NCBI GenBank assembly: GCA_026387175.1 | Contig: JAPLME010000008.1 | Coordinates: 149,883 to 213,882, forward strand | Origin: Candidatus Omnitrophota bacterium | Lineage (GTDB): Bacteria > Omnitrophota > Gorgyraeia > 2-01-FULL-45-10 | Direction: 5' to 3' | DNA length: 64,000 nt | Shown: in pieces, positions 1 through 64,000 of the stretch | Numbering within the stretch: the first letter of the stretch is position 1 | Layout of the letters: every line of letters starts with the position of its first letter | Program-made: the position numbers and the translations under genes | Notes under the pieces: model-generated | What the model saw: only the letters and a program-made list of their open reading frames with translations | What the model was told of the DNA's origin: nothing | The model's database searches: none

Positions 1-245
1 CGACCGCGCTCGACGTCACCATACAGGCTCAAATTTTAGATCTGCTCAAGGAGCTTATAGATCGGAATAAGATGTCGGTCCTGTTTATAAGCCATGATTT
101 CGGAGTCATCGCGAAGATGTGCGACCGTGTCGGTGTCATGTATAAGGGAAAGATGGTTGAGACATCCGGCATAGAGGCGATATTAAATTCTCCCAAAGAT
201 CCTTACACTATCTCGTTAATAGAATCGGTGAAGGCGTTATCATGA
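1..245 (+). CDS. ABC transporter ATP-binding protein, C-terminal fragment (oligopeptide/dipeptide OppD/DppD-like); 5' end lies outside the window
   Basis: Frame-3 translation ...SVLFISHDFGVIAKMCDRVGVMYKGKMVETSGIEAILNSPKDPYTISLIESVKALS* matches the C-terminal region of Opp/Dpp ATPases. It overlaps the next ATPase gene by ATGA. Confidence 0.7.
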   Translation, partial: TALDVTIQAQILDLLKELIDRNKMSVLFISHDFGVIAKMCDRVGVMYKGKMVETSGIEAILNSPKDPYTISLIESVKALS

Positions 246-1018
246 TAATCGCGGAATGTAAGAATATAAAGAAGAGTTTTCCGATAAAACGCGGTTATCT
301 GCAGGATGAGATTGGCAGGGTGACGGCTGTAGATGGCGTATCGCTCGATATCGGGAAAGGATGTTCTTTCGGCATCGTCGGCGAATCGGGCTCGGGCAAG
401 ACTACGCTCGGCAAGATCATGCTGGGTGTTTTAAAACCTGATTCAGGCGAAGTGAGGGTCTATACCGATAAACTTCAGGTGATATTTCAGGATCCGTACA
501 ATAGTCTCGATCCTAAGATGAAGGTATTCGATATACTTGCGGAAGGACTGATCTTAAAAAAAGAGACTGATCAAATATCAAAGAGGGTAGAGGATATCAT
601 GGACATCATAAAGTTGCCAAAGCCCGCCCTCCATAGATATCCCCACCAGTTTTCCGGCGGTGAACGTCAGAGGATAGCTATAGGAAGAGCTCTCATTACA
701 GAGCCTGAATTCATAGTATGCGATGAGCCTGTATCGAGCCTTGACGTTACGATCCAGCTGCAGATATTAAGGCTGCTTAAAGACGTTCAGAAACGATTTA
801 ATATAACCTACCTATTCATAAGCCATGACCTGCGGGTCGTGCGCTTCATCTGCGACCGCGTTGCCGTCATGAAAGACGGCAAGATTGTAGAAGAGGGAAG
901 CGCCTCCGACATATATTCCCGCCCGGCGCACCCATACACTAAGCTGCTCCTCTCATCCGTTCTCCACATCTACCCCCGAAAAATCTCCTGGGGAAACGTG
1001 GGCGAAAATATCGTATAG
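242..1018 (+). CDS. ABC transporter ATP-binding protein (OppF/DppF-like)
   Basis: Walker A GESGSGKTT, signature FSGGERQRIAIGRAL, Walker B FIVCDEPVSSLD, H-loop SHD. The last codons (GENIV*) coincide with the outer TIR of a Y-type repeat. Confidence 0.85.
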   Translation: MIIAECKNIKKSFPIKRGYLQDEIGRVTAVDGVSLDIGKGCSFGIVGESGSGKTTLGKIMLGVLKPDSGEVRVYTDKLQVIFQDPYNSLDPKMKVFDILAEGLILKKETDQISKRVEDIMDIIKLPKPALHRYPHQFSGGERQRIAIGRALITEPEFIVCDEPVSSLDVTIQLQILRLLKDVQKRFNITYLFISHDLRVVRFICDRVAVMKDGKIVEEGSASDIYSRPAHPYTKLLLSSVLHIYPRKISWGNVGENIV

Positions 1019-1300
1019 GTGATGCCCCAGACGAGATCCTTCAGGCAGCGGAACTTCTGCGGGAAGCCTGGAGCGACTTTCGTAAAATCTTGATACTTCT
1101 AGGCGATATACCAGGACAATGAAACTGCACAATAGCTTTACGCATATGCAGGTTCATTGGCCATCAAGATTTTACAACAGCGAATTTACATGCCTAATGT
1201 AAATTCGCGACAAGCGGAAGGCTTACCGCAGAAGTTTCGCTGCTGTAGGAGAAGCGAAGGGACAGGGCCCGAGGGATGTTTTCGCTCTTGATTAGCGGGG
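1007..1300 (+). repeat. Y-type structured palindromic repeat, copy Y1 (type-1 long variant)
   Basis: Outer TIR GGCGAAAATATC (1007) pairs with GGATGTTTTCGC (~1270). Nested TIR GCAGCGGAACTTCTGCGGGAAGCC (1046) pairs with GGCTTACCGCAGAAGTTTCGCTGC (1220-1243). Internal hairpins GTAAAATCTTGAT...ATCAAGATTTTAC and GCGAATTTACAT-gcct-ATGTAAATTCGC (1180-1208). Near-identical to 24383-24657. Confidence 0.6.
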
Positions 1301-1330
1301 GAGTCTGCATTATAATTAGGGCCATAATTT

Positions 1331-2011
1331 ATGAATACCGCCAAGAAGATAATTACAATATCTAAACTGTTAAAGAAGGCCTATGGGAATCCGAGGCCAT
1401 TCAAGGCCCTGGATCCTGTCGATGAGCTGATAAAGACGGTCCTTTCGCAGAATACGAATGACCGGAATTCGCTTGGCGCGTTTGCGGTTTTGAAGGAACA
1501 TTTCAGTTCCTGGGGCGCATTGATGAAGGCCGATACGCGGCACGTCGCTCGGCTCATAAAGCATGCCGGACTTGCAAATATCAAGGCCGCTCGCATAAAA
1601 GAGATCCTGGCCGAGATAAAACGCCGCGAGGGAAAAATAAGCCTGGCGTTTTTGGAAAGGGCAGATCTCAAAGTTGGTATTGAATACCTTAAATCGCTTA
1701 AAGGCGTTGGCCCGAAAACGGCGGCATGTGTGCTGCTATTCAGTTTTCGTAGGCCCGTGATGCCGGTAGATACGCATATATTCAGGGTGACAAAGAGGCT
1801 GGGTTTAATCGGCTCGAAGACCGGTATAGAGGAAGCTCACGATATCCTTACAGGGATGACGCCTAAGCACTTGATATATGAATTGCATTTAGGTATAATA
1901 GAACACGGTCGCAGGACCTGTAAGGCGCAAAATCCGCGATGCGGGTTTTGCGTTTTGTATAATCTGTGCAAATTCAAGGATAAGCGTTTATATAAAGAGG
2001 GCCATAAGTGA
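1331..2011 (+). CDS. nth: endonuclease III (HhH-GPD DNA glycosylase with C-terminal 4Fe-4S cluster)
   Basis: HhH motif LKSLKGVGPKTAACVLLF, catalytic region PVDTHIFRV, and cluster motif CKAQNPRCGFCVLYNLC. Confidence 0.85.
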   Translation: MNTAKKIITISKLLKKAYGNPRPFKALDPVDELIKTVLSQNTNDRNSLGAFAVLKEHFSSWGALMKADTRHVARLIKHAGLANIKAARIKEILAEIKRREGKISLAFLERADLKVGIEYLKSLKGVGPKTAACVLLFSFRRPVMPVDTHIFRVTKRLGLIGSKTGIEEAHDILTGMTPKHLIYELHLGIIEHGRRTCKAQNPRCGFCVLYNLCKFKDKRLYKEGHK

Positions 2012-2457
2012 TAAGAAAAGCCACGGTAGAGGATGTCAAGAAGATACAGAAGCTCATCAATTATCATGCCAGGCATGATAAGATGCTTCCGCGTTCGCTT
2101 AATGAATTATACGAGAGCATAAGAAATTTCTTCGTATATACCGAAGGAAAGAACATCTGCGGGGTCTGCGCCCTCAACGTTGACTGGGAGGATCTTGCGG
2201 AGATAAAGAGCCTGGCGGTGGCGCCGTCCAAGGCGAGAAAAGGCGTCGGTTCCAAGCTTATGCAGGAGTGCCTTAAGGACGCTAAGAAATTGAAGATAAC
2301 GAAAGTTTTTGCGCTTACCTACGTGCCGGAATTCTTCGAGAAATTCGGCTTTGAGGTGATAGATAAGAAGGATCTTCCGCATAAGATATGGAGCGAGTGC
2401 ATAAAGTGCATGTACTTCCCTAACTGTAAAGAGATAGCAATGATGAAGGAGATATAG
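2008..2457 (+). CDS. GNAT-family N-acetyltransferase (ArgA-C-terminal-like)
   Basis: 149 aa with acetyl-CoA binding motif IKSLAVAPSKARKGVGSKLM. GTG start overlaps the nth stop by GTGA. Confidence 0.65.
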   Translation: MIRKATVEDVKKIQKLINYHARHDKMLPRSLNELYESIRNFFVYTEGKNICGVCALNVDWEDLAEIKSLAVAPSKARKGVGSKLMQECLKDAKKLKITKVFALTYVPEFFEKFGFEVIDKKDLPHKIWSECIKCMYFPNCKEIAMMKEI

Positions 2458-2463
2458 AGCAAA

Positions 2464-3738
2464 ATGGGTCACACGATAACGGAAAAGATCCTCTTAAAAC
2501 ATACCAAATTGAAGGATATCCACCCAGGGGAATTTATCGACGCGAAAGTCGATCTCTGTCTGGGTAACGATATAACCGCGCCTTTTGCGATAGAGGAGTT
2601 TGAGAGCTTAGGCGCGAAGAAGGTTTTCGATAAGAAGAAGGTTGTGCTCGTCCCCGATCATTTTGCGCCCGCTAAAGATATGGCGAGCGCGAACCAGTGC
2701 AAGAGGCTGGCTACTTTTTCCAAGAAGTACGATATAAAGCACTATTTCGAGGTGGGATCGATGGGCGTTGAACACGCGCTTCTGCCTGAGGTCGGACTGG
2801 TGTTGCCCGGAGATCTCGTGATAGGCGCGGATTCACATACTTGCACCTACGGCGCGCTCGGCGCGTTCTCGACCGGAGTCGGCTCGACGGATCTTGCGGC
2901 TGCCATGGCGACGGGCGAGGTATGGCTGAAAGTGCCGGAGTCGATGAAGTTCGTATTTTATGGAAAGCTCAATAAATGGGTGGGCGGCAAGGACCTGATC
3001 CTGCATACTATAGGGAACATAGGCGTTGACGGCGCGCGTTATTGCGCGATGGAGTTTTGCGGAGAGGTGATCGATAAACTGCCTATGGAGGACCGTCTGA
3101 CTATGTGTAATATGGCGATCGAGGCCGGCGGAAAGAATGGGATAATCGCTCCGGACAAGATAACGTCCGGCTATATAAGATCGATAAAGAATAAGGCTAA
3201 GCCGGGTATCGGTAAAGTTTACTCAAGCGATAAAGACGCAAAATATCGCGATGTCAGGGAATATGATTGCAGCTTGATCGAACCGCTCGTCGCATGTCCG
3301 AGCCTTCCCAGCAATGTGAAGCCGGTCAGGGCACTGAAAGATGTGGCGATAGATCAGGTAGTGATAGGCTCATGCACTAACGGCAGGATATCGGACCTGA
3401 GGATCGCGGCAAAGATCCTGAAAGGAAAAAAGGCGAAATCTAATATAAGGCTTATAGTGATCCCGGCCACCCAGAAGATATATCTGGACGCGATGAAGGA
3501 AGGGCTTGCTAAGATATTCATTGACGCAGGAGGCGTATTCTCGACCCCGACATGCGGGCCATGCCTCGGAGGTCATATGGGCATATTGGCGGCGGGAGAG
3601 CGCGCCATATCCACCACGAACCGTAATTTTGTCGGAAGGATGGGTGATCCGACGAGTGAGGTATATCTGTCCAATCCGGCTGTGGCAGCCGCAAGCGCGG
3701 TAAAAGGCAGGATAGCCCACCCTGAAGAGGTGATATAA
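2464..3738 (+). CDS. leuC: 3-isopropylmalate dehydratase large subunit (aconitase family, short LeuC/HACN-type)
   Basis: 424 aa with aconitase-family Cys ligand region ([18 protein letters not shown]). Followed by the small subunit and the dehydrogenase. Confidence 0.8.
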
Positions 3739-4230
3739 ATGTCTAAAGGCAGAGCGTATAAATTCGGCGATGATATTAACACAGATGAGATAATACCGGC
3801 GCGTTATCTCAATACTACCAATAAAGAAGATCTCGCGAAACACTGCATGGAGGATGCCGATAAGAATTTTGCGAAGAAGGTAAGGCCGGGTGACGTGATC
3901 GTTGCGGGGAAGAACTTCGGATGCGGTTCCTCGAGAGAGCATGCTCCGGTTGCTATAAAAGCGGCGGGTGTATCTTGCGTGATAGCGGAAAGTTTCGCCA
4001 GGATATTTTTCCGTAACTGTATCAATGTCGGTCTGTCGATAGTGGAATCCCGGGAAGCCTCGAAAAATATAAGAGACGGCGATCTCCTGAGCGTGGATAC
4101 GGCATCAGGGGTGGTGAAGAATATAACGAAAAAAGAGAGTTACAAAATAGAGAAGTATCCGTCGTTTATGCAAAAGATAATAAAAGCCGGAGGCCTTATC
4201 AATTCATTAAGAAAGAAAGGATCAAAATGA
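3739..4230 (+). CDS. leuD: 3-isopropylmalate dehydratase small subunit
   Basis: 163 aa aconitase swivel-domain protein ([14 protein letters not shown]), abutting leuC. Confidence 0.8.
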
Positions 4231-5288
4231 GTGGAAAGGAATATAGGATAGCGGTGATACCGGGGGATGGCACTGGCCCGGAGGTTGTGGCGGAAGGGAT
4301 GAAGGTCCTGAAAGCGGCTTCCAAGAAATTCGGATTCTCATATAAGGATGAGCTCTTCGATTACGGCGGAGAGAGATATCTGAAGACGGGGAAGACCATA
4401 GACGATAAAGAGCTGGATAACCTGAAGAAATTCGACGCGATATTTTTGGGCGCCATCGGGCACCCTAATGTGAAGCCCGGCATACTCGAGCAGGGGATAC
4501 TCCTAAAGACCAGGTTCTCTCTTGATCAATATATCAACTTGAGGCCTGTCAAGCTTTACGATTCCCGTTTCTGTCCCCTTAAAGATAAGAAGCCTGAGGA
4601 TATAGACTTTGTAGTTGTGAGAGAGAATTCCGAAGGCCTTTACAAGGGCATGGGCGAATTCCAAAATAAGGGCAAGAAGGATGAAGTCGCCATACAGATC
4701 TCGTATAATACGAGAAAAGGCGTCGAGAGGTGCCTGAGATACGCGTTCGAGTTTACCAGGAAACGCAACAGGCGCAAAAAATTGACTCTCTGCGGAAAGA
4801 CCAATGTCCTGACGTATGCATGGGACCTCTGGCAGAGGACGTTCGATGAGATCAAGAAAGAGTACCCGGACATAATGACAGATTACGCCCATGTTGACGC
4901 CACCACGATGTGGTTCGTCAAAAATCCCGAATGGTTCGACGTCATCGTCACCGACAATATATTCGGCGACATCATAACGGATCTGGGGGCCATGATACAG
5001 GGCGGTATGGGCATAGCCGCCGGAGGCAATATAAATCCTGAAAGCGTATCGATGTTCGAGCCTATAGGCGGGTCCGCTCCGAAGTATACTGGAAAACATG
5101 TCATTAATCCACTTGCGGCCATCTGCGCGGCCGGGATGCTTCTGGATAATATCGGTGAAACGAAGGCCGCGAAGTCGATCGAGAGTTCGGTCATGAAGAT
5201 AGTCTCGACAAAGATGAAATCGCTTGCGGCAGGCAAGATGGGTTATTCGACCGAAGAAGTCGGAGACCTGGTAGTTGAAAATTTATAA
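4227..5288 (+). CDS. leuB: 3-isopropylmalate dehydrogenase (isocitrate/isopropylmalate DH family)
   Basis: 353 aa with the N-terminal [13 protein letters not shown] and [12 protein letters not shown] motifs of the family. Confidence 0.8.
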
Positions 5289-5297
5289 GAGGCTGGT

Positions 5298-6302
5298 ATG
5301 AGCAAAAAATACAATGTAGCCGTAATGGGCGCTACAGGCGCAGTCGGCACATGTTTTTTAAATATACTTGCGGAGAGAAAATTTCCGATAAATAATTTAA
5401 GGTTGCTTGCGTCGGAACGTTCGGCGGGGAAGAAGCTTAAATTCAACGGCAAGCTATATCCTGTAGAAAAGCTCACCCATGATTCGTTTAAAGGCATAGA
5501 TATCGTCCTGGCGAGCGCGGGCGCCTCACGAAGCCTTGAGTTTTTGCCCAGCGCTGTAAAGGCGGGAGCGGTGTGTGTCGATAACTCCAGCGCCTTCCGG
5601 ATGGATAAGGACGTGCCGCTCGTGGTCCCCGAAGTGAACCCTGAGATGATAAAGAGACATAAGGGCATAATCGCTAACCCGAACTGTTCGACCATCCAGA
5701 TGGTCGTTGCCCTCTGGCCGATACACAAGGCCGTCGGCATAAAGAGGATCGTTGTCACCACATTCCAGTCGGTCTCAGGCGCGGGCCAAAAAAAGATCAA
5801 TGAATTATTTGAGCAGTCTAAGGCCTTTCTTGCAAAGAAAAAAGTGAAGCCGGTAGAGTTTGCTCATCAGATAGCGTTCAACCTGATACCGCAGATTGAC
5901 GTCTTCCTCGATAACAAATATACCAAGGAAGAGATGAAGATGGTAGGCGAAACCCGCAAGATCATGGGCGACCAGTCTATCAATATCAACGCGACCTGCA
6001 TCAGAGTACCCGTCCTATTCGCTCATTCCGAGAGCGTCAATATCGAAACCGAAAAGCATATCAGTGCTCTTGAGGTGGCAAGGCTTATGGCCGGCGCGCC
6101 GGGTGTCAGGCTTATAGACAATCCGGCGAAACAGTTGTATCCGATGCCTATAGATGCTGAAGGACAGGATGACACTCTGGTAGGACGCATACGCCAGGAC
6201 GAGTCGATAAAGAACGGTATCTCCATGTGGATCGTTGCCGATAACATTCGTAAAGGCGCCGCCCTTAACGCTATCCAGATTGCTGAATATCTAATAAAAT
6301 AA
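5298..6302 (+). CDS. asd: aspartate-semialdehyde dehydrogenase
   Basis: N-terminal NAD-binding VAVMGATGAVG and active-site NPNCSTIQMVVAL (catalytic Cys). Confidence 0.85.
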   Translation: MSKKYNVAVMGATGAVGTCFLNILAERKFPINNLRLLASERSAGKKLKFNGKLYPVEKLTHDSFKGIDIVLASAGASRSLEFLPSAVKAGAVCVDNSSAFRMDKDVPLVVPEVNPEMIKRHKGIIANPNCSTIQMVVALWPIHKAVGIKRIVVTTFQSVSGAGQKKINELFEQSKAFLAKKKVKPVEFAHQIAFNLIPQIDVFLDNKYTKEEMKMVGETRKIMGDQSININATCIRVPVLFAHSESVNIETEKHISALEVARLMAGAPGVRLIDNPAKQLYPMPIDAEGQDDTLVGRIRQDESIKNGISMWIVADNIRKGAALNAIQIAEYLIK

Positions 6303-6480
6303 GATGGATTTTTTGGCTTCGTCAGATGGCAGAACTTTTTGGCACCTTACTGGAGCGACTTTCTAAAATTTCGATACCTATAGGCGGTACAGGCTTCACC
6401 ATCGAAATTTTAGCAACAGCGAGCGAGGAAGCCTATTCCGAGCGAGCGGCAAGCGGAAGCAGGTGCCAAAAGTGAATGCC
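6303..6480 (+). repeat. Y-type repeat, truncated copy Y4 (short variant)
   Basis: CAGATGGCAGAACTTTTTGGCACC...AAAATTTCGATACCTATAGGCGGTACAGGC...ATCGAAATTTTA...GAGCGAGCGGCAAGCGGAAGCAGGTGCCAAAAGT. Outer arms TTTTGGCACCT/AGGTGCCAAAA are complementary. Homologous to 15625-15780. Confidence 0.5.
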
Positions 6481-6511
6481 ATCACGTTGCAGCCAAAAAA
6501 TCAAACGAGAT

Positions 6512-7249
6512 ATGCGTAACATAAAGCTCACTATCCGCTACGACGGGACGAACTATTCCGGATGGCAGTTCCAGAAGAACTCCACATCTATCCAGGAGAC
6601 CATCCAGGATGCGGTCAGGAAGATCACGGGCCGCAAGTCCAGCGTCGTCGCATCCGGCAGGACCGACGCCGGCGTGCATGCATTGGCCCAGATAGCGAAC
6701 TTCAAGACCGCCTCGAAGATCCCTCTCAAAAATCTGCGTATGGCGTTAAATACAGCCCTGCCGGACGACATAGTAGTATCCCGGGCCAAAGAGGTTGCTC
6801 TCGACTTCGATTCGCAAAAGAACGCCAAATCAAAGTTGTATCGTTATGTGATCTATAACAAAGATTTCATGGACCCGTTCTTAAGACGTTACGCCGCGAA
6901 GTCTTTTTTCAAAATCGATACCGCTCTAATGAGAGAGGGTGCGAAATATCTGGTCGGCCGGCATGACTTTACGTCGTTCAAAACGAAGGACGATGATGAG
7001 GGGGCCAACGCGGTCAGGACGATAAAGTATATTAGAATTAAAAGAGACGGCGATGTGATATATATCAATATCGAGGCCGACGGATTTTTGTATAACATGG
7101 TCCGGAACATCGTCGGCACATTGATCGAGGTCGGTCGCGGTAAATTTAAGACCGAATATGTTAAAGAGATACTGAAAAAGAAGGATAAGCGCTCATGCGG
7201 CCCGACAGCGCCGGCAAAGGGCCTCTCGTTGGTAAAGGTAAGGTATTGA
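6512..7249 (+). CDS. truA: tRNA pseudouridine(38-40) synthase
   Basis: MRNIKLTIRYDGTNYSGWQFQ and RTDAGVHA catalytic Asp motif. The ORF-track start at 6476 lies inside the repeat, so the start was moved to ATG 6512. Confidence 0.85.
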   Translation: MRNIKLTIRYDGTNYSGWQFQKNSTSIQETIQDAVRKITGRKSSVVASGRTDAGVHALAQIANFKTASKIPLKNLRMALNTALPDDIVVSRAKEVALDFDSQKNAKSKLYRYVIYNKDFMDPFLRRYAAKSFFKIDTALMREGAKYLVGRHDFTSFKTKDDDEGANAVRTIKYIRIKRDGDVIYINIEADGFLYNMVRNIVGTLIEVGRGKFKTEYVKEILKKKDKRSCGPTAPAKGLSLVKVRY

Positions 7250-7250
7250 T

Positions 7251-7862
7251 ATGAAGAATAGATACGAATATATGGTCTTTGACCTTGGCAATACATTGAT
7301 CCGATTCGATCATAATATATCGGCGGGAAAGATCGCGAAACTCTTTAATGTCGACGCAAAGAAGGTATATGACACATTCTTTGATTCCGATATTACGCGG
7401 CCTTTCGAATGCGGGAAATTATCTCCAGCGGAATTTCATGTTCAAGCTTCGCGGCTTCTGGGTTTCGATATTTCTTATGATGGTTTTGTAAAAATATGGA
7501 ATAATATATTCTGGCAGGATGACCAGATGTGCGCGCTGGCAAGGGAGCTCAAGAGTAAGTATAAATTGATCTTACTTTCCAACATCAGCAAACTTCATTT
7601 CGAGCACATTAGAAGTAAATTTGATATCATCGATATATTTGATGAGCTTGTCTTATCGTATCAGGTCGGGGCTATAAAACCCGAGCGGAAGATATATGAT
7701 GAGGTGGTAAAGCGCGCAGGCGGCAACAGGTCGGAGATCTTCTATATAGATGACAGGGAAGACCTGATAGAATCCGCGCTTCGACTCGGGATCGATTCGG
7801 TAAGATTCGAAAATATCGATAAATTACGAGATATAATGAAAGAAAAAGGCATACTGCCTTGA
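7251..7862 (+). CDS. HAD-superfamily hydrolase
   Basis: N-terminal DxG motif (MVFDLGNTL) and C-terminal FYIDDRE of HAD phosphatases. Confidence 0.6.
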   Translation: MKNRYEYMVFDLGNTLIRFDHNISAGKIAKLFNVDAKKVYDTFFDSDITRPFECGKLSPAEFHVQASRLLGFDISYDGFVKIWNNIFWQDDQMCALARELKSKYKLILLSNISKLHFEHIRSKFDIIDIFDELVLSYQVGAIKPERKIYDEVVKRAGGNRSEIFYIDDREDLIESALRLGIDSVRFENIDKLRDIMKEKGILP

Positions 7863-7971
7863 CTTTTATGCAATCCCATGATACACTTCTTTACAAGTTT
7901 ATGTAAGCTTCTATAGTTTATATATTCTGGTATATTTTATACTTTTTTATACGGACTTATAATATAATTAT

Positions 7972-10900
7972 ATGCACTTTAAATCCCTAGAGCTGGTGGG
8001 TTTTAAGTCTTTTGCCGAAAAGACGAAGCTTAATTTTGAGCCGGGCGTTACCGCTGTAGTCGGCCCCAATGGCTGCGGAAAATCCAACATAGCTGACTCT
8101 ATCCGCTGGGTGCTCGGCGAGCAGTCAGCAAAAAGCCTGCGGGCGTCCAATATGCAGGACGTCATCTTCAACGGCACCGACACCAAAGATCCTATCAATT
8201 TTGCCGAAGTATCCTTGACATTTTCCAATGAAAAAAGAACTCTCCCGATAGACTACGATGAAGTCACGATAACCCGCCGCGTATTCCGCTCAGGCGATAG
8301 CGAATATCTTTTAAACAAAACCCCCGTAAGGCTGAAAGACATAGCGGACCTTCTGATGGGAACCGGTATAGGCACGGAGAGCTATTCCATTATCGAGCAG
8401 GGAAAGATGGACCTGATACTCAGCTCGAAGCCGGAGGACAGGCGCTATGTATTCGAAGAGGCCAGCGGCATCACTAAATATAAATCCAAGAAGAAAGAGG
8501 CCCTGCGCAAACTCGAGCAGACCGAGCAGAACCTGCTGCGCATAAATGATATTATAACGGAAGTGAAACGCCAGATAAACTCTATCGAGCGCCAGGCGAA
8601 GAAGGCGGAACGCTATAAGGTCGATTACGAAAAGCTGAAGGATATGGAGGTCAAGCTCACCTGCCGCGAGTACAAGGGCCTGAAGATGCAGGAAGCCACG
8701 TTTACCGTAGAGAATGAAGATACGAAGGCAAGAGAGAGGGACCTTTCCGGTGAAATAAACGCGATCGCCCTGAAGATTTCCGAAGAAAGGCAGGCGCTGA
8801 ACGAGGTAAATAATAAGATTTTGAATTTAAGGAACCGCTCTTCGGAGATCTCGAATTCGCTCGATATGAATAAGCACAAGATCGAAATAGATAAAGAGAG
8901 GATCGAGGAGGCCCGCATATTACAGGAGGGCCTGAACAGAGAGATCAAATCGGCAACCGATAAGATAAATAACGCTAAGGAGCAGGTAGGTAAATTAAAG
9001 ATCGATCTTGACAGGGCGGTATCGGAGAGGGCCCTGAAGCAAAAGACCGTTGAAGAACATGAACTGCTTTTATCGAATATCGCCAGAGAGCTGGAGGAGA
9101 CCGAAGAGAAGGCCAAGGTCTTCAAGATACAGATAGTGGAATTCCTGGCAAAAGAGACACATATAAAGAACGACCTGATAAAGATAGGCGCCGATGTTCA
9201 GAACAGGAAGATGCGTCAGCGGAGGCTCGAGATAGAAAAAGATGAGGTGGGGAAGGAGCTGGAGTCCACTGAGGGAGCCTTGTCGGGTGTGCTGGTGGAA
9301 TTTAAGACCATAGAAGACAAAGTCGTCGGACTCAAGACGGGCCTCGAGGCGAAGAAGCTTGCTAATGAAGAGGTCATATCCGCGATAGAGAATATAGAAT
9401 CGGATATAGCCAGGGAAGAAAACAATAAAGCCGCGACAAGGTCGAAGATCGAAATGCTGGAAGAGAGCCTGAAGACGCACGAGGGATTTAAGAGCGGGGT
9501 GAAGAACCTGCTCATTAAGGCCAATGAAGATAAGGTTTCATTCAGCGGGGTCCTCGGGGTATTGGCGGATATAATAAAAGTCGAAAAAGGTTACGAAGAG
9601 GCTGTAAGTACGCTCCTGGGCGATGACGCTCAGCTGATAATTACGGAAAATGATAATGACATAGTGAGGGCTATCGAATATTTGAAGAACGGCAGGTTTG
9701 GTAAAGCAAGCTTTGTCTCTCTTGAAACATTGAGGAAGGTAAGCCGAAGCGCGGATCTCCGGCTTAACGAAGCTCTCCATAAGCCATTGAGCAGTTTTGT
9801 TCATATAGATGAGCGGCTTAAACCGGTTATTGAATATTTCTTCGTAAATTCTTATCTGATAGAATCTGTAGAAGAAGGCATGAGGAGTTGCGGCGCCAGC
9901 CCCGCGGTATTTGTAACAAAGTCCGGGCACATGTTCGATAATTGCAAGGTTTCGGGCGGAAGCGCGAGCGAAGGCGAAGAGTCGCTGCTGATAGGGCGCA
10001 GACAGAGACTGGATGACCTGAGGAACGAGCTTAGGACCTGTGAAGAGAGAGGCATAGCGCTTGTTGCCGTCAGGGATGAAAAGAAATCGGCCGGCAGGGC
10101 CCTGGAGACCGAGATAGAGTCCACAGATTCCGCGCTAAGGCAGGAAGAGATAAATTACGCCAATGCCAAAACTAAAAAGGACGCTCAGGAAGAAGCGGGC
10201 AGGAAACTCGCGGACGAAATGTTCCTCCTTGGATCGGAGCTGGATGAGGTGAATCAGATCATAAACGATCTCACCGCGAAGGGCACGGCGCTGAATATTG
10301 AGCTGAATAAGATCGAGGTTGAAAAGACCTCGATGCAGGAATTTATAGATCGATCCCAGGCTTTTATACTTGATAAAAAGTCTGAACGGGAGAGGACCGC
10401 GCTGGAGATGGCGACATTGAGAGCCGAGGTCCAATCGCAGGAAAAGGAAGAGGAGAATGTCCGTAATAATCTCAAGTCGCAGGAAGCCATAGTTTTCGAA
10501 CTCGAGGATACATTATATGCCAAGGACGCCTTAGCGAAGGAATCGAGCGAGAAAGCTAAGTCTCTGGAATGCGAGATAGGTAATCTGACCAGCCAGAACC
10601 AGATATTAGAAAATGACCTAAAGATCCTTAATGAGGAATCCTCCGCCGTAGAGGGCTCGAGGGCCGATATCGGGGCGAGGCTCAATATGGACGAGACGCA
10701 GTTGAAAGAAAAAGAGGCGCAGCTGGAGACCTTCCGTAACCTTATAAGGGATCTTGACGTAAAATTGACAGAGCTTAATTTCAAGAAGTCGAATTTAAAG
10801 GACAGGATGCTTCAGGCGCACAAGTTCGACCTTGAGATGACACCTGTGGAACTTGATGAGCAGATAGACTGGGAATCGATAAGCGTGCAGGTCTCGGAGC

Positions 10901-11622
10901 TTAAGGAAAAGCTCGATAAGATGGGACCAGTGAACCTGGTTGCCATAGATGAGCATAAAGAGCTGGAGGAGCGGTATAATTTTCTGGTCCATCAGCAGGA
11001 AGATCTGGTCAATGCCAAAGATTCGCTGTTAAAGGCCATTCAAAAGATAAATAAGACGACGAAGGACCTTTTCCTGGAGACCTTCCAGAAGATACAGGTT
11101 GAATTCAAGAACTTCTTCAGGATGCTCTTCGGCGGAGGCCAGGCCGAACTGGTCCTTATAGATGAGCAGGATATACTGGAATCCGGCATAGAGATCGTGG
11201 TGCGCCCTCCCGGTAAAAAATTACAGAATATGATGTTGTTGTCCGGCGGCGAAAAAGCCATGACGGCGTGCGCGCTGCTCTTTGCGATATTCAAGGTTAA
11301 GCCGAGCCCCTTCTGTGTGCTGGACGAACTGGATGCGCCTTTAGATGAATCTAATGTCATGAGGTTCACCAGCGTCCTGAAAGAGTTCATCAAAATATCA
11401 CAGTTTATCATCATCACGCATAATAAGCGCACAATGGAACTTGCCGATATCATCTACGGTATCACAATGCAGGAACGAGGCGTCTCGAAGATAGTTTCGG
11501 TAAAGTTTCTTGATGATCGTAAGAAGACGGAAAATATCGAAAAACCGGCTTTAGAACCGCAGCCAGCCGGTCAGGCCGCCCAGCCGGCGGCATCCGCGGA
11601 ACCTCTGGTCAATCCTTCGTAG
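7972..11622 (+). CDS. smc: chromosome segregation protein SMC
   Basis: 1216 aa with N-terminal Walker A VVGPNGCGKSNI, long coiled coils, hinge, and C-terminal LSGGEKAMTACALLFAIF/VLDELDAPLD. Confidence 0.9.
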   Translation: MHFKSLELVGFKSFAEKTKLNFEPGVTAVVGPNGCGKSNIADSIRWVLGEQSAKSLRASNMQDVIFNGTDTKDPINFAEVSLTFSNEKRTLPIDYDEVTITRRVFRSGDSEYLLNKTPVRLKDIADLLMGTGIGTESYSIIEQGKMDLILSSKPEDRRYVFEEASGITKYKSKKKEALRKLEQTEQNLLRINDIITEVKRQINSIERQAKKAERYKVDYEKLKDMEVKLTCREYKGLKMQEATFTVENEDTKARERDLSGEINAIALKISEERQALNEVNNKILNLRNRSSEISNSLDMNKHKIEIDKERIEEARILQEGLNREIKSATDKINNAKEQVGKLKIDLDRAVSERALKQKTVEEHELLLSNIARELEETEEKAKVFKIQIVEFLAKETHIKNDLIKIGADVQNRKMRQRRLEIEKDEVGKELESTEGALSGVLVEFKTIEDKVVGLKTGLEAKKLANEEVISAIENIESDIAREENNKAATRSKIEMLEESLKTHEGFKSGVKNLLIKANEDKVSFSGVLGVLADIIKVEKGYEEAVSTLLGDDAQLIITENDNDIVRAIEYLKNGRFGKASFVSLETLRKVSRSADLRLNEALHKPLSSFVHIDERLKPVIEYFFVNSYLIESVEEGMRSCGASPAVFVTKSGHMFDNCKVSGGSASEGEESLLIGRRQRLDDLRNELRTCEERGIALVAVRDEKKSAGRALETEIESTDSALRQEEINYANAKTKKDAQEEAGRKLADEMFLLGSELDEVNQIINDLTAKGTALNIELNKIEVEKTSMQEFIDRSQAFILDKKSERERTALEMATLRAEVQSQEKEEENVRNNLKSQEAIVFELEDTLYAKDALAKESSEKAKSLECEIGNLTSQNQILENDLKILNEESSAVEGSRADIGARLNMDETQLKEKEAQLETFRNLIRDLDVKLTELNFKKSNLKDRMLQAHKFDLEMTPVELDEQIDWESISVQVSELKEKLDKMGPVNLVAIDEHKELEERYNFLVHQQEDLVNAKDSLLKAIQKINKTTKDLFLETFQKIQVEFKNFFRMLFGGGQAELVLIDEQDILESGIEIVVRPPGKKLQNMMLLSGGEKAMTACALLFAIFKVKPSPFCVLDELDAPLDESNVMRFTSVLKEFIKISQFIIITHNKRTMELADIIYGITMQERGVSKIVSVKFLDDRKKTENIEKPALEPQPAGQAAQPAASAEPLVNPS

Positions 11623-12817
11623 GCCTGTTATCTTTCATTGCGCTGGAATACAGGAAGGTCTTATTCTTTCCGGCATGTTTCGCTTCATATAACGCGATGT
11701 CGGCGCGGGATATCAGGTCGCCCTTATTGGCGGCGTCATCCGGATAGGTGGCTATGCCGCAGCTTACCGTGAGCCTATGGCTCGCGTCAATCCCCGGCTC
11801 ATTCGCGAATGCGTTTTCGACTTCGACGCGAAGCCGTTCTGAAAATAATCCCGCGCTCTCCTTAGAAGTGCTTGGCATGATTATGCCGAATTCCTCACCG
11901 CCGTATCTTGCGGCTATATCGCATTTCCTGGACTTATTTTTCAGCACAAGGGCGAGCTTTTTAAGCGCGTCATCGCCTTTCATGTGGCCAAGAGTGTCGT
12001 TATAGTGCTTAAAATTATCGACATCTATCATGATAAGGCTCAGCTGTGTCTCGCTGATCTTGGATTTCTCAATTTCATATGAAAGGTGCTGGTGGAATTT
12101 ACCGTAGTTCCAGAGCTTAGTGAGCCAGTCTGTATTCGACAGATAGACGGTTTCTTCATAAAGGCGGGAATTCTCTATGGCCAGGCCAGCATGGCTCGCG
12201 AACATCGTCAGCATCTTTATATCGGACTTTGTTATGGGTTTCTTATTAAAGATGTTATCGACCAGGATCGCGCCCACGACCTTGTCTTTAGCTTTAAGCG
12301 GTACAGTTACGAAGAAGTCGGTGTTAAGATTCCTCTGCATCTCGGGGTCGACGATCTTTTTGGCCTCGTGAGTTGTGATCTCAAAGGTCATGCCTTCGAG
12401 AATGGTGAGCGCGAGTATCCCCATATCCTCGCGAAGAGGTATCTTTATCCCTTTGACTATCTGATTTAATTTCGAATCGGGGTCTCTCTTGAAGGTATCG
12501 TAGGATGAAATAAAATCGTCGAGGGTCATCTTGCTCTCGGATATCGCGTGCCAGATCTTGCCGGCCTCTTCGCCGGTGTGGGGGCCTATGCCCATGATGC
12601 CTTCCAGGACGCTTTCTTTGTCGTTAACCAGGAAGAGCATCGCGCGGTTGAATCCGAGCCCTTCATGAGAAGTCAAGGCGGTAAGTATTATATACAATAC
12701 CTGATCCAGCTTGAGGGTGGTCCTCATCGCGTTAGAGATCTCGAAGAGCATCGAAAATTCCCACTCGAGCCTCTTAAGTTCCTGCTTTAAAGTGTTTTCG
12801 TCGTATTTTTCTGTCAA
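11609..12817 (-). CDS. GAF-domain diguanylate cyclase (GGDEF)
   Basis: C-terminal RYGGEEFGIIM with upstream DxLT region and an N-terminal GAF-like region. Confidence 0.8.
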   Translation of the reverse strand: MTEKYDENTLKQELKRLEWEFSMLFEISNAMRTTLKLDQVLYIILTALTSHEGLGFNRAMLFLVNDKESVLEGIMGIGPHTGEEAGKIWHAISESKMTLDDFISSYDTFKRDPDSKLNQIVKGIKIPLREDMGILALTILEGMTFEITTHEAKKIVDPEMQRNLNTDFFVTVPLKAKDKVVGAILVDNIFNKKPITKSDIKMLTMFASHAGLAIENSRLYEETVYLSNTDWLTKLWNYGKFHQHLSYEIEKSKISETQLSLIMIDVDNFKHYNDTLGHMKGDDALKKLALVLKNKSRKCDIAARYGGEEFGIIMPSTSKESAGLFSERLRVEVENAFANEPGIDASHRLTVSCGIATYPDDAANKGDLISRADIALYEAKHAGKNKTFLYSSAMKDNRPTKD

Positions 12818-13236
12818 GGCGTGGCTGCTTTTTTGGGGGCCGGAAGTTTTTTCAAATTGCCGAACATAACTCCTATGGCAACTTCTTTGTCGTCGGTTTT
12901 CCTTGCCATTACCCTTACGGGGTCGCCGACTTTAAGCTCGGATATATCCGTAACCTTGGTTACGCTGGTCGACGGCGCGATCTCTACTATATGGAGCTGG
13001 TTATCGCGTTCGCCGTTCACTTCGATCTTTATCCTTGACGGGTCCGCCGTATCTATTTTTGATATATTGCCCAATATCATGCTAAATCCGGATTTTACAG
13101 CTCCTCTGGGATTCACGAGTTTCTGTTCCGCCGCCATTTGGCCGTTTTTGCCGGTGTTTTCGTCAACCGCTGATCCTGCCGCGGTGAATGTAAGTGAGAA
13201 AGCTATGGCCAATGCAAAAGTAAATGATCTCTTCAT
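12814..13236 (-). CDS. hypothetical exported protein (signal peptide), co-oriented with the GGDEF gene
   Basis: MKRSFTFALAIAFSLTFTAAGSA signal peptide. A GGAGG RBS lies 7 nt upstream of ATG at 13236, so I chose this start rather than the longer ORF-track start at 13269. Confidence 0.5.
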   Translation of the reverse strand: MKRSFTFALAIAFSLTFTAAGSAVDENTGKNGQMAAEQKLVNPRGAVKSGFSMILGNISKIDTADPSRIKIEVNGERDNQLHIVEIAPSTSVTKVTDISELKVGDPVRVMARKTDDKEVAIGVMFGNLKKLPAPKKAATP

Positions 13237-13276
13237 CTTTAACCTCCAAAATATAGCTGATTTTATCATATATGGC

Positions 13277-13304
13277 TTGACAAGTCATTAGAAATCGATA
13301 TAAT
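13277..13304 (+). promoter_or_regulatory. sigma70-type promoter (TTGACA-16 nt-TATAAT) driving the FMN riboswitch/ribBA
   Basis: Perfect consensus hexamers TTGACA (13277-13282) and TATAAT (13299-13304). Confidence 0.55.
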
Positions 13305-13308
13305 GAAG

Positions 13309-13445
13309 GGGTCTTCGGGGTGGGGTGACCTGCATTGGCGGGAATTCCCCGGCCGGCGGTAAAGCCCGCGAGTCCCTGTGTCCGAGGGGCAGAACTTGTG
13401 AGATTCAAGTGCCGACAGTACAGACTGGATGGTAGAAGACGCCTC
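13309..13445 (+). ncRNA. FMN riboswitch (RFN element) aptamer
   Basis: Conserved RFN blocks are present: CTTCGGGGTGGGGTGA...GGGAATTCC...GGCGGTAAAGCCCGCGAG...CCGAGGGGCAGA...GAGATTCAAGTGCCGACAGTACAGACTGGATGGTAGAAGA. It sits in the ribBA leader. Confidence 0.85.
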
Positions 13446-13483
13446 GGCAGATGCTGTGCCGTACAAAAAGAGAGATATCTTGT

Positions 13484-13516
13484 AACCCCCGAAGCTTTTT
13501 AGGGGGTTTTTTATTT
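13484..13516 (+). terminator. intrinsic terminator (riboswitch expression platform)
   Basis: AACCCCC-gaagcttttt-AGGGGGTT followed by a T-run, 16 nt upstream of the ribBA RBS GAGGAG. Confidence 0.6.
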
Positions 13517-13532
13517 TGAGGAGCGAAAAAAC

Positions 13533-14729
13533 ATGAAACTGAATACGATTCCAGAAGTTCTCAGCGACCTTAAAAAAGGCAAGATGGTCATAGTCATAGA
13601 TGATGAGGACCGCGAAAACGAAGGTGATCTCATAATGGCGGGACAATTTACCAGGCCCGAAGATATAAATTTCATGGCCCGTGAAGGTCGCGGCCTGATA
13701 TGCGTCCCTATGGAAGGAGCCAGGCTGGATGAGCTTGACCTGCATCCGATGTCGTCCAGAGCTTTTGACCCGTATAAGACCGGCTGGGCGATATCCTGTG
13801 ACGCGAAGAAAGGAATAACTACAGGCATTTCAGCAAACGACAGGGCGCGCACCATAAATATTTTGGCAAGTTCCAAATCGAAGGCATCTGATCTGGTCAA
13901 GCCCGGGCATATCTTTCCGTTAAGAGCTAATGAAGGCGGCGTCCTCGTCAGGGCCGGCCACACAGAGGCATGCGTTGATCTGATGAAGCTATCCAGGCTG
14001 TATCCAGCCGGTGTTATATGCGAGATAATGAAGGACGACGGCACGATGGCCAGGACCCCCGATTTAATAGCATTCGCCGGCACGCACTCCTTGAAGATAT
14101 GCACCATGGAGAGCCTGATAGAGTACAGGCGTAAGTCTGAAAAGCTGATCAAGAGAATAGCGCAGACAAATATGCCTACGCCTTTCGGCAATTTTAAAGT
14201 CTTTGTTTACGAGTCGCTCGTCGATAAACAGCATCACCTCGCCCTTATCAAGGGAAGGCCCGACAAAAATGACGCGCTGGTCAGGGTGCATTCGGAATGC
14301 CTGACAGGAGATGTATTCGGATCCAAAAGATGCGACTGCGGCGAACAGCTTCATACCGCGATGAAGCTGGTAGATAAGAACGGAAGCGGCGTTATACTAT
14401 ATATGAGACAAGAGGGTCGCGGCATAGGGTTGGCTAATAAGTTGCGGGCTTATGAGCTGCAGGACAAAGGGATGGATACCGTTGAGGCCAATGAAGCCCT
14501 GGGTTTTAAGCCCGATCTGAGGGATTATGGTATAGGGGCGCAGATACTCGCGGATCTGGGATTGAAGAATATAAGGCTCCTTACGAATAACCCGAAAAAG
14601 ATAGTGGGTCTGGAGGGGTATGGCCTTAAGGTGATAGAGAGAGTGCCGATACATGTCCTGGCGAACAAGGCCAACGCAAAATATCTTAGGACCAAGAGGG
14701 AGAAACTGGGTCACGACTTGAAAGTGTGA
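13533..14729 (+). CDS. ribBA: bifunctional 3,4-dihydroxy-2-butanone-4-phosphate synthase / GTP cyclohydrolase II
   Basis: 398 aa. N-terminal DHBP synthase (DDEDRENEGDLI) and C-terminal GTP cyclohydrolase II Zn site (CLTGDVFGSKRCDCG). Confidence 0.9.
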   Translation: MKLNTIPEVLSDLKKGKMVIVIDDEDRENEGDLIMAGQFTRPEDINFMAREGRGLICVPMEGARLDELDLHPMSSRAFDPYKTGWAISCDAKKGITTGISANDRARTINILASSKSKASDLVKPGHIFPLRANEGGVLVRAGHTEACVDLMKLSRLYPAGVICEIMKDDGTMARTPDLIAFAGTHSLKICTMESLIEYRRKSEKLIKRIAQTNMPTPFGNFKVFVYESLVDKQHHLALIKGRPDKNDALVRVHSECLTGDVFGSKRCDCGEQLHTAMKLVDKNGSGVILYMRQEGRGIGLANKLRAYELQDKGMDTVEANEALGFKPDLRDYGIGAQILADLGLKNIRLLTNNPKKIVGLEGYGLKVIERVPIHVLANKANAKYLRTKREKLGHDLKV

Positions 14730-14802
14730 TGTAAATAAAAGGCCGATATCAGGGATATCGGCACTTAGCCTACGATAAGGCTGAATAAACTAGGAGGGTA
14801 AC

Positions 14803-15267
14803 ATGGTAAATGTGATAAAGGCGGATTTGGTTGCAAAGGGGAAGAAGTTCGCGATAACCATATCGCGGTTCAACGAGTTTATATCATCGAAGCTTCTTGA
14901 GGGATGCATCGACACACTTAATCGTCATGGTGTCCAGGAGAATTCGATAGATGTGGTGTGGGTGCCGGGGGCATTCGAAATACCGATGATCGCGCAAAAG
15001 TGCGCGAAGTCAAAAAAGTACGACGCGGTTATATGCCTAGGTACGGTCATAAGAGGCGCGACGCCTCATTTTGAGTTTGTGGCGAGCGAGGCCGCCAAAG
15101 GTGTCGCGAAGATATCGCTCGATACTAATGTGCCGTGCATATTCGGCATCATCACAGCCGATAATATCGAGCAGGCGATCGAGAGGGCTGGCACGAAGGA
15201 CGGCAACAAGGGCCGCGACGCGGCGCTCTCGGCCATCGAGATGGCTAATCTGTACGCGAAGCTATAG
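14803..15267 (+). CDS. ribH: 6,7-dimethyl-8-ribityllumazine synthase
   Basis: 154 aa with the lumazine synthase signature VPGAFEIP. Confidence 0.9.
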
Positions 15268-15850
15268 ATTTTTCGGCTGCAAGCGATAGTCTAGAGCCTT
15301 CGGGCACTTGCTTTCGCTTGTTGCGGTTTATCCCTCGCGGGGCGGTGCTTCGCAGGGACGCGAAATTTCCCCTGCGAGGAAATTTCGCTCGGAAAGATCG
15401 CTCGCTCTTTTTGGCATACAGGTATACCAGGGCCAAAAATCCGTGCCCGCTCGCGACTTTCGACGCCCTGCTTAGCACCGCCCCCGCGAGGGATAACTGA
15501 GTAACGAAGAAGATAGTGCCCAAAAGCTCCCTGCACTATGCAAGGAGCCGAAAAAATTACTGGGGGTAGTGAGCAGAGAGTGAGATTGTAACAGTGAACG
15601 GAGGCGAAAATATCCTTCAGTACGTCAGATGGCGGAACTTTTGGGCGATGCTGAAGCGACTTTATAAAATTTCGATACCTATAGGCGGTACAGGCTTTAT
15701 CATCGAAATTTTATCAAGAGCGAGCGAGGAAGCCTATTCCGAGCGAGCGGCAAGCGGAAGCATTGACCGAAAGTAAACGCCGGACTGAGATGTTTCTAGG
15801 ATATTTTCGCTGTAGTGAGGATATTTTCAGTGCGAACCATAACTTCGGTT
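15268..15850 (+). repeat. composite structured repeat: X-type palindrome (X1, ~15268-15570), linker, Y-type element (Y3, ~15603-15850)
   Basis: X1 has an 18-29 bp TIR GGTTTATCCCTCGCGGGGCGGTGC/GCACCGCCCCCGCGAGGGATAAC around the core palindrome GCGAAATTTCC-cctgcga-GGAAATTTCGC. Y3 has outer TIR GGCGAAAATATCC (15603) pairing with GGATATTTTCGC (15810) and a nested hairpin AAAATTTCGATA...TATCGAAATTTT. Homologous to 24094-24657. Confidence 0.6.
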
Positions 15851-15912
15851 TAGGTCCAAACTGGAATTTGAAGGATGCTGTTGCCGTAGTTGCAAATGAA
15901 TGAGGAGGGAAG

Positions 15913-16332
15913 ATGAGGAAGCGAACAGTCGCGAGAGAATCTGCGCTTAAGATACTATATGCGGTCGATATTACGAAAGAAGCGCCGGACAAATGCATAG
16001 ATAATTTTTGGTTGTCGCAGGATAAAGTGGAAAAAGAGGTGATGAGTTACGCTAACGATATTGTCCTTGGCGTCTGCCATAATAAAGCGCGTATCGATAA
16101 GGTGGTATCGGAATGCGCGACGAATTGGGAGCTCGACAGGATGGCGGTTATAGACCGCAATATACTACGATTAGGTACGTACGAGCTTATATTTATGGAA
16201 GAGGTCCCGCCGAAGGTCGCCATCAATGAAGCGATCGATATCGCAAAGAGATACGGCGATAAAGACTCCGGAAAATTCGTGAACGGTGTGCTCGACAAGA
16301 TCAGTAAGGAAAAGAGAAAACCGTCCGAATGA
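15913..16332 (+). CDS. nusB: transcription antitermination factor NusB
   Basis: 139 aa with typical NusB fold residues (ARESALKILYAVD, DRNILRLGTYEL). Confidence 0.85.
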   Translation: MRKRTVARESALKILYAVDITKEAPDKCIDNFWLSQDKVEKEVMSYANDIVLGVCHNKARIDKVVSECATNWELDRMAVIDRNILRLGTYELIFMEEVPPKVAINEAIDIAKRYGDKDSGKFVNGVLDKISKEKRKPSE

Positions 16333-17165
16333 AGTACGCCGATCTGCATGTCCACACGTTCTATTCCGATTCGACTTTTTCGCCGGAGGAGGTGGTTTCC
16401 TGCGCCAGGGACAGGGCGCTTGCGGCCATAGCCATATGCGACCATGACTCCGTGGACGGAATAGAGCCTTGCCTGGCGATCGGAGATAAGCTGGGTGTTG
16501 AGATATTACCGGGTATCGAGCTTAGCGCGGAGAAATCCGACGCCGAGATCCATATACTCGGATACTTGATGGATTATAATCTCGGCTGGCTTCGCAAACG
16601 GCTCAAAGAGCTTCAGGAAGCCCGCATAGACCGTATCCATAAGATGGTTGAGAGACTGAACTCCAAAGGCATCGACCTGAAAGCTGAAGATGTCTTTAAG
16701 ATCGCGGGCCGCGGCACGGTCGGAAGGCTGCATCTGGCGCTTGCGATATTAAATACGGGAAAAGTGAAGACGATAAAAGATGTTTTCGGAAAGTATATAG
16801 GTTTTAGAAAGCCCTGTTATGTGGCAAATTTGAAATTAACTCCGGAGGAGGCTATAAGTATTGTCCTGAGAGCCGGAGGGGTTCCGGTGCTGGCCCACCC
16901 CGGTTGTATGGGCAGGGACGAGTATATACCGGAACTGATCGGGCATGGACTTCGCGGAATTGAGGTTTATCATACGGATCATGGCGCAGGCGCGGTTAAA
17001 CGATATCAGAAGATAGCAGAAAAGAACGATCTCCTTGTCACGGGCGGATCCGACTGCCATGGCCTCGGAAAAGGGAGGATTCTGCTGGGGGAAGTCAGGG
17101 TGCCTTATACGCTTGTAGAGAGATTGAAGGAAGAGTCGGGAAAGATCAAGAATGAACACAGATAA
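16329..17165 (+). CDS. PHP-domain metal-dependent phosphoesterase
   Basis: N-terminal DLHVHTFYSD and downstream His/Asp motifs (ICDHDS, HPG, GGSDCHG). Confidence 0.7.
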   Translation: MKYADLHVHTFYSDSTFSPEEVVSCARDRALAAIAICDHDSVDGIEPCLAIGDKLGVEILPGIELSAEKSDAEIHILGYLMDYNLGWLRKRLKELQEARIDRIHKMVERLNSKGIDLKAEDVFKIAGRGTVGRLHLALAILNTGKVKTIKDVFGKYIGFRKPCYVANLKLTPEEAISIVLRAGGVPVLAHPGCMGRDEYIPELIGHGLRGIEVYHTDHGAGAVKRYQKIAEKNDLLVTGGSDCHGLGKGRILLGEVRVPYTLVERLKEESGKIKNEHR

Positions 17166-18243
17166 GAAATATATGTCGCTGGCCATAGAGCTCGCTAAAA
17201 AAGCTGAGGGACGGACGAGCCCCAATCCGCTCGTCGGAGCCGTTATAGTAAAAAGAGGCAAGATAGTCGGGAAAGGTTATCATAAAAAATGCGGCCTCCC
17301 GCACGCGGAAATGAATGCTATAAAGGCCGCCGGAGATGCGGCTGGAGGCTCTACGCTGTATGTCACGATGGAGCCCTGCGATCATTACGGCCGGACCCCG
17401 CCCTGCACTGATGCGATCATAAAGAGCGGGATAAAAAGAGTTGTTATAGCGATGAAGGACCCTAATCCGATAACTGACGGACGCGGTATAAAAAAACTTA
17501 AAGCGCATAAGATAAATACGAAAGTCGGCGTCCTGGAAAAAGAGGCGCGGGCCATAAACAGGCCTTTCATAAAATTTATTACAAAAAAATTGCCGTTCGT
17601 CAGGGTCAAAGTCGCTGAGTCGATCGACGGCAAGATAGCCACAAAGAGCGGAGATTCGAAATGGATAAGCGGGGAAGCGTCGCGCCGGTATGTGCACGGC
17701 TTGCGCAGCAGAGTAGATGCCGTTATGGTCGGCTCCGGGACTGTGCTTAAAGACGATCCAATGCTTTTATGCAGGATACCTGGAGCAAAACAGCCTCTTA
17801 GGATAATAGCGGACAGCAGTTTAAAGATGCCGTTTACTTCAAAACTGTTTTCCACGGCCGGCAGCCATTCGGTCCTGATCGCCACCACGAAAAAGGCCCC
17901 TTTCAAGAAAGCCGAAGTGTATGCGAGAAACGGTATAAGCCTGTTATTCTGCAAAATAAAGAATAACAGAATAGATCTTAAGGACCTATTGAAAAAACTG
18001 TCATGGCTGGGCGTTACCGATCTTTTAGTCGAGGGCGGAGGCGAGCTGGTGGCGGGCCTCGTCGAGAAGAAGCTCGTAGATCAATTCATATTTTTCATAT
18101 CTCCGAAAATAATAGGCGGCAGGGACGCGAAGACAGCCGTGGAGGGCACAGGCGTCGATAAAGTCGCCGACGCGGTAAAGCTTAAAAATATTTCGATACG
18201 GATGTTCGAAGACGATGTAATGATAGAGGCGGAGGCCGCTTAA
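17152..18243 (+). CDS. ribD: bifunctional riboflavin biosynthesis deaminase/reductase
   Basis: CMP/dCMP-type deaminase Zn motifs (HAEMNAI, TMEPCDHYGRTPPC) plus a C-terminal reductase domain. Confidence 0.85.
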   Translation: MNTDKKYMSLAIELAKKAEGRTSPNPLVGAVIVKRGKIVGKGYHKKCGLPHAEMNAIKAAGDAAGGSTLYVTMEPCDHYGRTPPCTDAIIKSGIKRVVIAMKDPNPITDGRGIKKLKAHKINTKVGVLEKEARAINRPFIKFITKKLPFVRVKVAESIDGKIATKSGDSKWISGEASRRYVHGLRSRVDAVMVGSGTVLKDDPMLLCRIPGAKQPLRIIADSSLKMPFTSKLFSTAGSHSVLIATTKKAPFKKAEVYARNGISLLFCKIKNNRIDLKDLLKKLSWLGVTDLLVEGGGELVAGLVEKKLVDQFIFFISPKIIGGRDAKTAVEGTGVDKVADAVKLKNISIRMFEDDVMIEAEAA

Positions 18244-18878
18244 TGTTTACTGGCATTATACAAGAGTTAGGAAGCGTGCAGAATATCAATAGAGTCGGCA
18301 ATATTTACAAACTCGATATCCGCTCGAACAGCATATATAAAGACGTCAGGATAGGTGACAGCGTCGCTGTCAACGGTGTCTGCCTGACTGCGGTCTCTAA
18401 AAAGAAAGATATATTGAGTTTCGATCTGATGGCAGAGACGATACGCAATACGAGCTTTGCCGGATTGAAGAATAACGACAGGGTCAACCTGGAAAGATCT
18501 CTGAAAGCGGGTGAGACGCTGGACGGGCATTTCGTCTTGGGGCACATCGATTGCGCGGGAGTAATAAAAAATATCAGGAAGATAGGCGATGATTTTATGA
18601 TAAGTATCGCCTTTCCCGGCGGCTTCGACCGTCTTGTGGTCGAGAAGGGATCGATCGCGGTAGATGGTGTGAGCCTTACGGTAAGCCATGCGGGCAAAGA
18701 TACGTTCGATGTCCACATCATACCGCATACATTGAAATCCACGATACTCGGTACAAAAAAATCGGGTGACAAAGTGAACCTCGAATTCGATATACTGGGG
18801 AAGTATATCGCAAAAGAAAGGGATGCCGGCAGCCGGCCGCGCGTAACGGAGGAATTCCTGCGAAGCAAAGGATTCTAA
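18243..18878 (+). CDS. ribE: riboflavin synthase alpha subunit
   Basis: MFTGIIQELG start and the duplicated lumazine-binding repeat (GDSVAVNGVCLT / GSIAVDGVSLT). Confidence 0.85.
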   Translation: MFTGIIQELGSVQNINRVGNIYKLDIRSNSIYKDVRIGDSVAVNGVCLTAVSKKKDILSFDLMAETIRNTSFAGLKNNDRVNLERSLKAGETLDGHFVLGHIDCAGVIKNIRKIGDDFMISIAFPGGFDRLVVEKGSIAVDGVSLTVSHAGKDTFDVHIIPHTLKSTILGTKKSGDKVNLEFDILGKYIAKERDAGSRPRVTEEFLRSKGF

Positions 18879-18905
18879 AGTATTATTTGAAAATAGCTAT
18901 ATATA

Positions 18906-19364
18906 ATGATATATTTAGCTATAAAGAAGGGGAGGTATGATATGGCGATAAGGAAGATGATTGCATTGGTGATCGCGGTTACTTTTATGGTGAGCATTAC
19001 CTCGCCGGTATTATTCGCGTCTTGCGGGACTTGCGGTAAACCTGCATCGGATGCCGAATGCGCTAAGGTGATGGCGAAGGATACGTGCGATAAACCCAAA
19101 GGAGACCCGCTGAGGAAATTAGGCCGAGGATTGGCCAATTGCCTGACTTTCCCCATTGAGATACCGAACCGTATATCCGACGTAAATAATTCCGACGGCC
19201 CGATGGCTGCGGTTACATACGGCCTGGTCAAGGGCACTGTAATGAGTCTCTTTAGAGCGATGATCGGGGCATATGAAGTCCTGACCTTCCCGATCCCGTT
19301 TCCGGGCGGTTACAGGCCTATAATTAAAGATCCTGAATTTATACTGGAAGACTGGAACGCCTAA
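18906..19364 (+). CDS. hypothetical exported Cys-containing protein
   Basis: N-terminal hydrophobic segment IALVIAVTFMVSITSPVLFA and motif CGTCGKP. No family recognised with confidence. The start may be Met 18942. Confidence 0.45.
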   Translation: MIYLAIKKGRYDMAIRKMIALVIAVTFMVSITSPVLFASCGTCGKPASDAECAKVMAKDTCDKPKGDPLRKLGRGLANCLTFPIEIPNRISDVNNSDGPMAAVTYGLVKGTVMSLFRAMIGAYEVLTFPIPFPGGYRPIIKDPEFILEDWNA

Positions 19365-19389
19365 GAATCATAAACTGTTTGAGTAATTT

Positions 19390-19423
19390 ATGCCCCGGGC
19401 AGATGATGCTCGGGGCATTTTTG
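19390..19423 (+). terminator. intrinsic terminator
   Basis: ATGCCCCG-ggcagatgatgct-CGGGGCAT followed by TTTTT. Confidence 0.5.
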
Positions 19424-19481
19424 CTGCCCAAAATATCTTTGTATATAGTCCCTAATATGATATTATATTATACTAAATGAG

Positions 19482-19558
19482 CGGGGCGTAGCGCAGCTGG
19501 CTAGCGCGCTTGGTTCGGGACCAAGAGGTCGGCGGTTCAAATCCGCCCGCCCCGACCA
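19482..19558 (+). tRNA. tRNA-Pro (anticodon CGG)
   Basis: Cloverleaf folds. Acceptor CGGGGCG/CGCCCCG, D-arm GCGC-AGCTGGCTA-GCGC, anticodon stem CTTGG/CCAAG with loop TTCGGGA, T-arm GGCGG-TTCAAAT-CCGCC, and encoded CCA. Confidence 0.9.
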
Positions 19559-19694
19559 TCCAGTCACATAAGAGATGCCATCGGAAACTATACATTTGCT
19601 GCCGGGCGGGCCTGCCCGCATGCGGCCATATCCTTGCTGGCAGGCGGGCTTACCCAGCGCCATAGCCGGTGCCTCCTGCCTATGGAAAAATTAA

Positions 19695-22572
<2,878 letters not shown>

Positions 22573-22581
22573 AGAACGGAT

Positions 22582-23202
22582 ATGAGCAGAAAATTTACAC
22601 TGAAGAGGTTCGTTGTCGGTTTACTCGGAACGAACTGTTATCTTGTCGCGGACGCCCTGACCAAAGAGGCGTGCCTGATCGATCCGGGCTCAGGACCGTA
22701 TCCGATAAAGAACTTCATAAGCAAAGAGGGCCTCGATTTGAAGTTCATAATAAATACGCACGGACATGGTGACCATATAGGCGCGAACGCATTTTTCGAT
22801 GTGCCGATATTCATACATAAACTCGATAAGGATTTTCTGACGAATCCCGGAATGAACATGTCGCGCATGTTTATGCCAGGCATAGTATCGCCCGGGGCCG
22901 AGAGATTGCTCGAGGAAGGGGATATTCTAAATCTCGGAGGGCTTGAATTGAAGATATTGCACACGCCCGGACACACTCCCGGATCGGTCTCGGTGGTCCT
23001 GGACGGAGTCGTCTTTACCGGAGACGCGCTCTTTGCCGGCTCGGTCGGCAGGACCGATTTCGAATACGGCGACCAGGACAGCCTCATCCGCTCTATAACG
23101 CAGAAGCTCTTTACGCTTAAAGACGATACTATCGTCTATCCGGGCCACGGCGGGCCTTCGACGATAGGTGAAGAGAAGAAGTCCAACCCATTTTTTTCAT
23201 GA
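22582..23202 (+). CDS. MBL-fold metallo-hydrolase (hydroxyacylglutathione-hydrolase-like)
   Basis: HGHGDH metal-binding motif and downstream TPGHTPGS. Confidence 0.7.
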   Translation: MSRKFTLKRFVVGLLGTNCYLVADALTKEACLIDPGSGPYPIKNFISKEGLDLKFIINTHGHGDHIGANAFFDVPIFIHKLDKDFLTNPGMNMSRMFMPGIVSPGAERLLEEGDILNLGGLELKILHTPGHTPGSVSVVLDGVVFTGDALFAGSVGRTDFEYGDQDSLIRSITQKLFTLKDDTIVYPGHGGPSTIGEEKKSNPFFS

Positions 23203-24089
23203 AGACATTAGTGGATGAATTTTTAAATTATCTTACGGTCGAAAGGGGCCTTAGCAAGAATACTATATCCGCTTACGGGACGGATCTCAATCATTTTACG
23301 GAGCATCTCGGGGCGCATGGTATCAGCGATCCCGATCATGTGAAGAGGCAGGATATCATGGATTATATGCTGAAGCTCAAAGACAACAAGATATCGAGCA
23401 ATTCCATATCCAGGGCGCTTGTGGCGATAAAGATGTTCTATAAATTCCTGGTGAGGGAACGATTGGCAAAAGACGATGTCGCCGGAGTCCTGGAATCGCC
23501 AAAACTTGTACGGCCCTTACCCAATGTCATGGGAATGCAGGAGGTTGAAAAACTGTTGGCCGCCCCCGACGTGCGGGGATGGATGGGTATAAGGGACAGG
23601 GCGGCGCTTGAACTCATGTACGCGACCGGGATGAGAGTTTCGGAGCTTGTCGATCTCACTATGGATGGCCTGAATTTAGACGTGGGATTTATAAAATGCC
23701 GGGGGAAAGGTGATAAGGAACGCATTGTGCCTATCGGCAAAAGCGCGAAGGAAGCGATCGAGAGGTATCTCGATAAAGTACGTCCGAAACTCCAGAAGAA
23801 GGACGCCCAGGACCAGCACCTCTTTTTGTCAAGGCTCGGCAAGAAGGTCTCGAGGGTATCGTTCTGGAAGATGATAAAAACAAATGTGAAGCTTGCCCGC
23901 ATAAAGAAAGATGTGACGCCGCATACTCTCAGGCACTCATTTGCTACGCACTTATTGGAGCGCGGGGCGGATCTGCGCGTCGTCCAGGAGATGCTTGGAC
24001 ATGCGGATATATCGACGACTCAGGTATATACGCATATAAATAAAGAGCGGCTGAAGTTAATACACAGGCAATTTCATCCGCGGGCGTAA
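23199..24089 (+). CDS. tyrosine recombinase XerC/XerD family
   Basis: 296 aa. N-terminal SAM-like domain and C-terminal catalytic RHSFATHLL...LGHADISTTQVYTHI (R-H-R-Y). Confidence 0.8.
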   Translation: MKTLVDEFLNYLTVERGLSKNTISAYGTDLNHFTEHLGAHGISDPDHVKRQDIMDYMLKLKDNKISSNSISRALVAIKMFYKFLVRERLAKDDVAGVLESPKLVRPLPNVMGMQEVEKLLAAPDVRGWMGIRDRAALELMYATGMRVSELVDLTMDGLNLDVGFIKCRGKGDKERIVPIGKSAKEAIERYLDKVRPKLQKKDAQDQHLFLSRLGKKVSRVSFWKMIKTNVKLARIKKDVTPHTLRHSFATHLLERGADLRVVQEMLGHADISTTQVYTHINKERLKLIHRQFHPRA

Positions 24090-24093
24090 ATTT

Positions 24094-24657
24094 TTCGGAT
24101 TCTATAGTTTGTCCCTTGCGTGTGGGTGCTTCGCGGGGACGCGAAATTTCCCCTGCGAGGAAATTTCGCTCGGAAAGATCGCTCGCTCTTTTTGGCAAGT
24201 AAGCGTACCAGGGCCAAAAATCCATGCCCGCTCGCGACTTTCGACGCCCCGCTCAACACCCACACGCAAGGGACTGCTGAGTAGTCCGAAAAATTTACTG
24301 ACAGGGTGAGTAGAGAGTGAGATTGGGATGGTGAGCGGAGGCGAAAATATCGCATGATGGATGGCGCCCCAGGTGATATCCTCAGGCAGCGGAACTTCTG
24401 CGGGAAGCCTGGAGCGACTTTCGTAAAATCTTGATACCTATAGGCGATATACCAGGACAATGAAACTGCGCGACAGTTTTTTACGTATAGGCAGGTTCAT
24501 TGGCCATCAAGATTTTACAACAGCGAATTTACATGCCTAATGTAAATCTGCGACAAGCGGAAGGCTTACCGCAGAAGTTTCGATGCTGTAGGAGAAATGA
24601 AGGGGGCGAGCCCCTGAGGATATTTTCGCCGTAGTGAGGATAGACGTAACTTCGGAA
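24094..24657 (+). repeat. composite structured repeat: X-type palindrome (X2, ~24094-24300), linker, Y-type element (Y2, ~24344-24657)
   Basis: X2 has an 18-bp perfect TIR GTCCCTTGCGTGTGGGTG (24111) pairing with CACCCACACGCAAGGGAC (24257) around the same core as X1. Y2 is near-identical to Y1 (1044-1250). Confidence 0.6.
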
Positions 24658-24676
24658 AAAGATAACAAGGAGGTGC

Positions 24677-24877
24677 GTGATGTGGTATTTAATAGGCGTC
24701 ATAGCGATAGCCCTGGTTGGCTTCTTTTTGTATGCGAACGCGAAGAAGAATAAGCGGGATGCGGAAAAAGCCAAGGCGGGAGATAAGCCGCCTTTCCGTA
24801 CGGAGGAAAAGCTGAGCTCATACAACAAGCCGATGGATAATCAGCACTCGCATGTAGACTTTGATGACGCGGAGTAG
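24677..24877 (+). CDS. hypothetical small membrane protein (66 aa)
   Basis: Strong RBS AAGGAGGTG 5-8 nt upstream. One TM helix (LIGVIAIALVGFFLY) then a charged tail. Start is GTG 24677 or ATG 24680. Confidence 0.4.
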   Translation: MMWYLIGVIAIALVGFFLYANAKKNKRDAEKAKAGDKPPFRTEEKLSSYNKPMDNQHSHVDFDDAE

Positions 24878-24909
24878 GGACTTCACTATAACCTCACAGC
24901 CATAAGCAT

Positions 24910-27546
24910 ATGGATCTTATAACCACACACATCAATGCGGACTTTGACGCGCTGGGATCGCTCGTAGCGGCGAAGAAGCTCTATCCGAACTCGCGGTTGT
25001 TAATGCCCGGCTCTCAGGAAGAGGCTGTGCGGGAGTTTCTGGCGCTGGCCAAGGAGCAGGTGATCGTAGAGACTGAAAAGGAGTGCAGGACCGATGATAT
25101 CGACAGGCTCATAATTGTAGACACCAGGCAAAGGTCGAGGATCGGCATGGCGTCAGAGCTTGTAGATAAAGGCGTTGAAGTTCATGCCTATGATCACCAC
25201 CCAAGAATGAAGGGCGATGTCGCCTGCGATCTGGATGTCTATGAAGAGGTTGGCGCGACGGTCACGATACTTGCCGATATCATACGAAAGAAGAGAATAA
25301 AACTGTCGTATTTAGAAGCGACGATAATGCTGCTCGGCATATACGAAGAGACCGGGTCGCTGACATACCGCGCTACAACCAAGCTCGACGTCGATATGGT
25401 GAGCTTTCTCCTGTCGCACGGCGCGAGCCTCGCCGTCGTATCGAGTTATCTGAACAGGGAGCTGAGCGAAGGAGAACTTTCGTTCCTTACGCGGCTTATA
25501 AATTCCACCGAACGTTTCATTGTAAAGGGGATCAGCATTTCATTCGTTGAAGTGGATAGCGCGACATATGTGGGCGAGCTGGGCGTGCTTCTCCATAAGC
25601 TCATCGAGATCGAGAATATACCGGTGCTGTTCGCGTTTATCAGGACGCCTCAAAAGAGAATAGATATCATCGCGCGTTCAAGTATAGCGTTAGTCGATGT
25701 GAATAAAGTGCTTTCGCGTCTTGGAGGGGGAGGACACCCCGGAGCCGCTGTAGCAAAGATACATAAGGATGATCTGCCCTGGGTCAAGAAGCGGCTGATG
25801 GAAGCATTGAAAGATACTATTAAGATTACAGTTAATGCGGAAGACATAATGGCAAGGGGCCTTAAGACCGTTTCGGCTAATGATACGGTGATGAGGGTTA
25901 AGAAGATATTATTGAAAGAAAATCTGGGCGGCATGGCGGTCGTTGATAAAGGCAAACTCGCCGGGATAATTACGCTCGTCGGGCTCAACAAGGCGCTGAA
26001 GCACGGATACGGACATTCGCGTATCAAAGGGTATATGTCATACAGGCCCGTTACCGTTAGGCCTGAAACGCCGCTTTACGCTATCCATAAAATAATTTCA
26101 GAGAAAGATTCCGGCGTTATCCCTGTGGTCGATAAAGGCGCGATGATAGGCGTGATTAACAGGACGGACGTTTTAAGGAGCGTGCATGACAGCCTCTTCT
26201 TGAAGCCCAGGGAACTGAAAAAGCGTGTTGTGTTAAACTTCGCCAAAAAGATGTCATCAGTGCTGCCGAAGGAGATAATCGCCCTGATGAAGAGGATAGG
26301 TGAGCTCTCCAACTCGGCTGGCTTCGCGGCATTTGCCGTGGGAGGGCTTGTAAGGGACCTGATGCTGGGCATCAAGAACCTGGATCTGGATATAGTGGTG
26401 GAGGGCGCGGCGATAAAGCTTGGGCATCTGCTCGCAACGGAGCTGAAGGCGGCAATAGTGGTGCATAAGAAATTCGGAACATGTTCGATAATAACGAAAG
26501 ATAAATTTAAGATAGACCTTGCGACGGCCCGTAAGGAAACTTATGAGAAGCCGGCAGCGTTGCCAACGGTAGAATTCAGTCCGCTTAAAGACGATCTCGT
26601 CAGACGGGATTTTACGATAAACGCGATGGCTATAAGCATAAACCGTTCGAGTTTCGGGCAGCTTATCGATTTCTTTAACGGTAAGCCCGACCTGGCGCAT
26701 GGAAGGATAAAGGTCCTGCATGACGGCTCGTTTATAGACGATCCGACCAGGATATTTCGCGCAGTGCGTTTCGAATCGCGGTTCGGGCTCGTCATCGATC
26801 ATCACACGGAAGAGCTCATAAAGAACGCGATAGAACAGTCTATGTTCGATAAGGTCGAGCCGCAGAGGATACGCGACGAGCTCATCCTGATACTTCAGGA
26901 GCCGGAGCCCTTAAAGGCGCTTAAGAGAATGGCCGAACTCGAGGAGCTCAGGTTTATCCACCCCGCCATTAAACTCGATAGCGATATGATAAGACTGTAT
27001 AATTCGATCGACGGAGTTTGTTCCATATATGAACGTTCTCAATATAAGAAGCGGGCCATCGACAAATGGCTTATGTATCTTATGGCGCTGTTTGAATACT
27101 TGACTTATAGCCAGGTTTCGGCTATATGTAGTAAGTTCGTCTTCAGGGGCTCCGACAGCCTCAGATTGCTTTCATATAAGAGTAAAGCTGACGCCGTAAC
27201 AAAGCTATTGAGTTCCAGAAAAGATCTCGCTCCCAGTAAGATATATAAACTACTTGAGCCCCTCTCGCTTGAGGTTATATTGCTTATCATGGCCAGGACA
27301 GCCTTGCTGGGTTCAGGAGTGAAGGCCGCGCGTATAAGTTCGCGGATAAAGGTCTTCCTTGCGAAATATAATGGAACGAGATTGCGTATCCGGGGCGACG
27401 ATCTTAAAGCTATGGGTCTCAAGAGCGGCCCGGCTTTTAAGGTGATACTTGACAAAGTCCTTTATCATAAGATAGACGGAACACTGAAGACAAAAAGAGA
27501 CGAATTAGAATACGCGCGCATTTTAACGCTCAAGAAGAACGGATAG
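24910..27546 (+). CDS. multidomain DHH-DHHA1 phosphoesterase / tandem CBS / polyA-polymerase-head (tRNA nucleotidyltransferase family) protein
   Basis: N-terminal DHH (HINADFDALGS, DHHP) and DHHA1 (GGGGHPGAAV). Tandem CBS region. Nucleotidyltransferase head AVGGLVRDLMLG...DLDIVVEG with downstream RDFTINAMA. Confidence 0.75.
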   Translation: MDLITTHINADFDALGSLVAAKKLYPNSRLLMPGSQEEAVREFLALAKEQVIVETEKECRTDDIDRLIIVDTRQRSRIGMASELVDKGVEVHAYDHHPRMKGDVACDLDVYEEVGATVTILADIIRKKRIKLSYLEATIMLLGIYEETGSLTYRATTKLDVDMVSFLLSHGASLAVVSSYLNRELSEGELSFLTRLINSTERFIVKGISISFVEVDSATYVGELGVLLHKLIEIENIPVLFAFIRTPQKRIDIIARSSIALVDVNKVLSRLGGGGHPGAAVAKIHKDDLPWVKKRLMEALKDTIKITVNAEDIMARGLKTVSANDTVMRVKKILLKENLGGMAVVDKGKLAGIITLVGLNKALKHGYGHSRIKGYMSYRPVTVRPETPLYAIHKIISEKDSGVIPVVDKGAMIGVINRTDVLRSVHDSLFLKPRELKKRVVLNFAKKMSSVLPKEIIALMKRIGELSNSAGFAAFAVGGLVRDLMLGIKNLDLDIVVEGAAIKLGHLLATELKAAIVVHKKFGTCSIITKDKFKIDLATARKETYEKPAALPTVEFSPLKDDLVRRDFTINAMAISINRSSFGQLIDFFNGKPDLAHGRIKVLHDGSFIDDPTRIFRAVRFESRFGLVIDHHTEELIKNAIEQSMFDKVEPQRIRDELILILQEPEPLKALKRMAELEELRFIHPAIKLDSDMIRLYNSIDGVCSIYERSQYKKRAIDKWLMYLMALFEYLTYSQVSAICSKFVFRGSDSLRLLSYKSKADAVTKLLSSRKDLAPSKIYKLLEPLSLEVILLIMARTALLGSGVKAARISSRIKVFLAKYNGTRLRIRGDDLKAMGLKSGPAFKVILDKVLYHKIDGTLKTKRDELEYARILTLKKNG

Positions 27547-27561
27547 GAAGCGGAGATACGG

Positions 27562-27948
27562 ATGAGTTCGCAAAGGATGGGAAGAGTGCAGGAGGCTATA
27601 CGGCAGGAGGTCAGCAAAATCCTGCATGATGAGATAAGGGACCCGAGGCTTGGGTTCTTGACGATAACTGGAGTCGAGCTCACGAAGGATCTCAGGTATG
27701 CGCGTATATATTTCAGCGTCCTGGGTGAGGATAAGGACAAGAAGCTCGCCCTTAAAGGCCTGAATAGCGCTAAGGGGTATATTAAGGGGCTGCTCGGCGA
27801 CAGGGTGAAGTTGAGATATATGCCTGAAATAGAATTTAAGATAGACGAGACGCTCGAGAGAACGCAGCGCATATATGAACTCTTCGATAAGATAAAGAAG
27901 GAGAAAAAAGATGATGCAGGAAGTGATAGAGGCGATAAAGAAACATAA
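27562..27948 (+). CDS. rbfA: ribosome-binding factor A
   Basis: RVQEAIRQEVSKIL...DPRLGFLTITGVELTKDLRYARIYFSV. Confidence 0.85.
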   Translation: MSSQRMGRVQEAIRQEVSKILHDEIRDPRLGFLTITGVELTKDLRYARIYFSVLGEDKDKKLALKGLNSAKGYIKGLLGDRVKLRYMPEIEFKIDETLERTQRIYELFDKIKKEKKDDAGSDRGDKET

Positions 27949-28879
27949 GAAATTTCTCATCAGCGCCCATATAAACCCGGAAGGCGATTCCCTCTGCAGT
28001 CAGCTCGCTATGAAGGAGCTCCTGATAGCCATAGGCAAGGAAGCCGCGATAGTTAATAATGATCCTGTGCCGGAGCACTACAAATTTCTGCCGGGAATAG
28101 ACAAACTTTCGACGGATTTGACTAAAAAGGTGGATTTCGACGCGGTCCTGATCCTGGATTGTCCGACCCTGAAAAGGGTGGGCAGCGTAGCCGGCATTAT
28201 AGGTAAGGGCAAAACCATAATAAACATAGATCATCATATTTCGAGTGAGAGATTCGGCGATGTAAACTGGGTCGATGCCAATGCCAGCTCCACGGGTGAG
28301 ATGGTATATAAGCTCTTTAAAGAGATGAGCGTGCCTCTAACTAAAGGTATCGCGCTCTCGATATATATAGCTATTCTGACGGATACAGGTTCATTTAACT
28401 ACGATAACACATCCGCCATAACACATGAGATAGCGGGCGATCTTTTAGGATATGGCCTTGAGCCCGGGTCAGTTTCTGAAAGCGTCTATGAGCGCAGGAC
28501 CCTGACCGATATAAAACTCCTCGGCCTTGTTCTGTCGACTCTGAAGGTCAATGAAACCGGTGAGGTAGCGTACCTCGAGATAACGCGAAAGATGGTTTCT
28601 GAAACGGGCGCCGATGTAACCAAGAGCGAAGGGTTTATCAACTATGCCCGTTCCATAGAGGGCATTAAAGTGGCGGTGCTATTTAAAGAGGACTTAAAGG
28701 ATAAGAATAAGATAAATATCAGCTTTCGCTCCAAAGGAAGGGCCGATGTCAACAGGATCGCGTCATCTTTCGGCGGCGGAGGACATGTGAAAGCTTCCGG
28801 TTGTATCCTCGAAGGCACCCTCGCCGATATCGAAGCCAAAGTCATCGCTAAGGTCGAAGAATCGCTAAAGCGCAGATAA
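27911..28879 (+). CDS. nrnA: DHH/DHHA1 phosphoesterase (NrnA-type oligoribonuclease/pAp phosphatase)
   Basis: DHH motif IINIDHH and DHHA1 GGGGHVKASG. Confidence 0.75.
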   Translation: MMQEVIEAIKKHKKFLISAHINPEGDSLCSQLAMKELLIAIGKEAAIVNNDPVPEHYKFLPGIDKLSTDLTKKVDFDAVLILDCPTLKRVGSVAGIIGKGKTIINIDHHISSERFGDVNWVDANASSTGEMVYKLFKEMSVPLTKGIALSIYIAILTDTGSFNYDNTSAITHEIAGDLLGYGLEPGSVSESVYERRTLTDIKLLGLVLSTLKVNETGEVAYLEITRKMVSETGADVTKSEGFINYARSIEGIKVAVLFKEDLKDKNKINISFRSKGRADVNRIASSFGGGGHVKASGCILEGTLADIEAKVIAKVEESLKRR

Positions 28880-28889
28880 ATTTTTTAAT

Positions 28890-29576
28890 ATGGAGAATAT
28901 AGACGGGATATTGATTGTAGACAAGCCGCAGGGCATGACGAGCCATGACGTTGTCGATGTCGTCCGCAGGCTCTATGGAACGAGGAAGGTGGGGCATGCG
29001 GGTACGCTCGACCCTATGGCGACCGGTGTCCTGATAATGCTTATTGGCAAGGCCACCAAAGTCTCGCAGGATCTCAGCGCCGAAGAGAAAGAGTATGATG
29101 CGACGCTTGTCTTAGGCGCGCGATCCGCTACGGGAGACGCCTGGGGTAAACTGGACCGTTCCGAAGGGCCGGTCGATTTTACCGATGACGAGATCAGGGC
29201 TGTCTTCAAACAATTTGAAGGTGAAATCGAGCAGACCCCTCCGGCCTATTCCGCAAAAAAGATCAACGGCGTAAAGATGTATCATCTCGCGCGGAAAGGC
29301 AAAAGTATTGAGGCCAGGCCGCAGAAGATATCGATAAAAAAGATATCCATATCGAAGATCGCTCTCCCCGAAGTCTCATTTGAACTCACCTGTTCAAAGG
29401 GTACTTATGTAAGGCAGCTCTGTATTGATATAGGAGAGCTTTTAGGCTGCGGCGGATATCTCTCGGCCCTGGAGCGCAGGCGCTCCGGGCGATTTACGAT
29501 GAGCCAGGCGAATTCGCTGGAAGAACTGAAGAAGATGAACCCCGCGCAGTTGGCGGAGAGGGTGCTGCCCGTATGA
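28890..29576 (+). CDS. truB: tRNA pseudouridine(55) synthase
   Basis: Catalytic-Asp motif HAGTLDPMATGVL. Confidence 0.9.
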   Translation: MENIDGILIVDKPQGMTSHDVVDVVRRLYGTRKVGHAGTLDPMATGVLIMLIGKATKVSQDLSAEEKEYDATLVLGARSATGDAWGKLDRSEGPVDFTDDEIRAVFKQFEGEIEQTPPAYSAKKINGVKMYHLARKGKSIEARPQKISIKKISISKIALPEVSFELTCSKGTYVRQLCIDIGELLGCGGYLSALERRRSGRFTMSQANSLEELKKMNPAQLAERVLPV

Positions 29577-30526
29577 GAGTGATTTACGGTTTACGCGGCT
29601 TCAAAAAATTCGCTAAAGCAGCGGTGCTTGCCATAGGCGTCTTCGATGGCCTCCATATAGGCCATATAAAGATAATAAAGAAAGCCGTGCGCGACGCGAA
29701 GAGGCTTAAGATAAAAAGCGTGGTCCTGACATTCGATCCGCACCCTATAAAAATCCTGTGCCCGAAAAACTCGGGGGTTCCCAGCCTCATTTCGGTGAAT
29801 CATAGAATAAAGCTTATAGAAAAACTCGGCGTGGATATTCTGGTGGTCATGAACTTCAACCGCGCGCTGGCAGTCCTCGCGCCTGGAGATTTTGTAAAAA
29901 AATTGCTGGTAAGAAAGCTTGGCGTAAGGGAAGTATGCGTCGGGGAAAATTTTTACTTTGGCAAAGGGGGCGCTGCCGGCGTTAAGGACCTGGATAAGCT
30001 CGGCAGATCATTCGGTTTCAAGGTCAGCGTTGTAAAGCCGGTAAGAATAGGCCGCGCTATCGTGAGCTCAAGCCTTATAAGAAAGTTGATAACTTCGGGC
30101 GAGCTTCGCAAGGCATCAAAATTATTAGGCAGGAGAGTCTCCGCGCTGGGCACGGTCATCAGCGGCGCGCGCCTTGCCAGAGAGCTGGGATATCCTACAG
30201 CTAATCTTAATCCGCATCACGAGGTCATTCCGCCTGGAGGCGTTTATGCCGTATTTGTGAGATTTAAAGGGAAGACGTATAAAGGCGTGCTCAATATCGG
30301 CCTTAGACCCACATTCTATTCACCAAGAGACCGGGAGAGCGCGGTAGAGGTTCATATATTTGATTTTAAGGAGAAGATCTACGGGCATGACCTGGAGGTG
30401 TTCTTTGTCAAAAAATTAAGAGATGAGGTGGCTTTTGCCGGTAAGAATGGGCTGGTGAAACAGATTAAAAAGGATGAAAAGGCGGCAAGAAACGCATTGA
30501 AAAGGGCAAGTATAGATTGTTCTTGA
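29573..30526 (+). CDS. ribF: bifunctional riboflavin kinase / FMN adenylyltransferase
   Basis: N-terminal FAD synthetase (GVFDGLHIGH) and C-terminal riboflavin kinase (PTANL...GVY) domains. Confidence 0.9.
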   Translation: MRVIYGLRGFKKFAKAAVLAIGVFDGLHIGHIKIIKKAVRDAKRLKIKSVVLTFDPHPIKILCPKNSGVPSLISVNHRIKLIEKLGVDILVVMNFNRALAVLAPGDFVKKLLVRKLGVREVCVGENFYFGKGGAAGVKDLDKLGRSFGFKVSVVKPVRIGRAIVSSSLIRKLITSGELRKASKLLGRRVSALGTVISGARLARELGYPTANLNPHHEVIPPGGVYAVFVRFKGKTYKGVLNIGLRPTFYSPRDRESAVEVHIFDFKEKIYGHDLEVFFVKKLRDEVAFAGKNGLVKQIKKDEKAARNALKRASIDCS

Positions 30527-30645
30527 CATTATTACCATAATATAGTATAAATACTTAAACTTTCGTAAGGGAGAGAGTGGGTTTAATACATAAACCCACT
30601 TTTTTTTCATCATACGTTTTGCCGATAAAATGCTTAATAGAGGCT

Positions 30646-31110
30646 ATGATGGACTCGACAAACATAATTGAGCGGACAAAAGAACTGATTGGGCCGTATT
30701 TAAAGGAAAACGGCATCGAACCGGTCGATATAACATACAGGCGCGAGTCAGGCGGCATGATCCTGAGGCTTTTGGTGGATACGCCTGAGGGCATACGCAT
30801 AGATGAATGCGAGGCCGTGAATAACGCCTTGAGCGAACTGCTCGATAAAGAAGATTTTATCGGTGAACATTATGTCATAGAGGTATCCTCACCCGGCCTC
30901 GATAGACCTATCAAGACCAATAGGGATTTTGAGCGTTCGATGGGCAAGGAGTTAGAAGTGGCAACATTTTATCCTATAGACGGGCGCAAACTGCATATAG
31001 GTTGTCTGGCTGGTATGAATCAGGGAGAGATTGTTTTGGAGGCTAATGGTATCAGCACTATGATACCGCGTGACAAGATAGCTATAGCTAAGCTGCATAT
31101 AGAATTCTAA
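30646..31110 (+). CDS. rimP: ribosome maturation factor RimP
   Basis: Conserved VEVSSPGLDRP. Start moved to ATG 30646 (AGAGG RBS) because the ORF-track start at 30577 adds an unsupported extension. Confidence 0.75.
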   Translation: MMDSTNIIERTKELIGPYLKENGIEPVDITYRRESGGMILRLLVDTPEGIRIDECEAVNNALSELLDKEDFIGEHYVIEVSSPGLDRPIKTNRDFERSMGKELEVATFYPIDGRKLHIGCLAGMNQGEIVLEANGISTMIPRDKIAIAKLHIEF

Positions 31111-31115
31111 ATGGG

Positions 31116-32330
31116 GTGAATGAAATGAATAATGCGGAGTTATTGAGCGTACTGGAGAATATAGAGCGTGAGAAGGGGATATCGAAGGAGTTCCTCTTTA
31201 AGGCGATAGAGTCCGCAATGTCAAGCGCGGCAAAGAAGATCATTGGCTCTAAAGAAGCCGAAGTCACGGCGGTTATAGACCGGTCTACCGGCGAGCTGAA
31301 GATAATCAGCGAGGGCAAAGAGATAAAAAGCGCCGAATTGGGCAGGATCTCCGCTCAAACAGCGAAACAGGTTATAATGCAGAAGATCCGCGAGGCCGAA
31401 CGCGATATAATATTCGATGACTACCAGAAGAGGGCTGGCAGTATAACCAATGGCACCGTCCATAGGTTCGAGAAGGGTGATATCATTGTAGATCTTGGAA
31501 AGACTGAGGCGGTCCTTCCTAAGTCACAGCAGTCGCCAAAGGACCGCTATAAACAGGGCGACAGGGTCCGCGCCTACATCTTAGAGGTCAATAAAACCTC
31601 GCATGGTCCGCAGATAGTCTTATCGAGATCGGACGCGGCCTTCGTAAAAAAATTGTTCGAAATAGAGGTGCCTGAGATAGCTGACGGAATAGTAGAGGTA
31701 AAGGCGGTGGCCAGGGAAGCGGGCGAAAGGACTAAGTTTGCGGTCTGGTCGAAGGACGATAAGGTAGACGCTGTGGGCGCCTGTGTGGGAATGAGAGGAC
31801 AGCGCGTTAAAGACATCGTAAGAGAACTGCAGGGCGAGAGAGTCGATATTATACGCTGGAGCGATGATCTGAAGGAGTATGTGAAAGCCGCAGTCTCCCC
31901 CGCTGAGATATCCGAGATAAAGATAGATAAGGAGCACAAGAAGGTAGAGGTTATAGTAGCCGATGACCAGCTTTCTATCGGAATAGGAAAACATGGCCAG
32001 AACATAAGGCTTGCCTCAAAGCTTGTGGGATGGGAGATGGATATCAGAGGTAAGGGAGAGAGCGCAAAAGCGATATTCGGCGATAAGAAGTCAAAGGCGG
32101 AGGCGGCACTCGAATCCCCCGGCGCCGAAGGCGGCGGAGAAGAGGCGAAACCCCAGACCAAACTTACGGACATAGACGGCATAGGTCCCAGGATCCAGAG
32201 GACCTTGATCGCGGCCGGATATGACACGATTGAGAAGATAAAATGCCTTACCATCGAGGATCTTACACAAGTCGAGGGTATAGGCAAAAAAACAGCTGAG
32301 AAGATAATAAAGTCAGCGAAAGAGATATAA
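31116..32330 (+). CDS. nusA: transcription termination/antitermination factor NusA
   Basis: N-terminal domain, S1, and two KH domains (GMRGQRVKDIV, IGKHGQNIRLASKL). Confidence 0.9.
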   Translation: MNEMNNAELLSVLENIEREKGISKEFLFKAIESAMSSAAKKIIGSKEAEVTAVIDRSTGELKIISEGKEIKSAELGRISAQTAKQVIMQKIREAERDIIFDDYQKRAGSITNGTVHRFEKGDIIVDLGKTEAVLPKSQQSPKDRYKQGDRVRAYILEVNKTSHGPQIVLSRSDAAFVKKLFEIEVPEIADGIVEVKAVAREAGERTKFAVWSKDDKVDAVGACVGMRGQRVKDIVRELQGERVDIIRWSDDLKEYVKAAVSPAEISEIKIDKEHKKVEVIVADDQLSIGIGKHGQNIRLASKLVGWEMDIRGKGESAKAIFGDKKSKAEAALESPGAEGGGEEAKPQTKLTDIDGIGPRIQRTLIAAGYDTIEKIKCLTIEDLTQVEGIGKKTAEKIIKSAKEI

Positions 32331-34558
32331 TGGTAAAAAAGAGCGCGGAAAAAGATACTAAGGGGACGAAGGAAAAGGTTAAGAAGCCCGCCACGAAGAA
32401 GAAGCTTGCAGCTAAAGCCAAGGCGTCCGCAGCCGCATCCATCGAGAAAAAGAAGCCCGTGGCTAAGACGCCTGCGGTCGTGCCTGCCGCGAAGAAGAGG
32501 GTTGTCCATCCAAAAACGGCGATTAAAAACGACAATGTGATAGCGAAAGAGGCCGAAGCCGCAGTAGCGGTAAGCGTGAAACCAAAACCCATTTCGAAGC
32601 CGGAGATAAAGAAAGAAGAGAAGGCTTATGTTAAAACGGAAATAAGCGCGGCACCGCCTCAGGCCCAAAAGCCTGAAGCCCTCAAGGTAGCTGAGAAATC
32701 GCAGGAGATCAAGGCCGGCCCATCTTCAGTTAAGGAGACGGTTGTTGAAAAAACGGCAGCTGTGGTGCCCGAAGTCCGTGAAGCGAAAGTATTGGAATTC
32801 GACCTGCCTATACCGCTAAAAGATTTTGCCGTAAAATTGGGCGTGAAACCTAATGAGATAATACTGGATCTGATGGGCAAAAATATATTTGCTACGATAA
32901 ATCAGAGTTTAGGCGAAGAGCTTGTTGTAAACCTGTTAAAGGCGAGAGGCATAGAGTTCAGGAAACCCCCTAAGATAGAAGAGCAGGTTTCAAAAGAACA
33001 TACCGAAATGGAGTCAAAGCAGGACGTGCGCCATATTACCGCAAGGCCTCCGGTCGTTACATTCATGGGGCACGTTGACCATGGAAAGACAAGCCTTCTA
33101 GATTTCATCCGGAAGACCCGTGTTGCGGACAAGGAGAAGGGCGGCATTACGCAGCATATAGGCGCATATGAAGTGCGGTTGAAGAACGGCTCGGTCACAT
33201 TCCTGGACACTCCCGGCCACGAGGCTTTTACGGCGATGAGAGCGCGGGGGGCCAATGCGACTGATATCGTAGTCCTTGTGGTTGCCGCTGACGATGGTGT
33301 TATGCCTCAGACCAAAGAGGCCCTGGACCACGCCAGGGCGGCCAGTGTCACGATAGTGGTCGCGCTTAATAAGTGTGATCTTCCTTCGGCAAATATCGAT
33401 AAAGTCAAAGGTCAGCTAAGCCAGATCGGGCTTAGCCCGGAGGATTGGGGCGGGAAGACTATAGTGCTGCCGGTATCGGCCAAGACCGGGGAGGGAGTGG
33501 ACGAACTGCTCGAGATGCTGCTCTTAGAAGCGGAGCTTCTGGAATTGAAAGCTAATCCCGAGCTCAGGGCAAGAGGCGTTGTTATAGAAGGGAAACTCTC
33601 CAGCGCTCAAGGGCCGGTCGCGACGGTGCTTGTGAAGAACGGAACTCTCCGGCTAGGGGACATGATACTCACAGGTATGCATTACGGCCGCGTTAAGGCG
33701 ATGATGGACCATACGGGAACCCGTGTAAAAGCGGCTCCGCCGTCAAAGCCCGTTACGATACTTGGATTATCCGGCGTTCCGATGGCCGGAGATGAGTTCT
33801 TCGTAGTGAGGGACGAAAAGAAGGCGAGGATCCTTTCGACTCTGAAGCAGGATGAGGCCAGGAGCCATAAACTGAAGATGTCGCATCGTGTTACGCTCGA
33901 GGACTTTTATTCGAAGATGAAAGAGGGAGTGGCAAAAGAACTGGATATACTTCTTAAGGGTGATGTGCAGGGGTCCGTCGAGGCGCTGAAGGCTTCGCTC
34001 TTAGAGTTAAACACCAAAGATGTTAAAGTCACGATCATCCATGCTGACGTCGGGAATGTCACCGAGTCGGACGTGATGCTTGCTGTGGCGTCAAACGCTA
34101 TCATCATGGGATTCAACGTGAAGATCGATGAAGGCGCGGCGGATCTGGCGGTGAAAGAAGATATAGAGATAAAGAGCTACAATATAATATACGAAGCGAT
34201 AGAGGACGTAAGGGCCGCTATGGAAGGGCTGCTTGCGCCTGTAGAGAAAGAGATATTTGTAGGAAGAGCTATTGTTAAACAGCCCTTCAGGGTAACGAAG
34301 GTCGGCACCATAGCGGGCAGCCAGGTCGTGAGAGGTAAGATCGTCCGCGCAGGCATTGCCAAGCTCATCCGCGATAAACAGGTTGTGTATGAGGGCAAGA
34401 TCTCCTCTCTTAAGAGGTTTAAGGATGACGTGCGCGAAGTCAACGAAGGCGTTGAGTGCGGAATAGGGCTGTCCGGACATGACGATATAAGAACCGGCGA
34501 CCTTATAGAGATCTACCAGATCGAGAAGATCGCCCGCAGACTAGACGCTAGAAGGTAA
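32330..34558 (+). CDS. infB: translation initiation factor IF-2
   Basis: Lys/Ala-rich N-terminus and G domain [12 protein letters not shown] / DTPGHEAF / NKCD. Confidence 0.9.
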
Positions 34559-34559
34559 A

Positions 34560-35552
34560 ATGACAGCTAAGAAGCGGATATTAAGCGGAATGAGGCCTAC
34601 GGGCAAGCTCCATCTTGGGCATCTGGTGGGCGCGCTCAATAACTGGGTAAAGCTGCAGGAGTCCTACCATTGTTTTTATATGATAGCCGACTGGCATGCG
34701 TTAATGAGCGAGTACGAAGACCCGAAGGATATACGCGAAAACTCATATGCGATAGTTAAGGACTTTATCGCTTCGGGCCTCGATCCCGAGAAGAGCGTTA
34801 TATTCATCCAGTCGCATGTGCCGGAGCACCTGGAATTATATATGGTATTCTCGGACCTTACACCGCTTGGATGGGTCGAGAGGTGCCCTACGTATAAAGA
34901 GCAGCTTCGAGAGATAAAAGGGAGAGACCTTACGACCTATGGTTTTCTCGGTTATCCTGTTTTGCAGGCGGCGGATATTGCGCTATATAAGGCCGATGCG
35001 GTTCCTGTAGGGGTCGACCAGATGCCGCATCTGGAGTTAACGCGCGAGATCGTGCGCCGTTTTAATACGATTTACGGCAAGAATGTATTCCCCGAGCCGG
35101 AAGGATTGTTAACGAAGATACCGAAGCTTCTGGGGCTGGATAACAGGAAGATGTCTAAAAGCTACGATAACTTTATTTCGCTTTCCGATGAGCCCGCCGA
35201 TATATCGAGGAAGGTGGCTTCCATGATTACGGATCCGTCCAGAATAAAGCTGGAAGACCCCGGGCACCCGGATGTGTGCAATGTATTCAGTTATTATTCG
35301 ATATTCGCGGATCCGGACTCACTTGCGTCCGTCAAGGATTGGTGCGAGGGCGCTTCGAAAGGCTGCACAGAATGCAAGAAGAGCCTTGCGAAGATATTAA
35401 TAGAGCGCCTTGAGCCGATGAGGTCGAAGAGAGCGAAGCTGTCGAACGATGATGTTAAGGATATTCTGAAGACCGGAGCGAAGAGGGCCAGGGATGCCGC
35501 GGGTCAGACGATGGCCGTGGTCAGATCGCTCATACATTTTGCGCAGGAATAA
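34560..35552 (+). CDS. trpS: tryptophan--tRNA ligase
   Basis: HIGH-type motif KLHLGHLVGAL and KMSKS motif. Confidence 0.9.
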   Translation: MTAKKRILSGMRPTGKLHLGHLVGALNNWVKLQESYHCFYMIADWHALMSEYEDPKDIRENSYAIVKDFIASGLDPEKSVIFIQSHVPEHLELYMVFSDLTPLGWVERCPTYKEQLREIKGRDLTTYGFLGYPVLQAADIALYKADAVPVGVDQMPHLELTREIVRRFNTIYGKNVFPEPEGLLTKIPKLLGLDNRKMSKSYDNFISLSDEPADISRKVASMITDPSRIKLEDPGHPDVCNVFSYYSIFADPDSLASVKDWCEGASKGCTECKKSLAKILIERLEPMRSKRAKLSNDDVKDILKTGAKRARDAAGQTMAVVRSLIHFAQE

Positions 35553-36304
35553 TGACCTATAAGGTAAAGCTCGAAGTCTTTGAAGGGCCGCTCGACCTTC
35601 TTTTATACCTGATAAAGAAGGAAGAGGTCGATATATATGATATCCCGATAGCGAAGATCACAGATCAGTATCTGGAATATATGGAGCTGATGCAGCTATT
35701 GGACCTTACGATCGCGGGCGAATTCCTGGTAATGGCCGCAACGCTGATGCATATAAAGTCGAAGCTCCTGCTCCCGCCGGACGAAACCGAATCGGAGAGC
35801 GAGGAAGAGCAGGATCCGAGGGCGGAGCTCGTAAAGAGGCTCTTGGAATATAAGAAGTTCAAAGAAGCCGCGGCAGAGCTCGCGCAGAAAGAATCGCACC
35901 AGAAACATTTTTACGCGCGGGTCGGTTCCGGAATCAATATGGACGAGCTTCCCGCCTCAAAGGACGAATTTCTCGAGGCAAGCTTATTCGATCTTATAAC
36001 CGCGTTCACGAAAGTGCTGAGAGACATCCCGAAAGAGATGTTTCACCGTATCATAAAAGACGAGTTCACCGTATCGGAAAAGATACATGACATACTGCAT
36101 ATGCTCGTCGATCATAAGAAGGTGATCTTCACAGATCTCTTCAAGGCCGCTAAGAACAAAACCGAGATAATAACGATTTTTTTAGCGATACTGGAGCTTA
36201 TAAAGATAAGGGAGGTCAGCATAATTCAGCATGCGCCTTTCGGCGAGATAGAGATAGTGAAGAGTATGGAAAACATTAAACCCTCGGGTGGTGGAAATGG
36301 ATAG
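35552..36304 (+). CDS. scpA: segregation and condensation protein A
   Basis: ScpA kleisin N-terminus VKLEVFEGPLDLLLYLIKKEEVDIYDIPIA. Confidence 0.8.
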   Translation: MTYKVKLEVFEGPLDLLLYLIKKEEVDIYDIPIAKITDQYLEYMELMQLLDLTIAGEFLVMAATLMHIKSKLLLPPDETESESEEEQDPRAELVKRLLEYKKFKEAAAELAQKESHQKHFYARVGSGINMDELPASKDEFLEASLFDLITAFTKVLRDIPKEMFHRIIKDEFTVSEKIHDILHMLVDHKKVIFTDLFKAAKNKTEIITIFLAILELIKIREVSIIQHAPFGEIEIVKSMENIKPSGGGNG

Positions 36305-36950
36305 AGAAGAGGCAAAAAGGATAGTGGAGGCGCTCTTATTTGTGAGCGACAAACCGGTATCGATAGATACACTGAAAGATGTCCTGAAGGATATAGAACC
36401 CGTGCAGATACGGGATGTCCTGACGGAGCTGAATAATGAATATATCGCTTCAGGCAGAAGTTTCAGCATAAAGGAGATAGCGGGCGGCTTCCAGATGCTT
36501 ACGGACCCGATCTATAGTCGCTGGATCGCGGCGCTTTACAAGAAAGGCTCTGACAGATTGACCGGGCCGTCGCTTGAAACTCTGGCGATAATAGCTTATA
36601 AGCAACCGATAACGAGAACCGATATAGAGATAATCAGGGGCGTTAATGTAGATGGAGTCTTAAGGACTCTCGAGGAGCGGAATCTTGTAAAGACAAAAGG
36701 CAGGCTCGACGCGCCGGGCAGGCCCATACTGTATGTCACGACGAATGAGTTCCTGCAGCATTTCGGGCTGAGATCGCTTGAAGAGCTTCCGAACTTAAAA
36801 GAATTCCAGGAGAGTGATCTGGATTTTGTGAAAGAGGCCCAGAAGTCAGGGGTCATAAACAAAGAGACCGGAAAACTGGAGACGATAAATACTTCAAACG
36901 CCGATACGGAGCAAGGCAGAAGCCAGGAGGAGGCGGTAAATGAACCTTAA
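36288..36950 (+). CDS. scpB: segregation and condensation protein B
   Basis: Winged-helix pair [12 protein letters not shown] / [29 protein letters not shown]. Confidence 0.8.
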   Translation: [220 protein letters not shown]

Positions 36951-38010
36951 AAGGTTGCGGAAGAAGATCGACACGATAGATTCCGAGATGCTGAAACTTC
37001 TTAACAGGAGGGCGGAGATCATCCTCGATGTAGGCAGGATAAAACGCAAATCAAAATCAGCTGCCTATGTCCCTGAGCGCGAGAAGGACATATATGACAG
37101 GCTTCTCGCGAAGAACAGCGGACCGATGTCTAACGATGCCCTGAGGGCCATATTGAGAGAGATCATGTCGAGCTCGCTTTCGCTGGAGCACCCTGTAAGG
37201 ATAGCTTACCTTGGGCCGGAGTTCACTTTTACGCATCTGGCAAGCATCAAGAAGTTTGGCGCAAGCGTCAGTTACACCGGGTGTGAAACGATAACAGATG
37301 TATTCGCGGAGGTTGAAAAGCTCAGAGCCGATTATGGAGTGGTACCGATAGAGAACTCCATCGATGGCGCCGTCACTCATACTCAGGATATGTTCATCGA
37401 TTCCGAGTTAAAAATTTGCTCAGAAGTCTATCTTGAGGTGTCCCATAATCTTCTCTCGAACGAATCCGACAAGAGAAAGATAAGGAAGGTATACTCAAAA
37501 TCTCAGGTTTTTGGCCAGTGCAGGCTATGGATCGAGGCTAATCTTCCGGGGGTAGAACTCGTTGAGGTTTCTAGCACCGCGAAAGCCGCTGAGATCGTCT
37601 CAAAGGAGCGCTTCTCCGCATGCATAGCCGGAGAGCTTGCGGCAAAAAAATATAAGCTAAAGACACTCTGCGGCTCCATAGAGGATAGCTTTCATAATGT
37701 AACCCGATTTCTTGTAATAGGAAAGATCGAGGCCAGGCCGACAAAAAAAGATAAGACCTCTATCATGTTCTCGGTAAAGGACCGCGCGGGCGCTCTTCAC
37801 GATATCCTGGTTCCTTTCAAGCGGCACGGAATCAGCATGACGAAGATAGAGTCGCGGCCGTCCAAGGTCAGGGCGTGGGAATATTATTTCTTTGTAGATA
37901 TAAAGGGTCATCATCACGAGCCTAAAGTGGCCAAAGCTTTGCGGGAGCTGGGAAGATCGGCCACATATATGAAGATCCTTGGATCATATCCGATCGGAGA
38001 TAACGTTTAA
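36940..38010 (+). CDS. pheA: bifunctional chorismate mutase / prephenate dehydratase
   Basis: N-terminal CM helix LRKKIDTIDSEMLKLLNRRAEI, a PDT domain, and a C-terminal ACT domain. Confidence 0.85.
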   Translation: MNLKRLRKKIDTIDSEMLKLLNRRAEIILDVGRIKRKSKSAAYVPEREKDIYDRLLAKNSGPMSNDALRAILREIMSSSLSLEHPVRIAYLGPEFTFTHLASIKKFGASVSYTGCETITDVFAEVEKLRADYGVVPIENSIDGAVTHTQDMFIDSELKICSEVYLEVSHNLLSNESDKRKIRKVYSKSQVFGQCRLWIEANLPGVELVEVSSTAKAAEIVSKERFSACIAGELAAKKYKLKTLCGSIEDSFHNVTRFLVIGKIEARPTKKDKTSIMFSVKDRAGALHDILVPFKRHGISMTKIESRPSKVRAWEYYFFVDIKGHHHEPKVAKALRELGRSATYMKILGSYPIGDNV

Positions 38011-38012
38011 TA

Positions 38013-39122
38013 ATGAGAAATAAGGTCAGACAGAATATATTGAATGTGAAGCAGTATGTGCCGGGCAAGCCTATAGAGGAAGTCCAGAGAGAGCTTGGGT
38101 TAAAAGAGGTTATAAAGCTGGCCTCGAACGAGAATTGCATGGGGCCGTCCCCTAAAGCTATAGCCGCGATCCGCGGCAGCGTCATGGACATAAACCGTTA
38201 TCCGGACTCTTCCAGTTTTTATCTTCGGAAGAAAGTGGCGAAGCTCCTCGGGGTGGAGGATCGGGGCCTCATATTCGGCAACGGTTCCGATGAGATCATA
38301 GGTATGGCGGTGAGGACTTTTGTCGGAGACGGTGACGAAGTGATCATAGCGAAGCCGACATTTCTTATATACGAGATCGTCTCGCAGCTCCAGAACGCGA
38401 AGATAAAGTACGTTCCGCTTCGTGAAGATCTCAGGCATGACTTAAAAGCCATGAAGGATGCTATATCGGATAAGACGAAGGTGGTCTTCATAGCAAACCC
38501 TGATAACCCGACGGGGACTTATGTTTCAGGAAAAGAACTGGACGAATTCTTTAATGGCCTGCCCGAAAAAGTGATAGTCTTCCTTGATGAGGCTTACTTC
38601 GAATTCGCGGATTATACATTTAAGGATTATCCGAATGGCATAGATTATCTAGATAGGCCCGGAGTTATAATAGCGAGGTCATTCTCTAAAGCGTACGGGC
38701 TTGCGGGACTAAGAATAGGATACGGCATATCGAGCCCTGAGATTATAAGCTATATGGAGAGGACCAGAGAACCGTTCAATGTAAATTTACTGGCGCAGGC
38801 TGCCGCCCGTGCAGCGATAGATGACAAGGTATTCTTGAGAAAGACCCTTTCTCATGTTAAAAAAGAGAAAGAATACTTATACGCCGCGTTTAGCGATATG
38901 GGCCTGAGTTACGTCGAGAGCGCTACGAATTTCGTTCTGGTGGATGTCAAAAGAGATTGTAAGGATGTATTTAACACCCTTCTTAAAAAAGGCGTTATCG
39001 TTCGGGATATGAAGGCGTGGGGCCTGGATACATATATACGTGTTACAATAGGAACGAAACCTGAAAATAAGAAATTTGTGAATGCGCTTGAAGGCGTGCT
39101 TAAATCTAATATCTGGAGATAA
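38013..39122 (+). CDS. hisC: histidinol-phosphate / aromatic aminotransferase (class II PLP aminotransferase)
   Basis: PLP-lysine region SFSKAYGLAGLRIGY. Confidence 0.8.
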   Translation: MRNKVRQNILNVKQYVPGKPIEEVQRELGLKEVIKLASNENCMGPSPKAIAAIRGSVMDINRYPDSSSFYLRKKVAKLLGVEDRGLIFGNGSDEIIGMAVRTFVGDGDEVIIAKPTFLIYEIVSQLQNAKIKYVPLREDLRHDLKAMKDAISDKTKVVFIANPDNPTGTYVSGKELDEFFNGLPEKVIVFLDEAYFEFADYTFKDYPNGIDYLDRPGVIIARSFSKAYGLAGLRIGYGISSPEIISYMERTREPFNVNLLAQAAARAAIDDKVFLRKTLSHVKKEKEYLYAAFSDMGLSYVESATNFVLVDVKRDCKDVFNTLLKKGVIVRDMKAWGLDTYIRVTIGTKPENKKFVNALEGVLKSNIWR

Positions 39123-39125
39123 GAG

Positions 39126-40142
39126 ATGATAATAGTCCTCCGTCCGGACGCGACAAAAAAGCAGCTTGACCATCTTGTCAGCAAGATAAAAGGCCTGGGA
39201 CTGCGGCCATGGATCTCGAAAGGGATCGAGAGGACCATAGTCGGCGTGATAGGCGAAGAAGATGTAATGAGGACCCAGCCGCTCGAGGTATTTCCGGGCG
39301 TTGAGAAGGTCATGCAGATATTGACGCCTTATAAGCTGGCCTCGCGCGATTTCAAAAAAGATAACAGCGTGATAGATATCGGGTCAGGCGTGAAAGTTGG
39401 CGGTAAGAAGCTGGTTGTCATGGCTGGGCCGTGCTCCGTCGAGAACCAGAAGCTTTTGATAAGTATTGCCAAAAAAGTGAAGAGCGCAGGTGCTACGGTA
39501 CTGCGGGGCGGAGCTTTTAAACCCAGGACGTCTCCGTACGCTTTTCAGGGGCTGGGGGAGAAGGGCCTGAAATTCCTTGCGGAAGCCAGAAAGGAGACCG
39601 GACTTAAAATAGTCACGGAACTGATGGATATACGCGATATAGACCTGGTCTCTAAATACACAGATATAATCCAGATAGGCGCCCGCAATATGCAGAATTT
39701 CAATCTGCTGAGAGAGGTCGGCAGGACCAAGAAGCCCATCCTTTTAAAACGGGGCATGTCCAATACGATAAAAGAATTTCTGATGTCGGCGGAGTATATA
39801 CTGGCGGAGGGCAATTTCAAAGTCATCCTGTGCGAAAGGGGAATAAGGACGTTCGAGGACGCGACCAGATTCACTCTCGATATAAACGCGGTGAGCGTAG
39901 TGAAGCATCTCAGCCACCTTCCGATAATAATAGATCCGTCCCATGCCGCGGGTAAGTGGAGTTACGTCGGTCCGGCCGCTAAAGCTGGAGTTGCCGCAGG
40001 CGCGGACGGTCTCATAATAGAGGTCCACTCGAAGCCTGAAGAGGCGATGTCGGACGGAGAGCAGTCTCTCCATCCTGAGACTTTCGCGAAATTGATGGTC
40101 CAGATCAAAAAAGTTGCGCGAGCAGTGGGGAGAGAGGTTTAA
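39126..40142 (+). CDS. 3-deoxy-7-phosphoheptulonate (DAHP) synthase, type I-beta with N-terminal regulatory extension
   Basis: AGPCSVE motif and DPSHAAG. About 70-aa N-terminal extension before the TIM barrel. Confidence 0.8.
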
Positions 40143-40148
40143 GACGAG

Positions 40149-41006
40149 ATGGTGCGATTTAATAAAATAGCGATAATCGGGGTAGGGTTGATCGGTGGAT
40201 CGATAGGCCTTGCCATAAAGAAGAACAGGCTTGCAAGAGAAGTCATCGGTGTATTCAGGCGCGGATCCACTTTAAAGAAAGCGCTAAAATGTAAGGCGGT
40301 AGATAAGGGCGTGATGGATATAGCCTCAGGCGTAAAAGACGCGGACCTTATAGTGCTTGCCGCGCCGGTTCATCTAATACCGGGACTGGCCGCTAAAGTT
40401 TTAAAGAGCGCGAAACGCGGCGCTATTATAACCGATGCCGGAAGCACTAAAGGATGGATAGTAAATCAGATAGAGGGTTTATTGGGAAAGTCTTCAAATG
40501 CGTATTTCGTAGGTTCCCACCCTATGGCGGGATCGGAACATACTGGCGTGGAATTTGCCACGGGCGATCTTTTCAGATGCTCTCCCTGTATAGTGACTAA
40601 GACGCCGTGCACGGACGCCGGGGCGCTTCGAAAAGTTTCATCTTTCTGGAGAGCCATCGGAGGTCGTATTAAAGTGATGAGCCCTTATGAACATGACAGG
40701 ACGGTATCGCTTATAAGCCACCTGCCGCATGTAGTCGCCTTTGCGCTAGCCGGCGCGGTGCCGGTCAAAGATATGGCGTGCGCGGCGGAAGGGTTCAGAG
40801 ACACGACGAGGGTGGCCTCGAGCGATCCGGAGCTATGGGCGGATATATTTTTAACAAATAAGAAAGCGTTATCGGATGCCGGAGGGCTTTTTAATAGGCA
40901 TTATGGAAAGCTGCTTAAAGCCATAGGTCAAGGCGATCGGCGTATGACGGTATCTATTTTAAAGCATTCGAAGTCAAGGCGCGATAGATTAGCATATGCA
41001 AAATAA
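40149..41006 (+). CDS. tyrA: prephenate dehydrogenase
   Basis: Rossmann IAIIGVGLIGGSIG and catalytic region GSHPMAGSE. Confidence 0.8.
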   Translation: MVRFNKIAIIGVGLIGGSIGLAIKKNRLAREVIGVFRRGSTLKKALKCKAVDKGVMDIASGVKDADLIVLAAPVHLIPGLAAKVLKSAKRGAIITDAGSTKGWIVNQIEGLLGKSSNAYFVGSHPMAGSEHTGVEFATGDLFRCSPCIVTKTPCTDAGALRKVSSFWRAIGGRIKVMSPYEHDRTVSLISHLPHVVAFALAGAVPVKDMACAAEGFRDTTRVASSDPELWADIFLTNKKALSDAGGLFNRHYGKLLKAIGQGDRRMTVSILKHSKSRRDRLAYAK

Positions 41007-41667
41007 GAACAGCCATTTCATTGTGGCGATAGACGGGCCTGCGGGCAGCGGCAAGAGCACCGTCTCAAAGCTGATCGCTGGAAAGCTCGGCCTTTTATAT
41101 ATCGATACGGGAGCTATGTACAGGGCCCTTACATTAAAGGCGATGAGAGAGGGAGCGGATCTTGAAGACGCCGATGCCCTTACGAATCTTGCCAGGAACA
41201 CAAAGATAGACCTGAGAAATGTTTCCGGCAGCCTGAAAGTCTTTCTGGACGGTGAGGATGTGAGCGCTCTTATAAGGACGCCCGAGCTTACGAATAACGT
41301 GAAGTTCATCGCCCGCGTTCCCGGGGTCAGGCGGGAGATGGTGAATTCGCAGCGTATCATAGGAGGAAGATCAAGCGCTGTTCTCGAAGGCAGGGATATC
41401 GGCACCGTGGTCTTTCCGGATGCCAGGTTCAAATTTTATCTGGATGCCGACGTAGAAGAGCGTTCCAAGAGGCGTCACAAGGAGCTGTTAGAGGCGGGCC
41501 AGGACGCGGATCTCGGCAAAATAAAGAATGATGTGATAAGGAGAGATGAATCCGACATGAATAGGGATGTCGGCGCGCTTAAAAAAGCTCCGGATGCCGT
41601 GCTTATCGATACCACCGACCTTTCGATAGAAGAGGTCACAGAAAAATTATTGAGTTATATAAAATAA
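40996..41667 (+). CDS. cmk: cytidylate kinase
   Basis: P-loop IAIDGPAGSGKSTVSKLIA. Confidence 0.85.
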   Translation: MQNKNSHFIVAIDGPAGSGKSTVSKLIAGKLGLLYIDTGAMYRALTLKAMREGADLEDADALTNLARNTKIDLRNVSGSLKVFLDGEDVSALIRTPELTNNVKFIARVPGVRREMVNSQRIIGGRSSAVLEGRDIGTVVFPDARFKFYLDADVEERSKRRHKELLEAGQDADLGKIKNDVIRRDESDMNRDVGALKKAPDAVLIDTTDLSIEEVTEKLLSYIK

Positions 41668-41823
41668 GGTAAAATCCAAATTTTGACAGAGCAAAATTTG
41701 GATACGAAGTTGACTTCAAAATCCAAAATTTTCTCTGTAAAATTTCGGACCAACAAGTTCAGGGTATGGCTGGTTCTTCGCGTATGCCTGAGCAAGCTGT
41801 AAAGAAGCAAAAAATAAAATCCA

Positions 41824-43452
41824 ATGAAAGGGGTTGTTTTACTAATGGCTGAAAAACATGTAGTGGACGACGCAGAAAAAAGTACGGAAGGAGGGATGAG
41901 CGATTTCGCGAAGCTCTATCAGGACAGCATCATTGACATTAAAGAAGGGCAGATCCTGAAGGGCAAGATAATCGGCATAAATCCGAAAGATGTGGTAGTC
42001 GACGTCGGTTATAAGTCAGAAGGCGCTATACCACTGTCAGAATTTACCGATCCTGAGTCCCTGAAGATCGGAGATGAGATCGACGTATATCTAGAGTCCA
42101 AAGAGGACGAAAATGGTATGGTCGTTCTCTCGAAGCAGAAGGCGGAAAGGGCCGTCGGCTGGGAGATGGTCATATCGAAGTACGGTGAGGGCGACATAGT
42201 CGATGGAAAGGTTTCAAAGAAGGTCAAGGGCGGCTTCATGGTCAACGTCGGAGTTGAAGCGTTCCTGCCGGCTAGCCTTGCCGGTTCGAAGACCTTTGGA
42301 AATCTCAATCAGCTCATCGGACAGGTATTCACATTCAAGATCGTCAAGATAAATAAAGCAAGACGCAACATAGTGGTATCCCGTAAAGACGCTATTAGCC
42401 AGCAGAGGGAAGAAGATAAGAAGAAACTCTTTGAGACCCTCCAGAAAGGCGCGGTCGTATCCGGTATCGTGCGCAATATCACGGATTTCGGAGCTTTCGT
42501 TGAGCTTGAAGGAGGTATTATAGGGCTATTGCATATAACGGATATGAGCTGGGGAAGAATTTCACATCCCAGCGAGATCCTGGCTATAGGCGATAAGATA
42601 GATGTCATGGTCCTGGATTTTGATACTGTCAGCGGGAAGATATCGCTGGGGCTTAAGCAGAGGACACAGAGCCCGTGGGAAGCGGTTGACGCGAAATACG
42701 CTGTCGGCAGCAAGCTCAAGGGGACGGTTGTTAACCTGGTCCCTTACGGCGCGTTCATCGAACTCGAGAAAGGCGTTGAAGGGCTGCTCCACATATCCGA
42801 ACTCTCGTGGACTAAGAAGTATGCCAATCCGAATGAGCTTCTCGCGATCGGCGACAGGATAGAGGTGCAGGTCCTCGATGTCGACAGGCAGAATAAAAAG
42901 ATATCTCTTGGTTTGAAGCAGCTCGAGGCTAACCCATGGCTTGAGGTCGATAAGAAGTACACAGTCGGCCAGAAAGTCAAGGGCAAGGTGCGCAATCTTA
43001 CGGACTATGGCGCGTTCATAGAGCTCGAGGATGGGATAGACGGATTGGTGCATGTTTCGGACATATCATGGACGAAGCGTATTGGGCACCCGAAGGATGT
43101 TTTCAGTAAGGGAGAGAAGTTAGAGGCTGTGGTCCTCGCGGTAGATTCTGTAAATAGAAGGATATCGTTGGGAATAAAACAGCTCACTCCGGATCCGTGG
43201 GATGAGATAGCCGTGAAATATCCCCCGGAAACCGTGATGGACGGTAAAGTCACGAAGGTCGCGAATTTCGGATTATTTGTGGAGATAGCCAGTGACCTGG
43301 AAGGCCTGGTCCACATTTCTGAAATAACGCTTGGCGAGGGCGAAAAGCTTGAGACCAAGTTCAATGTAGGTGATGGTGTTAAGGTCAAAGTGCTGAAGGT
43401 GGATTCGCTGCAGCATAAGATAGCGCTGAGCCTTAAAGCGGTTGCCGGATAA
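41824..43452 (+). CDS. rpsA: 30S ribosomal protein S1
   Basis: Six tandem S1 domains (repeated GxV.GxV.....GAFVEL motifs). The start may be Met 41845. Confidence 0.85.
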   Translation: MKGVVLLMAEKHVVDDAEKSTEGGMSDFAKLYQDSIIDIKEGQILKGKIIGINPKDVVVDVGYKSEGAIPLSEFTDPESLKIGDEIDVYLESKEDENGMVVLSKQKAERAVGWEMVISKYGEGDIVDGKVSKKVKGGFMVNVGVEAFLPASLAGSKTFGNLNQLIGQVFTFKIVKINKARRNIVVSRKDAISQQREEDKKKLFETLQKGAVVSGIVRNITDFGAFVELEGGIIGLLHITDMSWGRISHPSEILAIGDKIDVMVLDFDTVSGKISLGLKQRTQSPWEAVDAKYAVGSKLKGTVVNLVPYGAFIELEKGVEGLLHISELSWTKKYANPNELLAIGDRIEVQVLDVDRQNKKISLGLKQLEANPWLEVDKKYTVGQKVKGKVRNLTDYGAFIELEDGIDGLVHVSDISWTKRIGHPKDVFSKGEKLEAVVLAVDSVNRRISLGIKQLTPDPWDEIAVKYPPETVMDGKVTKVANFGLFVEIASDLEGLVHISEITLGEGEKLETKFNVGDGVKVKVLKVDSLQHKIALSLKAVAG

Positions 43453-43478
43453 TCGGTAACAGCGGACGAATAATAGAT

Positions 43479-43515
43479 AAGGGGCCGTGATAATTGTCAC
43501 GGCCCCTTATTTTAT
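43479..43515. terminator. bidirectional intrinsic terminator between convergent rpsA and the 43512-44039 gene
   Basis: AAGGGGCCGTGA-taat-TGTCACGGCCCCTT with flanking A/T runs. Confidence 0.5.
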
Positions 43516-44039
43516 TTCCGATCGAAGAACGGATTCTTGCCGGTAACGCTTAAGGGAATACCGAGCGCCTGTTTTACGGCGCCGGAGAATAGCTTCAGGT
43601 CGAGCGCAGCCCTGCCGATCGAATACATCAGGCGGTTATCTATATGGAACCGGCTTGCCAGACTTGCGGAGGAGCTTACCGCTATGCCGAGATCTATCGA
43701 ATTGTAGGCGCAGATGCCTTTGGTTTTTGAGAGTTCGCCGCATGTCGGGTAACCGCAAAATCCGCAATCCAGCCCCGCGGGGTTTGCTCTGACGCCGATG
43801 ATTACCAGAGCAGGGGAGGCCGCGATAGAATTCGCGTCGCGTTCGAGGCTGGGCCTATTCTCGGTTTTCGATATTTCTTTCATTTTGTTTATCAGTTTCG
43901 TCTTCGTCGTGTCGTCATCAATGATCATTATTTCAATATTGTCTATGCCCCTGGTCTTAGGAGAGGTCCTTGCCGCGGCCGTCATAAGGGCCGCAACATG
44001 CGACGCGGCTTCTCTCTCCGCCTGATCCGATCTTTTCAT
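43512..44039 (-). CDS. hypothetical protein with ferredoxin-like Cys motif (possibly DUF2148/COG4739-like)
   Basis: Motif CGFCGYPTCGE. The family assignment is from memory only. Confidence 0.4.
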   Translation of the reverse strand: MKRSDQAEREAASHVAALMTAAARTSPKTRGIDNIEIMIIDDDTTKTKLINKMKEISKTENRPSLERDANSIAASPALVIIGVRANPAGLDCGFCGYPTCGELSKTKGICAYNSIDLGIAVSSSASLASRFHIDNRLMYSIGRAALDLKLFSGAVKQALGIPLSVTGKNPFFDRK

Positions 44040-44065
44040 TTGGCACCCCTTTCGTAATAAAAAAT

Positions 44066-45640
44066 TTAAATTCCATTACGCGACGCAAGTATCGCGTTTG
44101 ATATATCGGAGCTCCTTAGAACTCGCAGATCATATTTTTTTATGATCTCCTTGTCAGGCTCGAGCAGATAGTAGAAATCATATATTCCGTCAGGGCCCTG
44201 CCGGGTCGTGAAATCGATCCAGTACGTCTTATCCTTTATTATATAGTAGTTCGTTGCGGGTTCAAAAAGCCAGTTGATGCCTATCCTGTATTTATTTCCT
44301 CCGGGTATATTATTTTTTGTCAGGTCGTAGATCTTCCGCATGACGTTCTTTGTGTCGGCATCATATTTCCATATGTGAAAATGGGTGATATTCATACATA
44401 AAATTCCGTGCAGGACCGCTGCTGAAATAATTACAAAAAAGAACCCGTTCATTATCGCCCTCCAAGCGCTATGGGCGGAGGAAGAGAGAGAGGACCAAAA
44501 AGATATCACGAGCACTAAATAGAGCGGGACCAGGTATATGGCCGCTCTATCAATAGCGTATTTTATATGGAAGAATGTAAATTGAATATTCATCGAAACG
44601 ATTATCAGCAACAGGAGCATCGCGAGCCATAATGTATTCGTGTTATTCTTGTTACCTGGGCGCCCATTGATACCTATCGATATCGCGACGATGAGAGCTA
44701 TGACATATAGCATAAATATGATGATTTTTATGACATGCAGCGCTTCCGGCCCTGCATAGCTTTTACCGTAGAGGACGCACTCCAGGACTGTGGTCACAGT
44801 GTTTGCCCAGAAGCCTGTTGTGCCGCCATAATCTGTGATAAAAAGCTTGATCCTGTCCATGACGGGAGCGCTGTAAATAAAACGCAATACTATCAGGATG
44901 CACGCGGCTGGAATCAGGAATCCCATGGCCAGTGTTTTGAAGGCTTTGACCATGGAGTTTTTCGCCGCGCGAATCATTTCATATATTTCGGATATGCCGA
45001 TTAACGCCATTATCGCGAATAGGACATTCGCAAAAGCCAGGTTTGATAACACGGAAAACCCGAGCATGGACAGGGTTAAGATATTGCAGCGAGGACGCAG
45101 GCTATCGCAAGCGTAATTTCTTTTCAAGAAAAAGTATAGGCCGAACATCAGGAAGCCGACCCCCAGAGCGTATCCCCTGGCGCAGGAAAAGAAGTCCAGT
45201 AAAAACGGGTTTGTCGTCAGCAGCAAAAATCCGAGCAGGTACTTGGCTTTTTTAAAAAAAAGGTCAAGTATTTTGAGAGACGCGACCAGGTAAAGGATAT
45301 GTCCGATCAGCGCCGGGATCCTGATAACAAATTCATTGTTCCCGAGCACTTCGCAGAAGAATTTAATGAATAACGTATTGAGCAGATGATTATTCGAACT
45401 GATAGCTCCCGCGTGTAAGAATATGTTTCGTATGCTTCCCTGCGCATGAATGAGATAGGTGAGCGCTTCATCGTGGCTTATCGATATGACGCCTGCTCGA
45501 AAGCATGTATAGCAGAAAAGCGCGCAGGCAATTATGAATGCCGTGAATTGATACCGGTCGGCGTTGTACCAAGGGCCGGGCCGGATGCCGGACATAGATT
45601 CATCTACGGTTTTTTGTACGGCGTGTTTCTTTCTTTTCAT
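44066..45640 (-). CDS. polytopic membrane protein, putative GT-C-fold glycosyltransferase (PMT/ArnT-like)
   Basis: About 10 predicted TM helices and an early-loop DE motif (SHDEALTYL). A C-terminal soluble domain. Confidence 0.45.
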   Translation of the reverse strand: MKRKKHAVQKTVDESMSGIRPGPWYNADRYQFTAFIIACALFCYTCFRAGVISISHDEALTYLIHAQGSIRNIFLHAGAISSNNHLLNTLFIKFFCEVLGNNEFVIRIPALIGHILYLVASLKILDLFFKKAKYLLGFLLLTTNPFLLDFFSCARGYALGVGFLMFGLYFFLKRNYACDSLRPRCNILTLSMLGFSVLSNLAFANVLFAIMALIGISEIYEMIRAAKNSMVKAFKTLAMGFLIPAACILIVLRFIYSAPVMDRIKLFITDYGGTTGFWANTVTTVLECVLYGKSYAGPEALHVIKIIIFMLYVIALIVAISIGINGRPGNKNNTNTLWLAMLLLLIIVSMNIQFTFFHIKYAIDRAAIYLVPLYLVLVISFWSSLSSSAHSAWRAIMNGFFFVIISAAVLHGILCMNITHFHIWKYDADTKNVMRKIYDLTKNNIPGGNKYRIGINWLFEPATNYYIIKDKTYWIDFTTRQGPDGIYDFYYLLEPDKEIIKKYDLRVLRSSDISNAILASRNGI

Positions 45641-47075
45641 CTTTCCCTTCTAATATAGGATGTATGATCTCTCCCGGCGGCGAGACCATCATGAAGTAGA
45701 TAAAAATAATAGTCGGCCATAGCTGCAGGACCAGGCGGTTTAAGGTGGTGCCTATATGCCACTTGAGATCGTATGGGCTAGTAAGATATATTGCGCAGTA
45801 ACCGGTAAGCATAATTAATACCGCGAGTATCGATATAAGAACCGCTGTCCGGTCTTCCTTTCTGATCGATATGCCGGCAAGGAATAAATATACTAAAAGG
45901 ACGGGGACCGCGCCTGTGAAGAGAAACCCGAGCCGGAAAAATTCGTTAGTGAACCCCGATATTATAAAGTAATACCTGGACGGGTCGGCCAGTTTTTCTG
46001 CCCAGTGCCCGGATATTTGGGCCGCCAGAATATCTTTGTTGGGCGGCGCCAGGAAGAGCTTGAAATATATGATAATTAAAAGGATAGGACTTGAGCCGGC
46101 GAGAAACGCCGCCATTTGCCGTAAGCTCCCGCGGATGCCGATGATCGGAACGGTCACGAAGATACGGGAAATAATGACTGCCGCTAAAAAGAACAGGCCC
46201 TCGTTTTTTGTCCAGGCTGCGAATGCCGTTATTAAGCCGGCGAGCACCAGGAATCCATTATTTTTGCCGGGCAGTCTCTCATTGAGGTATAAGATAACGA
46301 TACTCGCTAAGATAAAAAATGATAGCGGCACATCGGCGTATTGAGACGCTCCATGCAGGATGAATGACGGTGTGCCCAATAAGATGAAAGCGCCTAAGAG
46401 GCCCTGTTCTCTCCCCCGCAAGAGGGAGAGCGACGATTTCAATAGCCCGATAGTGGCAAATGTGAAGACCAGCGCGATAGCGGCCGGTGCGAGAGTCTGA
46501 CATTTACCCATATAGGCCCAGCTCCTGGCTATCATACCTGGCAGCAGAAGAGGGTAATCCGGGTTTGTCCAGCTTATGACATTGGTAAAGGCATCTTTCC
46601 AGGCGGCCAGTCCACGGAAAATGAACCGTGCCCTCATGTTCCATATGGCCCATGCGTCCCATCCACCATGCGGCTGGCAAGCCGATTTTGATATGAAGGA
46701 AGATATCGCGAATGCGGTTGCGCACAAAAACGCCGCTGTTAGAACATAATAGACCCTATTGGAAAAGATCTGGTTTTCGGCCCTCCGCAGCATCAGGCAT
46801 TCTTGAGCCTCCTGTTTTAACGCGCCGAATAATACCGCTCCCAGCGCGGCGCACAGCAGCAGTTCCGCGATTACGAACGACGCAAAACCAAACCGGTAAG
46901 CGCTCATAACGAGCCATAAAAAGAATAGGGATGAGGATATTCCTATTCCTATGCCTACCGCAAGGGCTAGCTTGAGAGACAGGTTAGTTATCAGCGGTTT
47001 TCGGCAGGGCCAGGCGATGAATACCAGCAGAAGCCCCATTGCCAGCGATATTATTAGTGACGCAAAAAGTATCAT
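45600..47075 (-). CDS. polytopic membrane protein (possible GT-C-like glycosyltransferase)
   Basis: Many hydrophobic segments and a Lys/Arg-rich C-terminal tail. In tandem with the preceding membrane protein. Confidence 0.4.
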   Translation of the reverse strand: MILFASLIISLAMGLLLVFIAWPCRKPLITNLSLKLALAVGIGIGISSSLFFLWLVMSAYRFGFASFVIAELLLCAALGAVLFGALKQEAQECLMLRRAENQIFSNRVYYVLTAAFLCATAFAISSFISKSACQPHGGWDAWAIWNMRARFIFRGLAAWKDAFTNVISWTNPDYPLLLPGMIARSWAYMGKCQTLAPAAIALVFTFATIGLLKSSLSLLRGREQGLLGAFILLGTPSFILHGASQYADVPLSFFILASIVILYLNERLPGKNNGFLVLAGLITAFAAWTKNEGLFFLAAVIISRIFVTVPIIGIRGSLRQMAAFLAGSSPILLIIIYFKLFLAPPNKDILAAQISGHWAEKLADPSRYYFIISGFTNEFFRLGFLFTGAVPVLLVYLFLAGISIRKEDRTAVLISILAVLIMLTGYCAIYLTSPYDLKWHIGTTLNRLVLQLWPTIIFIYFMMVSPPGEIIHPILEGKDEKKETRRTKNRR

Positions 47076-47509
47076 GAGGGCGCATCCTCATTACGTAACA
47101 AAAAGACGCCGTTTCCGGCATTCATGATAACGCTGAATCTGCCATATGCGCTTATATCTGGAAGCGCGGAGGAGTGAAAATTGCCTATCACGATACCTCT
47201 GCGGGGATTATTATCAACTACGACCGGAGCGACGGCATACTGTGTCAGATAATATTCCGCCTGAAGATTGCCGTAAGCCATGACGGCTTCCGGGGGAGCT
47301 TCCGTAATATACCCTACTGCGCCCCGGGCCGGTAACGCCGCCCTGACCGCGGCAAAGCGTTCTTCGTATTGAGTGATTTGATCGCGAGGGCCTGTATTAA
47401 TCCGCTCGTTTCCGGTTTTTGTGAACAACTCGGCGCAGGTAATAAGAGAGAGGATGATAATGATAAAAATTCCGGCTTTAAGTGGCGCGAACCTCATTGT
47501 ATATCCCAT
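47072..47509 (-). CDS. hypothetical membrane-anchored/exported protein
   Basis: N-terminal hydrophobic anchor GIFIIIILSLITCAELF. Overlaps the upstream gene by 4 nt. Confidence 0.35.
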   Translation of the reverse strand: MGYTMRFAPLKAGIFIIIILSLITCAELFTKTGNERINTGPRDQITQYEERFAAVRAALPARGAVGYITEAPPEAVMAYGNLQAEYYLTQYAVAPVVVDNNPRRGIVIGNFHSSALPDISAYGRFSVIMNAGNGVFLLRNEDAPS

Positions 47510-47609
47510 GTTTTATTATAATATACACCATAGCCCATTAAAGTGAAAATAAAATCTTTACATTTCTGGAACAGTATGTTAATATAAGCGAAAAGTGAGG
47601 TATTGAACA

Positions 47610-47879
47610 ATGGCTTTAGTGAAGGAAAAGAAGACGAGTATAATTAACACTTTCAAGACAAATGAGAAGGATACCGGTTCGCCGAGCGTCCAGATCGCGC
47701 TTTTAACCGAAAGGATCAACTCTCTTTCGTCGCATTTTAAGGCGCACAAGCATGATCACCACTCCAGGCATGGGTTGCTTCGCATGGTGAGTGTGAGAAG
47801 AAGACTGCTTGATTATCTGAAGAAAAAAGACGATCAGGAATACCACGACCTTATCAAGAAGCTGGATCTAAGAAAGTAG
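47610..47879 (+). CDS. rpsO: 30S ribosomal protein S15
   Basis: 89 aa, [15 protein letters not shown]...[10 protein letters not shown]. Confidence 0.9.
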
Positions 47880-47964
47880 ATATTGGCGCCCCCGGGCGCT
47901 CACCGTGCGTACGAACCGATAGTAAAAGTGTTCGCGCATTTTTTATTGTATAAAAAAGGAACGT

Positions 47965-50076
47965 ATGACTAAAAAATTTGAGACAAAATTAGGCAGGGAA
48001 ACTTTAATTATAGAGACCGGCAGGATGGCAAAGCAGGCGGACGGCGCATGCATGGTTCAGCTCGGCGGAACGGTAGTGCTGGCGACGGCTGTATCTTCCA
48101 TGGAACCCAGAGAAGATGTCGACTTTTTCCCGCTCACGGTAGAATACCAGGAAAAGACCTACGCCGCGGGCAAGATTCCGGGAGGCTTTTTTAAGCGGGA
48201 AGGCAGGCCAAGCGAGAAAGCGATATTGACGTGCCGTTTGATAGACAGGCCCATAAGGCCGTTATTCCCTAAAGGCTACGTCAATGAAACTCAAGTCGTT
48301 ACTATGGTCTTATCCAGCGATGGAGAGAATGATTCCGATATATTGGCAATGATAGGCGCATCGACGGCTCTTACGATATCGGATATACCGTTCAATGAAC
48401 CGATAGGCGCAGTGCGGGTCGGGAGGATAGATGGTAAATTCATCATCAATCCGACATTCGAAGAGCTTGAGACCAGCGATCTCGATATAATAGTGGCGGG
48501 AACGCGCTCCAGCGTAATAATGATAGAAGCCGGAGCCAAGGAGCTGAGCGAAGAGGTCATGGCAGATGCCATAGCTTTTGCGCATAAAGAGCTTCAGCCC
48601 ATTATAGATCTACAGGAAAAGATGGCGCGCGAACTTAAGACCAAGAAGAGGGAATACACTGTATCCAAAGTCGCGGATGAGCTATTAAAGAAGGTGAAAT
48701 CCGCTTCGGATGCAAAACTTGACGAGATCAATAAGCTTTCCACTAAGGAACAGAGAGAAGAAGCCATGAGCCTTCTTGCTAAAGAGCTTATAGCTAAATT
48801 CGTGACAGAGGATTCGGAATATAGCGGCGCGGATATTAAGAAAGCGCTCTCAGAGGTTGAGGAAGAGAATGTAAGGCGCTATATGGTAGAGAAGAAGAGA
48901 AGGGTCGACGGCAGGCGCTTCGACGAGGTACGGCAGATAACTTGCGAGGTAGGCGTATTGCCGAGAACTCACGGTTCCGGCCTCTTTACGCGCGGCCAGA
49001 CCCAGAGCCTATCAGTGACGACACTTGGAACGAGCGCCGATGAACAGACTATAGACGCGCTCGCGGGAGAGACGCAGAAGAACTTCATGCTGCATTATAA
49101 TTTTCCGCCGTTTTCGGTAGGAGAGGCAAAGCCCATGAGAGGCCCGGGCCGAAGAGAGATAGGGCACGGCGCTTTGGCTGAAAGAGCGTTAAAAGCCGTA
49201 ATGCCTTCTAAGGACGCGTTCCCTTACACCGTGAGAGTGGTCTCCGATATTCTGGAGTCGAACGGCTCTTCAAGCATGGCCACTGTGTGCGCGGGCACTT
49301 TGTCGCTGATGGATGCCGGAGTTCCGATATCGAAGCCTGTCAGCGGTATTGCGATGGGGCTTATTAAAGAAGGCAGCCATGAAATAGTACTGACCGATAT
49401 AGGCGGAGTCGAGGATCATTACGGCGATATGGATTTCAAGGTGGCAGGGACCGTCGACGGCATCACCGCGGTCCAGATGGACCTTAAGATACAGGGTATA
49501 TCGGTAGAGCTCATTAAAAAAGCTTTTGCCGATGCCAAGGTCGCGAGGCTGTTCATAATGGATAAGATGCTTAAATCTATAGCCAAGCCCAAAGAGAAGA
49601 TATCCGACCTCGCCCCACATATAGTGAGCATAAAACTGCCTCAGGGCAAGATAGGCGAAGTCATCGGTCCGGGTGGTAAGAATATAAAGAAGATAATCCA
49701 GGAGACCGGGGTTACGGTCGATATCGATGATGACGGTGTGTGCCAGGTGGCCTCTCAGGACGGCGCCGCTATAGATAAAGCCGTCGCGATCATCAGGGGA
49801 ATGATAGAGGAGCCCGAAGTGGGCAGAATTTACAAAGGCAAAATAAAGAGGATAATGAACTTTGGAGCGTTCTGCGAGATATTGCCGGGTAAAGAAGGCC
49901 TTATACATGTCTCTGAGCTTGCGGGTAAGTTCGTAAAGAACGTAGAAGATGTAGTCAAACTCGGGGATGAAGTCACCGTAAAAGTTATCGAAATAGACCA
50001 GCAGGGCCGGGTCAATCTTTCAAAGAAACAGGCTGAGCCCTCAGCTATCGAAACCGAAGATAAAGAAAAGAAGTAA
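47965..50076 (+). CDS. pnp: polyribonucleotide nucleotidyltransferase
   Basis: 703 aa with two RNase PH domains, KH (GPGGKNIKKI) and S1 (GKIKRIMNFGAF) domains. Confidence 0.9.
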   Translation: MTKKFETKLGRETLIIETGRMAKQADGACMVQLGGTVVLATAVSSMEPREDVDFFPLTVEYQEKTYAAGKIPGGFFKREGRPSEKAILTCRLIDRPIRPLFPKGYVNETQVVTMVLSSDGENDSDILAMIGASTALTISDIPFNEPIGAVRVGRIDGKFIINPTFEELETSDLDIIVAGTRSSVIMIEAGAKELSEEVMADAIAFAHKELQPIIDLQEKMARELKTKKREYTVSKVADELLKKVKSASDAKLDEINKLSTKEQREEAMSLLAKELIAKFVTEDSEYSGADIKKALSEVEEENVRRYMVEKKRRVDGRRFDEVRQITCEVGVLPRTHGSGLFTRGQTQSLSVTTLGTSADEQTIDALAGETQKNFMLHYNFPPFSVGEAKPMRGPGRREIGHGALAERALKAVMPSKDAFPYTVRVVSDILESNGSSSMATVCAGTLSLMDAGVPISKPVSGIAMGLIKEGSHEIVLTDIGGVEDHYGDMDFKVAGTVDGITAVQMDLKIQGISVELIKKAFADAKVARLFIMDKMLKSIAKPKEKISDLAPHIVSIKLPQGKIGEVIGPGGKNIKKIIQETGVTVDIDDDGVCQVASQDGAAIDKAVAIIRGMIEEPEVGRIYKGKIKRIMNFGAFCEILPGKEGLIHVSELAGKFVKNVEDVVKLGDEVTVKVIEIDQQGRVNLSKKQAEPSAIETEDKEKK

Positions 50077-50086
50077 AAAGTTTTAC

Positions 50087-50557
50087 GTGCTGCCGGCACA
50101 GGGAAATTTGAAGCTAGTAAAAATCTCTCTCAAAAGAAAGAAGGGTTGCGAGGATCTTCCCGTTCCTGAATACGCGACTCGAGGGTCAAGCGGAATGGAC
50201 CTCTACGCGGACGTTGAGGGGGAGATTGTATTATTGCCAGGCGAGATCAAACTTATCTCGGCTGGCATTTATTTAAGTATCCCCGAAGGTTACGAAGCCG
50301 AGATTCGCCCTAGAAGCGGCCTGGCCCTGAAGCATGGCATAGGCCTTGTAAATGCTCCCGGCACCATAGATTCCGATTACAGGGGCCTGATAGGCCTTAT
50401 CATGATAAATCACGGTAAGAAACCTTTCGTTATAAAACGCCGCGACCGTATAGCGCAGATGGTGATTAAGGATATAGTAAGGGCTGATATAAAAGTGTGC
50501 GGAGAGCTTGACGAGACCGTAAGGTCGCACGGCGGGTTTGGCCACACCGGAAAGTAA
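50087..50557 (+). CDS. dut: dUTP diphosphatase
   Basis: Motifs ATRGSSGMDLYA, RSGLALKHGI and GTIDSDYRG. TTG at 50108 (MKLVKISLKR) is a plausible alternative start to GTG at 50087. Confidence 0.85.
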   Translation: MLPAQGNLKLVKISLKRKKGCEDLPVPEYATRGSSGMDLYADVEGEIVLLPGEIKLISAGIYLSIPEGYEAEIRPRSGLALKHGIGLVNAPGTIDSDYRGLIGLIMINHGKKPFVIKRRDRIAQMVIKDIVRADIKVCGELDETVRSHGGFGHTGK

Positions 50558-50559
50558 AA

Positions 50560-51324
50560 GTGACTTTGCCTCAGGCTGTTATATTGGGAGTGGTCCAGGG
50601 CATAACGGAATTCTTCCCCATATCGAGCTCGGGTCACCTTGTGATAATACAGGGCATCTTCGGCATAAAAGGGCCGCAGCTCGCCTTTGACATATTTCTG
50701 CATCTCGGCACGCTCGTTTCCATCCTTCTATATTTCCATAAAGATATATTGAATATAATAGCCAAAGAGAGACGCACGGCCTTCTATATAGTTCTTGCCT
50801 CGGTACCTACATTTGTGATAGGTATGATGTTCAAGGATGCCGCGGAAGAATTGTTTACCAGGCCTCATCTCGTCGGATACATGCTCCTGGCGACAGGGCT
50901 GTGTCTGATAATCGCGGCTATCTATGATAAGTTCAAGGGAGCCGAAAGCCCTAAGAAGATAGGATTTATTAATTCTATCATAATAGGTGTAAGCCAGGGC
51001 ATCGCCGTTATCCCCGGCATATCGCGATCGGGCGCGACGATCGGCGCCGGGATCTTATCCGGAATAGACAAAGAGACGGCGGTTAAATTCTCTTTTTTAC
51101 TTGCTATACCGGCGATACTCGGGGCTAGCCTTTTGAAGTGCGGTAAAATAGAGGCCGGTCTTGTATCGGGAGATTCTTTATATTTTCTGGCAGGCTCTAT
51201 GACGGCGATGGTCACAGGGCTTGCTTCCATAGGTATCCTGCTTAAGATGGTGAAGACGAATAAACTCTATATTTTCGGGATCTATTGTATCTTAGCCGCG
51301 TCTATCGTCATAACGCAACTATAA
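50560..51324 (+). CDS. uppP: undecaprenyl-diphosphatase
   Basis: VVQGITEFFPISSSGH and GISRSGATI motifs. Confidence 0.85.
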   Translation: MTLPQAVILGVVQGITEFFPISSSGHLVIIQGIFGIKGPQLAFDIFLHLGTLVSILLYFHKDILNIIAKERRTAFYIVLASVPTFVIGMMFKDAAEELFTRPHLVGYMLLATGLCLIIAAIYDKFKGAESPKKIGFINSIIIGVSQGIAVIPGISRSGATIGAGILSGIDKETAVKFSFLLAIPAILGASLLKCGKIEAGLVSGDSLYFLAGSMTAMVTGLASIGILLKMVKTNKLYIFGIYCILAASIVITQL

Positions 51325-51327
51325 TAT

Positions 51328-53565
51328 ATGGGCATAAAAAAGAATAATAACGATAATCCCCGCGAAAATCGCAAATGGAACGAGATTCAGGCGGTACTGC
51401 TTTTTGCCGCGGCCATTCTCATATTCATCGCGCTCGCAAGCTCCAATTTCTCTGACCTTAAACAGTTTACCTCAAGACCAAATATGCCTGTAAGGAATTA
51501 CGCCGGAATACTAGGCGCCTATTTCGGTTCGTCGCTATTTTTTGTTATGGGCTTAAGCTCGTATGTTATGCCGCTCCTGGTCCTCTCATGGGCGGTAGCG
51601 AGGCTTTATGGTATCACCCCTCAGAAGGTGCATTTTAAGATATTCGGCACATTCTTTCTGATACTCGCCTCAAGCTCATTATTTTCGATAATAGGAAGCG
51701 GCGGCAACTCGTTTCGTTTCGGCCTGGGGGGGATAGTGGGCCTGGTATTTTCGGATTTCCTGATAAAATATTTGGGAAAGCTCGGCGCGATCCTCGTGAT
51801 AGCGGTGCTCTTTCTGCTCTCGCTTCTCCTGGCTACGGAATTCCTTCTCCTGCCGTTCCTTTCAGGGATGTACAGAAGGTTCAGGGGGTTACCGGCCGAT
51901 ATCAAAGAGAGGGTGTTTGTCAGGCCCGAAGCCTCGGGGCCGATCCTCACCAGAAAGCCGGTGATAAATATCGGTTCACAGAGCTCGAAAGAGAAGAAGG
52001 AATTATCTCCGAGGATAATTACGGCCGAGCCCGCGCCGGATAGGGTGCCAGTTAAAACAGCCGCCCCTCAGCCATCGCCAAAACATGCGGTCTCAGTTTC
52101 CGGCAAAAGCGACGCGGAAGGCCTGGGCTATAAGCTGCCGGGACTGGATCTTTTGGATGCGCCGCCACCGATCGAGAGTCGTAAAATTAAAGAGGATTTC
52201 GAGGCCATTGCCCGCATACTTGAAGAGACATTGCTCGATTTCGGCATAGAGGGTAAAGTAGTCGAAATAAATAAGGGGCCCGTAATAACCAGGTATGAGC
52301 TTGAGCCCGCTCCGGGAGTAAAGGTCCACAGGATAACTTCGCTCAGCGACAATATAGCGCTTGCGATGAAGGCCGAGAGCGTCAGGATAGTCGCTCCTAT
52401 ACCAGGCAAGGGCACGATAGGTTTTGAGGTGCCGAATTCTAAAAGCGCGCTTGTATTTTTGAGGGAAGTGCTTGATTCTAAAGAGTACAGGGATAATGAC
52501 TCAGTGCTTAAGCTGGCGCTTGGGAAGGATATAGCGGGCACTCCCGTCATCGCGGATCTCGCCAAGATGCCGCATCTCCTGATAGCGGGAGCGACGGGGT
52601 CGGGCAAGACGGTGTGCGTCAACTCCGCGATCATAAGCCTTTTATTCAATTCGACGCCTGATGATCTCAGATTTATAATGGTCGATCCGAAGAGGGTTGA
52701 ACTTGCCGTCTTCAATGAACTGCCCCACCTGCTCTCTCCCGTAGTTACCGATGTCAAGAAGGTCGCGAGCACGCTGGCATGGGTGGTAAACGAGATGGAT
52801 TCGAGATACGAATTATTTGCCAAGTCCGGGGTCCGTAATATAGCCCTTTACAATGAGAAGTTCAAGGGCGCTTCTTCCGGGCCGTCCGATGGCTGTCCGG
52901 CGAAACTTCCATATATAGTGGTGGTCATAGACGAGCTTGCCGATCTGATGATGGTGGCGCGCGAGGACGTGGAGAGCACCATTACCAGGTTAGCGCAATT
53001 GTCGCGAGCTGTCGGCATACATATGATAATCGCCACGCAGAGGCCGTCCGTGGACGTCATAACAGGTATTATAAAGGCCAATTTCCCGGCAAGAATTTCG
53101 TTTAAGGTGGCATCAAAGGTCGACTCCAGGACCGTCCTTGACATTAACGGCGCGGATATGCTTCTCGGGAGAGGGGATATGCTCTTTATCGAGCCCGGAG
53201 CCACGAGGCCTGTTAGGGCGCAGTGCAGTTTAATATCCGATAAGGAGATAGAAAATATCACTAAATTCATAAAAGCCCAGAGGACTGTACAATATGCAGA
53301 TGACATCGTGGAAGTGCAGAAGAAGCCGGGCGGATTCAAGAAGTTTGATAAAGATGAGGTTTATGAGGAGGCAGTGAGGCTTATCCTTGAATCGAAGCAA
53401 GCCTCTGTTTCGGTGCTCCAGAGAAGGCTGGGGCTTGGTTATACGCGCGCTGCCCGCTTGATAGATATGATGGAGGATGAGGGCATTGTAGGCCCGTATC
53501 AGGGATCTAAGCCTAGGGACCTTCTAACGACCTTAGAGGAGTACCAGACAAAAAATGGCGAATGA
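51328..53565 (+). CDS. ftsK: DNA translocase FtsK
   Basis: N-terminal TM helices, Pro-rich linker, ATPase GATGSGKTV / VVVIDELADL, and C-terminal gamma winged helix. Confidence 0.9.
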   Translation: MGIKKNNNDNPRENRKWNEIQAVLLFAAAILIFIALASSNFSDLKQFTSRPNMPVRNYAGILGAYFGSSLFFVMGLSSYVMPLLVLSWAVARLYGITPQKVHFKIFGTFFLILASSSLFSIIGSGGNSFRFGLGGIVGLVFSDFLIKYLGKLGAILVIAVLFLLSLLLATEFLLLPFLSGMYRRFRGLPADIKERVFVRPEASGPILTRKPVINIGSQSSKEKKELSPRIITAEPAPDRVPVKTAAPQPSPKHAVSVSGKSDAEGLGYKLPGLDLLDAPPPIESRKIKEDFEAIARILEETLLDFGIEGKVVEINKGPVITRYELEPAPGVKVHRITSLSDNIALAMKAESVRIVAPIPGKGTIGFEVPNSKSALVFLREVLDSKEYRDNDSVLKLALGKDIAGTPVIADLAKMPHLLIAGATGSGKTVCVNSAIISLLFNSTPDDLRFIMVDPKRVELAVFNELPHLLSPVVTDVKKVASTLAWVVNEMDSRYELFAKSGVRNIALYNEKFKGASSGPSDGCPAKLPYIVVVIDELADLMMVAREDVESTITRLAQLSRAVGIHMIIATQRPSVDVITGIIKANFPARISFKVASKVDSRTVLDINGADMLLGRGDMLFIEPGATRPVRAQCSLISDKEIENITKFIKAQRTVQYADDIVEVQKKPGGFKKFDKDEVYEEAVRLILESKQASVSVLQRRLGLGYTRAARLIDMMEDEGIVGPYQGSKPRDLLTTLEEYQTKNGE

Positions 53566-54361
53566 TATTAAGTTTAACGATATATTGAATATGTCCGCTC
53601 TCGGTGATAAGTTAAGAGAGGTCAGGGAGGGAAAGAACATTACTCTCGGCCAGGCCCAGAAACAGACGCGAATCCACCAGGCCGTATTGAAGGCTCTCGA
53701 GGACGGTAAATGCGACAGCATTCTTAATCCCACCTACGTAAAGAGCTTCCTGAAGAAATATGCCGATTATCTTGGCGTCGACTCCCGACAGGTGATGAGT
53801 GAATACAAGAGGCTGTGCCCTGAGGCCGAATCCGAGACGGTGAATAAACTGCCCGAACCGCGAGATGCGTCAAAAGGTCCGTCGAGCGTCTTTCCTTTTA
53901 TCAGGCTTATCGTAGTCATAGTTGTGGCGGTCGCGATGATAACGCTTGCGTTAGGCAAGGTAATGCCGTATTTTAGAAAACAGGGAATATCGAGACCTGT
54001 CCCTGTATCTAAAGTTAAACAGCCGGCTACCCGATCCAAATCTTCAAAAAAAGTTTCAAAGGAAAATGCAGCTCCAAAGGAAGATGCGGGAATAGTCATT
54101 CCAAAGAACGTTCAGCTGAAACTGCTGTTAAAAGTAAACAAGACCGTGATGATAAAAATGAGGACCGATGGGGTGCTCCTCTTCGAGCGCGTGCTCTCAA
54201 AAGGCACAGCGGAGATATTCACGGCGGAAAAGAGCATAAATATATATGCTGCCGATGGATCGTCGATAGAGCTCGTCCTGAACGGCAAACAGATGGGCTC
54301 TCCCGGTAAAGGCATCCTGAAGAATATAGAGATCACAAGAACCGGCATCAAGATAAAGTAA
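53555..54361 (+). CDS. RodZ-like cytoskeletal protein (HTH_XRE + TM + C-terminal domain)
   Basis: N-terminal HTH (LGDKLREVREGKNITLGQAQKQTRI), a single TM (FIRLIVVIVVAVAMI), and a C-terminal beta-rich domain. Confidence 0.6.
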   Translation: MANDIKFNDILNMSALGDKLREVREGKNITLGQAQKQTRIHQAVLKALEDGKCDSILNPTYVKSFLKKYADYLGVDSRQVMSEYKRLCPEAESETVNKLPEPRDASKGPSSVFPFIRLIVVIVVAVAMITLALGKVMPYFRKQGISRPVPVSKVKQPATRSKSSKKVSKENAAPKEDAGIVIPKNVQLKLLLKVNKTVMIKMRTDGVLLFERVLSKGTAEIFTAEKSINIYAADGSSIELVLNGKQMGSPGKGILKNIEITRTGIKIK

Positions 54362-54387
54362 TACCTTCTTAACCCCCGCTTAACCCT

Positions 54388-55734
54388 ATGAAAAAATTCG
54401 CTATAATCAGCTTGGGCTGTCCGAGAAATCTCGTAGACTCAGAGGTCATGGCCGGCCATCTTAAAGCGAGCGGTCTTAAAATGAGTCCGCTCGAAGACGG
54501 TGTCGACGTGGTTGTGGTAAATACATGCGCTTTCGTAGAGAGCGCGAGAGAAGAGTCGATAGAAGCAATAATCGAAGCCGGAGATCTTAAGAAAAAGGGA
54601 AAGGCTAAATACCTGGTGATCTCTGGGTGTCTGGGCCAGATGTATAAGAATAAGTTGGCCGATAAGCTTCCGGAGGCGGACCTTATCATAGGCACGAGCG
54701 ATTTTCCTAGAATATCCGGACTTCTAATGGAAATAAAGAAGAGAAAGAACCGCTCCGCGATATCTTCACATCTTAGTTATCTTTATAATGAAAATTCCCC
54801 GAGATTGCCATTCACGCCCAAACACTACGCCTATATAAAGATATCAGAGGGTTGCAGTAATTGCTGCAGCTACTGTGTGATATCGCGTCTCAGGGGAGAT
54901 TTTAGATCAAGGCTCCTCGGATCTGTTGTCGCGGAAGTGCGTGACCTTGCCCGCTGGAACACATTGAAAGAAATAGAGTTAATAGGTCAGGACACGACCT
55001 TGTTCGGAGCCGACAGGCATGGCAGGAGAGAGCTGCCGCGGCTATTGCGCGAGCTATCGAAACTGGAAAATAGCATAAAATGGATCCGGCTCCTTTACAC
55101 GCATCCGGCCCATTATACCGACGAGCTAATCGACGTGATTGGGTCCGAAGGGAAGATATGCAAATATCTGGATTTGCCTATACAGCACATAAGTGATAAA
55201 GTGCTCCGCCTTATGAACAGAAAGACCACAAAAAAAGAGATCACAAAGCTTATACATATTTTGCGAAAGAAGATCCCCGGGCTTGTGCTGAGGACGTCGA
55301 TAATAACAGGCTTCCCCGGAGAGACGGATAAAGATTTTAAGGAGCTTTTAAAGTTTCTGGCCGATATAAAATTTGACGCCCTCGGAGCTTTTATTTATTC
55401 CAGGGAAGAAGGGACGCGCGCTTCACGTCTTAAGGACCAGGTTAGCGAGGGCCTTAAGCAGGAGAGATATGATCAGGTTATGAAATTGCAGCAGGCCATA
55501 TCGATCGGTTCCAAGAGGAAATTTCTGGGAAAGATAGTTGATGTTTTAATTGACGAAAAGGCATCCGGGGAGGATAATAAAGTTTCTAATAGCTTCATAG
55601 GGCGTACGCAAGGCGACGCGCCGGAGATCGACGGGGTGGTCTATCTCACCGGTAAAGGCGTTAAGGTGGGGGATTTTTGTAAAGTCAGAATAACGGATAC
55701 GCTCGAGTACGATCTTATCGGAGAAAAAGCATGA
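54388..55734 (+). CDS. rimO: ribosomal protein S12 methylthiotransferase (radical-SAM MTTase)
   Basis: N-terminal MTTase Cys (ISLGCPRNLVDSE...NTCAF), radical SAM motif CSNCCSYC, and a C-terminal TRAM domain. Confidence 0.8.
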   Translation: MKKFAIISLGCPRNLVDSEVMAGHLKASGLKMSPLEDGVDVVVVNTCAFVESAREESIEAIIEAGDLKKKGKAKYLVISGCLGQMYKNKLADKLPEADLIIGTSDFPRISGLLMEIKKRKNRSAISSHLSYLYNENSPRLPFTPKHYAYIKISEGCSNCCSYCVISRLRGDFRSRLLGSVVAEVRDLARWNTLKEIELIGQDTTLFGADRHGRRELPRLLRELSKLENSIKWIRLLYTHPAHYTDELIDVIGSEGKICKYLDLPIQHISDKVLRLMNRKTTKKEITKLIHILRKKIPGLVLRTSIITGFPGETDKDFKELLKFLADIKFDALGAFIYSREEGTRASRLKDQVSEGLKQERYDQVMKLQQAISIGSKRKFLGKIVDVLIDEKASGEDNKVSNSFIGRTQGDAPEIDGVVYLTGKGVKVGDFCKVRITDTLEYDLIGEKA

Positions 55735-56321
55735 ACCTTCCTAATAAGTTGACGATGATGAGGATAGTGCTTGCGTTTATATTCATAATATTCTTATTTA
55801 CGCCGGGGTTGACCGCCAAGATATTAGCGCTCGCGGCGTTTCTTTTGGCTTCCGGCACGGATCTCCTCGACGGGTATCTAGCGAAAAAGAATAACCAGAT
55901 AACAGATTTTGGCCGACTGATGGATCCGATAGCCGATAAGATACTGATACTATCCGCATTCCTTGCTTTCGTGCAGATGCAGCTCGTACCTGCCTGGATG
56001 GTGGTAATCATAATATTCAGAGAGATCGCTGTCAGCGGCTTAAGGGCCCTGGCTATGGCCAAAGGTAAAGTGATAGCAGCAGACCGGGGCGGGAAACACA
56101 AGACAGCCTGCCAGGTCTTCGCTATATTCGTCATACTGCTTTTGATAATATTCAGGGAAGCGCCGTCGGCGTCTTTAAGTTTCTGGTCCAAAAGCGCGGA
56201 GAACATTTATAAGGACGCGATATTCGCGCTGATGCTTATTACGGTGACATTGACGCTGATAAGCGGCGTATCATATCTTTTGAAAAACAGGGAGGTCTAC
56301 TCAAATGCGAAAGAAAGTTGA
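55731..56321 (+). CDS. pgsA: CDP-diacylglycerol--glycerol-3-phosphate 3-phosphatidyltransferase
   Basis: CDP-alcohol phosphatidyltransferase motif DGYLAKK...G..DPIADK. Confidence 0.8.
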   Translation: MNLPNKLTMMRIVLAFIFIIFLFTPGLTAKILALAAFLLASGTDLLDGYLAKKNNQITDFGRLMDPIADKILILSAFLAFVQMQLVPAWMVVIIIFREIAVSGLRALAMAKGKVIAADRGGKHKTACQVFAIFVILLLIIFREAPSASLSFWSKSAENIYKDAIFALMLITVTLTLISGVSYLLKNREVYSNAKES

Positions 56322-56757
56322 GCTCATAACGAGTTTCTTCTATCTCGGCCATTCACCGTTCATGCCGGGCACGATGGGTTCGCTTGGCGGACTCATAGTA
56401 TATTTTCTTGTGCGTAATAATGATATCTTATATGCCTTTTCAATCCTATTCTTATTTACGCTCGGAGTCCTATTCGCCGGCGAGGCGGAAAAAGTATATA
56501 AGAGGAAGGACCCGTCAATGATAGTTATAGATGAGGCATGCGGAATGCTTCTGGCGTTATTCTTAGTGCCGTTTAATCTATATTCCGTTATTCTTGGATT
56601 CTTCATCTTTCGTATATTTGACATATTGAAGCCGCCGCCTGCCAGAAGGATTGAGAAGCTGGCAGGTTCTCTCGGAATAATGTTTGATGATATAATAGCC
56701 GCGCTATATACCAACATAATCCTACAGATAGTCTTCAGAAATTTCAGCATGAATTAA
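56305..56757 (+). CDS. pgpA: phosphatidylglycerophosphatase A
   Basis: 150 aa with the PgpA-like IFDILKPPP motif. Confidence 0.7.
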   Translation: MRKKVELITSFFYLGHSPFMPGTMGSLGGLIVYFLVRNNDILYAFSILFLFTLGVLFAGEAEKVYKRKDPSMIVIDEACGMLLALFLVPFNLYSVILGFFIFRIFDILKPPPARRIEKLAGSLGIMFDDIIAALYTNIILQIVFRNFSMN

Positions 56758-56820
56758 GGAATAAAAAAGTAAGATATTTGATATTGCTAATATCATAAGC
56801 TATGGTATACTCATTTTACT

Positions 56821-59800
56821 ATGTTTGTTAAAAGAACAAAAATAATATCGGCGTTTCTTGTAGTGGCATTTTTTGTCCAGGATTTATCATGGGCATATCC
56901 GGACCATTTTGCCTATGACCGCCCTTCCAATAATAAATTGGCGCCGGCGCCTTTCAGCGAAAGAGTATCTCCTGAAGACATAACGAAATCTCTCATCTTA
57001 GTAATAGAGCAAAATCACCATGTTTCAATAAAGAGCCTTGTGCTTGATGGTGTAGAAGCCATACTGAATGAATATCAGGAATTCCTGAAGCAAAATAGCA
57101 TAAGTTTTTTAAAAAAGCCCAGAGAAATTAGAATAAATATTAATCCAAATATTATTTTGCGCTATACCGATCATGCCATGCCGCTAGATGGTATATCTGG
57201 CTTCAAGGTCGGATCTCAAGAAAAGACAGGGGCTCTTGTAAGGCAGATTTTAATAAGAATTGAAAAGAGACCCACGCTACGTTCAAGGCAGCTTCAGCTT
57301 GATTTTGGATCGCCCGCAAAAGAAACCGTCGCAGAAGGAGAAAAAACGGCAGAAACTCCTGTAGCCCCTGCAACGCAGGGAGAAATTAAGAATAAACCCC
57401 GTGTATCTATTATGCTGTTTCAGGATATCGCAAGACTGGATTCAAAGATAACGAATGCCGTTATATCGTCTATGAATATGCTGGAAGATAGAATGCACCG
57501 CTCGCGTGTGGTTATGGGGGCAATAGATGTTTTACGGGATGATATTATCGGATATGGCCATGTCAGGGCCGATGCCTTTGAACGGTTTTCGAAAAAAGTA
57601 TCAGGTGTTTTGGACAGATGGATAATGAGCGATAAAGGGAAGGAGACAATCCGCGGCAGACTGGCCAAAATAAGCCTCAAGATAAACGAGAGGGACGATT
57701 TATTGAAAGGCATAGATATATCCTATTATGGTTTGGCAAGAGAGCTGAAAGGCGAAAAAGGCGCGCAGCAAATTATATTCCTGCTGCTTAGTATAGAGGC
57801 GGGGCTTAGGGAAGTGGCGGAAGCGATGGATGAGCACAGCAGGCTGAAATCGAGATTTAATGTAATTGCGGCTGACTTGAAAGCGATTCGTAAGTGGATG
57901 AGCATAAGAGGCGAACGCCCAGGAAAGGATTTAACAAGTTGCGAAAAGGCGTTGAAAGCGATGGCGAAACATGCGCCTCTCCAGCTTCATGATCAAATTT
58001 TGAATTTAACGGATAAAATAGCAGTTTTAAAGCCATTCGTAGAAAGTGTATGGGAAGTTAAGCCGCCTGCCGGATCGGTACCCGGCGTATTTAAATATTT
58101 ATGCTCGCCAGATATCCAATCGTTTGAAAGACCTCCTCGCGCCGATGAGGTTGCCGATAACCTCGGTCGGTCGTATGATACGATAAGGCGCGATCTGTGG
58201 GACCTCTATTACCATCTTCATCTTCTCGATAAGGTAGACGTTAGGGAATCGGGCAGGGATGCTCGCTATTATGTCCCCGAACGCGTTAAGAATAAGTATG
58301 ATGACATATACCCGATCCTGAACCAGTTCATCGGTAAAAAACTCCGTCCCACAATAAAAGATCTCGAAAGCGCATATAGGGCTATTATCAATCTTATAGG
58401 TGTCCGCGATCCAACCACAGGCAAATTCAATTTGGTCTCTATATCAAAACGCACTGATTACAAAGGCAGATTTAATATTAATATCTTCGGCGATGGAAAA
58501 ATCCAGTTTAATATCGGTACCGGCTATTCGTTAAAAAATATTGAGCTCATCCCGTTAACCGATAACTGGCGGGAAGGCTTTGAAGTCTACCATCAGAGTA
58601 ATCTGATAGGTACGTGCGATCCATCCACCGGCGAATTTAGCCCGATTCAAGAGGTCCGGAAACCGGGCGAAGACCGCCGGTTCAATCTGGACAGAGTTCG
58701 CTATATTCTCCTCGATGCAGGCTACGCTAGCGGTGGTGCGAATAGGGAAATCAGGATCATTGCCTTTGACGGTTTCGACTGGACTAGCGGTTTTAAGGTC
58801 TATCATCTGGACAGAGAAATTGCCTCTTATGATAAAAAGCGCAATGTTATGATCGGCATGTCTGTCGCCGGAAGATTGAGACCACCAGGCGCGCGGGCTA
58901 GGGTGCTGCTACAAATGCAAATTCCGAATAAAGACACCAATAAAAACGGAAGGGCGTTTACAGCTGAAATAAGTAATTTTATAATTAAACATCGGTCGAT
59001 TCTTGGCACGAGAGAAAAAGATATAGAGACTATCCTTGACGAAGTAGGTCTTAATATCATGGAGCATGGCAATGGCGGCGAGATAATGGTAGAAACTGAA
59101 AAATCTGCGGATGGCAGATTACGATTAAAGATAATCGGGAAAGATAAAGGGAGCGGTCTTCCGGCCTCGCCGGACGAGCTTGTAAAAACTAGCCTTGCCT
59201 CGCGGAAACGCTTTGAACGCGAACCTGATGCAGATGATAAAGACATTATGGTGAGAGGGCGGGGGTTTTCGAGAATAGCACTCGGTCCTGACAGTGTAAC
59301 TATTGAATATCAGGGGAAGAGGTTTGTCAGGTTTACGGATAATAAGGATGCCGGCTCGTGGTTTCGTGAAGAAAACGTCGCAGGCAGTAGCGCAAAGGGT
59401 ACAAATTTTGAGCTTAAATTTGAGTTGGGACGCGAACTCACCTCATGGGGGCCTGAAGCGGAGACGCTTGCTGATATACATGATCTGTTTAACATTAAAA
59501 TTCCATCTCGAACAAATGATAATACAAAAATATTATTATCCGAAAATCTGTTTATAAAAAATAGTAATGAGACAGAGCTGATTCAGGTCAGGATAGCGCT
59601 CGCGTCGCTCCTCAATAGCGGAAATATTGCAATTATGAAACCGGATGAGATGAGAAGGGCCGCGATGAATCGGCATGTCTCAAAGGACAAACTTGCGACA
59701 GTTTTTACCGAAGAAGATTTCAATAATAAAGGGATATGGAATGGTTGTGACAAAGAAGCATCGCTCAGGTCAAGTGTCCTGATACTTGGTGACAGGCTAA

Positions 59801-60069
59801 TGGGCAATAATTATCTGTATCTGGAAGGCGTTATAGGTCTTGCACGGGCGATGATGGTGAATAACAAGTATGCGGTTAGAAAATACTATGATTTGATATC
59901 GGGTACTGTTATAGATAATGAGATGATGAAATTATTAAATGAGGATGATCAAAATAATCTTTCTTTCGCTATCAGGGCCGTACTAAGATTTAAGCCCATA
60001 ACCAGGACCGATCCGGAAGACTTGAATGAGCTAAAGATCAGGATGGAGAAGTTCTTAATCGCCGCTTAA
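56821..60069 (+). CDS. large hypothetical membrane-anchored protein (1082 aa) with a GHKL/HATPase_c-like ATP-binding motif; AT-richer than its surroundings
   Basis: N-terminal hydrophobic anchor IISAFLVVAFFV. Around residues 735-790 it has an N-box-like NIMEHGNGGEIMVE and G1-box-like IIGKDKGSGL. No overall family recognised. Its own promoter is TGGTATACT (extended -10) at ~56806. Confidence 0.6.
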   Translation: MFVKRTKIISAFLVVAFFVQDLSWAYPDHFAYDRPSNNKLAPAPFSERVSPEDITKSLILVIEQNHHVSIKSLVLDGVEAILNEYQEFLKQNSISFLKKPREIRININPNIILRYTDHAMPLDGISGFKVGSQEKTGALVRQILIRIEKRPTLRSRQLQLDFGSPAKETVAEGEKTAETPVAPATQGEIKNKPRVSIMLFQDIARLDSKITNAVISSMNMLEDRMHRSRVVMGAIDVLRDDIIGYGHVRADAFERFSKKVSGVLDRWIMSDKGKETIRGRLAKISLKINERDDLLKGIDISYYGLARELKGEKGAQQIIFLLLSIEAGLREVAEAMDEHSRLKSRFNVIAADLKAIRKWMSIRGERPGKDLTSCEKALKAMAKHAPLQLHDQILNLTDKIAVLKPFVESVWEVKPPAGSVPGVFKYLCSPDIQSFERPPRADEVADNLGRSYDTIRRDLWDLYYHLHLLDKVDVRESGRDARYYVPERVKNKYDDIYPILNQFIGKKLRPTIKDLESAYRAIINLIGVRDPTTGKFNLVSISKRTDYKGRFNINIFGDGKIQFNIGTGYSLKNIELIPLTDNWREGFEVYHQSNLIGTCDPSTGEFSPIQEVRKPGEDRRFNLDRVRYILLDAGYASGGANREIRIIAFDGFDWTSGFKVYHLDREIASYDKKRNVMIGMSVAGRLRPPGARARVLLQMQIPNKDTNKNGRAFTAEISNFIIKHRSILGTREKDIETILDEVGLNIMEHGNGGEIMVETEKSADGRLRLKIIGKDKGSGLPASPDELVKTSLASRKRFEREPDADDKDIMVRGRGFSRIALGPDSVTIEYQGKRFVRFTDNKDAGSWFREENVAGSSAKGTNFELKFELGRELTSWGPEAETLADIHDLFNIKIPSRTNDNTKILLSENLFIKNSNETELIQVRIALASLLNSGNIAIMKPDEMRRAAMNRHVSKDKLATVFTEEDFNNKGIWNGCDKEASLRSSVLILGDRLMGNNYLYLEGVIGLARAMMVNNKYAVRKYYDLISGTVIDNEMMKLLNEDDQNNLSFAIRAVLRFKPITRTDPEDLNELKIRMEKFLIAA

Positions 60070-60123
60070 ACACAGGTTACCGATCTGCTGGTATTTTCAT
60101 ATCGAAATGGTATAATATTCAGC

Positions 60124-61356
60124 ATGAGAGCTGAAATTATTTCCATTGGCACCGAGTTACTGCTCGGGCATATCCTCAATACTAATGCCGCATACCTTTC
60201 CAGAAAGCTCGCCGAGCTGGGCATTGATCTCTATTATCAGACGACTGTAGGTGATAATCCTGAGCGGCTTATCCAGACCATTAGAAAAGCTATCGCAAGA
60301 AGCGATATCGTAATACTCACCGGCGGGCTCGGTCCGACCATAGACGATGTTACGATGGAGTCTGTCGCACGATTGACAGATAGGCCTCTTGTTCTAAATA
60401 AGATCGTATTAAAAGATATCGAGAGGTATTTTAAGGCGCGAGGTTTTAAACCACCTTCTGGTAATGATAGGCAAGCGAGAGTTCCGCAAGGAGCAAAGTG
60501 CCTGCATAACAAGTTCGGAACGGCTCCAGCGCTTATAGTAGAACATTTGGGTAAGGTTATAGTATGCCTGCCCGGGCCCCCGAGAGAGATGGAACCACTC
60601 TTTGAAGATGGGGTGACGCAGTATTTTAGAAAGAAGTTCAGATCCGAAGAGATAATCAGGACCAGGACCATAAAGACCATCGGCCTTCCGGAGTCGCGGG
60701 TCAATGCAATCGTTAAGGATTTGTTGAAGTTGCCTCCGCCTACAACGGTGGGAATTTACGCGAAGCTTCGGGAGGTGCATTTAGTGGTTATGGCGAAGGC
60801 CGAAAGCGATGCGCGCGCTCGGAAAGCTATTGCTGCGGTGGAAAAGAAGATCTTGTCCCGCCTGAAGAATTGTATATTCGGATACGATGATGATACGCTA
60901 GAAAGCATCGTGATTAAGAGCCTTATAGAGAAGAAGCTCACGATTTCCGTAGCGGAGTCCTGCACCGGCGGGCTTCTCTCGAAGCGCTTTACCGATATAA
61001 GCGGCAGTTCCGGTTGTTTCGTGGCCGGCATCGTTTCGTATTCAAATGAGTCAAAGGAAAAATTACTGGGATTGCCTAAAGAATTGATAAATAAATACGG
61101 AGCTGTATCAGGACAGGTTTGCGGGCGAATGGCTTTCGGAGTAAGGCATATTGTCCGTACGGACATAGGAGTCGGTATTACAGGTATAGCGGGTCCAACG
61201 GGCGGATCCTTGCGCAAACCGGTCGGACTGGTGTATATCTCTTTGGCGACAAATGAGAAGCTTATCGTTAAAGAGTTCAGATTCAATGGCTCGCGCCAGG
61301 ATATCAGATGGCAGGCTTCGCAGGCTGCCCTGGACATGATAAGGCTCAACATTTAG
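60124..61356 (+). CDS. cinA: competence/damage-inducible protein CinA (MocF-like N-terminal domain + CinA C-terminal domain)
   Basis: MRAEIISIGTELLLGHILNTNAAYL start and C-terminal AESCTGGLL. Own extended -10 TGGTATAAT at ~60098. Confidence 0.85.
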   Translation: MRAEIISIGTELLLGHILNTNAAYLSRKLAELGIDLYYQTTVGDNPERLIQTIRKAIARSDIVILTGGLGPTIDDVTMESVARLTDRPLVLNKIVLKDIERYFKARGFKPPSGNDRQARVPQGAKCLHNKFGTAPALIVEHLGKVIVCLPGPPREMEPLFEDGVTQYFRKKFRSEEIIRTRTIKTIGLPESRVNAIVKDLLKLPPPTTVGIYAKLREVHLVVMAKAESDARARKAIAAVEKKILSRLKNCIFGYDDDTLESIVIKSLIEKKLTISVAESCTGGLLSKRFTDISGSSGCFVAGIVSYSNESKEKLLGLPKELINKYGAVSGQVCGRMAFGVRHIVRTDIGVGITGIAGPTGGSLRKPVGLVYISLATNEKLIVKEFRFNGSRQDIRWQASQAALDMIRLNI

Positions 61357-61357
61357 C

Positions 61358-61930
61358 ATGCGCGCTTTTATAGCGATCGAAATATCGGATGAGATTAAAG
61401 ATGCGCTTGCCCGGATAGAATCCCACCTTAAATATGCCGGCGCAGACGTCAAATGGGTCAATCCGAAGATCATCCATCTCACTTTAAAATTCATGGGCGA
61501 GATTAACGATAATAAATGTGAGGTCGTAAAGTCCGCGTTGGATGCTATTGCAAAAAGCGCGAAGTCCTTTGAGGTGACAGTAAAAGATGTCGGAACTTTT
61601 CCGAATAGCGCTCGTCCGCGGGTTATCTGGTTAGGCCTCGACAAGGGGGCTTCCGAATCGGTTGAGCTCGCAAAGCGTATAGAGGAGTCGCTATCTAAAA
61701 TAGGATTTCCCGCAGAGAATAGGCCCTTCAGCCCTCATCTGACAATAGGCCGTGTCCGCTCATCGCTCAATATCGAAAAGCTTAAAGAGAAGATATCCTC
61801 AGCATCATTAGAGATCCAGCCCGGCGGTACCATTTCACAAAAAGTCACTTCCATAATCCTCTTCCAGAGCACCCTCACTCCTCAGGGCCCCATCTACACC
61901 AAGCTCCACGAAGCTCCGCTCGAAGCGTAG
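61358..61930 (+). CDS. thpR: RNA 2',3'-cyclic phosphodiesterase (2H family, LigT/ThpR)
   Basis: Two HxT/S motifs, HLTLKF and HLTIGR. Confidence 0.8.
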   Translation: MRAFIAIEISDEIKDALARIESHLKYAGADVKWVNPKIIHLTLKFMGEINDNKCEVVKSALDAIAKSAKSFEVTVKDVGTFPNSARPRVIWLGLDKGASESVELAKRIEESLSKIGFPAENRPFSPHLTIGRVRSSLNIEKLKEKISSASLEIQPGGTISQKVTSIILFQSTLTPQGPIYTKLHEAPLEA

Positions 61931-62220
61931 GTGAAAATATTCCTGGTGGATATATCTGATGGCGGAACTTTCGGCTCGATGCTGGAATAATTGCAGTCAT
62001 TTTACGGGTGACGCAAGATCCAGCCTTGAGGGGCGCAGCGTAGGATGGGTTCAATATAGCTACCCGCCTGGATGGACTGATATTGTAAACCCTACGCAAG
62101 CACCGAAAGGCGATCTTGCGGCAGGACCCGTAAAATGATGCTGTTCAGCGGAAGCATTGACCGAAAGTAAACGCCGGACTGAAGATTCCGATATAATATT
62201 TTCGCCGTAGTGAGGAACTA
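61931..62220 (+). repeat. Y-type structured repeat, copy Y5 (variant with nested hairpins)
   Basis: Outer TIR GGTGAAAATATTCC pairs with AATATTTTCGCC. Nested TIR GGCGGAACTTTCGGCTC pairs with GACCGAAAGTAAACGCC. Inner hairpins TCATTTTACGGGT...ACCCGTAAAATGA, CGCAAGATC...GATCTTGCG and GCGTAGGATGGGTT...AACCCTACGC. 3' tail GTAGTGAGGA. Confidence 0.55.
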
Positions 62221-62374
62221 TTTTAAAATAATGTGCAACAATTTTGGCCATTTCAGCGTCTTATATAGGGAGGGAAAATTAACTTTACAGAAAGGAGGTA
62301 GTGACTGTATAATAAATCCCTGCGTATAGTATAGTTATATCTATATAATATATAGAAAACCTAAGGAGAATAAG

Positions 62375-63427
62375 ATGGTTAAAGCAAAAATTAAGGAAAA
62401 GGAAGAGCCGCGCGAGCAAAGTAAAGAGTATAAGGATATTACTCAGGTGCAGAAGACAAAGGCCCTTGATCTTGCGCTGGAGCATATCGAAAAGCAGTTC
62501 GGCAAAGGCTCTATAATGAAGCTCGGCCAGGACTTTAAGCTGGATGTGCCGGCTATCCCCACAGGGTCGGTGGCGCTTGATATAGCGCTGGGTGTGGGCG
62601 GCGTGCCTAGGGGAAGGGTTATTGAGATATTTGGCCCCGAGTCCAGCGGAAAGACCACGCTTACCCTGAGCATCATAGGTAACGCCCAGGCTAAAGGTGG
62701 TACCGCCGCATTCATCGACGCGGAACATGCGTTCGATCCGGCTTACGCGAAGACGCTCGGTGTGAACCTTGATAACCTGCTGATGTCTCAGCCTGACACA
62801 GGCGAACAGGCGCTCGATATAGCGGAGACGCTGGTTAAGTCCAATGCTCTCGATGTTATCGTGATAGACTCGGTAGCGGCGCTCGTTCCCAGGGCTGAGA
62901 TCGACGGAGAGATGGGGCAATCCCATATGGGCTTACAGGCCCGTCTTATGAGCCATGCCCTGAGAAAACTCTCAGGATCAATAGCCAAGTCTAAGACCTG
63001 TGTGATATTCATTAACCAGATACGCGAGAAGATCGGTGTGATGTTCGGGAACCCCGAAACGACTCCGGGAGGCAGAGCGCTGAAGTTTTACGCTTCCGTG
63101 AGGATCGATCTGCGCCGCATAGCATCGCTTAAAAAAGACGAAGTGGCTGTAGGTAACCGCGTAAGGGCATCGGTCGTTAAGAATAAGGTGGCGCCGCCAT
63201 TCAGGAAAGCGGAATTCGATATAATGTTCGACGAAGGGATCTCGAAGTCAGGCAGTGTCCTCGACATCGGCGAGGCGCTTGGTGTGCTGAAGAAGAGCGG
63301 TGCATGGCTTATCTACGGCGAGGAGAAGCTCGGCCAGGGCAAGGAGAACGCCAGGGTTTATCTTAAAGAAAACCCTGCGGTGCTCGCGAAGATAGAAAAA
63401 GAGATCGTAGCGAAGTCGATCAAATAA
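62375..63427 (+). CDS. recA: recombinase RecA
   Basis: Walker [10 protein letters not shown] and the L1/L2 loops. RBS AAGGAG. About 25-aa N-terminal extension before the canonical [19 protein letters not shown]. Confidence 0.9.
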
Positions 63428-63429
63428 CA

Positions 63430-63909
63430 TTGGAACAGGATAAGAAGTTACAATCGGCTAGAAATAACGCTTATTGCCTGCTGCGCTCAAGGCCAAGGTC
63501 CGAGTCTGAGATGCGCGGCAGGCTCAAGCTTAAGCGGTATGATGAGTCGACCATAGATGCCGTTATCGAGAGCCTGAAGAAGGCCGCCGAGATAGATGAT
63601 GTAAGGTTCGCCGATTTCTGGGTAGAGTCCAGGATGCATGTCAACCCCGTCGGTGATGTGGTTTTGAGGCGTGAACTTAAAGAGAAGGGCGTGCCTGGGC
63701 CGATAATCGAAGCCGCACTGGAGAAGAAGTCGCAGAATTATGACGATTATGCCGTGGCCCTTAATATGGCCGGCGAACGTTTTAAGCGTCTCGTAAAGCT
63801 GGATAGAAGAAAAGCCCTGAAACGCCTGTATGATTATCTCTTAAGGCGGGGATTCAATTACGATATCGTGAAGAGAGTGATAGACGCGGTGATGAATGAA
63901 AACGGATGA
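63430..63909 (+). CDS. recX: regulatory protein RecX
   Basis: 159 aa helical-repeat protein immediately after recA. Confidence 0.8.
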
Positions 63910-64000
63910 TATAAGACGATCGTATCTTGAGTTTTTCAAGGTAAAAGGCCATCAGGTCGTGGCCAGCGATTCACTCGTCCCTAAAGACGACCCGACACTT
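63896..64000 (+). CDS. alaS: alanine--tRNA ligase, N-terminal fragment (continues beyond the window)
   Basis: [35 protein letters not shown] matches the AlaS N-terminus. Overlaps the recX stop. Not in the ORF track because it is truncated by the window edge. Confidence 0.7.

Follow-up and report, generated by a model that had tools for sequence, protein, structure and literature searches.

REP, BIME and REPIN sequences are extragenic palindromes found just 3′ of genes; they are associated with RAYT transposases, and their hairpins are kept by compensatory change. REP units measure about 20–40 nt and REPINs about 100 nt. BIMEs are mosaics of a few motif types, and the GTAG motif of REP/REPIN adjoins the hairpin, 5′ of each inverted unit. 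The connection of these repeats with RAYT transposases is said to have been set out by Bertels and Rainey in 2011. In E. coli, REP sequences lying no more than 15 nt from a stop codon reportedly impede termination and lower protein output, an experimental result attributed to Liang, Rudd and Deutscher (2015).

Correia/NEMIS, ERIC, RUP, YPAL and the Rickettsia RPE are non-coding units of 100–300 nt with terminal inverted repeats; such classical MITE-like repeats form long end-to-end stem-loops, often terminate in TA, are mostly intergenic and are occasionally fused in frame to ORFs (PMC2229807). In one strain of Coxiella burnetii, the enhC ORF reads into the QMITE2 element for its C-terminal residues, and in another strain an indel leaves the stop just before the element (PMC5896051). 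A C-terminus and stop codon supplied by a repeat is already known from Coxiella, Neisseria, Rickettsia and enterobacteria.

We analysed a 64-kb stretch of DNA (the window) from the uncultivated phylum Omnitrophota, in which the 3′ end of an ABC transporter ATPase gene runs into repeat DNA. The features of this locus are as follows.

242–1018, + strand: ORF of an OppF/DppF-type oligopeptide ABC transporter ATPase with ABC_tran and oligo_HPY (Pfam), whose 258 aa count the extension in
971–982, + strand: last codons matching the orthologue consensus, TAC CCC CGA AAA (Y-P-R-K), placed by the orthologue stop position and the best 120 homologues
976–984, + strand: CCGAAAAAT, putative remnant of an X-type right terminal inverted repeat overlapping the P-R-K-I codons (motif count and L211 alignment)
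983–1015, + strand: predicted lineage-specific 11-codon extension ISWGNVGENIV, absent from the best 120 homologues and identical in five independent contigs
985–1000, + strand: linker CTCCTGGGGAAACGTG, a homologue of the non-coding linker that joins X-type right ends to Y-type left arms
1001–1285, + strand: Y1, a 285-nt palindromic non-coding repeat recognized by its fold and its 88% identity to 24340–24629
1001–1012, + strand: left terminal inverted repeat of Y1, GGCGAAAATATC, whose in-frame codons spell G-E-N-I
1016–1018, + strand: TAG stop now used by the ATPase ORF, nucleotides 16–18 of Y1
1041–1250, + strand: conserved three-way-junction core, with conserved unpaired CTGGAGCGAC, loop GCCTA and CAAGCGGAAG and covarying stems (237 bits with covariance model R1)
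1274–1285, + strand: Y1 right arm GGATGTTTTCGC, whose last 7–9 nt coincide with conserved sequence just upstream of the nth promoter
1288–1316, + strand: sigma-70-type promoter of nth, TTGATT-17 nt-TATAAT, 10/12 matches
1331–2011, + strand: nth (endonuclease III), the downstream gene

The ORF matches PF00005 (2e-25) and, in its C-terminal region, PF08352 (2.9e-08). At locus L123 the ATPase lies downstream of SBP_bac_5, two permease genes and a second ATPase, the setting of an opp operon; domains and setting together identify an OppF/DppF-type ATPase. Nearly all of its best 120 homologues end in ...LLSSILDIYP plus 0–2 residues, typically K or R, and most are 242–251 aa long with the ending ...LLSSILDIYP[KR][KR]; the closest (86–90% identity) terminate in YPKG, YPRR, YPQK or YPRA. 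None of the 120 has a ...GENIV C-terminus, so the last 11 codons and the stop are lineage-specific. The preliminary description had suggested that the last ~5 residues were replaced; the novel tail amounts to 11 residues. It had also named orthologues that end in GENIV without a repeat as evidence against insertion; as none was found among the 120, an insertion-type reading is not refuted on this ground. The extra residues, predicted from the ORF to be translated as ISWGNVGENIV, are situated past the conserved domain, and their presence is probably neutral.

The ORF finishes ...AAC GTG GGC GAA AAT ATC GTA TAG, and the seven codons from GTG to TAG, previously placed at 1004–1021, occupy 998–1018. 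That repeat DNA encodes the last codons and the stop, as originally proposed, was confirmed: the 12-mer is in frame and the TAG lies inside Y1. Y1 (1001–1285) aligns with a second copy, Y3 (24340–24629), with 88% identity over 291 columns (E about 1e-100), and the segment 995–1300 folds with a minimum free energy of -132 kcal/mol (z -11.2 against shuffles). The right arm matches the reverse complement of the left arm at 10 of 11 comparable positions across a gap of 261 nt, in agreement with the partner arm predicted ~260 bp downstream, before nth. The target-site duplication for which a check had been advised was not found around Y1, where the flanks are ACGTG and TCTTG. At its right end, TTTTCGC (1279–1285, part of the right arm) is conserved near the promoter even in relatives lacking an adjacent Y1-like arm, and the nth promoter itself is conserved in L208, L211 and L213 and recognizable in L130. 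Five Logan contigs from five sequencing runs have the identical ATPase/Y1 junction, which rules out an assembly artefact there, and every one of them breaks off inside Y1, the behaviour expected of a multicopy repeat. The strain occurs in the samples SRR25046533 and ERR15302175/182/214/223.

The stretch just before Y1 resembles in part a second type of element, X. The motif ATTTTT[CT]GG occurs six times in the 64 kb; five of these are arms of X-type elements and the remaining one is at 976 on the - strand. Window positions 978–1012 align without gaps with 1161–1195 of the orthologous locus L211, which comprise an X-like right arm, a linker and a Y arm, and GAAAAATCT has the same offset from the Y arm in both. 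The linker at 985–1000 has counterparts at 15558–15602 and 24297–24339 of the window, in L128 (CCTGGGGAGCGAGTGAA) and at 1170–1183 of L211; linkers of the CTGGGG type precede Y arms at 15560, in L128 and at the window's ATPase locus. The linker is non-coding at other copies and at the orthologous locus. Judged by these alignments, the 25 nt upstream of the repeat arm (976–1000) are also repeat-derived, an X right-end remnant plus linker. Chance may account for some of the 9-nt match to the X arm, as CCC CGA AAA is also a possible spelling of P-R-K codons.

Allowing at most one mismatch, the 12-mer GGCGAAAATATC occurs six times in the window against 0.83 expected, and none of 100 shuffles reached six. 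The sites, at 1001(+), 15603(+), 15800(-), 24340(+), 24619(-) and 62195(-), make up the two arms of further copies. These copies, and the X-type elements, are the following.

6307–6502, + strand: element with a type-B Y core enclosed by X-type arms (GATTTTTTGGCT / AGCCAAAAAATC), starting 4 nt past the asd stop codon
15265–15559, + strand: X2, an X-type palindromic element whose arm TAGATTTTTCGGCT opens with the ribH stop TAG (15265–15267)
15603–15811, + strand: Y2, Y-type arms with a shorter (type B) core, in the ribH–nusB spacer
24086–24298, + strand: X3, an X-type palindromic element with perfect 14-nt arms GTAAATTTTTCGGA / TCCGAAAAATTTAC containing the xerD stop TAA (24087–24089)
24340–24630, + strand: Y3, the closest Y1 paralogue, with perfect 12-nt arms, in the non-coding spacer downstream of xerD
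61930–62206, + strand: Y-type copy between ligT and recA, arms GGTGAAAATATT / AATATTTTCGCC

Y2 and Y3 are indeed intergenic, as the preliminary description had said; its statement that both begin with the same 12-mer holds for Y2 (GGAGGCGAAAATATCC) and is a minor slip for Y3, which begins GGAGGCGAAAATATCG. Elements repeatedly begin 0–6 nt after stop codons, and the first G of the 61930 copy is the third base of the ligT stop TAG (61928–61930). We considered whether this copy had rewritten the LigT C-terminus and rejected the idea: orthologues have the same length (190 aa being commonest) and the same ...KLHE-x-x-x-x end. XerD, next to X3, likewise has its canonical C-terminal HPRA.

All copies tested fold into long hairpins (z -6 to -11 against shuffles). 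The units are small (196–294 nt) and contain only short ORFs, none conserved between copies. They have terminal inverted repeats, pairing at 12/12 positions in Y3 and as a perfect 14-nt pair in X3, and they are dispersed, with five Y-core and two X copies in 64 kb. X2, X3, the 61930 copy, L214 and L216 each have TA on either side; the true element ends are uncertain, as several loci also share what lies outside the Y arms (RCGKR to the left, GTAGTGAGGA to the right). We infer that X and Y belong to one family of non-coding repeats, specific to the lineage, mosaic and built of nested palindromes, in the MITE or REPIN-like class; they seem to be placed in short spacers right behind the stop codons of housekeeping genes. 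The 20 window proteins scanned included no transposase and no RAYT-like gene. The units do not fit REP/REPIN-RAYT systems, being 200–290 nt long with GTAG only after the right arm and in direct orientation, and the arms GGCGAAAATATC and GATTTTTCGGC are unrelated to the 24–26-nt terminal repeat of the Correia elements of Neisseria, the host here being an omnitrophotan.

The family apparently lacks an earlier description. At the gathering score, Rfam 15 matched only an FMN riboswitch and a tRNA in the window, both elsewhere, and permissive Rfam scans of 940–1340 and 15200–15950 returned chance hairpin matches only (E >= 0.13). Covariance model R1 found no copies beyond those known, and none in 0.6 Mb of unrelated DNA. 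The right-end 21-mer ATRTTTTCGCYGTAGTGAGGA had no match in metagenome contigs, nor did the related 21-mer ATATTTTCGCYGTAGTGAGGA in viral contigs; the exact ends are therefore either not conserved outside the lineage or not assembled. A genome-contig scan with the 16-mer CGKRGGCGAAAATATC was too unspecific, giving at least 120 chance matches in unrelated taxa, and its loci were kept as negative controls only. A literature search on palindromic repeats in Omnitrophota returned nothing relevant.

The orthologous locus in relatives is also occupied by these elements. When the ATPase was used to search metagenomes for related loci, distant Opp ATPases dominated the matches, and only L128, L129 and L130 were useful. 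In L208, L209, L210 and L002 an X-type arm begins at the stop codon of the ATPase orthologue, and in L128, L211 and L217 Y-type elements lie downstream of the same gene, behind an intact stop. Orthologous sites differ in their elements, or in the cores held within the same arms, and in L211 and L209 cores run opposite to the genes. No clean empty orthologous site was recovered among the spacers compared. Since the Y elements of relatives stand behind an intact stop, the likeliest course is that the gene first lost its own stop and then read into repeats already in place, not that a fresh Y insertion struck it.

We therefore favour, with a probability of about 0.62, the reading that the stop codon and an adjoining X-type hairpin were lost in a single small deletion, so that translation would run on to the first in-frame TAG, inside Y1. 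Past the normal family end (...IYPRK), the ORF continues for 11 codons across the X right-arm remnant (976–984), the 16-nt linker (985–1000) and the first 18 nt of Y1. In the ancestor, an X-type hairpin would have abutted a canonical stop, followed by a linker, then a Y-type hairpin and finally the nth promoter. This layout persists at ribH–nusB and xerD in the window and 3′ of the same gene in relatives; X and Y would be long-term residents of the ATPase–nth spacer. The most plausible route would be slipped mispairing of CCGAAAA in the last codons (CCC CGA AAA) with CCGAAAAAT of the X right arm, which would have joined the ORF in frame to the linker and to Y1 as far as the first stop. At the equivalent position and in the same frame, Y3 has TGA; an early stop is lacking in Y2 and in the L128 copy. 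DNA between similar motifs does get deleted at this locus: in L208 an X left half is joined to a Y2-type right end, with 9 nt of overlap, and L211 has two copies of TTTTCGCC 21 nt apart where the window has one. In L211, however, Y-type arms surround a different core and a Y1-type core lies reversed inside neighbouring X-like arms, which makes it necessary to postulate a further rearrangement, or gene conversion with a Y3-like copy as donor. The deletion is reconstructed from comparison rather than observed: none of the relatives found is close enough to show the immediate precursor (the same tail codons, a stop and an intact X). A precedent is enhC of Coxiella, which QMITE2 extends in one strain, while in another the stop lies just before the element (PMC5896051).

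The preliminary description had offered two other origins for the tail. One is transposition of Y into the ATPase 3′ end with replacement of the stop, to which we add transposition of the X-remnant–linker–Y composite as one unit. Y1 does have paired terminal repeats and a near-identical paralogue, its tail is absent from the best 120 homologues, the X–linker–Y order recurs at three loci, so that the composite could be the mobile unit, and fusions of mobile repeats to ORF 3′ ends are well documented (PMC2229807, PMC5896051). Yet Y1 lacks a flanking target-site duplication, the repeat-derived 25 nt before it match the sequence 5′ of the Y arm at the orthologous L211 locus, its right arm merges into conserved promoter-proximal sequence, and four lineages (L128, L211 and L217 among them) already have Y-type elements there behind an intact stop. 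We consider insertion unlikely, and simple insertion of Y into the gene is not the best reading. The other origin, capture of the gene end as a terminal repeat, draws on the 12-mer being in frame at the gene end and on nothing else; orthologous gene ends lack the 12-mer, non-coding copies have it, and this origin was rejected. Taken together with chance resemblance and assembly error, it is scarcely credible, given a Y3 homology spanning 285 nt, a junction common to five independent assemblies and shuffles that never reach the observed 12-mer count.

The elements could also be functional structured RNAs (3′-UTR stabilizers, processing sites or insulators after stops) rather than mobile DNA, the ORF overlap being a by-product of selection holding the RNA tight to the gene end. 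Compensatory changes affect 19 of 42 core pairs against 1–5 in slid controls, 95% of the cells are paired, the unpaired junction strands and the GCCTA loop are conserved, and starts recur 0–6 nt past stop codons. All five window copies are oriented as their flanking genes, a bias confounded by nearly all window genes being on the + strand. Both strands, however, fold about equally and with few G-U pairs (the small strand differences are confounded by GC skew and judged uninformative on RNA versus DNA structure), cores are reversed in L211 and L209, different cores occupy the same arms at orthologous sites, Rfam has no match, and palindromic DNA repeats such as REPINs also show compensatory change. 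We consider a functional RNA less likely still than insertion. A broader possibility, which we put forward tentatively, is that X and Y are not ordinary inverted-repeat MITEs but form a new class of structured element recognized as single-stranded DNA or RNA and docking specifically at stop codons, its terminal TA(A/G) or TAG doubling as the stop; such a class might be marked by its conserved three-way junction, the covariation of its stems and unpaired nucleotides that do not vary. Insertion would then be harmless, as the stop is regenerated, and element loss or rearrangement would occasionally rewrite a C-terminus, as at the ATPase.

The ATPase provides a clear, checkable example of stop-adjacent hairpin repeats remodelling protein C-termini, in a phylum where such repeats lack a description. 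The elements also create a practical problem, breaking short-read assemblies exactly at gene ends and yielding spurious or altered ORF calls. The repeated abutment of arms on stops, at ribH, xerD, ligT and, in several lineages, oppF, could along with the strongly covarying core warrant a survey across the genome.

Compared with REP, BIME and REPIN, X and Y share the position downstream of genes, the mosaic build, compensatory change and a GTAG next to the hairpin; they differ in that GTAG stands in direct orientation and solely after the right arm, and no RAYT is encoded among the window proteins scanned. Like the stop-proximal REP of E. coli, they place a stable hairpin directly after, or overlapping, the stop, the functional effect itself being one shown in E. 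coli. With the classical MITE-like repeats they have in common the size class, terminal inverted repeats, end-to-end stem-loop, TA termini, intergenic location and occasional ORF fusion. X and Y are, however, longer and strongly mosaic (arms and cores are recombined, and cores can be flipped), with a three-way-junction core in place of a simple stem; they have no known partner transposase and show at most hints of a TA duplication. QMITE2 at enhC is likewise a small hairpin-forming repeat at a gene 3′ end that supplies C-terminal residues. It belongs to another phylum, has no sequence similarity to Y1 and has direct repeats of 7–11 nt, whereas none flank Y1, and the tail of the ATPase is a patchwork of two element types and a linker.

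The OppF/DppF-type ABC ATPase gene upstream of nth (endonuclease III, start at 1331) is the final gene of an opp-type operon; in L123 a substrate-binding protein, two permeases and a first ATPase are encoded upstream of it.

242-1018, plus strand: ATPase ORF, 258 aa, domains ABC_tran and oligo_HPY
1288-1316: near-consensus sigma-70-type nth promoter, TTGATT-17-TATAAT, within the conserved sequence (T)TTTCGC(C/T)CTTGATTAGCGGGGGAGTCTGCATTATAAT

The ORF ends in AAC GTG GGC GAA AAT ATC GTA TAG; its terminal codons were read correctly in the preliminary description but lie a few bases from the position given there, at 998-1018. We compared the protein with its best 120 homologues, of which those bearing names belong to Candidatus Omnitrophota. 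They are mostly 242-251 aa long, and nearly all terminate in ...HPYTKLLLSSILDIYP plus 0-2 residues, for the most part K or R; those closest to the window protein (86-90% identity) end in YPKG*, YPRR*, YPQK* and YPRA*. In the window protein ...VLHIYPRK is followed by ISWGNVGENIV. Since the homologues stop at or near ...YP plus 0-2 residues, these 11 extra residues and the stop are lineage-specific. None of the 120 ends in GENIV, and the proposal that a repeat provides the C-terminus withstands this comparison.

The 12-mer GGCGAAAATATC at 1001-1012 is the left arm of the Y-type repeat copy Y1, with an imperfect partner, GGATGTTTTCGC, at 1274-1285. The arm encodes G-E-N-I, and Y1 nucleotides 13-18 (GTA TAG) give V and the stop. 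Allowing one mismatch or none, the window contains six matches to the 12-mer where 0.83 would be expected, a count that none of the shuffles reached. The sites form the arm pairs of further copies (15603/15800 and 24340/24619) and the right arm of a copy at 61930-62206; the left arm of that copy, GGTGAAAATATT, differs from the 12-mer at two positions. Y1 (1001-1285) is 88% identical over its full length to Y3 (24340-24629), and all Y copies fold into long hairpins far more stable than shuffled sequence. In five short-read contigs, each from a separate run, gene and repeat meet at an identical junction, which is therefore real; the core observation of a Y-type repeat at the end of the ATPase gene is confirmed. 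Each of these contigs ends within Y1, so the element is repeated often enough to interrupt assembly. Many samples have yielded short-read contigs that likewise end within X-type or Y-type elements just 3′ of oppF (L123-L127, L002, L209, L210, L128, L217); the repeats are a systematic cause of breaks at gene ends in Omnitrophota assemblies.

Judged from its sequence, the tail DNA upstream of the Y1 arm is likewise repeat-derived. The X family has arms (G/A)ATTTTTCGG...CCGAAAAAT. Five of the six ATTTTT[CT]GG motifs in the window are X-type arms (6308, 6492, 15268, 24090 and 24285); the sixth, the complement of CCGAAAAAT, lies at 976-984, within the P-R-K-I codons of the ATPase. Both the ribH-nusB spacer and the region downstream of xerD show, in succession, a stop codon, an X element, a linker starting (T)ACTG(G)GGG, a Y arm, a Y element and GTAGTGAGGA, and the ATPase tail, CCGAAAAAT-CTCCTGGGG-AAACGTG-GGCGAAAATATC, matches the order of these composites. 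The orthologous spacer of L211 (nth 86% identical) contains GTTGAAAAATCTTCTAGAAGAGCGGA-GGCGAAAATATC, the first part being an X-like right arm; a gapless alignment of this stretch to the window matches at 26 of 35 positions and puts GAAAAATCT at equal offset. In L128 (ATPase 81% identical) CCTGGGGAGCGAGTGAA-GGCGAAAATATC lies ~125 nt downstream of an intact TAA. The repeat thus does supply codons and the stop, but the novel tail comprises 11 residues made of an X remnant, a linker and the Y arm.

Other relatives also carry such elements in the oppF-nth spacer. In L208 (89%) the X left arm GATTTTTCAG directly follows TGA; X is continued, after its left half, by a right end and tail of Y2 type, and the same nth promoter comes next. 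In L209, L210 and L002 (G)ATTTTTCGGC directly follows TGA or TAG, before a contig break. L211 has YP-TGA, an X-like element enclosing a reversed Y1-type core, the linker, a Y-type element with another core, 21 nt, and TTTTCGCC-CTTGATT. X- and Y-type elements have thus been present there since before these lineages split. In L217 (80%) the tail is another one, of 7 aa, with a Y-like arm and a contig break behind it, and L001 (90%) has an idiosyncratic tail, LDIPKGGTSLF; with such differing tails, this gene end has undergone more than one alteration. The L001 tail (6700-6800) overlaps a small hairpin, AAAAGGG...CCCTTTT, precedes a different downstream gene and looks like a second, independent remodelling.

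The nth promoter begins 3 nt past Y1 and is kept in four related loci; the sequence containing it is common to the window, L208, L211 and L213. The last bases of the Y1 right arm overlap this conserved promoter-proximal sequence. In L211 TTTTCGCC occurs twice, at a distance of 21 nt, pointing to a small deletion between the two in the window lineage.

At three other genes the elements meet stop codons differently.

15265-15559: X2, arm starting with the ribH TAG (15265-15267); RibH end canonical
24086-24298: X3, perfect 14-nt arms GTAAATTTTTCGGA / TCCGAAAAATTTAC, containing the xerD TAA (24087-24089)
61928-62206 (window), 3070-3290 (L214) and 3070-3135 (L216): ligT-recA elements, the first two with a Y-type arm overlapping the ligT TAG

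XerD has the canonical C-terminus HPRA, and LigT orthologues have the same length as window LigT, the final base of whose TAG is the initial G of the copy at 61930. At xerD, ribH and ligT, then, the element adjoins the ancestral stop and leaves the protein unaltered; the ATPase is the exception, its stop having been lost. X2, X3, the 61930 copy and the L214 and L216 elements have TA on either side, which would fit a target duplication regenerating TAA or TAG. Sequence beyond the Y arms is common to several loci, so the element ends and any TA duplication are putative.

We weighed how the tail arose. With a probability of about 0.6, on the comparative sequence evidence, an ancestor with resident X and Y lost the stop and X by deletion, and translation ran into Y1. 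The ancestral arrangement would have been stop-X-linker-Y-promoter. L208 would have had its X centre joined to the Y right arm by a deletion across two similar motifs, GGAAATTTCGC and GGATATTTTCGC. In the window lineage the stop and X would have gone, plausibly by slipped mispairing of CCGAAAA, from the final codons CCC CGA AAA, with CCGAAAAAT of the X right arm, after which translation would proceed to the first in-frame stop, within Y1. Slippage between short direct repeats flanking a hairpin is the classical route of palindrome excision. Direct insertion of Y, or of the composite, into the gene end would also place repeat codons in a tail that the homologues lack; beside the X remnant and the elements resident in relatives we consider it unlikely, and a fresh Y insertion, as first proposed, is a less good account than stop loss into resident repeats. 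The other proposed origin, capture of the gene end, is, like chance or artefact, highly improbable beside the recurrent junction and the excess of 12-mers.

The elements are mosaic, with interchangeable cores within X-type or Y-type arms. The asd-truA element has a Y2-type core inside X arms, and L211 and L209 contain cores in reverse orientation. The ligT-recA elements of the window and of L214 have the stop-codon arm (GCG TAG|G(T/C)GAAAATATT) in common and differ in their cores, and L216 has a small X-like element in place of the Y-type one. Cores seem, from these patterns, to have been exchanged inside fixed arms.

1041-1250, 24382-24593, 15625-15790 and 6322-6490 (window), 942-1150, minus strand (L211), and 3096-3261 (L214): core copies, three-way junction

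The alignment of these six copies gives a three-way junction with 95% of cells paired and compensatory changes in 19 of 42 pairs, versus 1-5 with slid partners. Shuffles never reached the observed value on four of five whole-structure measures; on the fifth, further standard pair types, the count was no higher than in shuffles (243/500). Two unpaired strands of the junction, CTGGAGCGAC and CAAGCGGAAG, are constant across copies, as is the loop GCCTA. Plain inverted-repeat elements do not usually have a three-way junction with covarying pairs. The two strands fold about equally well, and G-U pairs are few. No Rfam family matched the elements, a covariance model found the known copies only and none in 0.6 Mb of unrelated DNA, and no transposase was present among 20 window proteins. 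The elements fit DNA-level palindromic mobile repeats of MITE or REPIN type; the conservation of unpaired bases would also be compatible with a structure-specific protein or RNA role.

Elsewhere, the window has an ordinary FMN riboswitch upstream of the rib genes (13307-13444, 90 bits), an ordinary tRNA gene (19482-19555) and, at 44066-47509 on the minus strand of an otherwise plus-strand housekeeping region, three successive ORFs (524, 491 and 145 aa) without a Pfam match.

Fusion of small hairpin repeats to the ends of ORFs is known for Correia (107-bp form), ERIC, YPAL, RU-3 and Rickettsia RPE elements (PMC2229807). The closest parallel to the ATPase tail is Coxiella QMITE2 at enhC, where the ORF of one strain runs 33 residues into the element and that of another stops just ahead of it (PMC5896051). 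The ATPase tail represents an event of a type already documented, to which it adds a repeat family and a phylum that are both new.

What the first reader, a model, noticed from the sequence alone, without database searches (positions are those of the whole stretch)
15603..15850. Y-type element: a structured, nested-inverted-repeat intergenic repeat family with five copies in 64 kb
Copies sit at ~1007-1300, 6303-6480, 15603-15850, 24344-24657 and 61931-62220. All share the same architecture. (i) An outer TIR GGCGAAAATATC(C) pairs with GGATATTTTCGCC. (ii) A nested TIR is GCAGCGGAACTTCTGCGGGAAGCC / GGCTTACCGCAGAAGTTTCGCTGC in the long variants (1044, 24383), or GGCGGAACTTT(T/C)GG.. / CCGAAAGTAAACGCC in the short variants (15630, 61960). 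(iii) A central perfect hairpin is GTAAAATCTTGAT...ATCAAGATTTTAC, AAAATTTCGATA...TATCGAAATTTT, or TCATTTTACGGGT...ACCCGTAAAATGA. (iv) The long variants add a 13-bp perfect hairpin GCGAATTTACAT-gcct-ATGTAAATTCGC (1180-1208). (v) A shared 3' tail is GGATATTTTCGC(C/T)GTAGTGAGGA...AACTTCGG. Arm sequences differ between variants while pairing is retained. All five copies have the same orientation and lie between co-directional genes. This density and level of structure resembles modular BOX/ERIC/Correia-type elements or a structured ncRNA. I recognise no published family with these sequences.
Basis: seen in the sequence. Interest (0 to 1): 0.8.

Follow-up and report, generated by a model that had tools for sequence, protein, structure and literature searches.

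The report
Structured mobile intergenic repeats in Omnitrophota
The five "Y" copies are real members of an undescribed family of 165-290 nt non-coding repeats, found so far only in some uncultivated Omnitrophota bacteria. They fold into a conserved rod-plus-fork shape and have been inserted, swapped and flipped in the gaps between housekeeping genes.

Summary
Five same-strand copies (1001-1286, 6303-6502, 15603-15811, 24340-24630, 61930-62206) share one fold: outer stem, P1/P2 rod, a purine-rich internal loop, and a three-way junction carrying hairpins P3 and P4. A covariance model finds no further copy in the window.

Related copies turned up only in five or more Candidatus Omnitrophota assemblies. 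Across 15 non-redundant copies, 95% of cells pair and 35 of 48 pairs show compensatory changes. G-U outnumbers A-C 64 to 8, so one strand folds. Rfam, plasmid, phage and literature searches found nothing.

The elements are insertions. A syntenic relative has 0-16 nt spacers and no copy in 43 kb. Close relatives (88-89% amino-acid identity) have an empty site, or a different family member in the opposite orientation, in the same spacer. Assemblies break inside copies. Chimeric, deleted and nested copies exist. No transposase was found nearby.

Best reading: a non-autonomous, structure-dependent mobile repeat superfamily (Y, plus X, Z and W modules). It resembles REP/BIME and MITE elements in lifestyle but is far more elaborately folded, and it is co-transcribed inside operons. 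The mobilising enzyme, and whether the functional fold is RNA or single-stranded DNA, remain unresolved.

The parts
1001..1286 (+). Y copy c1 (long variant). Outer stem 1001-1013 / 1274-1286. It overlaps the last 18 nt of the ABC-ATPase ORF (stop at 1016-1018). It is followed at once by the promoter-like site TTGATT-17-TATAAT (1288-1316) of the HhH-GPD gene.
   Evidence: 106 bits; -128.6 kcal/mol, z -9.6
6303..6502 (+). Y copy c2 (short variant) with its own outer stem, 6307-6318 / 6491-6502. It fills the asd-truA spacer, starting right after the asd stop and ending 9 nt before the truA ATG at 6512.
   Evidence: 170 bits; truA start as annotated; z -5.0
15268..15557 (-). X element copy 1. Outer arms ATTTTTCGGCT (15268-15278) / AGCCGAAAAAAT (15546-15557); core 15324-15502. 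It folds better on the minus strand with the same topology as Y. It is probably a diverged, inverted relative, lying head-to-head with c3.
   Evidence: (D1: 90% identical to the second copy)
15558..15602 (+). Conserved linker ...GGGGGTAGTGAGCAGAGAGTGAGATTG... between the head-to-head pair. It is also present at c4, in L056 and in L111, always in the direction of the genes.
   Evidence: (D9)
15603..15811 (+). Y copy c3 (short variant; the finding). Outer stem 15603-15615 / 15799-15811. P1a 15631-15634 / 15778-15781. P1b+P2 15637-15651 / 15760-15774. J1 UGAAGCGACUUU 15652-15663. P3 15664-15676 / 15702-15714, with apical loop 15677-15701. J2 15715-15719. P4 15720-15731 / 15737-15748, with loop GCCUA 15732-15736. 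J3 GGCAAGCGGAA 15749-15759.
   Evidence: -94.7 kcal/mol, z -5.1; 175 bits
15812..15860 (+). 3' tail: GTAGTGAGGA, then GGATATTTTCAGTGCGAACCATAACTTCGGTTTAGGTCC. The latter is the right-end remnant of another repeat type (W) that is complete in L111.
   Evidence: (D7)
24090..24295 (-). X element copy 2. Outer arms 24090-24101 / 24283-24294; core 24105-24282. It lies head-to-head with c4.
   Evidence: (19.6 bits on the minus strand)
24296..24339 (+). Linker ...GGGTGAGTAGAGAGTGAGATTGGGATGGTGAGCGGA.
   Evidence: (D9)
24340..24630 (+). Y copy c4 (long variant). Outer stem 24340-24352 / 24618-24630, then the tail GTAGTGAGGATAGACGTAACTTCGG. The whole 590-nt spacer between the xerC/D-like gene and the small ORF is absent in the relatives L106 and L107.
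   Evidence: 96 bits; z -8.7
61930..62206 (+). Y copy c5 (chimeric). It has the outer stem, the P1/P2 frame and the AGCGGAAGC junction of Y, but the core is replaced by a Z-type hairpin module (61997-62138; arms TCATTTTACGGGT / ACCCGTAAAATGA). The recA promoter-like site lies at 62284-62313.
   Evidence: D17; 46 bits; z -7.9

Best explanation
Y is a family of non-autonomous, multi-copy, mobile non-coding elements. It belongs to a wider superfamily that includes the X, Z and W modules. So far it has been found only in a sub-clade of Candidatus Omnitrophota.

**Shown**
- The sense strand folds into a conserved shape: a long irregular rod (outer stem, P1, P2, a purine-rich G.A internal loop) ending in a three-way junction with hairpins P3 and P4.
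- Stems differ between subfamilies through compensatory changes, while junction and loop nucleotides stay fixed.
- Copies are lineage-specific insertions into very short spacers of conserved housekeeping operons.
- The same spacer can hold different family members, in either orientation, in close relatives.
- Cores, frames and outer stems occur in different combinations.

**Inferred**
- The element spreads through a folded single-stranded intermediate that a trans-acting enzyme recognises. That enzyme is encoded elsewhere in the genome and was not identified.
- Because each stem layer is a near-palindrome, homologous recombination or template switching between copies can swap or invert the inner cassette inside an existing outer stem.
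- Copies inserted inside operons (asd-truA, ribH-nusB) must be transcribed as part of the mRNA. There the roughly 20-bp near-perfect rod would most likely act as an RNase III or decay-barrier structure, as in REP and Correia elements. This would be a side effect or secondary co-option, not the reason the elements exist.
For: **Family and fold**
- Covariance model R1 finds 43 matches (30 distinct), all in Omnitrophota loci.
- In the 30 distinct copies, 97.1% of cells pair and 33 of 48 pairs have compensatory changes.
- In 15 non-redundant copies, 95.1% of cells pair and 35 of 48 pairs have compensatory changes.
- In both sets, 0 of 500 shuffles reach the observed values. Registers slid by 1-3 columns give 31-44% paired.
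- The fold is strand-specific: 64 G-U cells against 8 A-C cells. For c3 the + strand folds at -94.7 kcal/mol and the - strand at -72.7.

**Mobility**
- GCA_023818895.1 is syntenic over 43 kb. Its asd and truA genes overlap, its ribH-nusB spacer is 16 nt, and it has no model hit.
- L106 and L107 (88-89% amino-acid identity) have 34 and 62 nt where the window has 590 nt of X + Y.
- L111 (88%) carries an antisense Y-short with a different P2 in the asd-truA spacer.
- L056 has Y(-)/Y-long(+) where the window has X/Y-short(+).
- L043 has Y-long on the other side of the small ORF.
- L109 has an antisense copy where the window has a 10-nt spacer.
- Many of the 30 distinct copies are cut by a contig end. 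Independent assemblies of the window organism also end inside c1 and c5.

**Decay products typical of repeats**
- A chimera with a broken P2 (L092), a deletion derivative lacking P3 and P4 (L079), and a nested or replaced core (c5).

**Context**
- Neighbouring genes are unrelated housekeeping genes, and no transposase or reverse transcriptase is nearby.
- c2 leaves no room for a promoter, so it is transcribed within the operon.
Against: - No mobilising protein, no target-site duplication and no precise element ends could be defined. The flanks are themselves a patchwork of repeat remnants.
- A 165-nt three-way junction with about 35 invariant unpaired nucleotides is far more than known HUH or RAYT enzymes recognise, and looks more like a functional RNA.
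- The sense orientation relative to the downstream gene is over-represented (16 of 21 copies). This could reflect RNA-level selection rather than the insertion mechanism.
- Compensatory changes in DNA palindromes can also arise by arm-to-arm template switching, without selection on structure.
- No expression data were available.
Confidence: 0.6

Rival explanations
1. Y is primarily a functional structured RNA class, such as an RNP scaffold, a ribozyme, or a guide/partner RNA of an unidentified protein. It would be expressed from the copies, and its multiplication would be secondary.
For: - Junction and loop nucleotides (CUGRAGCGACUUU, ACAACA, GCGRCAAGCGGAAG, loop GCCUA, GAUAC...GGCGAUAUA) are invariant across subfamilies whose stems have changed at most positions.
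- G-U outnumbers A-C 64 to 8.
- A tandem G.A purine loop is conserved even in the distant L109 and X versions.
- The sense orientation predominates, 16 of 21.
- A possible loop-loop contact, GCCUA:UAGGC, has one apparent compensatory change in L043.
Against: - No conserved promoter or terminator flanks the copies.
- Intact copies occur antisense to their neighbours (L111, L056, L109).
- Presence or absence and turnover differ at the same spacer among close relatives.
- Chimeric, truncated and nested copies exist.
- A syntenic relative lacks the family in 43 kb.
- No Rfam family matches.
Confidence: 0.2
2. The fold matters only as single-stranded DNA. Y would be a REPIN/PATE-like substrate of a Y1-HUH transposase, or of another enzyme specific for single-stranded DNA, acting on the lagging-strand template. 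Its orientation would then follow replication rather than transcription.
For: - All five window copies have their folding strand on the G-rich, presumably leading-sequence strand. The GC skew is +0.11 to +0.16 throughout, which would place that strand on the lagging-strand template.
- Head-to-head pairs with a conserved linker recur: X(-)/Y(+), Y(-)/Y(+), and U1/Y. This resembles inverted REP doublets and BIMEs.
- GTAG follows the outer stem in 4 of 5 copies that have this stem type.
- No ordinary direct repeats were seen at the ends.
Against: - No Y1/RAYT gene was seen in the annotated parts of the window or next to other copies. Whole genomes could not be searched.
- The element is 5-8 times larger and far more elaborate than any known HUH recognition hairpin.
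- Replication direction and gene direction are confounded in the window, so this orientation test was not possible.
Confidence: 0.15
3. Y is a cis-acting host signal, for example a transcription terminator or insulator between genes, or a regulatory leader (riboswitch-like) of the downstream gene.
For: Copies sit between a gene end and the next promoter (c1, c5, and several copies in the SO_2016_GW1_1 MAG, 'GW1'). No canonical intrinsic terminator is present in these spacers.
Against: - No U-tract follows the stems.
- c2 and c3 lie inside operons upstream of truA and nusB, which need read-through.
- Downstream genes are functionally unrelated: HhH-GPD glycosylase, truA, nusB, recA, hisG, purH, gcvT and others.
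- Promoters lie between Y and the start codon, so Y is not in the leader.
- Relatives manage without it.
Confidence: 0.05

Closest known systems
REP / BIME elements and REPINs of Enterobacteria and Pseudomonas (mobilised by RAYT Y1 transposases)
   Same: Both are extragenic palindromic repeats in the spacers of operons. Both occur in both orientations, often as inverted (head-to-head) pairs separated by conserved linker motifs. Both have a mosaic, modular organisation, are co-transcribed, and keep structure rather than sequence.
   Different: REPs are 20-40 nt simple imperfect hairpins. Y is 165-290 nt, with a three-way junction, conserved purine loops and several nested stem layers. No RAYT was identified, and the family is limited to some Omnitrophota.
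MITE-type structured repeats: Correia/NEMIS (Neisseria), ERIC/IRU (enterobacteria), RUP and BOX (pneumococcus), bcr1 (Bacillus cereus group)
   Same: Both are short, non-coding and multi-copy. Both have terminal inverted repeats, insertion polymorphism between strains, and modular variants (BOX A/B/C; long and short Correia). Both are transcribed into mRNAs as long hairpins that RNase III can cut (Correia; from established literature, not tested here).
   Different: In those families the fold is essentially the two inverted ends pairing. In Y, the inner core has its own conserved branched architecture, with covariation in five helices. Outer inverted repeats differ between copies, and no target-site duplication or parent IS was found.
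IS200/IS605-derived palindrome-associated elements, and the structured RNAs of mobile elements (omega RNA / HEARO of IscB-TnpB, IS110 bridge RNA)
   Same: Both involve strand-specific folded nucleic acid, many orphan copies without an ORF, no classical inverted ends with direct duplications, and 150-300 nt structured non-coding parts with covariation.
   Different: There is no Rfam match to HEARO or the IS605-orfB motifs. No TnpA, TnpB, IscB or IS110 gene lies next to any copy examined, and no guide-like variable single-stranded segment was seen.
Integron attC sites
   Same: Both show structure-not-sequence conservation, strand-specific folding, and location between co-directional genes in one orientation.
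   Different: The flanking genes are syntenic housekeeping genes, not cassettes. The adjacent tyrosine recombinase is a 296-aa XerC/D-like protein conserved at the same place in relatives that lack the elements. Y is larger and branched.

Membership tests
Any Rfam 15 RNA family | Match to a curated covariance model at or near its gathering score | tested here: not met
   The whole window at gathering threshold gave only the FMN riboswitch and a tRNA. Permissive searches (E up to 10) over c3, X+c4 and c5 gave only chance-level eukaryotic miRNA, snoRNA and lncRNA hits.
MITE (miniature inverted-repeat transposable element) | Small, non-coding, multi-copy, with insertion polymorphism between related genomes | tested here: met
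   Copies are 165-290 nt. There are 5 copies in 64 kb, and many of the copies in the SO_2016_GW1_1 MAG are cut by a contig end. Empty versus filled orthologous spacers are shown.
MITE | Terminal inverted repeats shared by the family | tested here: inconclusive
   Four window copies share GGCGAAAATATC / GGATATTTTCGCC. c2, L056(+), L111 and L109 use other outer stems (ATTTTTYGGCT or AAAATTTTTCGC types), and the SO_2016_GW1_1 ('GW1') copies have none that is obvious.
MITE | Direct target-site duplication at the ends | tested here: inconclusive
   No consistent direct repeat was found when filled sites (window c4, L109) were compared with empty sites (L106, L107, window 28879-28890). The flanks are A/T-rich near-palindromes and repeat remnants, so the ends cannot be fixed.
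MITE | A related autonomous IS with the same ends, encoding the transposase | not testable with these tools
   No transposase was found in the annotated genes of the window or next to 10 copies elsewhere.
REP/BIME-REPIN | Short (about 20-40 nt) imperfect palindrome with a conserved 5' GTAG | tested here: not met
   The Y core is 165+ nt with a three-way junction. GTAG occurs 3' of the outer stem in c3, c4, c5 and L056, not 5' of a short hairpin.
REP/BIME-REPIN | Inverted doublets or mosaics with conserved linker motifs | tested here: met
   X(-)-linker-Y(+) occurs at c3 and c4, and Y(-)-linker-Y(+) in L056. Y(-)-linker-W occurs in L111, and U1 (which contains an antisense mini-Y)-Y in the SO_2016_GW1_1 ('GW1') copies.
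REP/BIME-REPIN | A cognate RAYT (Y1 transposase) gene in the genome | not testable with these tools
   None was found in the sequence examined. A genome-wide search was not possible.
Integron attC | Sites separate mobile gene cassettes downstream of an intI gene | tested here: not met
   The flanking genes are conserved syntenic housekeeping genes. The recombinase next to c4 is XerC/D-like and is present in element-free relatives.
Riboswitch or cis-regulatory leader | Located in the 5' UTR of functionally related genes | tested here: not met
   Promoter-like sites lie between Y and the start codon, and the downstream genes are unrelated.

The most novel reading that the evidence does not exclude
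The invariant three-way-junction core (P2 - G.A purine loop - J1/J3 - P3/P4) is a new class of functional RNA that rides on, or drives, its own mobility. One possibility is the RNA partner of an unrecognised Omnitrophota recombinase, nuclease or reverse transcriptase: a bacterial 'SINE-like' or guide-RNA-like element. Another is a new self-processing ribozyme that excises the element from operon transcripts. On this reading the X, Y, Z and W modules would be alternative RNA cassettes of one system.
Probability: 0.15. Interest if true: 0.85.

Novelty: new variant of a known kind. Interest (0 to 1): 0.55.

Why it matters
- Bacterial intergenic repeats (REP, ERIC, Correia, BOX) are usually simple hairpins. 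Here a repeat family carries a branched fold of the complexity seen in riboswitches or ribozymes, with 35 of 48 base pairs supported by compensatory change, in a phylum of uncultivated nanobacteria.
- If the fold is needed for mobility, it points to an unknown structure-reading mobilisation enzyme. If it acts as RNA, it is a new structured RNA class.
- In practice, these repeats fragment Omnitrophota metagenome assemblies and lengthen otherwise minimal operon spacers.
- The covariance model built here can be used to mask or track the repeats and to mark a sub-clade.

Tried and rejected
1. **Known RNA family.** Rfam at gathering threshold and at permissive thresholds gave nothing.
2. **Known plasmid or phage element.** blastn in distant mode found no match. 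The four viral-contig pattern hits did not match the model.
3. **Pattern hits outside Omnitrophota.** The genome scan returned 63 stretches, most of them single matches in unrelated phyla. None of those matched the covariance model, so they are chance hits.
4. **A mis-specified metagenome scan.** My one metagenome scan used NNNN where NNN was needed.
5. **Per-copy hypervariability of P2.** Rejected. GW1 has only 2-3 P2 types, plus one chimera.
6. **5'-UTR leader idea.** Rejected once sigma-70-like promoters were found between Y and the start codons.
7. **Terminator idea.** Rejected. There are no U-tracts, and c2 and c3 lie inside operons.
8. **Integron attC idea.** Rejected because of the syntenic housekeeping context.
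10. **Target-site duplication.** None was found.
11. **P4-loop: P3-loop kissing contact.** Only one apparent compensatory change, and some mismatches. Left as a hint.
12. **Literature.** No paper on Omnitrophota repeats or MITEs was found.
Full report
**1. Observation**

Reading the five stated places shows the same nested architecture on the + strand. The refined limits are:

| Copy | Coordinates |
|---|---|
| c1 | 1001-1286 |
| c2 | 6303-6502 |
| c3 | 15603-15811, plus a tail |
| c4 | 24340-24630 |
| c5 | 61930-62206 |

- The outer-arm motif is over-represented: 11 matches against 3.05 expected, with 0 of 100 shuffles reaching 11.
- c1 and c4 are 92-94% identical, c2 and c3 about 90%. c3 and c5 share a perfect 36-mer.
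- Each copy folds far better than its shuffles: z = -5.1, -9.6, -5.0, -8.7 and -7.9.
- All copies lie between + strand housekeeping genes:
  - ABC ATPase | HhH-GPD glycosylase
  - asd | truA
  - ribH | nusB
  - xerC/D-like | small ORF plus CBS-DHH-CCA enzyme
  - LigT | recA

c2 has a different outer stem. P4 exists in both short and long variants. The full tail is present only in c3 and c4. c5 is chimeric.

**2. Anatomy**

I aligned the short variants by hand and with MAFFT. Working inward, the fold is:

- an outer stem;
- P1a (GGCG/CGCC), then a small GA/AAA internal loop;
- a continuous P1b-P2 helix of about 15 bp;
- a purine-rich loop (CU-GGA-GC opposite GC-GGA-AG);
- a three-way junction with J1 (GCGACUUU), J2 (ACAACA) and J3 (GCGRCAA);
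- P3, 13 bp, with a conserved apical region GAUAC...GGCGAUAUAGGCUUU..CCAUC;
- P4, 12 bp, with loop GCCUA.

Long variants carry about 50 extra nt in the P3 apex and one more outer stem layer. The + strand folds much better than the - strand: -94.7 against -72.7 kcal/mol for c3.

**3. Relatives and covariation**

A pattern scan of one genome per species returned 63 stretches. Only those from Candidatus Omnitrophota MAGs were real:
- JBAYFK01 (SO_2016_GW1_1, called GW1 below), hit on more than a dozen contigs;
- JBAYMQ01;
- JAZDOS01;
- CAIMPC01.

The rest did not match the covariance model. Further copies came from relatives fetched through orthologous proteins: L109, L111 and L112.

The window itself is part of a 236,877-nt contig of an NCBI MAG labelled Candidatus Omnitrophica.

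Model R1 found no other strong copy in the window with filters off. It found 43 matches, 30 of them distinct, in the loci.

| Alignment | Sequences | Cells paired | Pairs with compensatory change | Shuffles reaching this | Slid-register controls |
|---|---|---|---|---|---|
| A4 | 30 distinct | 97.1% | 33 of 48 | 0 of 500 | 31-44% paired |
| A5 | 15 non-redundant | 95.1% | 35 of 48 | 0 of 500 | 34-42% paired |

G-U cells outnumber A-C cells 64 to 8, so one particular strand folds.

Two caveats apply:
- The alignments were fitted to the model.
- In DNA palindromes, arm-to-arm template switching can also produce paired changes without selection on structure.

Junction and loop nucleotides stay constant across subfamilies whose stems have been largely rewritten. 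The tandem G.A loop and the topology persist even in the divergent L109 copy and in the X element.

**4. Not a known family**

- Rfam 15 gives only the FMN riboswitch and tRNA-Pro in the window.
- Permissive searches over the elements give nothing meaningful.
- There is no similarity in the plasmid or phage collections.
- The viral pattern hits are chance.
- The full-text literature search found nothing on repeats or MITEs in this phylum.

**5. The elements are insertions and turn over fast**

- **Empty ancestral state.** GCA_023818895.1 (66-71% amino-acid identity) keeps the gene order over 43 kb. Its asd and truA genes overlap, its ribH-nusB spacer is 16 nt, and it has no model hit.
- **No Y at three orthologous spacers.** L115 and L116 (74% identity) have no Y at the spacers orthologous to c2 and c3, or upstream of the HhH-GPD gene where c1 sits in the window.
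- **xerC to small-ORF spacer.** The 88-89% relatives L106 and L107 have 34 and 62 nt here. The window has 590 nt of X + linker + Y. L107 keeps a remnant of about 45 nt of an antisense arm.
- **Nearby but different position.** L043 (77% identity) has a Y-long on the other side of the small ORF.
- **asd-truA spacer.** The window has a sense Y-short. L111 (88% identity) has an antisense Y-short with a different P2, followed by the linker and another element, W.
- **ribH-nusB spacer.** The window has X-linker-Y-short. L056 has Y-short(antisense)-linker-Y-long.
- **DHH-gene to truB spacer.** L109 has an antisense Y plus a Z element. The window has 10 nt there.
- **Assembly breaks.** Many of the matches are cut by a contig end. 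Independent assemblies of the window organism end inside c1 and start inside c5.
- **Degenerate forms.** A P2 chimera (L092), a copy lacking P3 and P4 (L079), and c5 with a Z-type core in a Y frame.

**6. A modular superfamily**

- X (15268-15557 and 24090-24295) is 90% conserved between its two copies.
- X folds better on the minus strand: -107.4 and -102.9 kcal/mol, against -98.8 and -97.6 on the plus strand.
- X aligns weakly to the Y model on that strand, with the same order of rod, G.A loop, P3 and P4.
- Head-to-head pairs separated by a conserved, gene-oriented linker therefore recur.
- In GW1, the upstream module U1 is about 195 nt, has its own inverted ends (CTCATATTTAAAGATTT) and contains an antisense mini-Y remnant.
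- The outer stems are variations on AAATTTTTCG / CGAAAAATTT. Because each layer is nearly palindromic, a donor copy can align with a resident stem in either orientation. I infer that this explains cassette swapping and flipping within constant outer stems.

**7. Relation to genes**

- Using ORF heuristics, the downstream gene is on the same strand in 16 of 21 copies, and the upstream gene in 10 of 15.
- Neighbouring genes are unrelated housekeeping genes, with no transposase or reverse transcriptase.
- For c1, c5 and several GW1 copies, a sigma-70-like promoter lies between Y and the start codon. Y is therefore not a leader.
- No intrinsic terminator follows any copy on the + strand.
- c2 begins right after the asd stop and ends 9 nt before the annotated truA start. 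The X + c3 block lies between ribH and nusB, which are only 16 nt apart in the relative.
- It follows that these copies are transcribed within operons and cannot be strong terminators.
- The GC skew is uniformly positive, so the replication and transcription directions cannot be separated in this window.

**8. Interpretation**

The descriptive conclusion is well supported: this is a new, clade-restricted family of structured, modular, mobile non-coding repeats.

The mechanism is inferred. The element probably spreads through a folded single-stranded intermediate read by an unidentified trans-acting enzyme, with recombinational exchange between copies. As RNA, the near-perfect rod inside operon transcripts would be an RNase III or decay-barrier structure, by analogy with REP and Correia elements (established literature, not tested here).

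The main rival is that the invariant branched core is itself a functional RNA. The data do not exclude this. The rival gains from the extent of junction conservation and the G-U bias. It loses from the absence of conserved promoters, the intact antisense copies, and the rapid gain, loss and replacement of copies.

**9. Verdict**

This is a real feature and it is not described. In lifestyle it resembles REP/BIME and MITE repeats, but its structural complexity and nested cassette organisation are unusual. I rate it a new variant of a known kind, with interest 0.55.

Noticed in passing
window 15268-15557 and 24090-24295: There is a second repeat family, X, whose two copies are 90% identical. It lies directly upstream of c3 and c4, is strongly structured (z -6 to -9), and folds better on the minus strand with the same topology as Y. 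It is probably an inverted, diverged relative.
   Followed up: partly
window 61997-62138; L109 14225-14445 and 8750-8930; upstream flanks of Y copies in the SO_2016_GW1_1 MAG (e.g. L074, L024, L015): There is a third module, Z: a long hairpin closed by TTTTACGGGTGRC...GGCAGGACCCGTAAAA. It occurs on its own in relatives and nested in place of the Y core in c5.
   Followed up: partly
window 15822-15860; L111 3515-3870: The tail of c3, GGATATTTTCAGTGCGAACCATAACTTCGGTT, is the right end of a further element of about 330 nt (W). W is complete in the asd-truA spacer of the 88% relative L111.
   Followed up: partly
L055 606-800, L092, L038, L054 (SO_2016_GW1_1 MAG): A repeat of about 195 nt (U1) with inverted ends CTCATATTTAAAGATTT precedes many Y copies. 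A variable spacer of about 19 nt separates U1 from Y.
   Followed up: partly
3' flanks of Y in the SO_2016_GW1_1 MAG (L074, L082, L090, L092, L017): G-rich tails such as GGGTGGGAAACTGGGAGGG follow the element. Some have four G-runs and could form G-quadruplexes.
   Followed up: no
L115 9845-10000 and 18866-18990: A Y-free relative carries a different small palindromic repeat, TAACCWGGTTAGA, several times in the same spacers.
   Followed up: no
window 13307-13444: An FMN riboswitch (90.1 bits) lies upstream of the ribBA gene at 13533-14729, at the head of the ribBA-ribH-(X,Y)-nusB stretch.
   Followed up: no
window 19482-19558: tRNA-Pro (CGG), the only tRNA in the window.
   Followed up: no
window 24680-24877: A small conserved ORF (65 aa, with a hydrophobic N-terminal stretch) lies between the xerC/D-like gene and the CCA-enzyme gene. 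It is present in L106, L107 and L043. The Y copy sits before it in the window and after it in L043.
   Followed up: partly
window 44066-47509 (- strand) and 56821-60069 (+ strand): Three consecutive minus-strand ORFs (524, 491 and 145 aa) and a 1082-aa plus-strand ORF have no Pfam match at E <= 1e-5.
   Followed up: no
window 1-64000: The GC skew (+0.11 to +0.16) and AT skew are strongly and uniformly positive, and nearly all genes are on the + strand.
   Followed up: no
window 975-1018: The last codons of the ABC-ATPase ORF run through CCCCCGAAAAATCTCCTGGGG (a repeat arm/linker motif) and into the outer stem of c1. Repeat sequence therefore appears to supply the C-terminus and the stop codon.
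   Followed up: no

Follow-up and report, generated by a model that had tools for sequence, protein, structure and literature searches.

A family of nested hairpin elements with a conserved, covarying core in intergenic regions of Omnitrophota

Genomic context and layout of the elements

The window analysed here, a 64-kb stretch of DNA (64,000 nucleotides) from a Candidatus Omnitrophota bacterium, contains two copies of a nested hairpin element, designated X, and five Y-type composites, all of which are intergenic. Both X copies were found at the sites given in the original prediction. X1 (15268–15557; all features are given on the + strand) starts directly after the stop codon of ribH (TAG, 15265–15267) in the spacer between ribH and nusB, and X2 (24088–24298) overlaps the stop codon of xerD (TAA). 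A pairwise alignment revealed that the similarity between the two copies runs past X through a linker into a Y module. The predicted copies are real, but the repeat extends beyond the limits at 15570 and 24300 that had been assigned to it.

X1 is organised in layers. The 5′ arm of the outermost stem P0 (ATTTTTCGGCT, 15268–15278) pairs with 15546–15557 (AGCCGAAAAAAT). It is followed by an outer shell layer (15279–15324), which pairs imperfectly with 15498–15545 and is absent from X2. Stem P1 (15325–15348 with 15475–15497) evolves fast, yet is always paired. It flanks the conserved core (15349–15474), which is 96% identical to the core of X2 and 80–99% identical to copies from other genomes. The core contains P2 (15353–15357 with 15466–15470), the perfect palindrome P3 (GCGAAATTTCC-CCTGCGA-GGAAATTTCGC, 15360–15388), P4 (15390–15401 with 15453–15465) and the P5 hairpin (15408–15439), together with two conserved unpaired strands, TCGCTC and TCCGTGCCCGCTC.

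In X2, P0 (24086–24099 with 24285–24298), formed by the distal arms GTAAATTTTTCGGA and TCCGAAAAATTTAC that had been proposed to pair, is complementary at 14 of 14 positions, and P1 (24111–24128 with 24257–24274) is a perfect stem of 18 bp. Exactly two matches to the palindrome GCGAAATTTCC-N7-GGAAATTTCGC are present in the window (15360–15388 and 24141–24169), while shuffled sequences gave an expectation of zero. Its predicted presence in both copies is thus correct, except that the position in X2 had been given as 24140–24168 and was off by one. Overall, X elements range from 210 to 290 nt in length.

The purine-rich linker between X1 and Y1 (TACTGGGGGTAGTGAGCAGAGAGTGAGATTG..., 15558–15602) is conserved at X2 and at the loci L085 and L086. 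Y1 (15603–15823) is a second structured hairpin module with an outer stem formed by GGCGAAAATATC and GATATTTTCGC and a multi-helix junction in its inner part. At X2, linker and Y2, which has a type-b Y core, span 24299–24642 (Y2 itself 24341–24642). Three further elements lie elsewhere in the window. A Y-type composite without X (976–1290) carries a solo 3′ P0 arm (CCGAAAAAT) and a linker remnant, both of which fall within the codons for the C-terminus of the ABC-ATPase encoded upstream. A type-a Y core enclosed by a T-run...A-run shell (ATTTTTTGGCT...AGCCAAAAAAT) is located between asd and truA (6303–6496), and a Y-shell element with a different cargo is located between ligT/thpR and recA (61934–62218). 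One shell arm of the latter (36 nt, 62147–62182) is 100% identical to 15753–15788, although the enclosed cargos are unrelated. We also observed that CGCTCGCTC in X1 is complementary to GAGCGAGCG in Y1. X2 and Y2 do not have such complementarity; we consequently rejected base pairing between X and Y as a conserved interaction and read the match as shared module ancestry.

Divergence and folding of the two window copies

While the cores of X1 and X2 (~125 nt) are 96% identical, the flanking P1 arms share only ~69% identity. The arms had been described as completely different in sequence. They are homologous instead: read from both sequences, 13 of 18 P1 pairs are the same in X1 and X2, and all five that differ are compensated. 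One P2 pair is compensated as well, being A-T in X1 and G-C in X2. The proposal that the arms are perfectly complementary within each copy applies to the 18-bp stem of X2, but not strictly to X1, where a perfect block of 15 bp is accompanied by a 1-nt bulge (a bulged C). The contrast between core and arms recurs in a second comparison of two copies (L063 and L032), which have 99% identical cores and 56% identical arms.

Both copies fold far better than shuffled sequences, as RNA and as single-stranded DNA. For RNA, the z-scores on the + strand were −8.8 (X1) and −8.2 (X2), and those on the − strand were −11.2 and −9.2 for the two copies. For single-stranded DNA, z-scores of −8.3 (X1) and −10.0 (X2) were obtained.

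A conserved fold throughout the X family

The RibH protein of the window is 100% identical to one encoded on a 236,877-bp contig of a metagenome-assembled genome listed as "Candidatus Omnitrophica bacterium". A palindrome scan with one genome per species detected X homologues in three metagenome-assembled genomes (MAGs) of Omnitrophota and in one MAG labelled Planctomycetia. A metagenome scan yielded 78 loci, about 20 of which contain true X homologues. X1-type and X2-type copies (L038 and L063, respectively) occur in other samples and at other loci. We aligned 18 X copies, all distinct, which represent at least eight lineages and were taken from genomes of Omnitrophota and from metagenomes. 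In this alignment the invariance of P3 is a consequence of the search design, which required the palindrome.

The RNAalifold consensus of the 18 copies comprises P1, P2, P3, P4 and a short inner helix. P1 is variable in sequence but of equal length throughout the family; its 5′ arm is G-rich, and its distal end is a GGG/CCC clamp that is G-C in 14–15 of the 18 copies. P2 is formed by GCGGGG and CCCCGC, and P2, P3 and P4 meet at a three-way junction. The sequence of P4 varies (GGAAAGATCGC/GCGACTTTC in the window, AAAAATTTC/GAAATTTT in L002 and GTTTTTTT/AAAAAAAC in L001). Inside P4 lie the conserved unpaired strands TCGCTC and CCRTGCCCGCTCG as well as the small T5GGC...GCCA5 hairpin P5, which varies in length and contains nested extra palindromes in its loop in the L044 and L063 copies.

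The fold of X is conserved by covariation, far beyond the two copies of the window. Across the 38 consensus pairs, 97.5% of the alignment cells are paired, compared to 31–51% if the 3′ partners are slid by one to three columns. Double changes affect 18 pairs (6–11 in the slid controls) and 70 cells (at most 24 in the slid controls), and none of 500 shuffles reached the observed covariation. All nine P1 pairs and eight pairs of P4 covary. The central claim of the original prediction, namely that pairing is kept despite sequence change, is thereby extended from two copies to 18. The covarying stems are not, however, the terminal stems of the element as had been assumed, as the outermost layers represent a shared shell that holds a different cargo in L085. 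Covariation also characterises the Y module, in which 17 of 35 pairs covary.

Covariation might also arise mechanically, if template switching or quasipalindrome correction copied one arm onto the other, so that mutations are erased or mirrored. Such homogenisation would be in line with the perfect 18-bp P1 of X2, with the folding of both strands, as expected for a palindrome at the DNA level, and with the type of changes observed: by manual count, three of the six compensated differences between X1 and X2 are transversion-type swaps without a wobble intermediate (G-C to T-A twice, C-G to G-C once). On the other hand, the outer layers of X1 (15279–15324 with 15498–15545) contain many mismatches and bulges, whereas P1 is clean. 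Correction is therefore not uniform, since the outer layers decayed next to an intact core-adjacent stem. Homogenisation would also be expected to remove the asymmetries that persist in the family (the 1-nt bulge in P1, a TTC/TCA internal loop, and a bulged G or A in P4), and it is at odds with the single-step intermediates (G.T and A.C) seen in several copies. Moreover, it leaves the conserved unpaired junction strands unexplained. We consequently regard homogenisation as an unlikely source of the pattern.

Turnover at orthologous sites

Synteny near ribH is kept in the relatives of the window genome, but the spacer between ribH and nusB varies from 16 to 670 nt and differs in content. In the window, it comprises 645 nt and contains X1 and Y1. 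The spacer of L085 (RibH 95% identical, 552 nt) has a homologous shell with an inverted Y core, and that of L086 (RibH 92%, 670 nt) has the same termini and linker with another cargo. L087, the RibH protein of which is identical to that of L086, has a spacer of 109 nt with an unrelated small palindrome. Another small palindrome is present in L088–L090 (RibH 90%, 126 nt), and L091 (RibH 86%, 16 nt) does not contain any repeat. In L085, homologues of the outer stem and the outer shell layer of X1 enclose a Y core on the opposite strand (95.6% identity) in the place of the X core.

The spacer downstream of xerD shows the same tendency. It measures 587 nt in the window, where it holds X2 and Y2, whereas three relatives have 63 nt (XerD 93% identical), 54 nt (85%) and 170 nt (83%). 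A relative with 90% identical XerD has yet other hairpins downstream. As the xerD spacers of relatives lack X, we consider the XerD gene next to X2 a bystander. The xerD site of L092, which is devoid of X, retains TAAATTTTTTGG. We examined whether its short spacer could be a deletion remnant of X2-Y2, but a global alignment yielded only pieces of 8–12 nt, which were judged compatible with chance.

X is thus not a fixed feature of its loci, and the elements turn over between close strains. Their absence or replacement at orthologous sites of close relatives indicates turnover by insertion or replacement, in agreement with the presence/absence pattern to be expected from the earlier suggestion of a mobile, REP- or IS200-like hairpin. 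Shells and cargos are recombined, with inversion of at least the Y cargo, the Y module being present in both orientations relative to flanking genes. The identical 36-nt shell arms around unrelated cargos, together with the extra palindromes in P5 loops, point to a modular hairpin-within-hairpin system.

These observations bear on a scenario in which the arms of P1 are derived from the target, because host palindromes that were already present received a small mobile core at their apex. For the outer layers this scenario, which the original prediction had named as a possible refutation, is essentially correct, as the extra shell of X1 is the homologue of the L085 shell, and the layers outside P1 behave as a host shell. 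The shared 36-nt arms (15753–15788 and 62147–62182) and the additional palindromes in the P5 loops of L044 and L063 would fit such insertions as well. P1 itself, however, is homologous family-wide in its clamp, its G-rich 5′ arm and its length, and X1 and X2 share 13/18 of its pairs, which suggests that P1 travels with the core. A target origin of the P1 arms is for these reasons very improbable.

Termini and search for a mobilising enzyme

The consensus of the terminal inverted repeats in complete copies is (G)TA-AATTTTTCGS...SCGAAAAATT-TA(C), and X1, X2, L002, L038, L063, L085 and L086 have identical ends of 10 nt. The motif SCGAAAAWW is not over-represented in the window (15 matches versus 11.3 expected), with 11 of the 15 matches lying at repeat loci. 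About six to seven of nine complete copies have TA on both sides, which would fit a TA duplication; as TA is self-complementary, it may equally extend the inverted repeat. The element-free ribH site of L091 reads TATAG|ACG. Among the ribH and xerD sites compared, no pair of empty and filled sites with an unambiguous target-site duplication was detected. The X termini read (G)TAAATTTTTCGS or ATAGATTTTTCGG, and the terminal motif itself does not form a hairpin. GTAG is confined to the 3′ side of the Y outer stem (CGCCGTAGTGAGG) and does not precede a REP-like hairpin.

It had been suggested that a RAYT/TnpA(REP) transposase could mobilise the elements. The ten ORFs analysed in the window did not contain transposase domains, including those of the Y1 type, and tblastn searches of 632 kb of related DNA with RAYT, IS200 and IS608 queries gave no match. 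The tblastn result is a weak negative. A parent insertion sequence with matching ends was not seen in the 632 kb of related DNA either. The proposed mobiliser accordingly found no counterpart in these data.

Strand, transcription and a possible function as host RNA

Most X copies are located directly 3′ of a stop codon and inside operons. Of 20 loci tabulated, 18 have a clear skew sign, and at 14 of these the sense strand of X is the coding, purine-rich strand. The copy at L044 lies in antisense orientation between two minus-strand genes. Two approaches to determine the strand of action led to conflicting results and were abandoned: a manual tally on the sense strand gave ~20 G.U cells and ~12 A.C cells, which favours neither strand, and the antisense strand had the lower minimum free energy (MFE) in 18/18 copies. 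The consensus fold of the antisense strand is a mirror image of the sense fold with zero additional helices.

A search of the whole window against Rfam 15 at the gathering threshold returned an FMN riboswitch and tRNA only, and nothing for X. In a permissive scan of 15200–15950, the best hits were hairpin models of microRNA precursors, with 23.5 bits compared to a threshold of 168 bits. No intrinsic terminator was matched within X1 or X2. A role as terminator was discarded, as the T-run of P0 is located 5′ and the A-run 3′ of the stem, which is the reverse of a terminator layout. X1 and X2 each contained one weak promoter-like match (9/12), which corresponds to the level in shuffled sequences. 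A 92-aa antisense ORF spans X1 and resulted in two weak matches to hypothetical proteins among 5.8 billion proteins. Based on these two weak matches, the covariation of the stems and the variable length of P5, we conclude that X is not coding. A phage origin was likewise dismissed after zero matches in two scans of viral contigs.

X could nevertheless be a structured RNA under selection in the host. It might be an intercistronic or 3′-UTR element that, for instance, is processed by RNase III or RNase E, stabilises the mRNA or acts as a sponge for proteins, or else a novel ribozyme. The fold and the junction nucleotides would then be kept for RNA function, and a generic function would account for dispersed copies. 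Functional RNAs typically combine covariation with conserved unpaired strands at junctions, as X does. The position of most copies, which would be co-transcribed, and the bias towards the coding strand are in line with this, as is the closing pair of the P3 loop, which is T-A, A-T or G.T among copies on the sense strand. However, X is absent or replaced in very close relatives, and so no particular operon needs it. A generic cis-regulatory RNA would have a fixed position and orientation, whereas X is absent at orthologous sites and its orientation is biased, but not fixed. The Y module works in both orientations relative to flanking genes, neither strand is favoured by the G.U and A.C counts, and the antisense strand is the more stable one in every copy, with a mirror-image consensus. 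X also lacks a promoter or terminator signal and an Rfam family. We therefore consider a host-selected RNA a rather doubtful explanation.

Comparison with known repeat families

REPINs are ~70–110 nt long and have conserved ends with a variable spacer. X resembles the REPIN-RAYT system in its multiple intergenic copies, in inverted termini that give rise to a long hairpin and in the compensatory changes of its stems; in REPIN hairpins, compensatory changes on both sides are common (PMC3116915). REP sequences are palindromes of 20–50 nt preceded by a conserved tetranucleotide, usually GTAG, and the enzyme that mobilises them recognises folded single-stranded DNA (PMC8266576). X differs from REPINs by its length of 210–290 nt, by its GTAA/ATAG + T5CGS ends and by the fact that it is best conserved in the centre, at the three-way junction. 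Genomes with such a system also encode a RAYT, a Y1 HUH protein of the IS200-like type, and its gene typically has REPs on its flanks. With no 20–50-nt unit preceded by GTAG, and with no RAYT seen in the ten ORFs or the 632 kb, membership of X in the REP/RAYT family is unsupported.

The ERIC/IRU and BIME sequences of enterobacteria are imperfect palindromes that share a conserved inverted repeat at their centre, and internal insertions give rise to longer variants. Their modules are combined in mosaic fashion between genes that belong to one operon, and the transcripts of the neighbouring genes include them. X is likewise an imperfect palindrome within mosaic modules between operon genes, but it is unrelated in sequence, belongs to another phylum, and carries several nested shells around a conserved core of multiple helices. 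To our knowledge, the inversion of a cargo within a retained shell is not a described feature of ERIC or BIME.

Palindromic MITEs such as Correia/NEMIS and those derived from IS630/Tc1-mariner normally have unconstrained interiors. X shares with them terminal inverted repeats of 10–14 bp (P0 of X2 being complementary throughout), TA on both sides in most copies, a gene-adjacent or intergenic location, a presence/absence polymorphism at the ribH and xerD sites, and a long hairpin that is likely to be a substrate of RNase III. In contrast to MITEs, the interior of X is its most conserved part and covaries.

The repetitive hairpin-forming elements (RHEs) of sponge mitochondria are repeats that invade organellar intergenic regions (PMC2800124). 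RHEs and organelle GC clusters resemble X as a hairpin-forming repeat family with repeated intergenic invasion; RHEs differ in being organellar and much simpler hairpins without a conserved branched core.

Three further candidates were rejected. Integron attC sites have R″/R′ core sites (RYYYAAC...GTTRRRY), a gene-cassette context and a nearby intI. The termini of X lack these motifs, and its family is flanked by the syntenic housekeeping genes ribH, nusB, xerD, asd, truA, ligT and recA. A Xer site was rejected on context and motifs as well: the adjacent tyrosine recombinase is the conserved XerD, which is syntenic in relatives and present with or without X. PATEs derived from IS200/IS605 have asymmetric left and right ends with hairpins in subterminal position, lack terminal inverted repeats and are partnered by TnpA(Y1). 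X, on the contrary, is a symmetric fold-back structure with terminal inverted repeats, and TnpA was not found in the ten ORFs or the 632 kb.

Interpretation and implications

We consider it somewhat probable that X is a non-autonomous nested hairpin element of the REPIN/MITE/ERIC-like kind, mobile or at least subject to fast turnover, with a fold-back structure under selection. The conserved core could serve as recognition module for the machinery that copies or inserts the element. The stems would stay complementary if only copies competent for fold-back are propagated or tolerated, and the molecule that folds back might be single-stranded DNA, in the course of replication or transposition, or RNA. 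The location of X elements inside operons makes it probable that they are transcribed together with the genes, as long stems of double-stranded RNA. Processing of these stems by an RNase III-type enzyme could alter the expression of neighbouring genes as a side effect.

Four points count against the mobile reading. A mobilising enzyme was not found in the ten ORFs or, in the weak tblastn search, in 632 kb, and the sites compared gave no clean pair of empty and filled sites. Conservation is highest at the ends of ordinary MITEs and REPINs, while in X it is highest in the centre, which fits a host-selected RNA equally well. The sense-strand bias described above is what an RNA function would also predict.

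It may also be speculated, albeit tentatively, that the X and Y cores are recognition modules of an undescribed loop-invading mobile system, or that X represents a new class of catalytic or protein-binding RNA. In the former case, a branched single-stranded DNA or RNA would insert into the apical loops of existing hairpins or swap between them. This would produce elements nested like Russian dolls, with swapped and inverted cargos, and would involve an enzyme class new to such elements.

Among the papers listed in literature searches on Omnitrophota repeats, none described X-like elements, and there is no Rfam model. We therefore propose that X is a previously uncatalogued family. It is unusual in that the centre is conserved over the ends and in that shells and cargos recombine and invert. 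The finding does not overturn current understanding, but it offers a tractable route to the mechanism of mobilisation: the three-way-junction core could be used as a handle to discover the enzyme by phylogenetic profiling. The X family is furthermore a natural data set on how complementarity is maintained, by selection or by copying from arm to arm.

The bacteria of the phylum Omnitrophota are abundant, very small and uncultured, and the dynamics of their genomes are largely unknown. In a housekeeping region that is tightly packed otherwise, the X/Y family accounts for ~3% of the sequence. The elements interrupt conserved operons (ribH-nusB, asd-truA, ligT-recA) and vary even among strains that are nearly identical, which suggests that these elements are a main source of micro-diversity. 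According to offset arithmetic, Logan contigs that encode the proteins of the window exactly are short and begin about where Y repeats lie, and thus the repeats are a possible cause of assembly breaks.

Structure of the Y module and its relation to X

The Y module, which follows X1 and X2 via a purine-rich linker and also occurs without X, forms a conserved multi-helix structure in its own right, with the junction strands CTGGAGCGACTTT, CAACAGC and GRCAAGCGGAAG and covariation in 17 of the 35 consensus pairs. Copies are located in the window at 15603-15823, 24341-24642, 1000-1290 and 6325-6483, in L085, a relative at the ribH-nusB site, at 4059-4245(-) and 8255-8450(-), and in the further loci L002 and L032. 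With respect to the neighbouring genes, the module is found in either orientation.

Read as its reverse complement, the junction strand CGCTCGCTC of X1 (15399-15407) matches GAGCGAGCG of the Y1 inner hairpin (15718-15726) exactly, and this complementarity reaches 12 nt (TCGCTCGCTCTT). Because it is absent from the X2/Y2 pair, the complementarity probably reflects shared ancestry of the modules and not a conserved interaction.

Nested, partial and exchanged elements

In two X copies, L044 3962-4211(-) and L063 5460-5690(+), the loop of the small inner hairpin P5 contains a further palindrome (…GTAGCTGACGTTT…AAACGTCAGCTAC…), a third hairpin family inserted within X. Partial X-core segments, composed of a CTCGCTC-hairpin-CCGTGCCCGCTCG unit without the P3 palindrome, were detected in L029 (about 7952-8025), where the segment is inverted and lies just downstream of a full X, and in L067 (3369-3467). 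Other, unrelated small palindromes occupy the same intergenic sites in relatives, at the ribH-nusB site in L087 (861-971) and L088 (10471-10598) and also in L094 (6892-7337); examples are CTAACCTGG...CCAGGTTAG and CAGGGT-rich repeats. Omnitrophota intergenic spacers appear to be populated by several hairpin-repeat families.

The 36-nt shell arms, outer stem layers enclosing an exchangeable interior, are 100% identical at window positions 15753-15788 and 62147-62182, 46 kb apart, and enclose unrelated interiors, the Y core at one locus versus a different 165-nt cargo at the other. The pattern points to cargo swapping or gene conversion among the dispersed copies in the recent past.

Repeats apparently at a coding end and near contig starts

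At 940-1018, the upstream ABC-transporter ATPase ORF (242-1018) runs about 40 nt into repeat-derived sequence consisting of a solo CCGAAAAAT arm, a linker remnant and GCGAAAATATC. The repeat therefore appears to supply the C-terminal residues.

Judged by their offsets, the short-read Logan contigs L097 and L099, which encode window proteins exactly, start upstream of recA and nth, at distances of about 221 nt and 121 nt. By the same offsets, these positions in the window fall inside Y repeats. The Y repeats may therefore fragment assemblies.

Other features of the window

Upstream of ribBA, where one is expected in the riboflavin operon, there is an FMN riboswitch (13307-13444, 90.1 bits); a tRNA is located at 19482-19555. 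The sole sizeable minus-strand gene block (43512-47509), in which GC skew is lower, contains four ORFs, three of which (524, 491 and 145 aa) had no Pfam match; the fourth is a DUF2148 protein. A 1082-aa ORF (56821-60069), likewise without a Pfam match, falls where the GC content of the window is lowest (0.43-0.44).

Follow-up and report, generated by a model that had tools for sequence, protein, structure and literature searches.

The 645-bp spacer between ribH and nusB in the 64-kb stretch of Candidatus Omnitrophota DNA analysed here (hereafter the window) is made up of two adjacent long hairpin modules, X and Y, plus a tail. Judged from their sequences, X and Y are a previously undescribed family of hairpin-forming non-coding repeats, apparently mobile, in Omnitrophota, an uncultivated phylum with compact genomes. 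The spacer is probably a nest of these modular repeats, which are widespread in Candidatus Omnitrophota and would represent selfish, non-autonomous DNA.

The operon and its ribH-nusB spacer

Pfam, Rfam and a promoter scan agree with the description given in the earlier note, namely a composite repeat between ribH and nusB within an apparent single FMN-riboswitch-controlled unit. The features of this unit are as follows:

13277-13304, + strand: sigma-70 consensus promoter (TTGACA-16-TATAAT, 12/12), preceding the riboswitch
13307-13444, + strand: FMN riboswitch aptamer (Rfam RF00050, 90.1 bits)
13485-13517, + strand: terminator-type expression platform, ACCCCC...GGGGGT then a U-run, just 5' of the ribBA RBS (our own reading of the sequence)
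13533-14729, + strand: ribBA (Pfam)
14803-15267, + strand: ribH, lumazine synthase (Pfam DMRL_synthase, 2.5e-60)
15913-16332, + strand: nusB (Pfam)
16329-17165, + strand: PHP-domain protein gene (Pfam)
17152-18243, + strand: ribD (Pfam)
18243-18878, + strand: ribE (Pfam)
19390-19418, + strand: intrinsic terminator (12-bp stem and T-run), the first strong terminator past the operon

Because a U-run terminator hairpin lies 3' of the FMN aptamer, the riboswitch reads, in our interpretation, as a transcription-termination switch. At gathering score, Rfam returned this riboswitch and one tRNA and nothing else across the 64-kb window, with no second riboswitch, so that ribD and ribE are without an FMN riboswitch of their own. 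The nusB, PHP, ribD and ribE genes (15913-18878, + strand) overlap or are closely packed. The ribH-nusB adjacency is kept in all relatives, and an FMN riboswitch was found 5' of ribBA in each relative examined for one (L051, L008 and L056), which indicates that the riboswitch-ribBA-ribH-nusB-PHP-ribD-ribE design is ancestral and the insert secondary.

The repeat takes up the entire spacer (15268-15912): it is directly adjoined by the ribH stop codon TAG (15265-15267), and the X hairpin begins 1 nt later. The window comes from a metagenome assembly, so that joins inside a repeat-filled spacer could be wrong. The spacer is organized as follows:

15268-15557, + strand: X element, a long nested hairpin closed by ATTTTTCGGCT ... 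AGCCGAAAAAAT (MFE fold)
15326-15497, + strand: X core, with conserved TCGCTCGCTC and GCCCGCTCGCGA motifs and two inner hairpins
15558-15602, + strand: purine-rich linker TACTGGGGGTAGTGAGCAGAGAGTGAGATTG..., also present in the second composite (24286-24351) and in L041
15603-15810, + strand: Y element, with frame GGCGAAAATATCC ... GGATATTTTCGC around a Y core of 151 nt (MFE fold)
15625-15787, + strand: Y core (covariance model R1, 162.6 bits, E 6e-39)
15811-15912, + strand: tail, comprising GTAG, a second AGGATATTTTC (15818-15828), a small hairpin fragment and the nusB RBS

The frame arms pair perfectly over 10 bp in X (15269-15278/15546-15555) and over 13 bp in Y (15604-15616/15798-15810), and an additional X stem joins 15294-15313 to 15510-15529. 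On the plus strand the MFE of the spacer was -256.7 kcal/mol, compared with -204 +/- 6 in shuffles (z = -8.4), and the minus strand gave z = -7.7 against its shuffles. The multiple long perfect hairpins reported in the earlier note are strong, but their description is a mild overstatement, since the longest perfect arms in the spacer (15328-15342/15482-15496) measure 15 bp and the longer stems are imperfect. Other arms include a perfect 11-bp pair in X (15360-15370/15378-15388) and one 17-nt pair with 94% complementarity. The small hairpin fragment of the tail (about 15828-15860) is common to the L008 and L022 modules, and the nusB RBS GAGGAGGG (15902-15909) is unpaired in the MFE fold. Conserved base pairing between X and Y was considered and rejected: 12 + 10 nt pair perfectly at ribH-nusB, but this pairing is missing from the second composite and so is not a family feature.

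Transcription signals and predicted effect on the operon

No hairpin with a trailing U-run was found on either strand of 15268-15912 by a terminator scan that does detect 19390-19418, and the organism uses canonical intrinsic terminators (13485-13517 and 19390-19418). With no terminator-like site in the spacer, a terminator or attenuator was rejected. The frames place a U-run 5' and an A-run 3' of the stem, so that by this design neither orientation would resemble an intrinsic terminator. The promoter scan likewise gave no good promoter in the repeat, the best match (9/12, 15411-15440) lying inside X, and no credible one upstream of nusB, where the earlier note had suggested looking for one; the downstream genes would therefore still have to be reached by transcripts that start at the riboswitch promoter.

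Uncoupling of nusB-PHP-ribD-ribE from the riboswitch is unsupported, and the sequence evidence leans against it. Read most economically, the repeat would be transcribed within the operon mRNA and would leave riboswitch control intact. The insert would probably be co-transcribed as a 645-nt structured untranslated stretch of this mRNA and, without a terminator or usable promoter, the downstream genes would stay tied to the riboswitch promoter. A generic hairpin effect on mRNA processing or stability is plausible by analogy with REP, ERIC, Correia and BOX repeats. Any such effect would be a by-product of stable hairpins and not an evolved regulator, and might consist of shielding the ribBA-ribH segment from 3' exonucleases or of cleavage by a double-strand-specific RNase. 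Close relatives have other spacer content or none, and in L041 Y is inverted, which argues against a conserved regulatory design; nor did we find a conserved promoter or terminator flanking the modules.

Copies within the window

Five Y and two X copies, counting those of the ribH-nusB spacer, were detected in the 64-kb window, all among unrelated housekeeping genes. The further copies are:

960-1300, + strand: Yd copy (Y core 1041-1247)
6303-6505, + strand: Yb copy in the asd-truA spacer, frame ATTTTTTGGC...GCCAAAAAAT (Y core 6322-6486)
24090-24642, + strand: second X-Y composite, directly 3' of an xerC/D-like gene (X core 24107-24274, Y core 24382-24593)
61931-62220, + strand: Ye copy, upstream of recA (Y core 61955-62181)

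The X sequence at 15326-15479 matches 24107-24260 at 90%, and the Y core at 15625-15787 matches each of the four Y cores listed. The Ye copy has Y termini and a different interior, with 36 nt identical to 15753-15788. All seven copies run in the same direction as the genes. The repeats fill five of the eight window spacers longer than 150 nt and account for about 3% of the window DNA, and their neighbours encode or include an OppF-like ATPase, a HhH-GPD glycosylase, asd, truA, xerC/D, a CCA/poly(A) polymerase-like protein, ligT and recA. All copies sit in spacers, flush with the stop or start codons of unrelated genes, and both X-Y and Y-Y composites were seen. The OppF-like ORF upstream of Yd ends within repeat sequence, which supplies its final 17 codons and its stop.

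Fold and covariation of the Y core

Eighteen aligned copies of the Y core share the order P1, CTGRAGCGACT, P2 hairpin, ACAGC, P3 hairpin, GCGRCAAGCGGAAG and closure of P1, the P1 stem having the form GGCGGAAC-TTTTG-variable ... variable-CAAAAGTAAACGCC and the P3 hairpin a GCCTAAT-like loop. Covariance model R1 was built from this 18-copy alignment, followed by a 39-sequence alignment. The latter supports a conserved three-helix fold, in which 96.2% of cells pair compared with 35-40% when partners are slid; double (compensatory) changes occur in 25 of its 33 pairs, and none of 500 shuffles reached the observed score. RNAalifold assigned compensatory changes to 18 of 33 pairs. X stems, too, are preserved through compensatory changes, as a comparison of the two window copies with L036 shows. 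Such changes argue against coding. They are likewise common in the hairpin stems of REPINs (PMC3116915), which are mobile at the DNA level, so that covariation shows selection for the fold and not RNA function.

The interior of the core is variable in some copies: the minimal variants L022 and L034 are without P2 and P3, and in Ye, L017 and L046 these two are replaced by unrelated hairpins. A loop-E-like internal loop in P1 (GA / AAA) was considered and discarded as a conserved motif, given that the Yc/Yd type can pair there.

Distribution in other genomes

Homologues of NusB assign the organism to Candidatus Omnitrophota. A scan of species-representative genomes with a 29-nt signature of the Y 3' end (AGCGGAAGN9AAAGTRAAYGCC) returned 38 loci. 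About 30 of these belong to 10 Omnitrophota MAGs, those with Y coming from groundwater, lake sediment, digesters and marine water; about seven are in other phyla, which is chance level, and one further locus, L047, lies in a MAG labelled Planctomycetia and also matches the Y model. The signature was absent from the viral contigs searched. With covariance model R1, cmsearch yielded 39 Y matches in 303 kb of Omnitrophota DNA. A third X core was found in a distant MAG (L036, 4880-5070), and each of the three X copies seen, this one included, has a like-oriented Y after it, a hint of a larger unit. The exact 21-nt end motif ATATTTTCGCYGTAGTGAGGA is specific to the lineage of the window, with no match in the genome or metagenome collections.

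Seven Logan contigs from other samples that encode an identical NusB all end 92-158 nt upstream of nusB, inside the repeat, as expected for multi-copy DNA. In practical terms, the X/Y family causes contigs of Omnitrophota MAGs to break. Searches of Rfam 15 at permissive thresholds returned only miRNA and snoRNA matches with E > 0.1, far below gathering and at chance level, and a known RNA family was ruled out on this basis. Nothing relevant was found in the literature on Omnitrophota repeats, MITEs or RNA motifs.

Turnover of the same spacer in relatives

Comparison with relatives shows modules that are present, absent or exchanged at orthologous sites. The ribH-nusB spacer has the following lengths:

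L056: 16 nt
L009: 121 nt
L051: 126 nt
L054: 217 nt, with an IS30-like element and a partial Y
L041: 644 nt
L008: 670 nt

L008 and L009 encode an identical NusB protein and differ by about 550 nt in spacer length. In the closest relative, L041, whose flanking genes are 85-91% identical to those of the window, the Y core of the window is inverted and occupies the first frame; at 96.8% identity over 157 nt it is more conserved between the species than the flanking coding genes. The second frame of L041 holds a Yc-type core, and L041 has retained both the frame beside the ribH stop and that beside the nusB RBS. In the window, L041 and L008 alike, the outermost frame motifs are retained at both ends of the spacer while the interiors differ (X, inverted Y and others). 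Other sites behave similarly: the asd-truA and xerD-downstream spacers of L008 are occupied by different family members, and the xerD-downstream spacer is empty in L011. With contents that range among relatives from nothing or a short stretch to different or inverted modules, this one spacer is a clean system for comparison, and the variation makes it possible to ask how an essential riboswitch-controlled operon tolerates strong internal hairpins.

Ends, mobility and an IS30-family element

The inverted end frames ATTTTTCGGC...GCCGAAAAAT and GGCGAAAATATC...GATATTTTCGCC are perfect over 10-13 bp and vary between copies by compensatory change. Among 13 elements with ATTTTTYGG...CCRAAAAAT frames, none had a direct duplication of the target site, and their flanks merely lengthen the palindrome by 0-5 nt; several elements end TA...TA, which is ambiguous as a duplication because TA is self-complementary. 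The idea that the frames are independent small hairpins that receive cores was rejected, as all 13 frame pairs enclose 143-290 nt and no empty frame occurs in 655 kb.

An IS30-family transposase (328-331 aa for the full-length proteins from metagenomes) adjoins Y in several contigs. The inverted repeats of this element, GGGCTCAAGTTACTAGCGCAACA / TGTTGCGTTAGTAACTGGAATCTGCCC, are unrelated to the Y ends, and its full-length copies have the 5' part of Y to their left and the 3' part to their right, with a fixed insertion point between GAGCGACT and P2 in at least 10 contigs. Since the IS has its own ends and Y halves on both sides, it has inserted into Y and is not its parent, and Y as a deletion derivative of an IS30-like element was rejected. 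Members of other subgroups of this IS are found in another palindrome, GGGACAG/CTGTCCC. The X/Y family marks insertion hot spots and is the specific target of an IS30-family element. A word-indexed protein search with a 50-aa transposase fragment found nothing, and there was no Y1 transposase among the 18 window proteins scanned. The IS30-family enzyme was the only transposase found nearby, and no mobilising enzyme for X/Y was identified.

Origin and possible functions of the modules

Under the selfish-repeat explanation that we favour, X and Y would owe their spread or exchange either to an enzyme acting in trans or to recombination at the A/T-rich inverted frames at their ends (ATTTTTCGG...CCGAAAAAT and GGCGAAAATAT...ATATTTTCGCC), and hairpin or cruciform formation would be the selected feature, as in REPINs. 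The earlier note had instead proposed that the hairpins attenuate transcription, are processed by RNase III/E or stabilise the RNA, and that nusB-PHP-ribD-ribE would thereby be uncoupled from the FMN riboswitch. The spacer is indeed very stable, its 15-bp perfect and 27-nt imperfect stems are plausible substrates for double-strand RNases, and X begins 1 nt past the ribH stop; moreover, Correia elements (CREE) are bound and cut by RNase III, can create promoters and affect neighbouring genes (PMC2649163), and BOX/RUP/SPRITE repeats, although judged parasitic, are likely to affect co-transcribed genes (PMC3049150). Nevertheless, no stem is followed by a U-run, no credible promoter lies in the repeat or before nusB, ribD and ribE have no other riboswitch, the nusB RBS is free in the MFE fold, and close relatives have different or no modules at this site, L041 carrying the same Y core inverted, all of which makes such uncoupling improbable. 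Very unlikely, in our view, is that X, Y or the X-Y pair is a functional structured RNA (a cis-acting module, a ribozyme or a protein-binding RNA) under RNA-level selection. The strong covariation would fit such a role, as would the junctions CTGRAGCGACT, ACAGC and GCGRCAAGCGGAAG, conserved across 10 MAGs, the core that is 96.8% identical between species with genes 85-91% identical, the X-then-Y order in three of three cases, including the distant MAG, and the tandem G-A mismatches that one P3 type retains. However, modules occur in both orientations relative to transcription (the same as both flanking genes in 10 cases, opposite in seven), including within the same spacer in L041, and the 22 G-U against 14 A-C mismatches are not a significant excess in an alignment that is biased toward the modelled strand. 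The modules also have no conserved flanking promoter or terminator, no neighbour genes of common function and no Rfam match, they vary in presence among close relatives, and the minimal variants L022 and L034 dispense with P2 and P3.

The least probable of the readings considered is that the frames are sites for a site-specific recombinase and the cores non-coding cassettes that can be exchanged or inverted, much as in a shufflon or integron. It would agree with the retention of the outermost frames in the window, L041 and L008 around differing interiors, with the lack of target-site duplications and of empty frames in 655 kb, and with the tyrosine recombinase gene directly upstream of the second composite. 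That recombinase, however, resembles housekeeping XerC/D and is syntenic in relatives, among them L011, which has an empty spacer next to it; the frames span no more than 10-14 bp and vary through compensatory changes, and independent insertion of same-ended elements at a preferred site explains the same data. The favoured selfish-repeat model, in its simple form, leaves four features unexplained: the branched core, the conserved junctions, the above-gene conservation and the recurrent X-then-Y order. Long conserved unpaired junctions and above-gene conservation are uncommon in selfish DNA that is decaying, and a functional RNA or ssDNA would be in keeping with them. The lack of target-site duplications and of an identified mobilising enzyme also counts against the favoured model, as does the fact that all seven window copies share the direction of the genes. 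It is possible, if unlikely, that X and Y represent a new class of structured mobile module, of which an enzyme recognises the fold and junctions and not the termini. The recognised fold may form in ssDNA or RNA, and insertion or exchange would proceed without target duplication, inside A/T-rich hairpin frames beside stop codons; with a U-run before and an A-run after the stem on either strand, such modules would never terminate transcription and would be tolerated in operons. In a stronger variant, the Y core may have an RNA activity of its own, e.g. self-cleavage or protein recruitment. Its unusually strong covariation and conserved junctions make it a candidate for structure-specific recognition beyond current MITE and REP models.

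Comparison with known repeat systems

Like REP, BIME and REPIN sequences, X and Y are extragenic, multi-copy and palindromic, form mosaics in alternating orientation, and lie beside stop codons and inside operons with no classical target duplication. The IS30-family element targets Y much as IS elements use REP sequences as insertion targets (PMC1525189). However, REPs (20-40 nt) and REPINs (about 100 nt) are simple hairpins, whereas X and Y measure 160-300 nt and are branched, with long conserved unpaired junctions. The REP/REPIN systems of Enterobacteria and Pseudomonas, with their RAYT/TnpA-REP transposases, also belong to different phyla and have no sequence similarity to X/Y.

The modular design of BOX (boxA-boxB-boxC), RUP and SPRITE repeats, with conserved end modules, a variable interior, strong structure and restriction to one lineage, is also shared. 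BOX modules are linear units of about 45-59 nt. They do not form the nested hairpin-in-hairpin layers of X/Y; the sequences and hosts of the BOX, RUP and SPRITE repeats are unrelated to those of X/Y, and SPRITE is terminator-like whereas X/Y is not. The pneumococcal repeats are co-transcribed with neighbouring genes and confined to one lineage (PMC3049150).

In being non-coding, multi-copy and intergenic with terminal inverted repeats, X (290 bp) and Y (about 160-300 bp) recall MITEs, the transcripts of which fold into long hairpins in bacteria (PMC10969869). Unlike Correia/CREE in Neisseria, ERIC in Enterobacteria or QMITE in Coxiella, X/Y have no target duplication and no parent IS with matching ends; their termini vary by compensatory change and are not the best-conserved part, and their ends create no promoter as CREE does. 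Integron attC sites offer a further likeness, in that they are imperfect palindromes in which the base is conserved, the tip varies greatly and is sometimes branched, and structure counts over sequence. However, no integron integrase, attI or gene cassettes accompany X/Y, which are dispersed and not arrayed, and the R''/R' boxes of attC (RYYYAAC...GTTRRRY) are not kept in the common Y-type ends GGCGGAAC...GTAAACGCC. The X/Y family resembles REP/BIME/REPIN, BOX and MITE sequences but misses defining features of each, being set apart from REP by size and RAYT and from MITEs by target duplication and parent IS; it has no sequence or Rfam relative.

Conservation and variation of the Y module

The core of the Y module in the ribH-nusB spacer (window 15627-15783) is 96.8% identical to its inverted counterpart in the closest relative (L041 3722-3878), whereas the flanking genes of the two species share only 85-91% identity, a difference that suggests that the core is either strongly constrained or was recently exchanged. 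Within the same spacer, both arms of the Y P3 hairpin (15716-15746) have a perfect complement (12 + 10 nt) in an X stretch (15385-15409); this complementarity is absent from the second X-Y composite, at 24090.

In at least 10 contigs the Y core carries an IS30-family insertion sequence at one fixed position, between GAGCGACT and P2. The element encodes a transposase of 328-331 amino acids and has inverted repeats of its own.

Contigs with the IS30-family element in Y
L011 1-300
L015 4150-4494, minus strand
L054 1-372
Further contigs: L058, L061, L062, L067, L068, L107, L120 and L122

Other subgroups of the same element use GGGACAG/CTGTCCC palindromes as their sites, and the element appears to be a specialist on palindromic repeats.

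Some Y scaffolds (L017, L046 and window 61955-62181) have P2/P3 replaced by unrelated long palindromes, for example AGGGGACGTGTCACTTTGGGACACTCCACTTT... in L017. The window Ye copy, upstream of recA, contains the motif CAGGACCCGTAAAA, near-identical versions of which are found in other contigs. The substituted palindromes and the recurring CAGGACCCGTAAAA suggest that these genomes contain further repeat families. One further Y copy (L037 1230-1430) has the heptamer GCAAGCG in seven tandem copies, within the conserved junction that precedes AGCGGAAG.

Other sites occupied by repeats

The spacer 3' of the xerC/D-like gene is a second polymorphic repeat nest.

Spacer 3' of the xerC/D-like gene
Window 24090-24642, X-Y composite
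L008 19316-19475, a different framed element, within which the contig ends
L011 9200-9255, empty spacer of 54 nt

Repeat sequence also supplies the final 17 codons and the stop codon (960-1018, reading CCCCGAAAAAT...GGCGAAAATATCGTATAG) of the ORF for an OppF-like ABC ATPase (242-1018), the native C-terminus of which seems to have been replaced.

The FMN riboswitch and its relatives

A sigma-70 consensus promoter (12/12 match, 13277-13304) lies immediately 5' of the window FMN riboswitch, the expression platform of which is a canonical terminator hairpin (13485-13517); the promoter and terminator signals of this Omnitrophota lineage are therefore like those of E. coli. Two relatives' riboswitches score 63-64 bits, slightly under the Rfam gathering score of 66.2 bits because of their greater length (171-187 nt), and would escape default annotation.

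FMN riboswitches of relatives
L008 6706-6876
L056 1971-2157

GTAG beside the frame arms

The tetranucleotide GTAG repeatedly occurs just 3' of the ATATTTTCGC frame arm.

GTAG sites
Window 15566-15569, 15812-15815, 15886-15889, 24631-24634 and 62207-62210
L041 and L008, adjoining nusB

Enterobacterial REPs, too, have GTAG as their conserved flank, a likeness to these repeats that may be coincidence.
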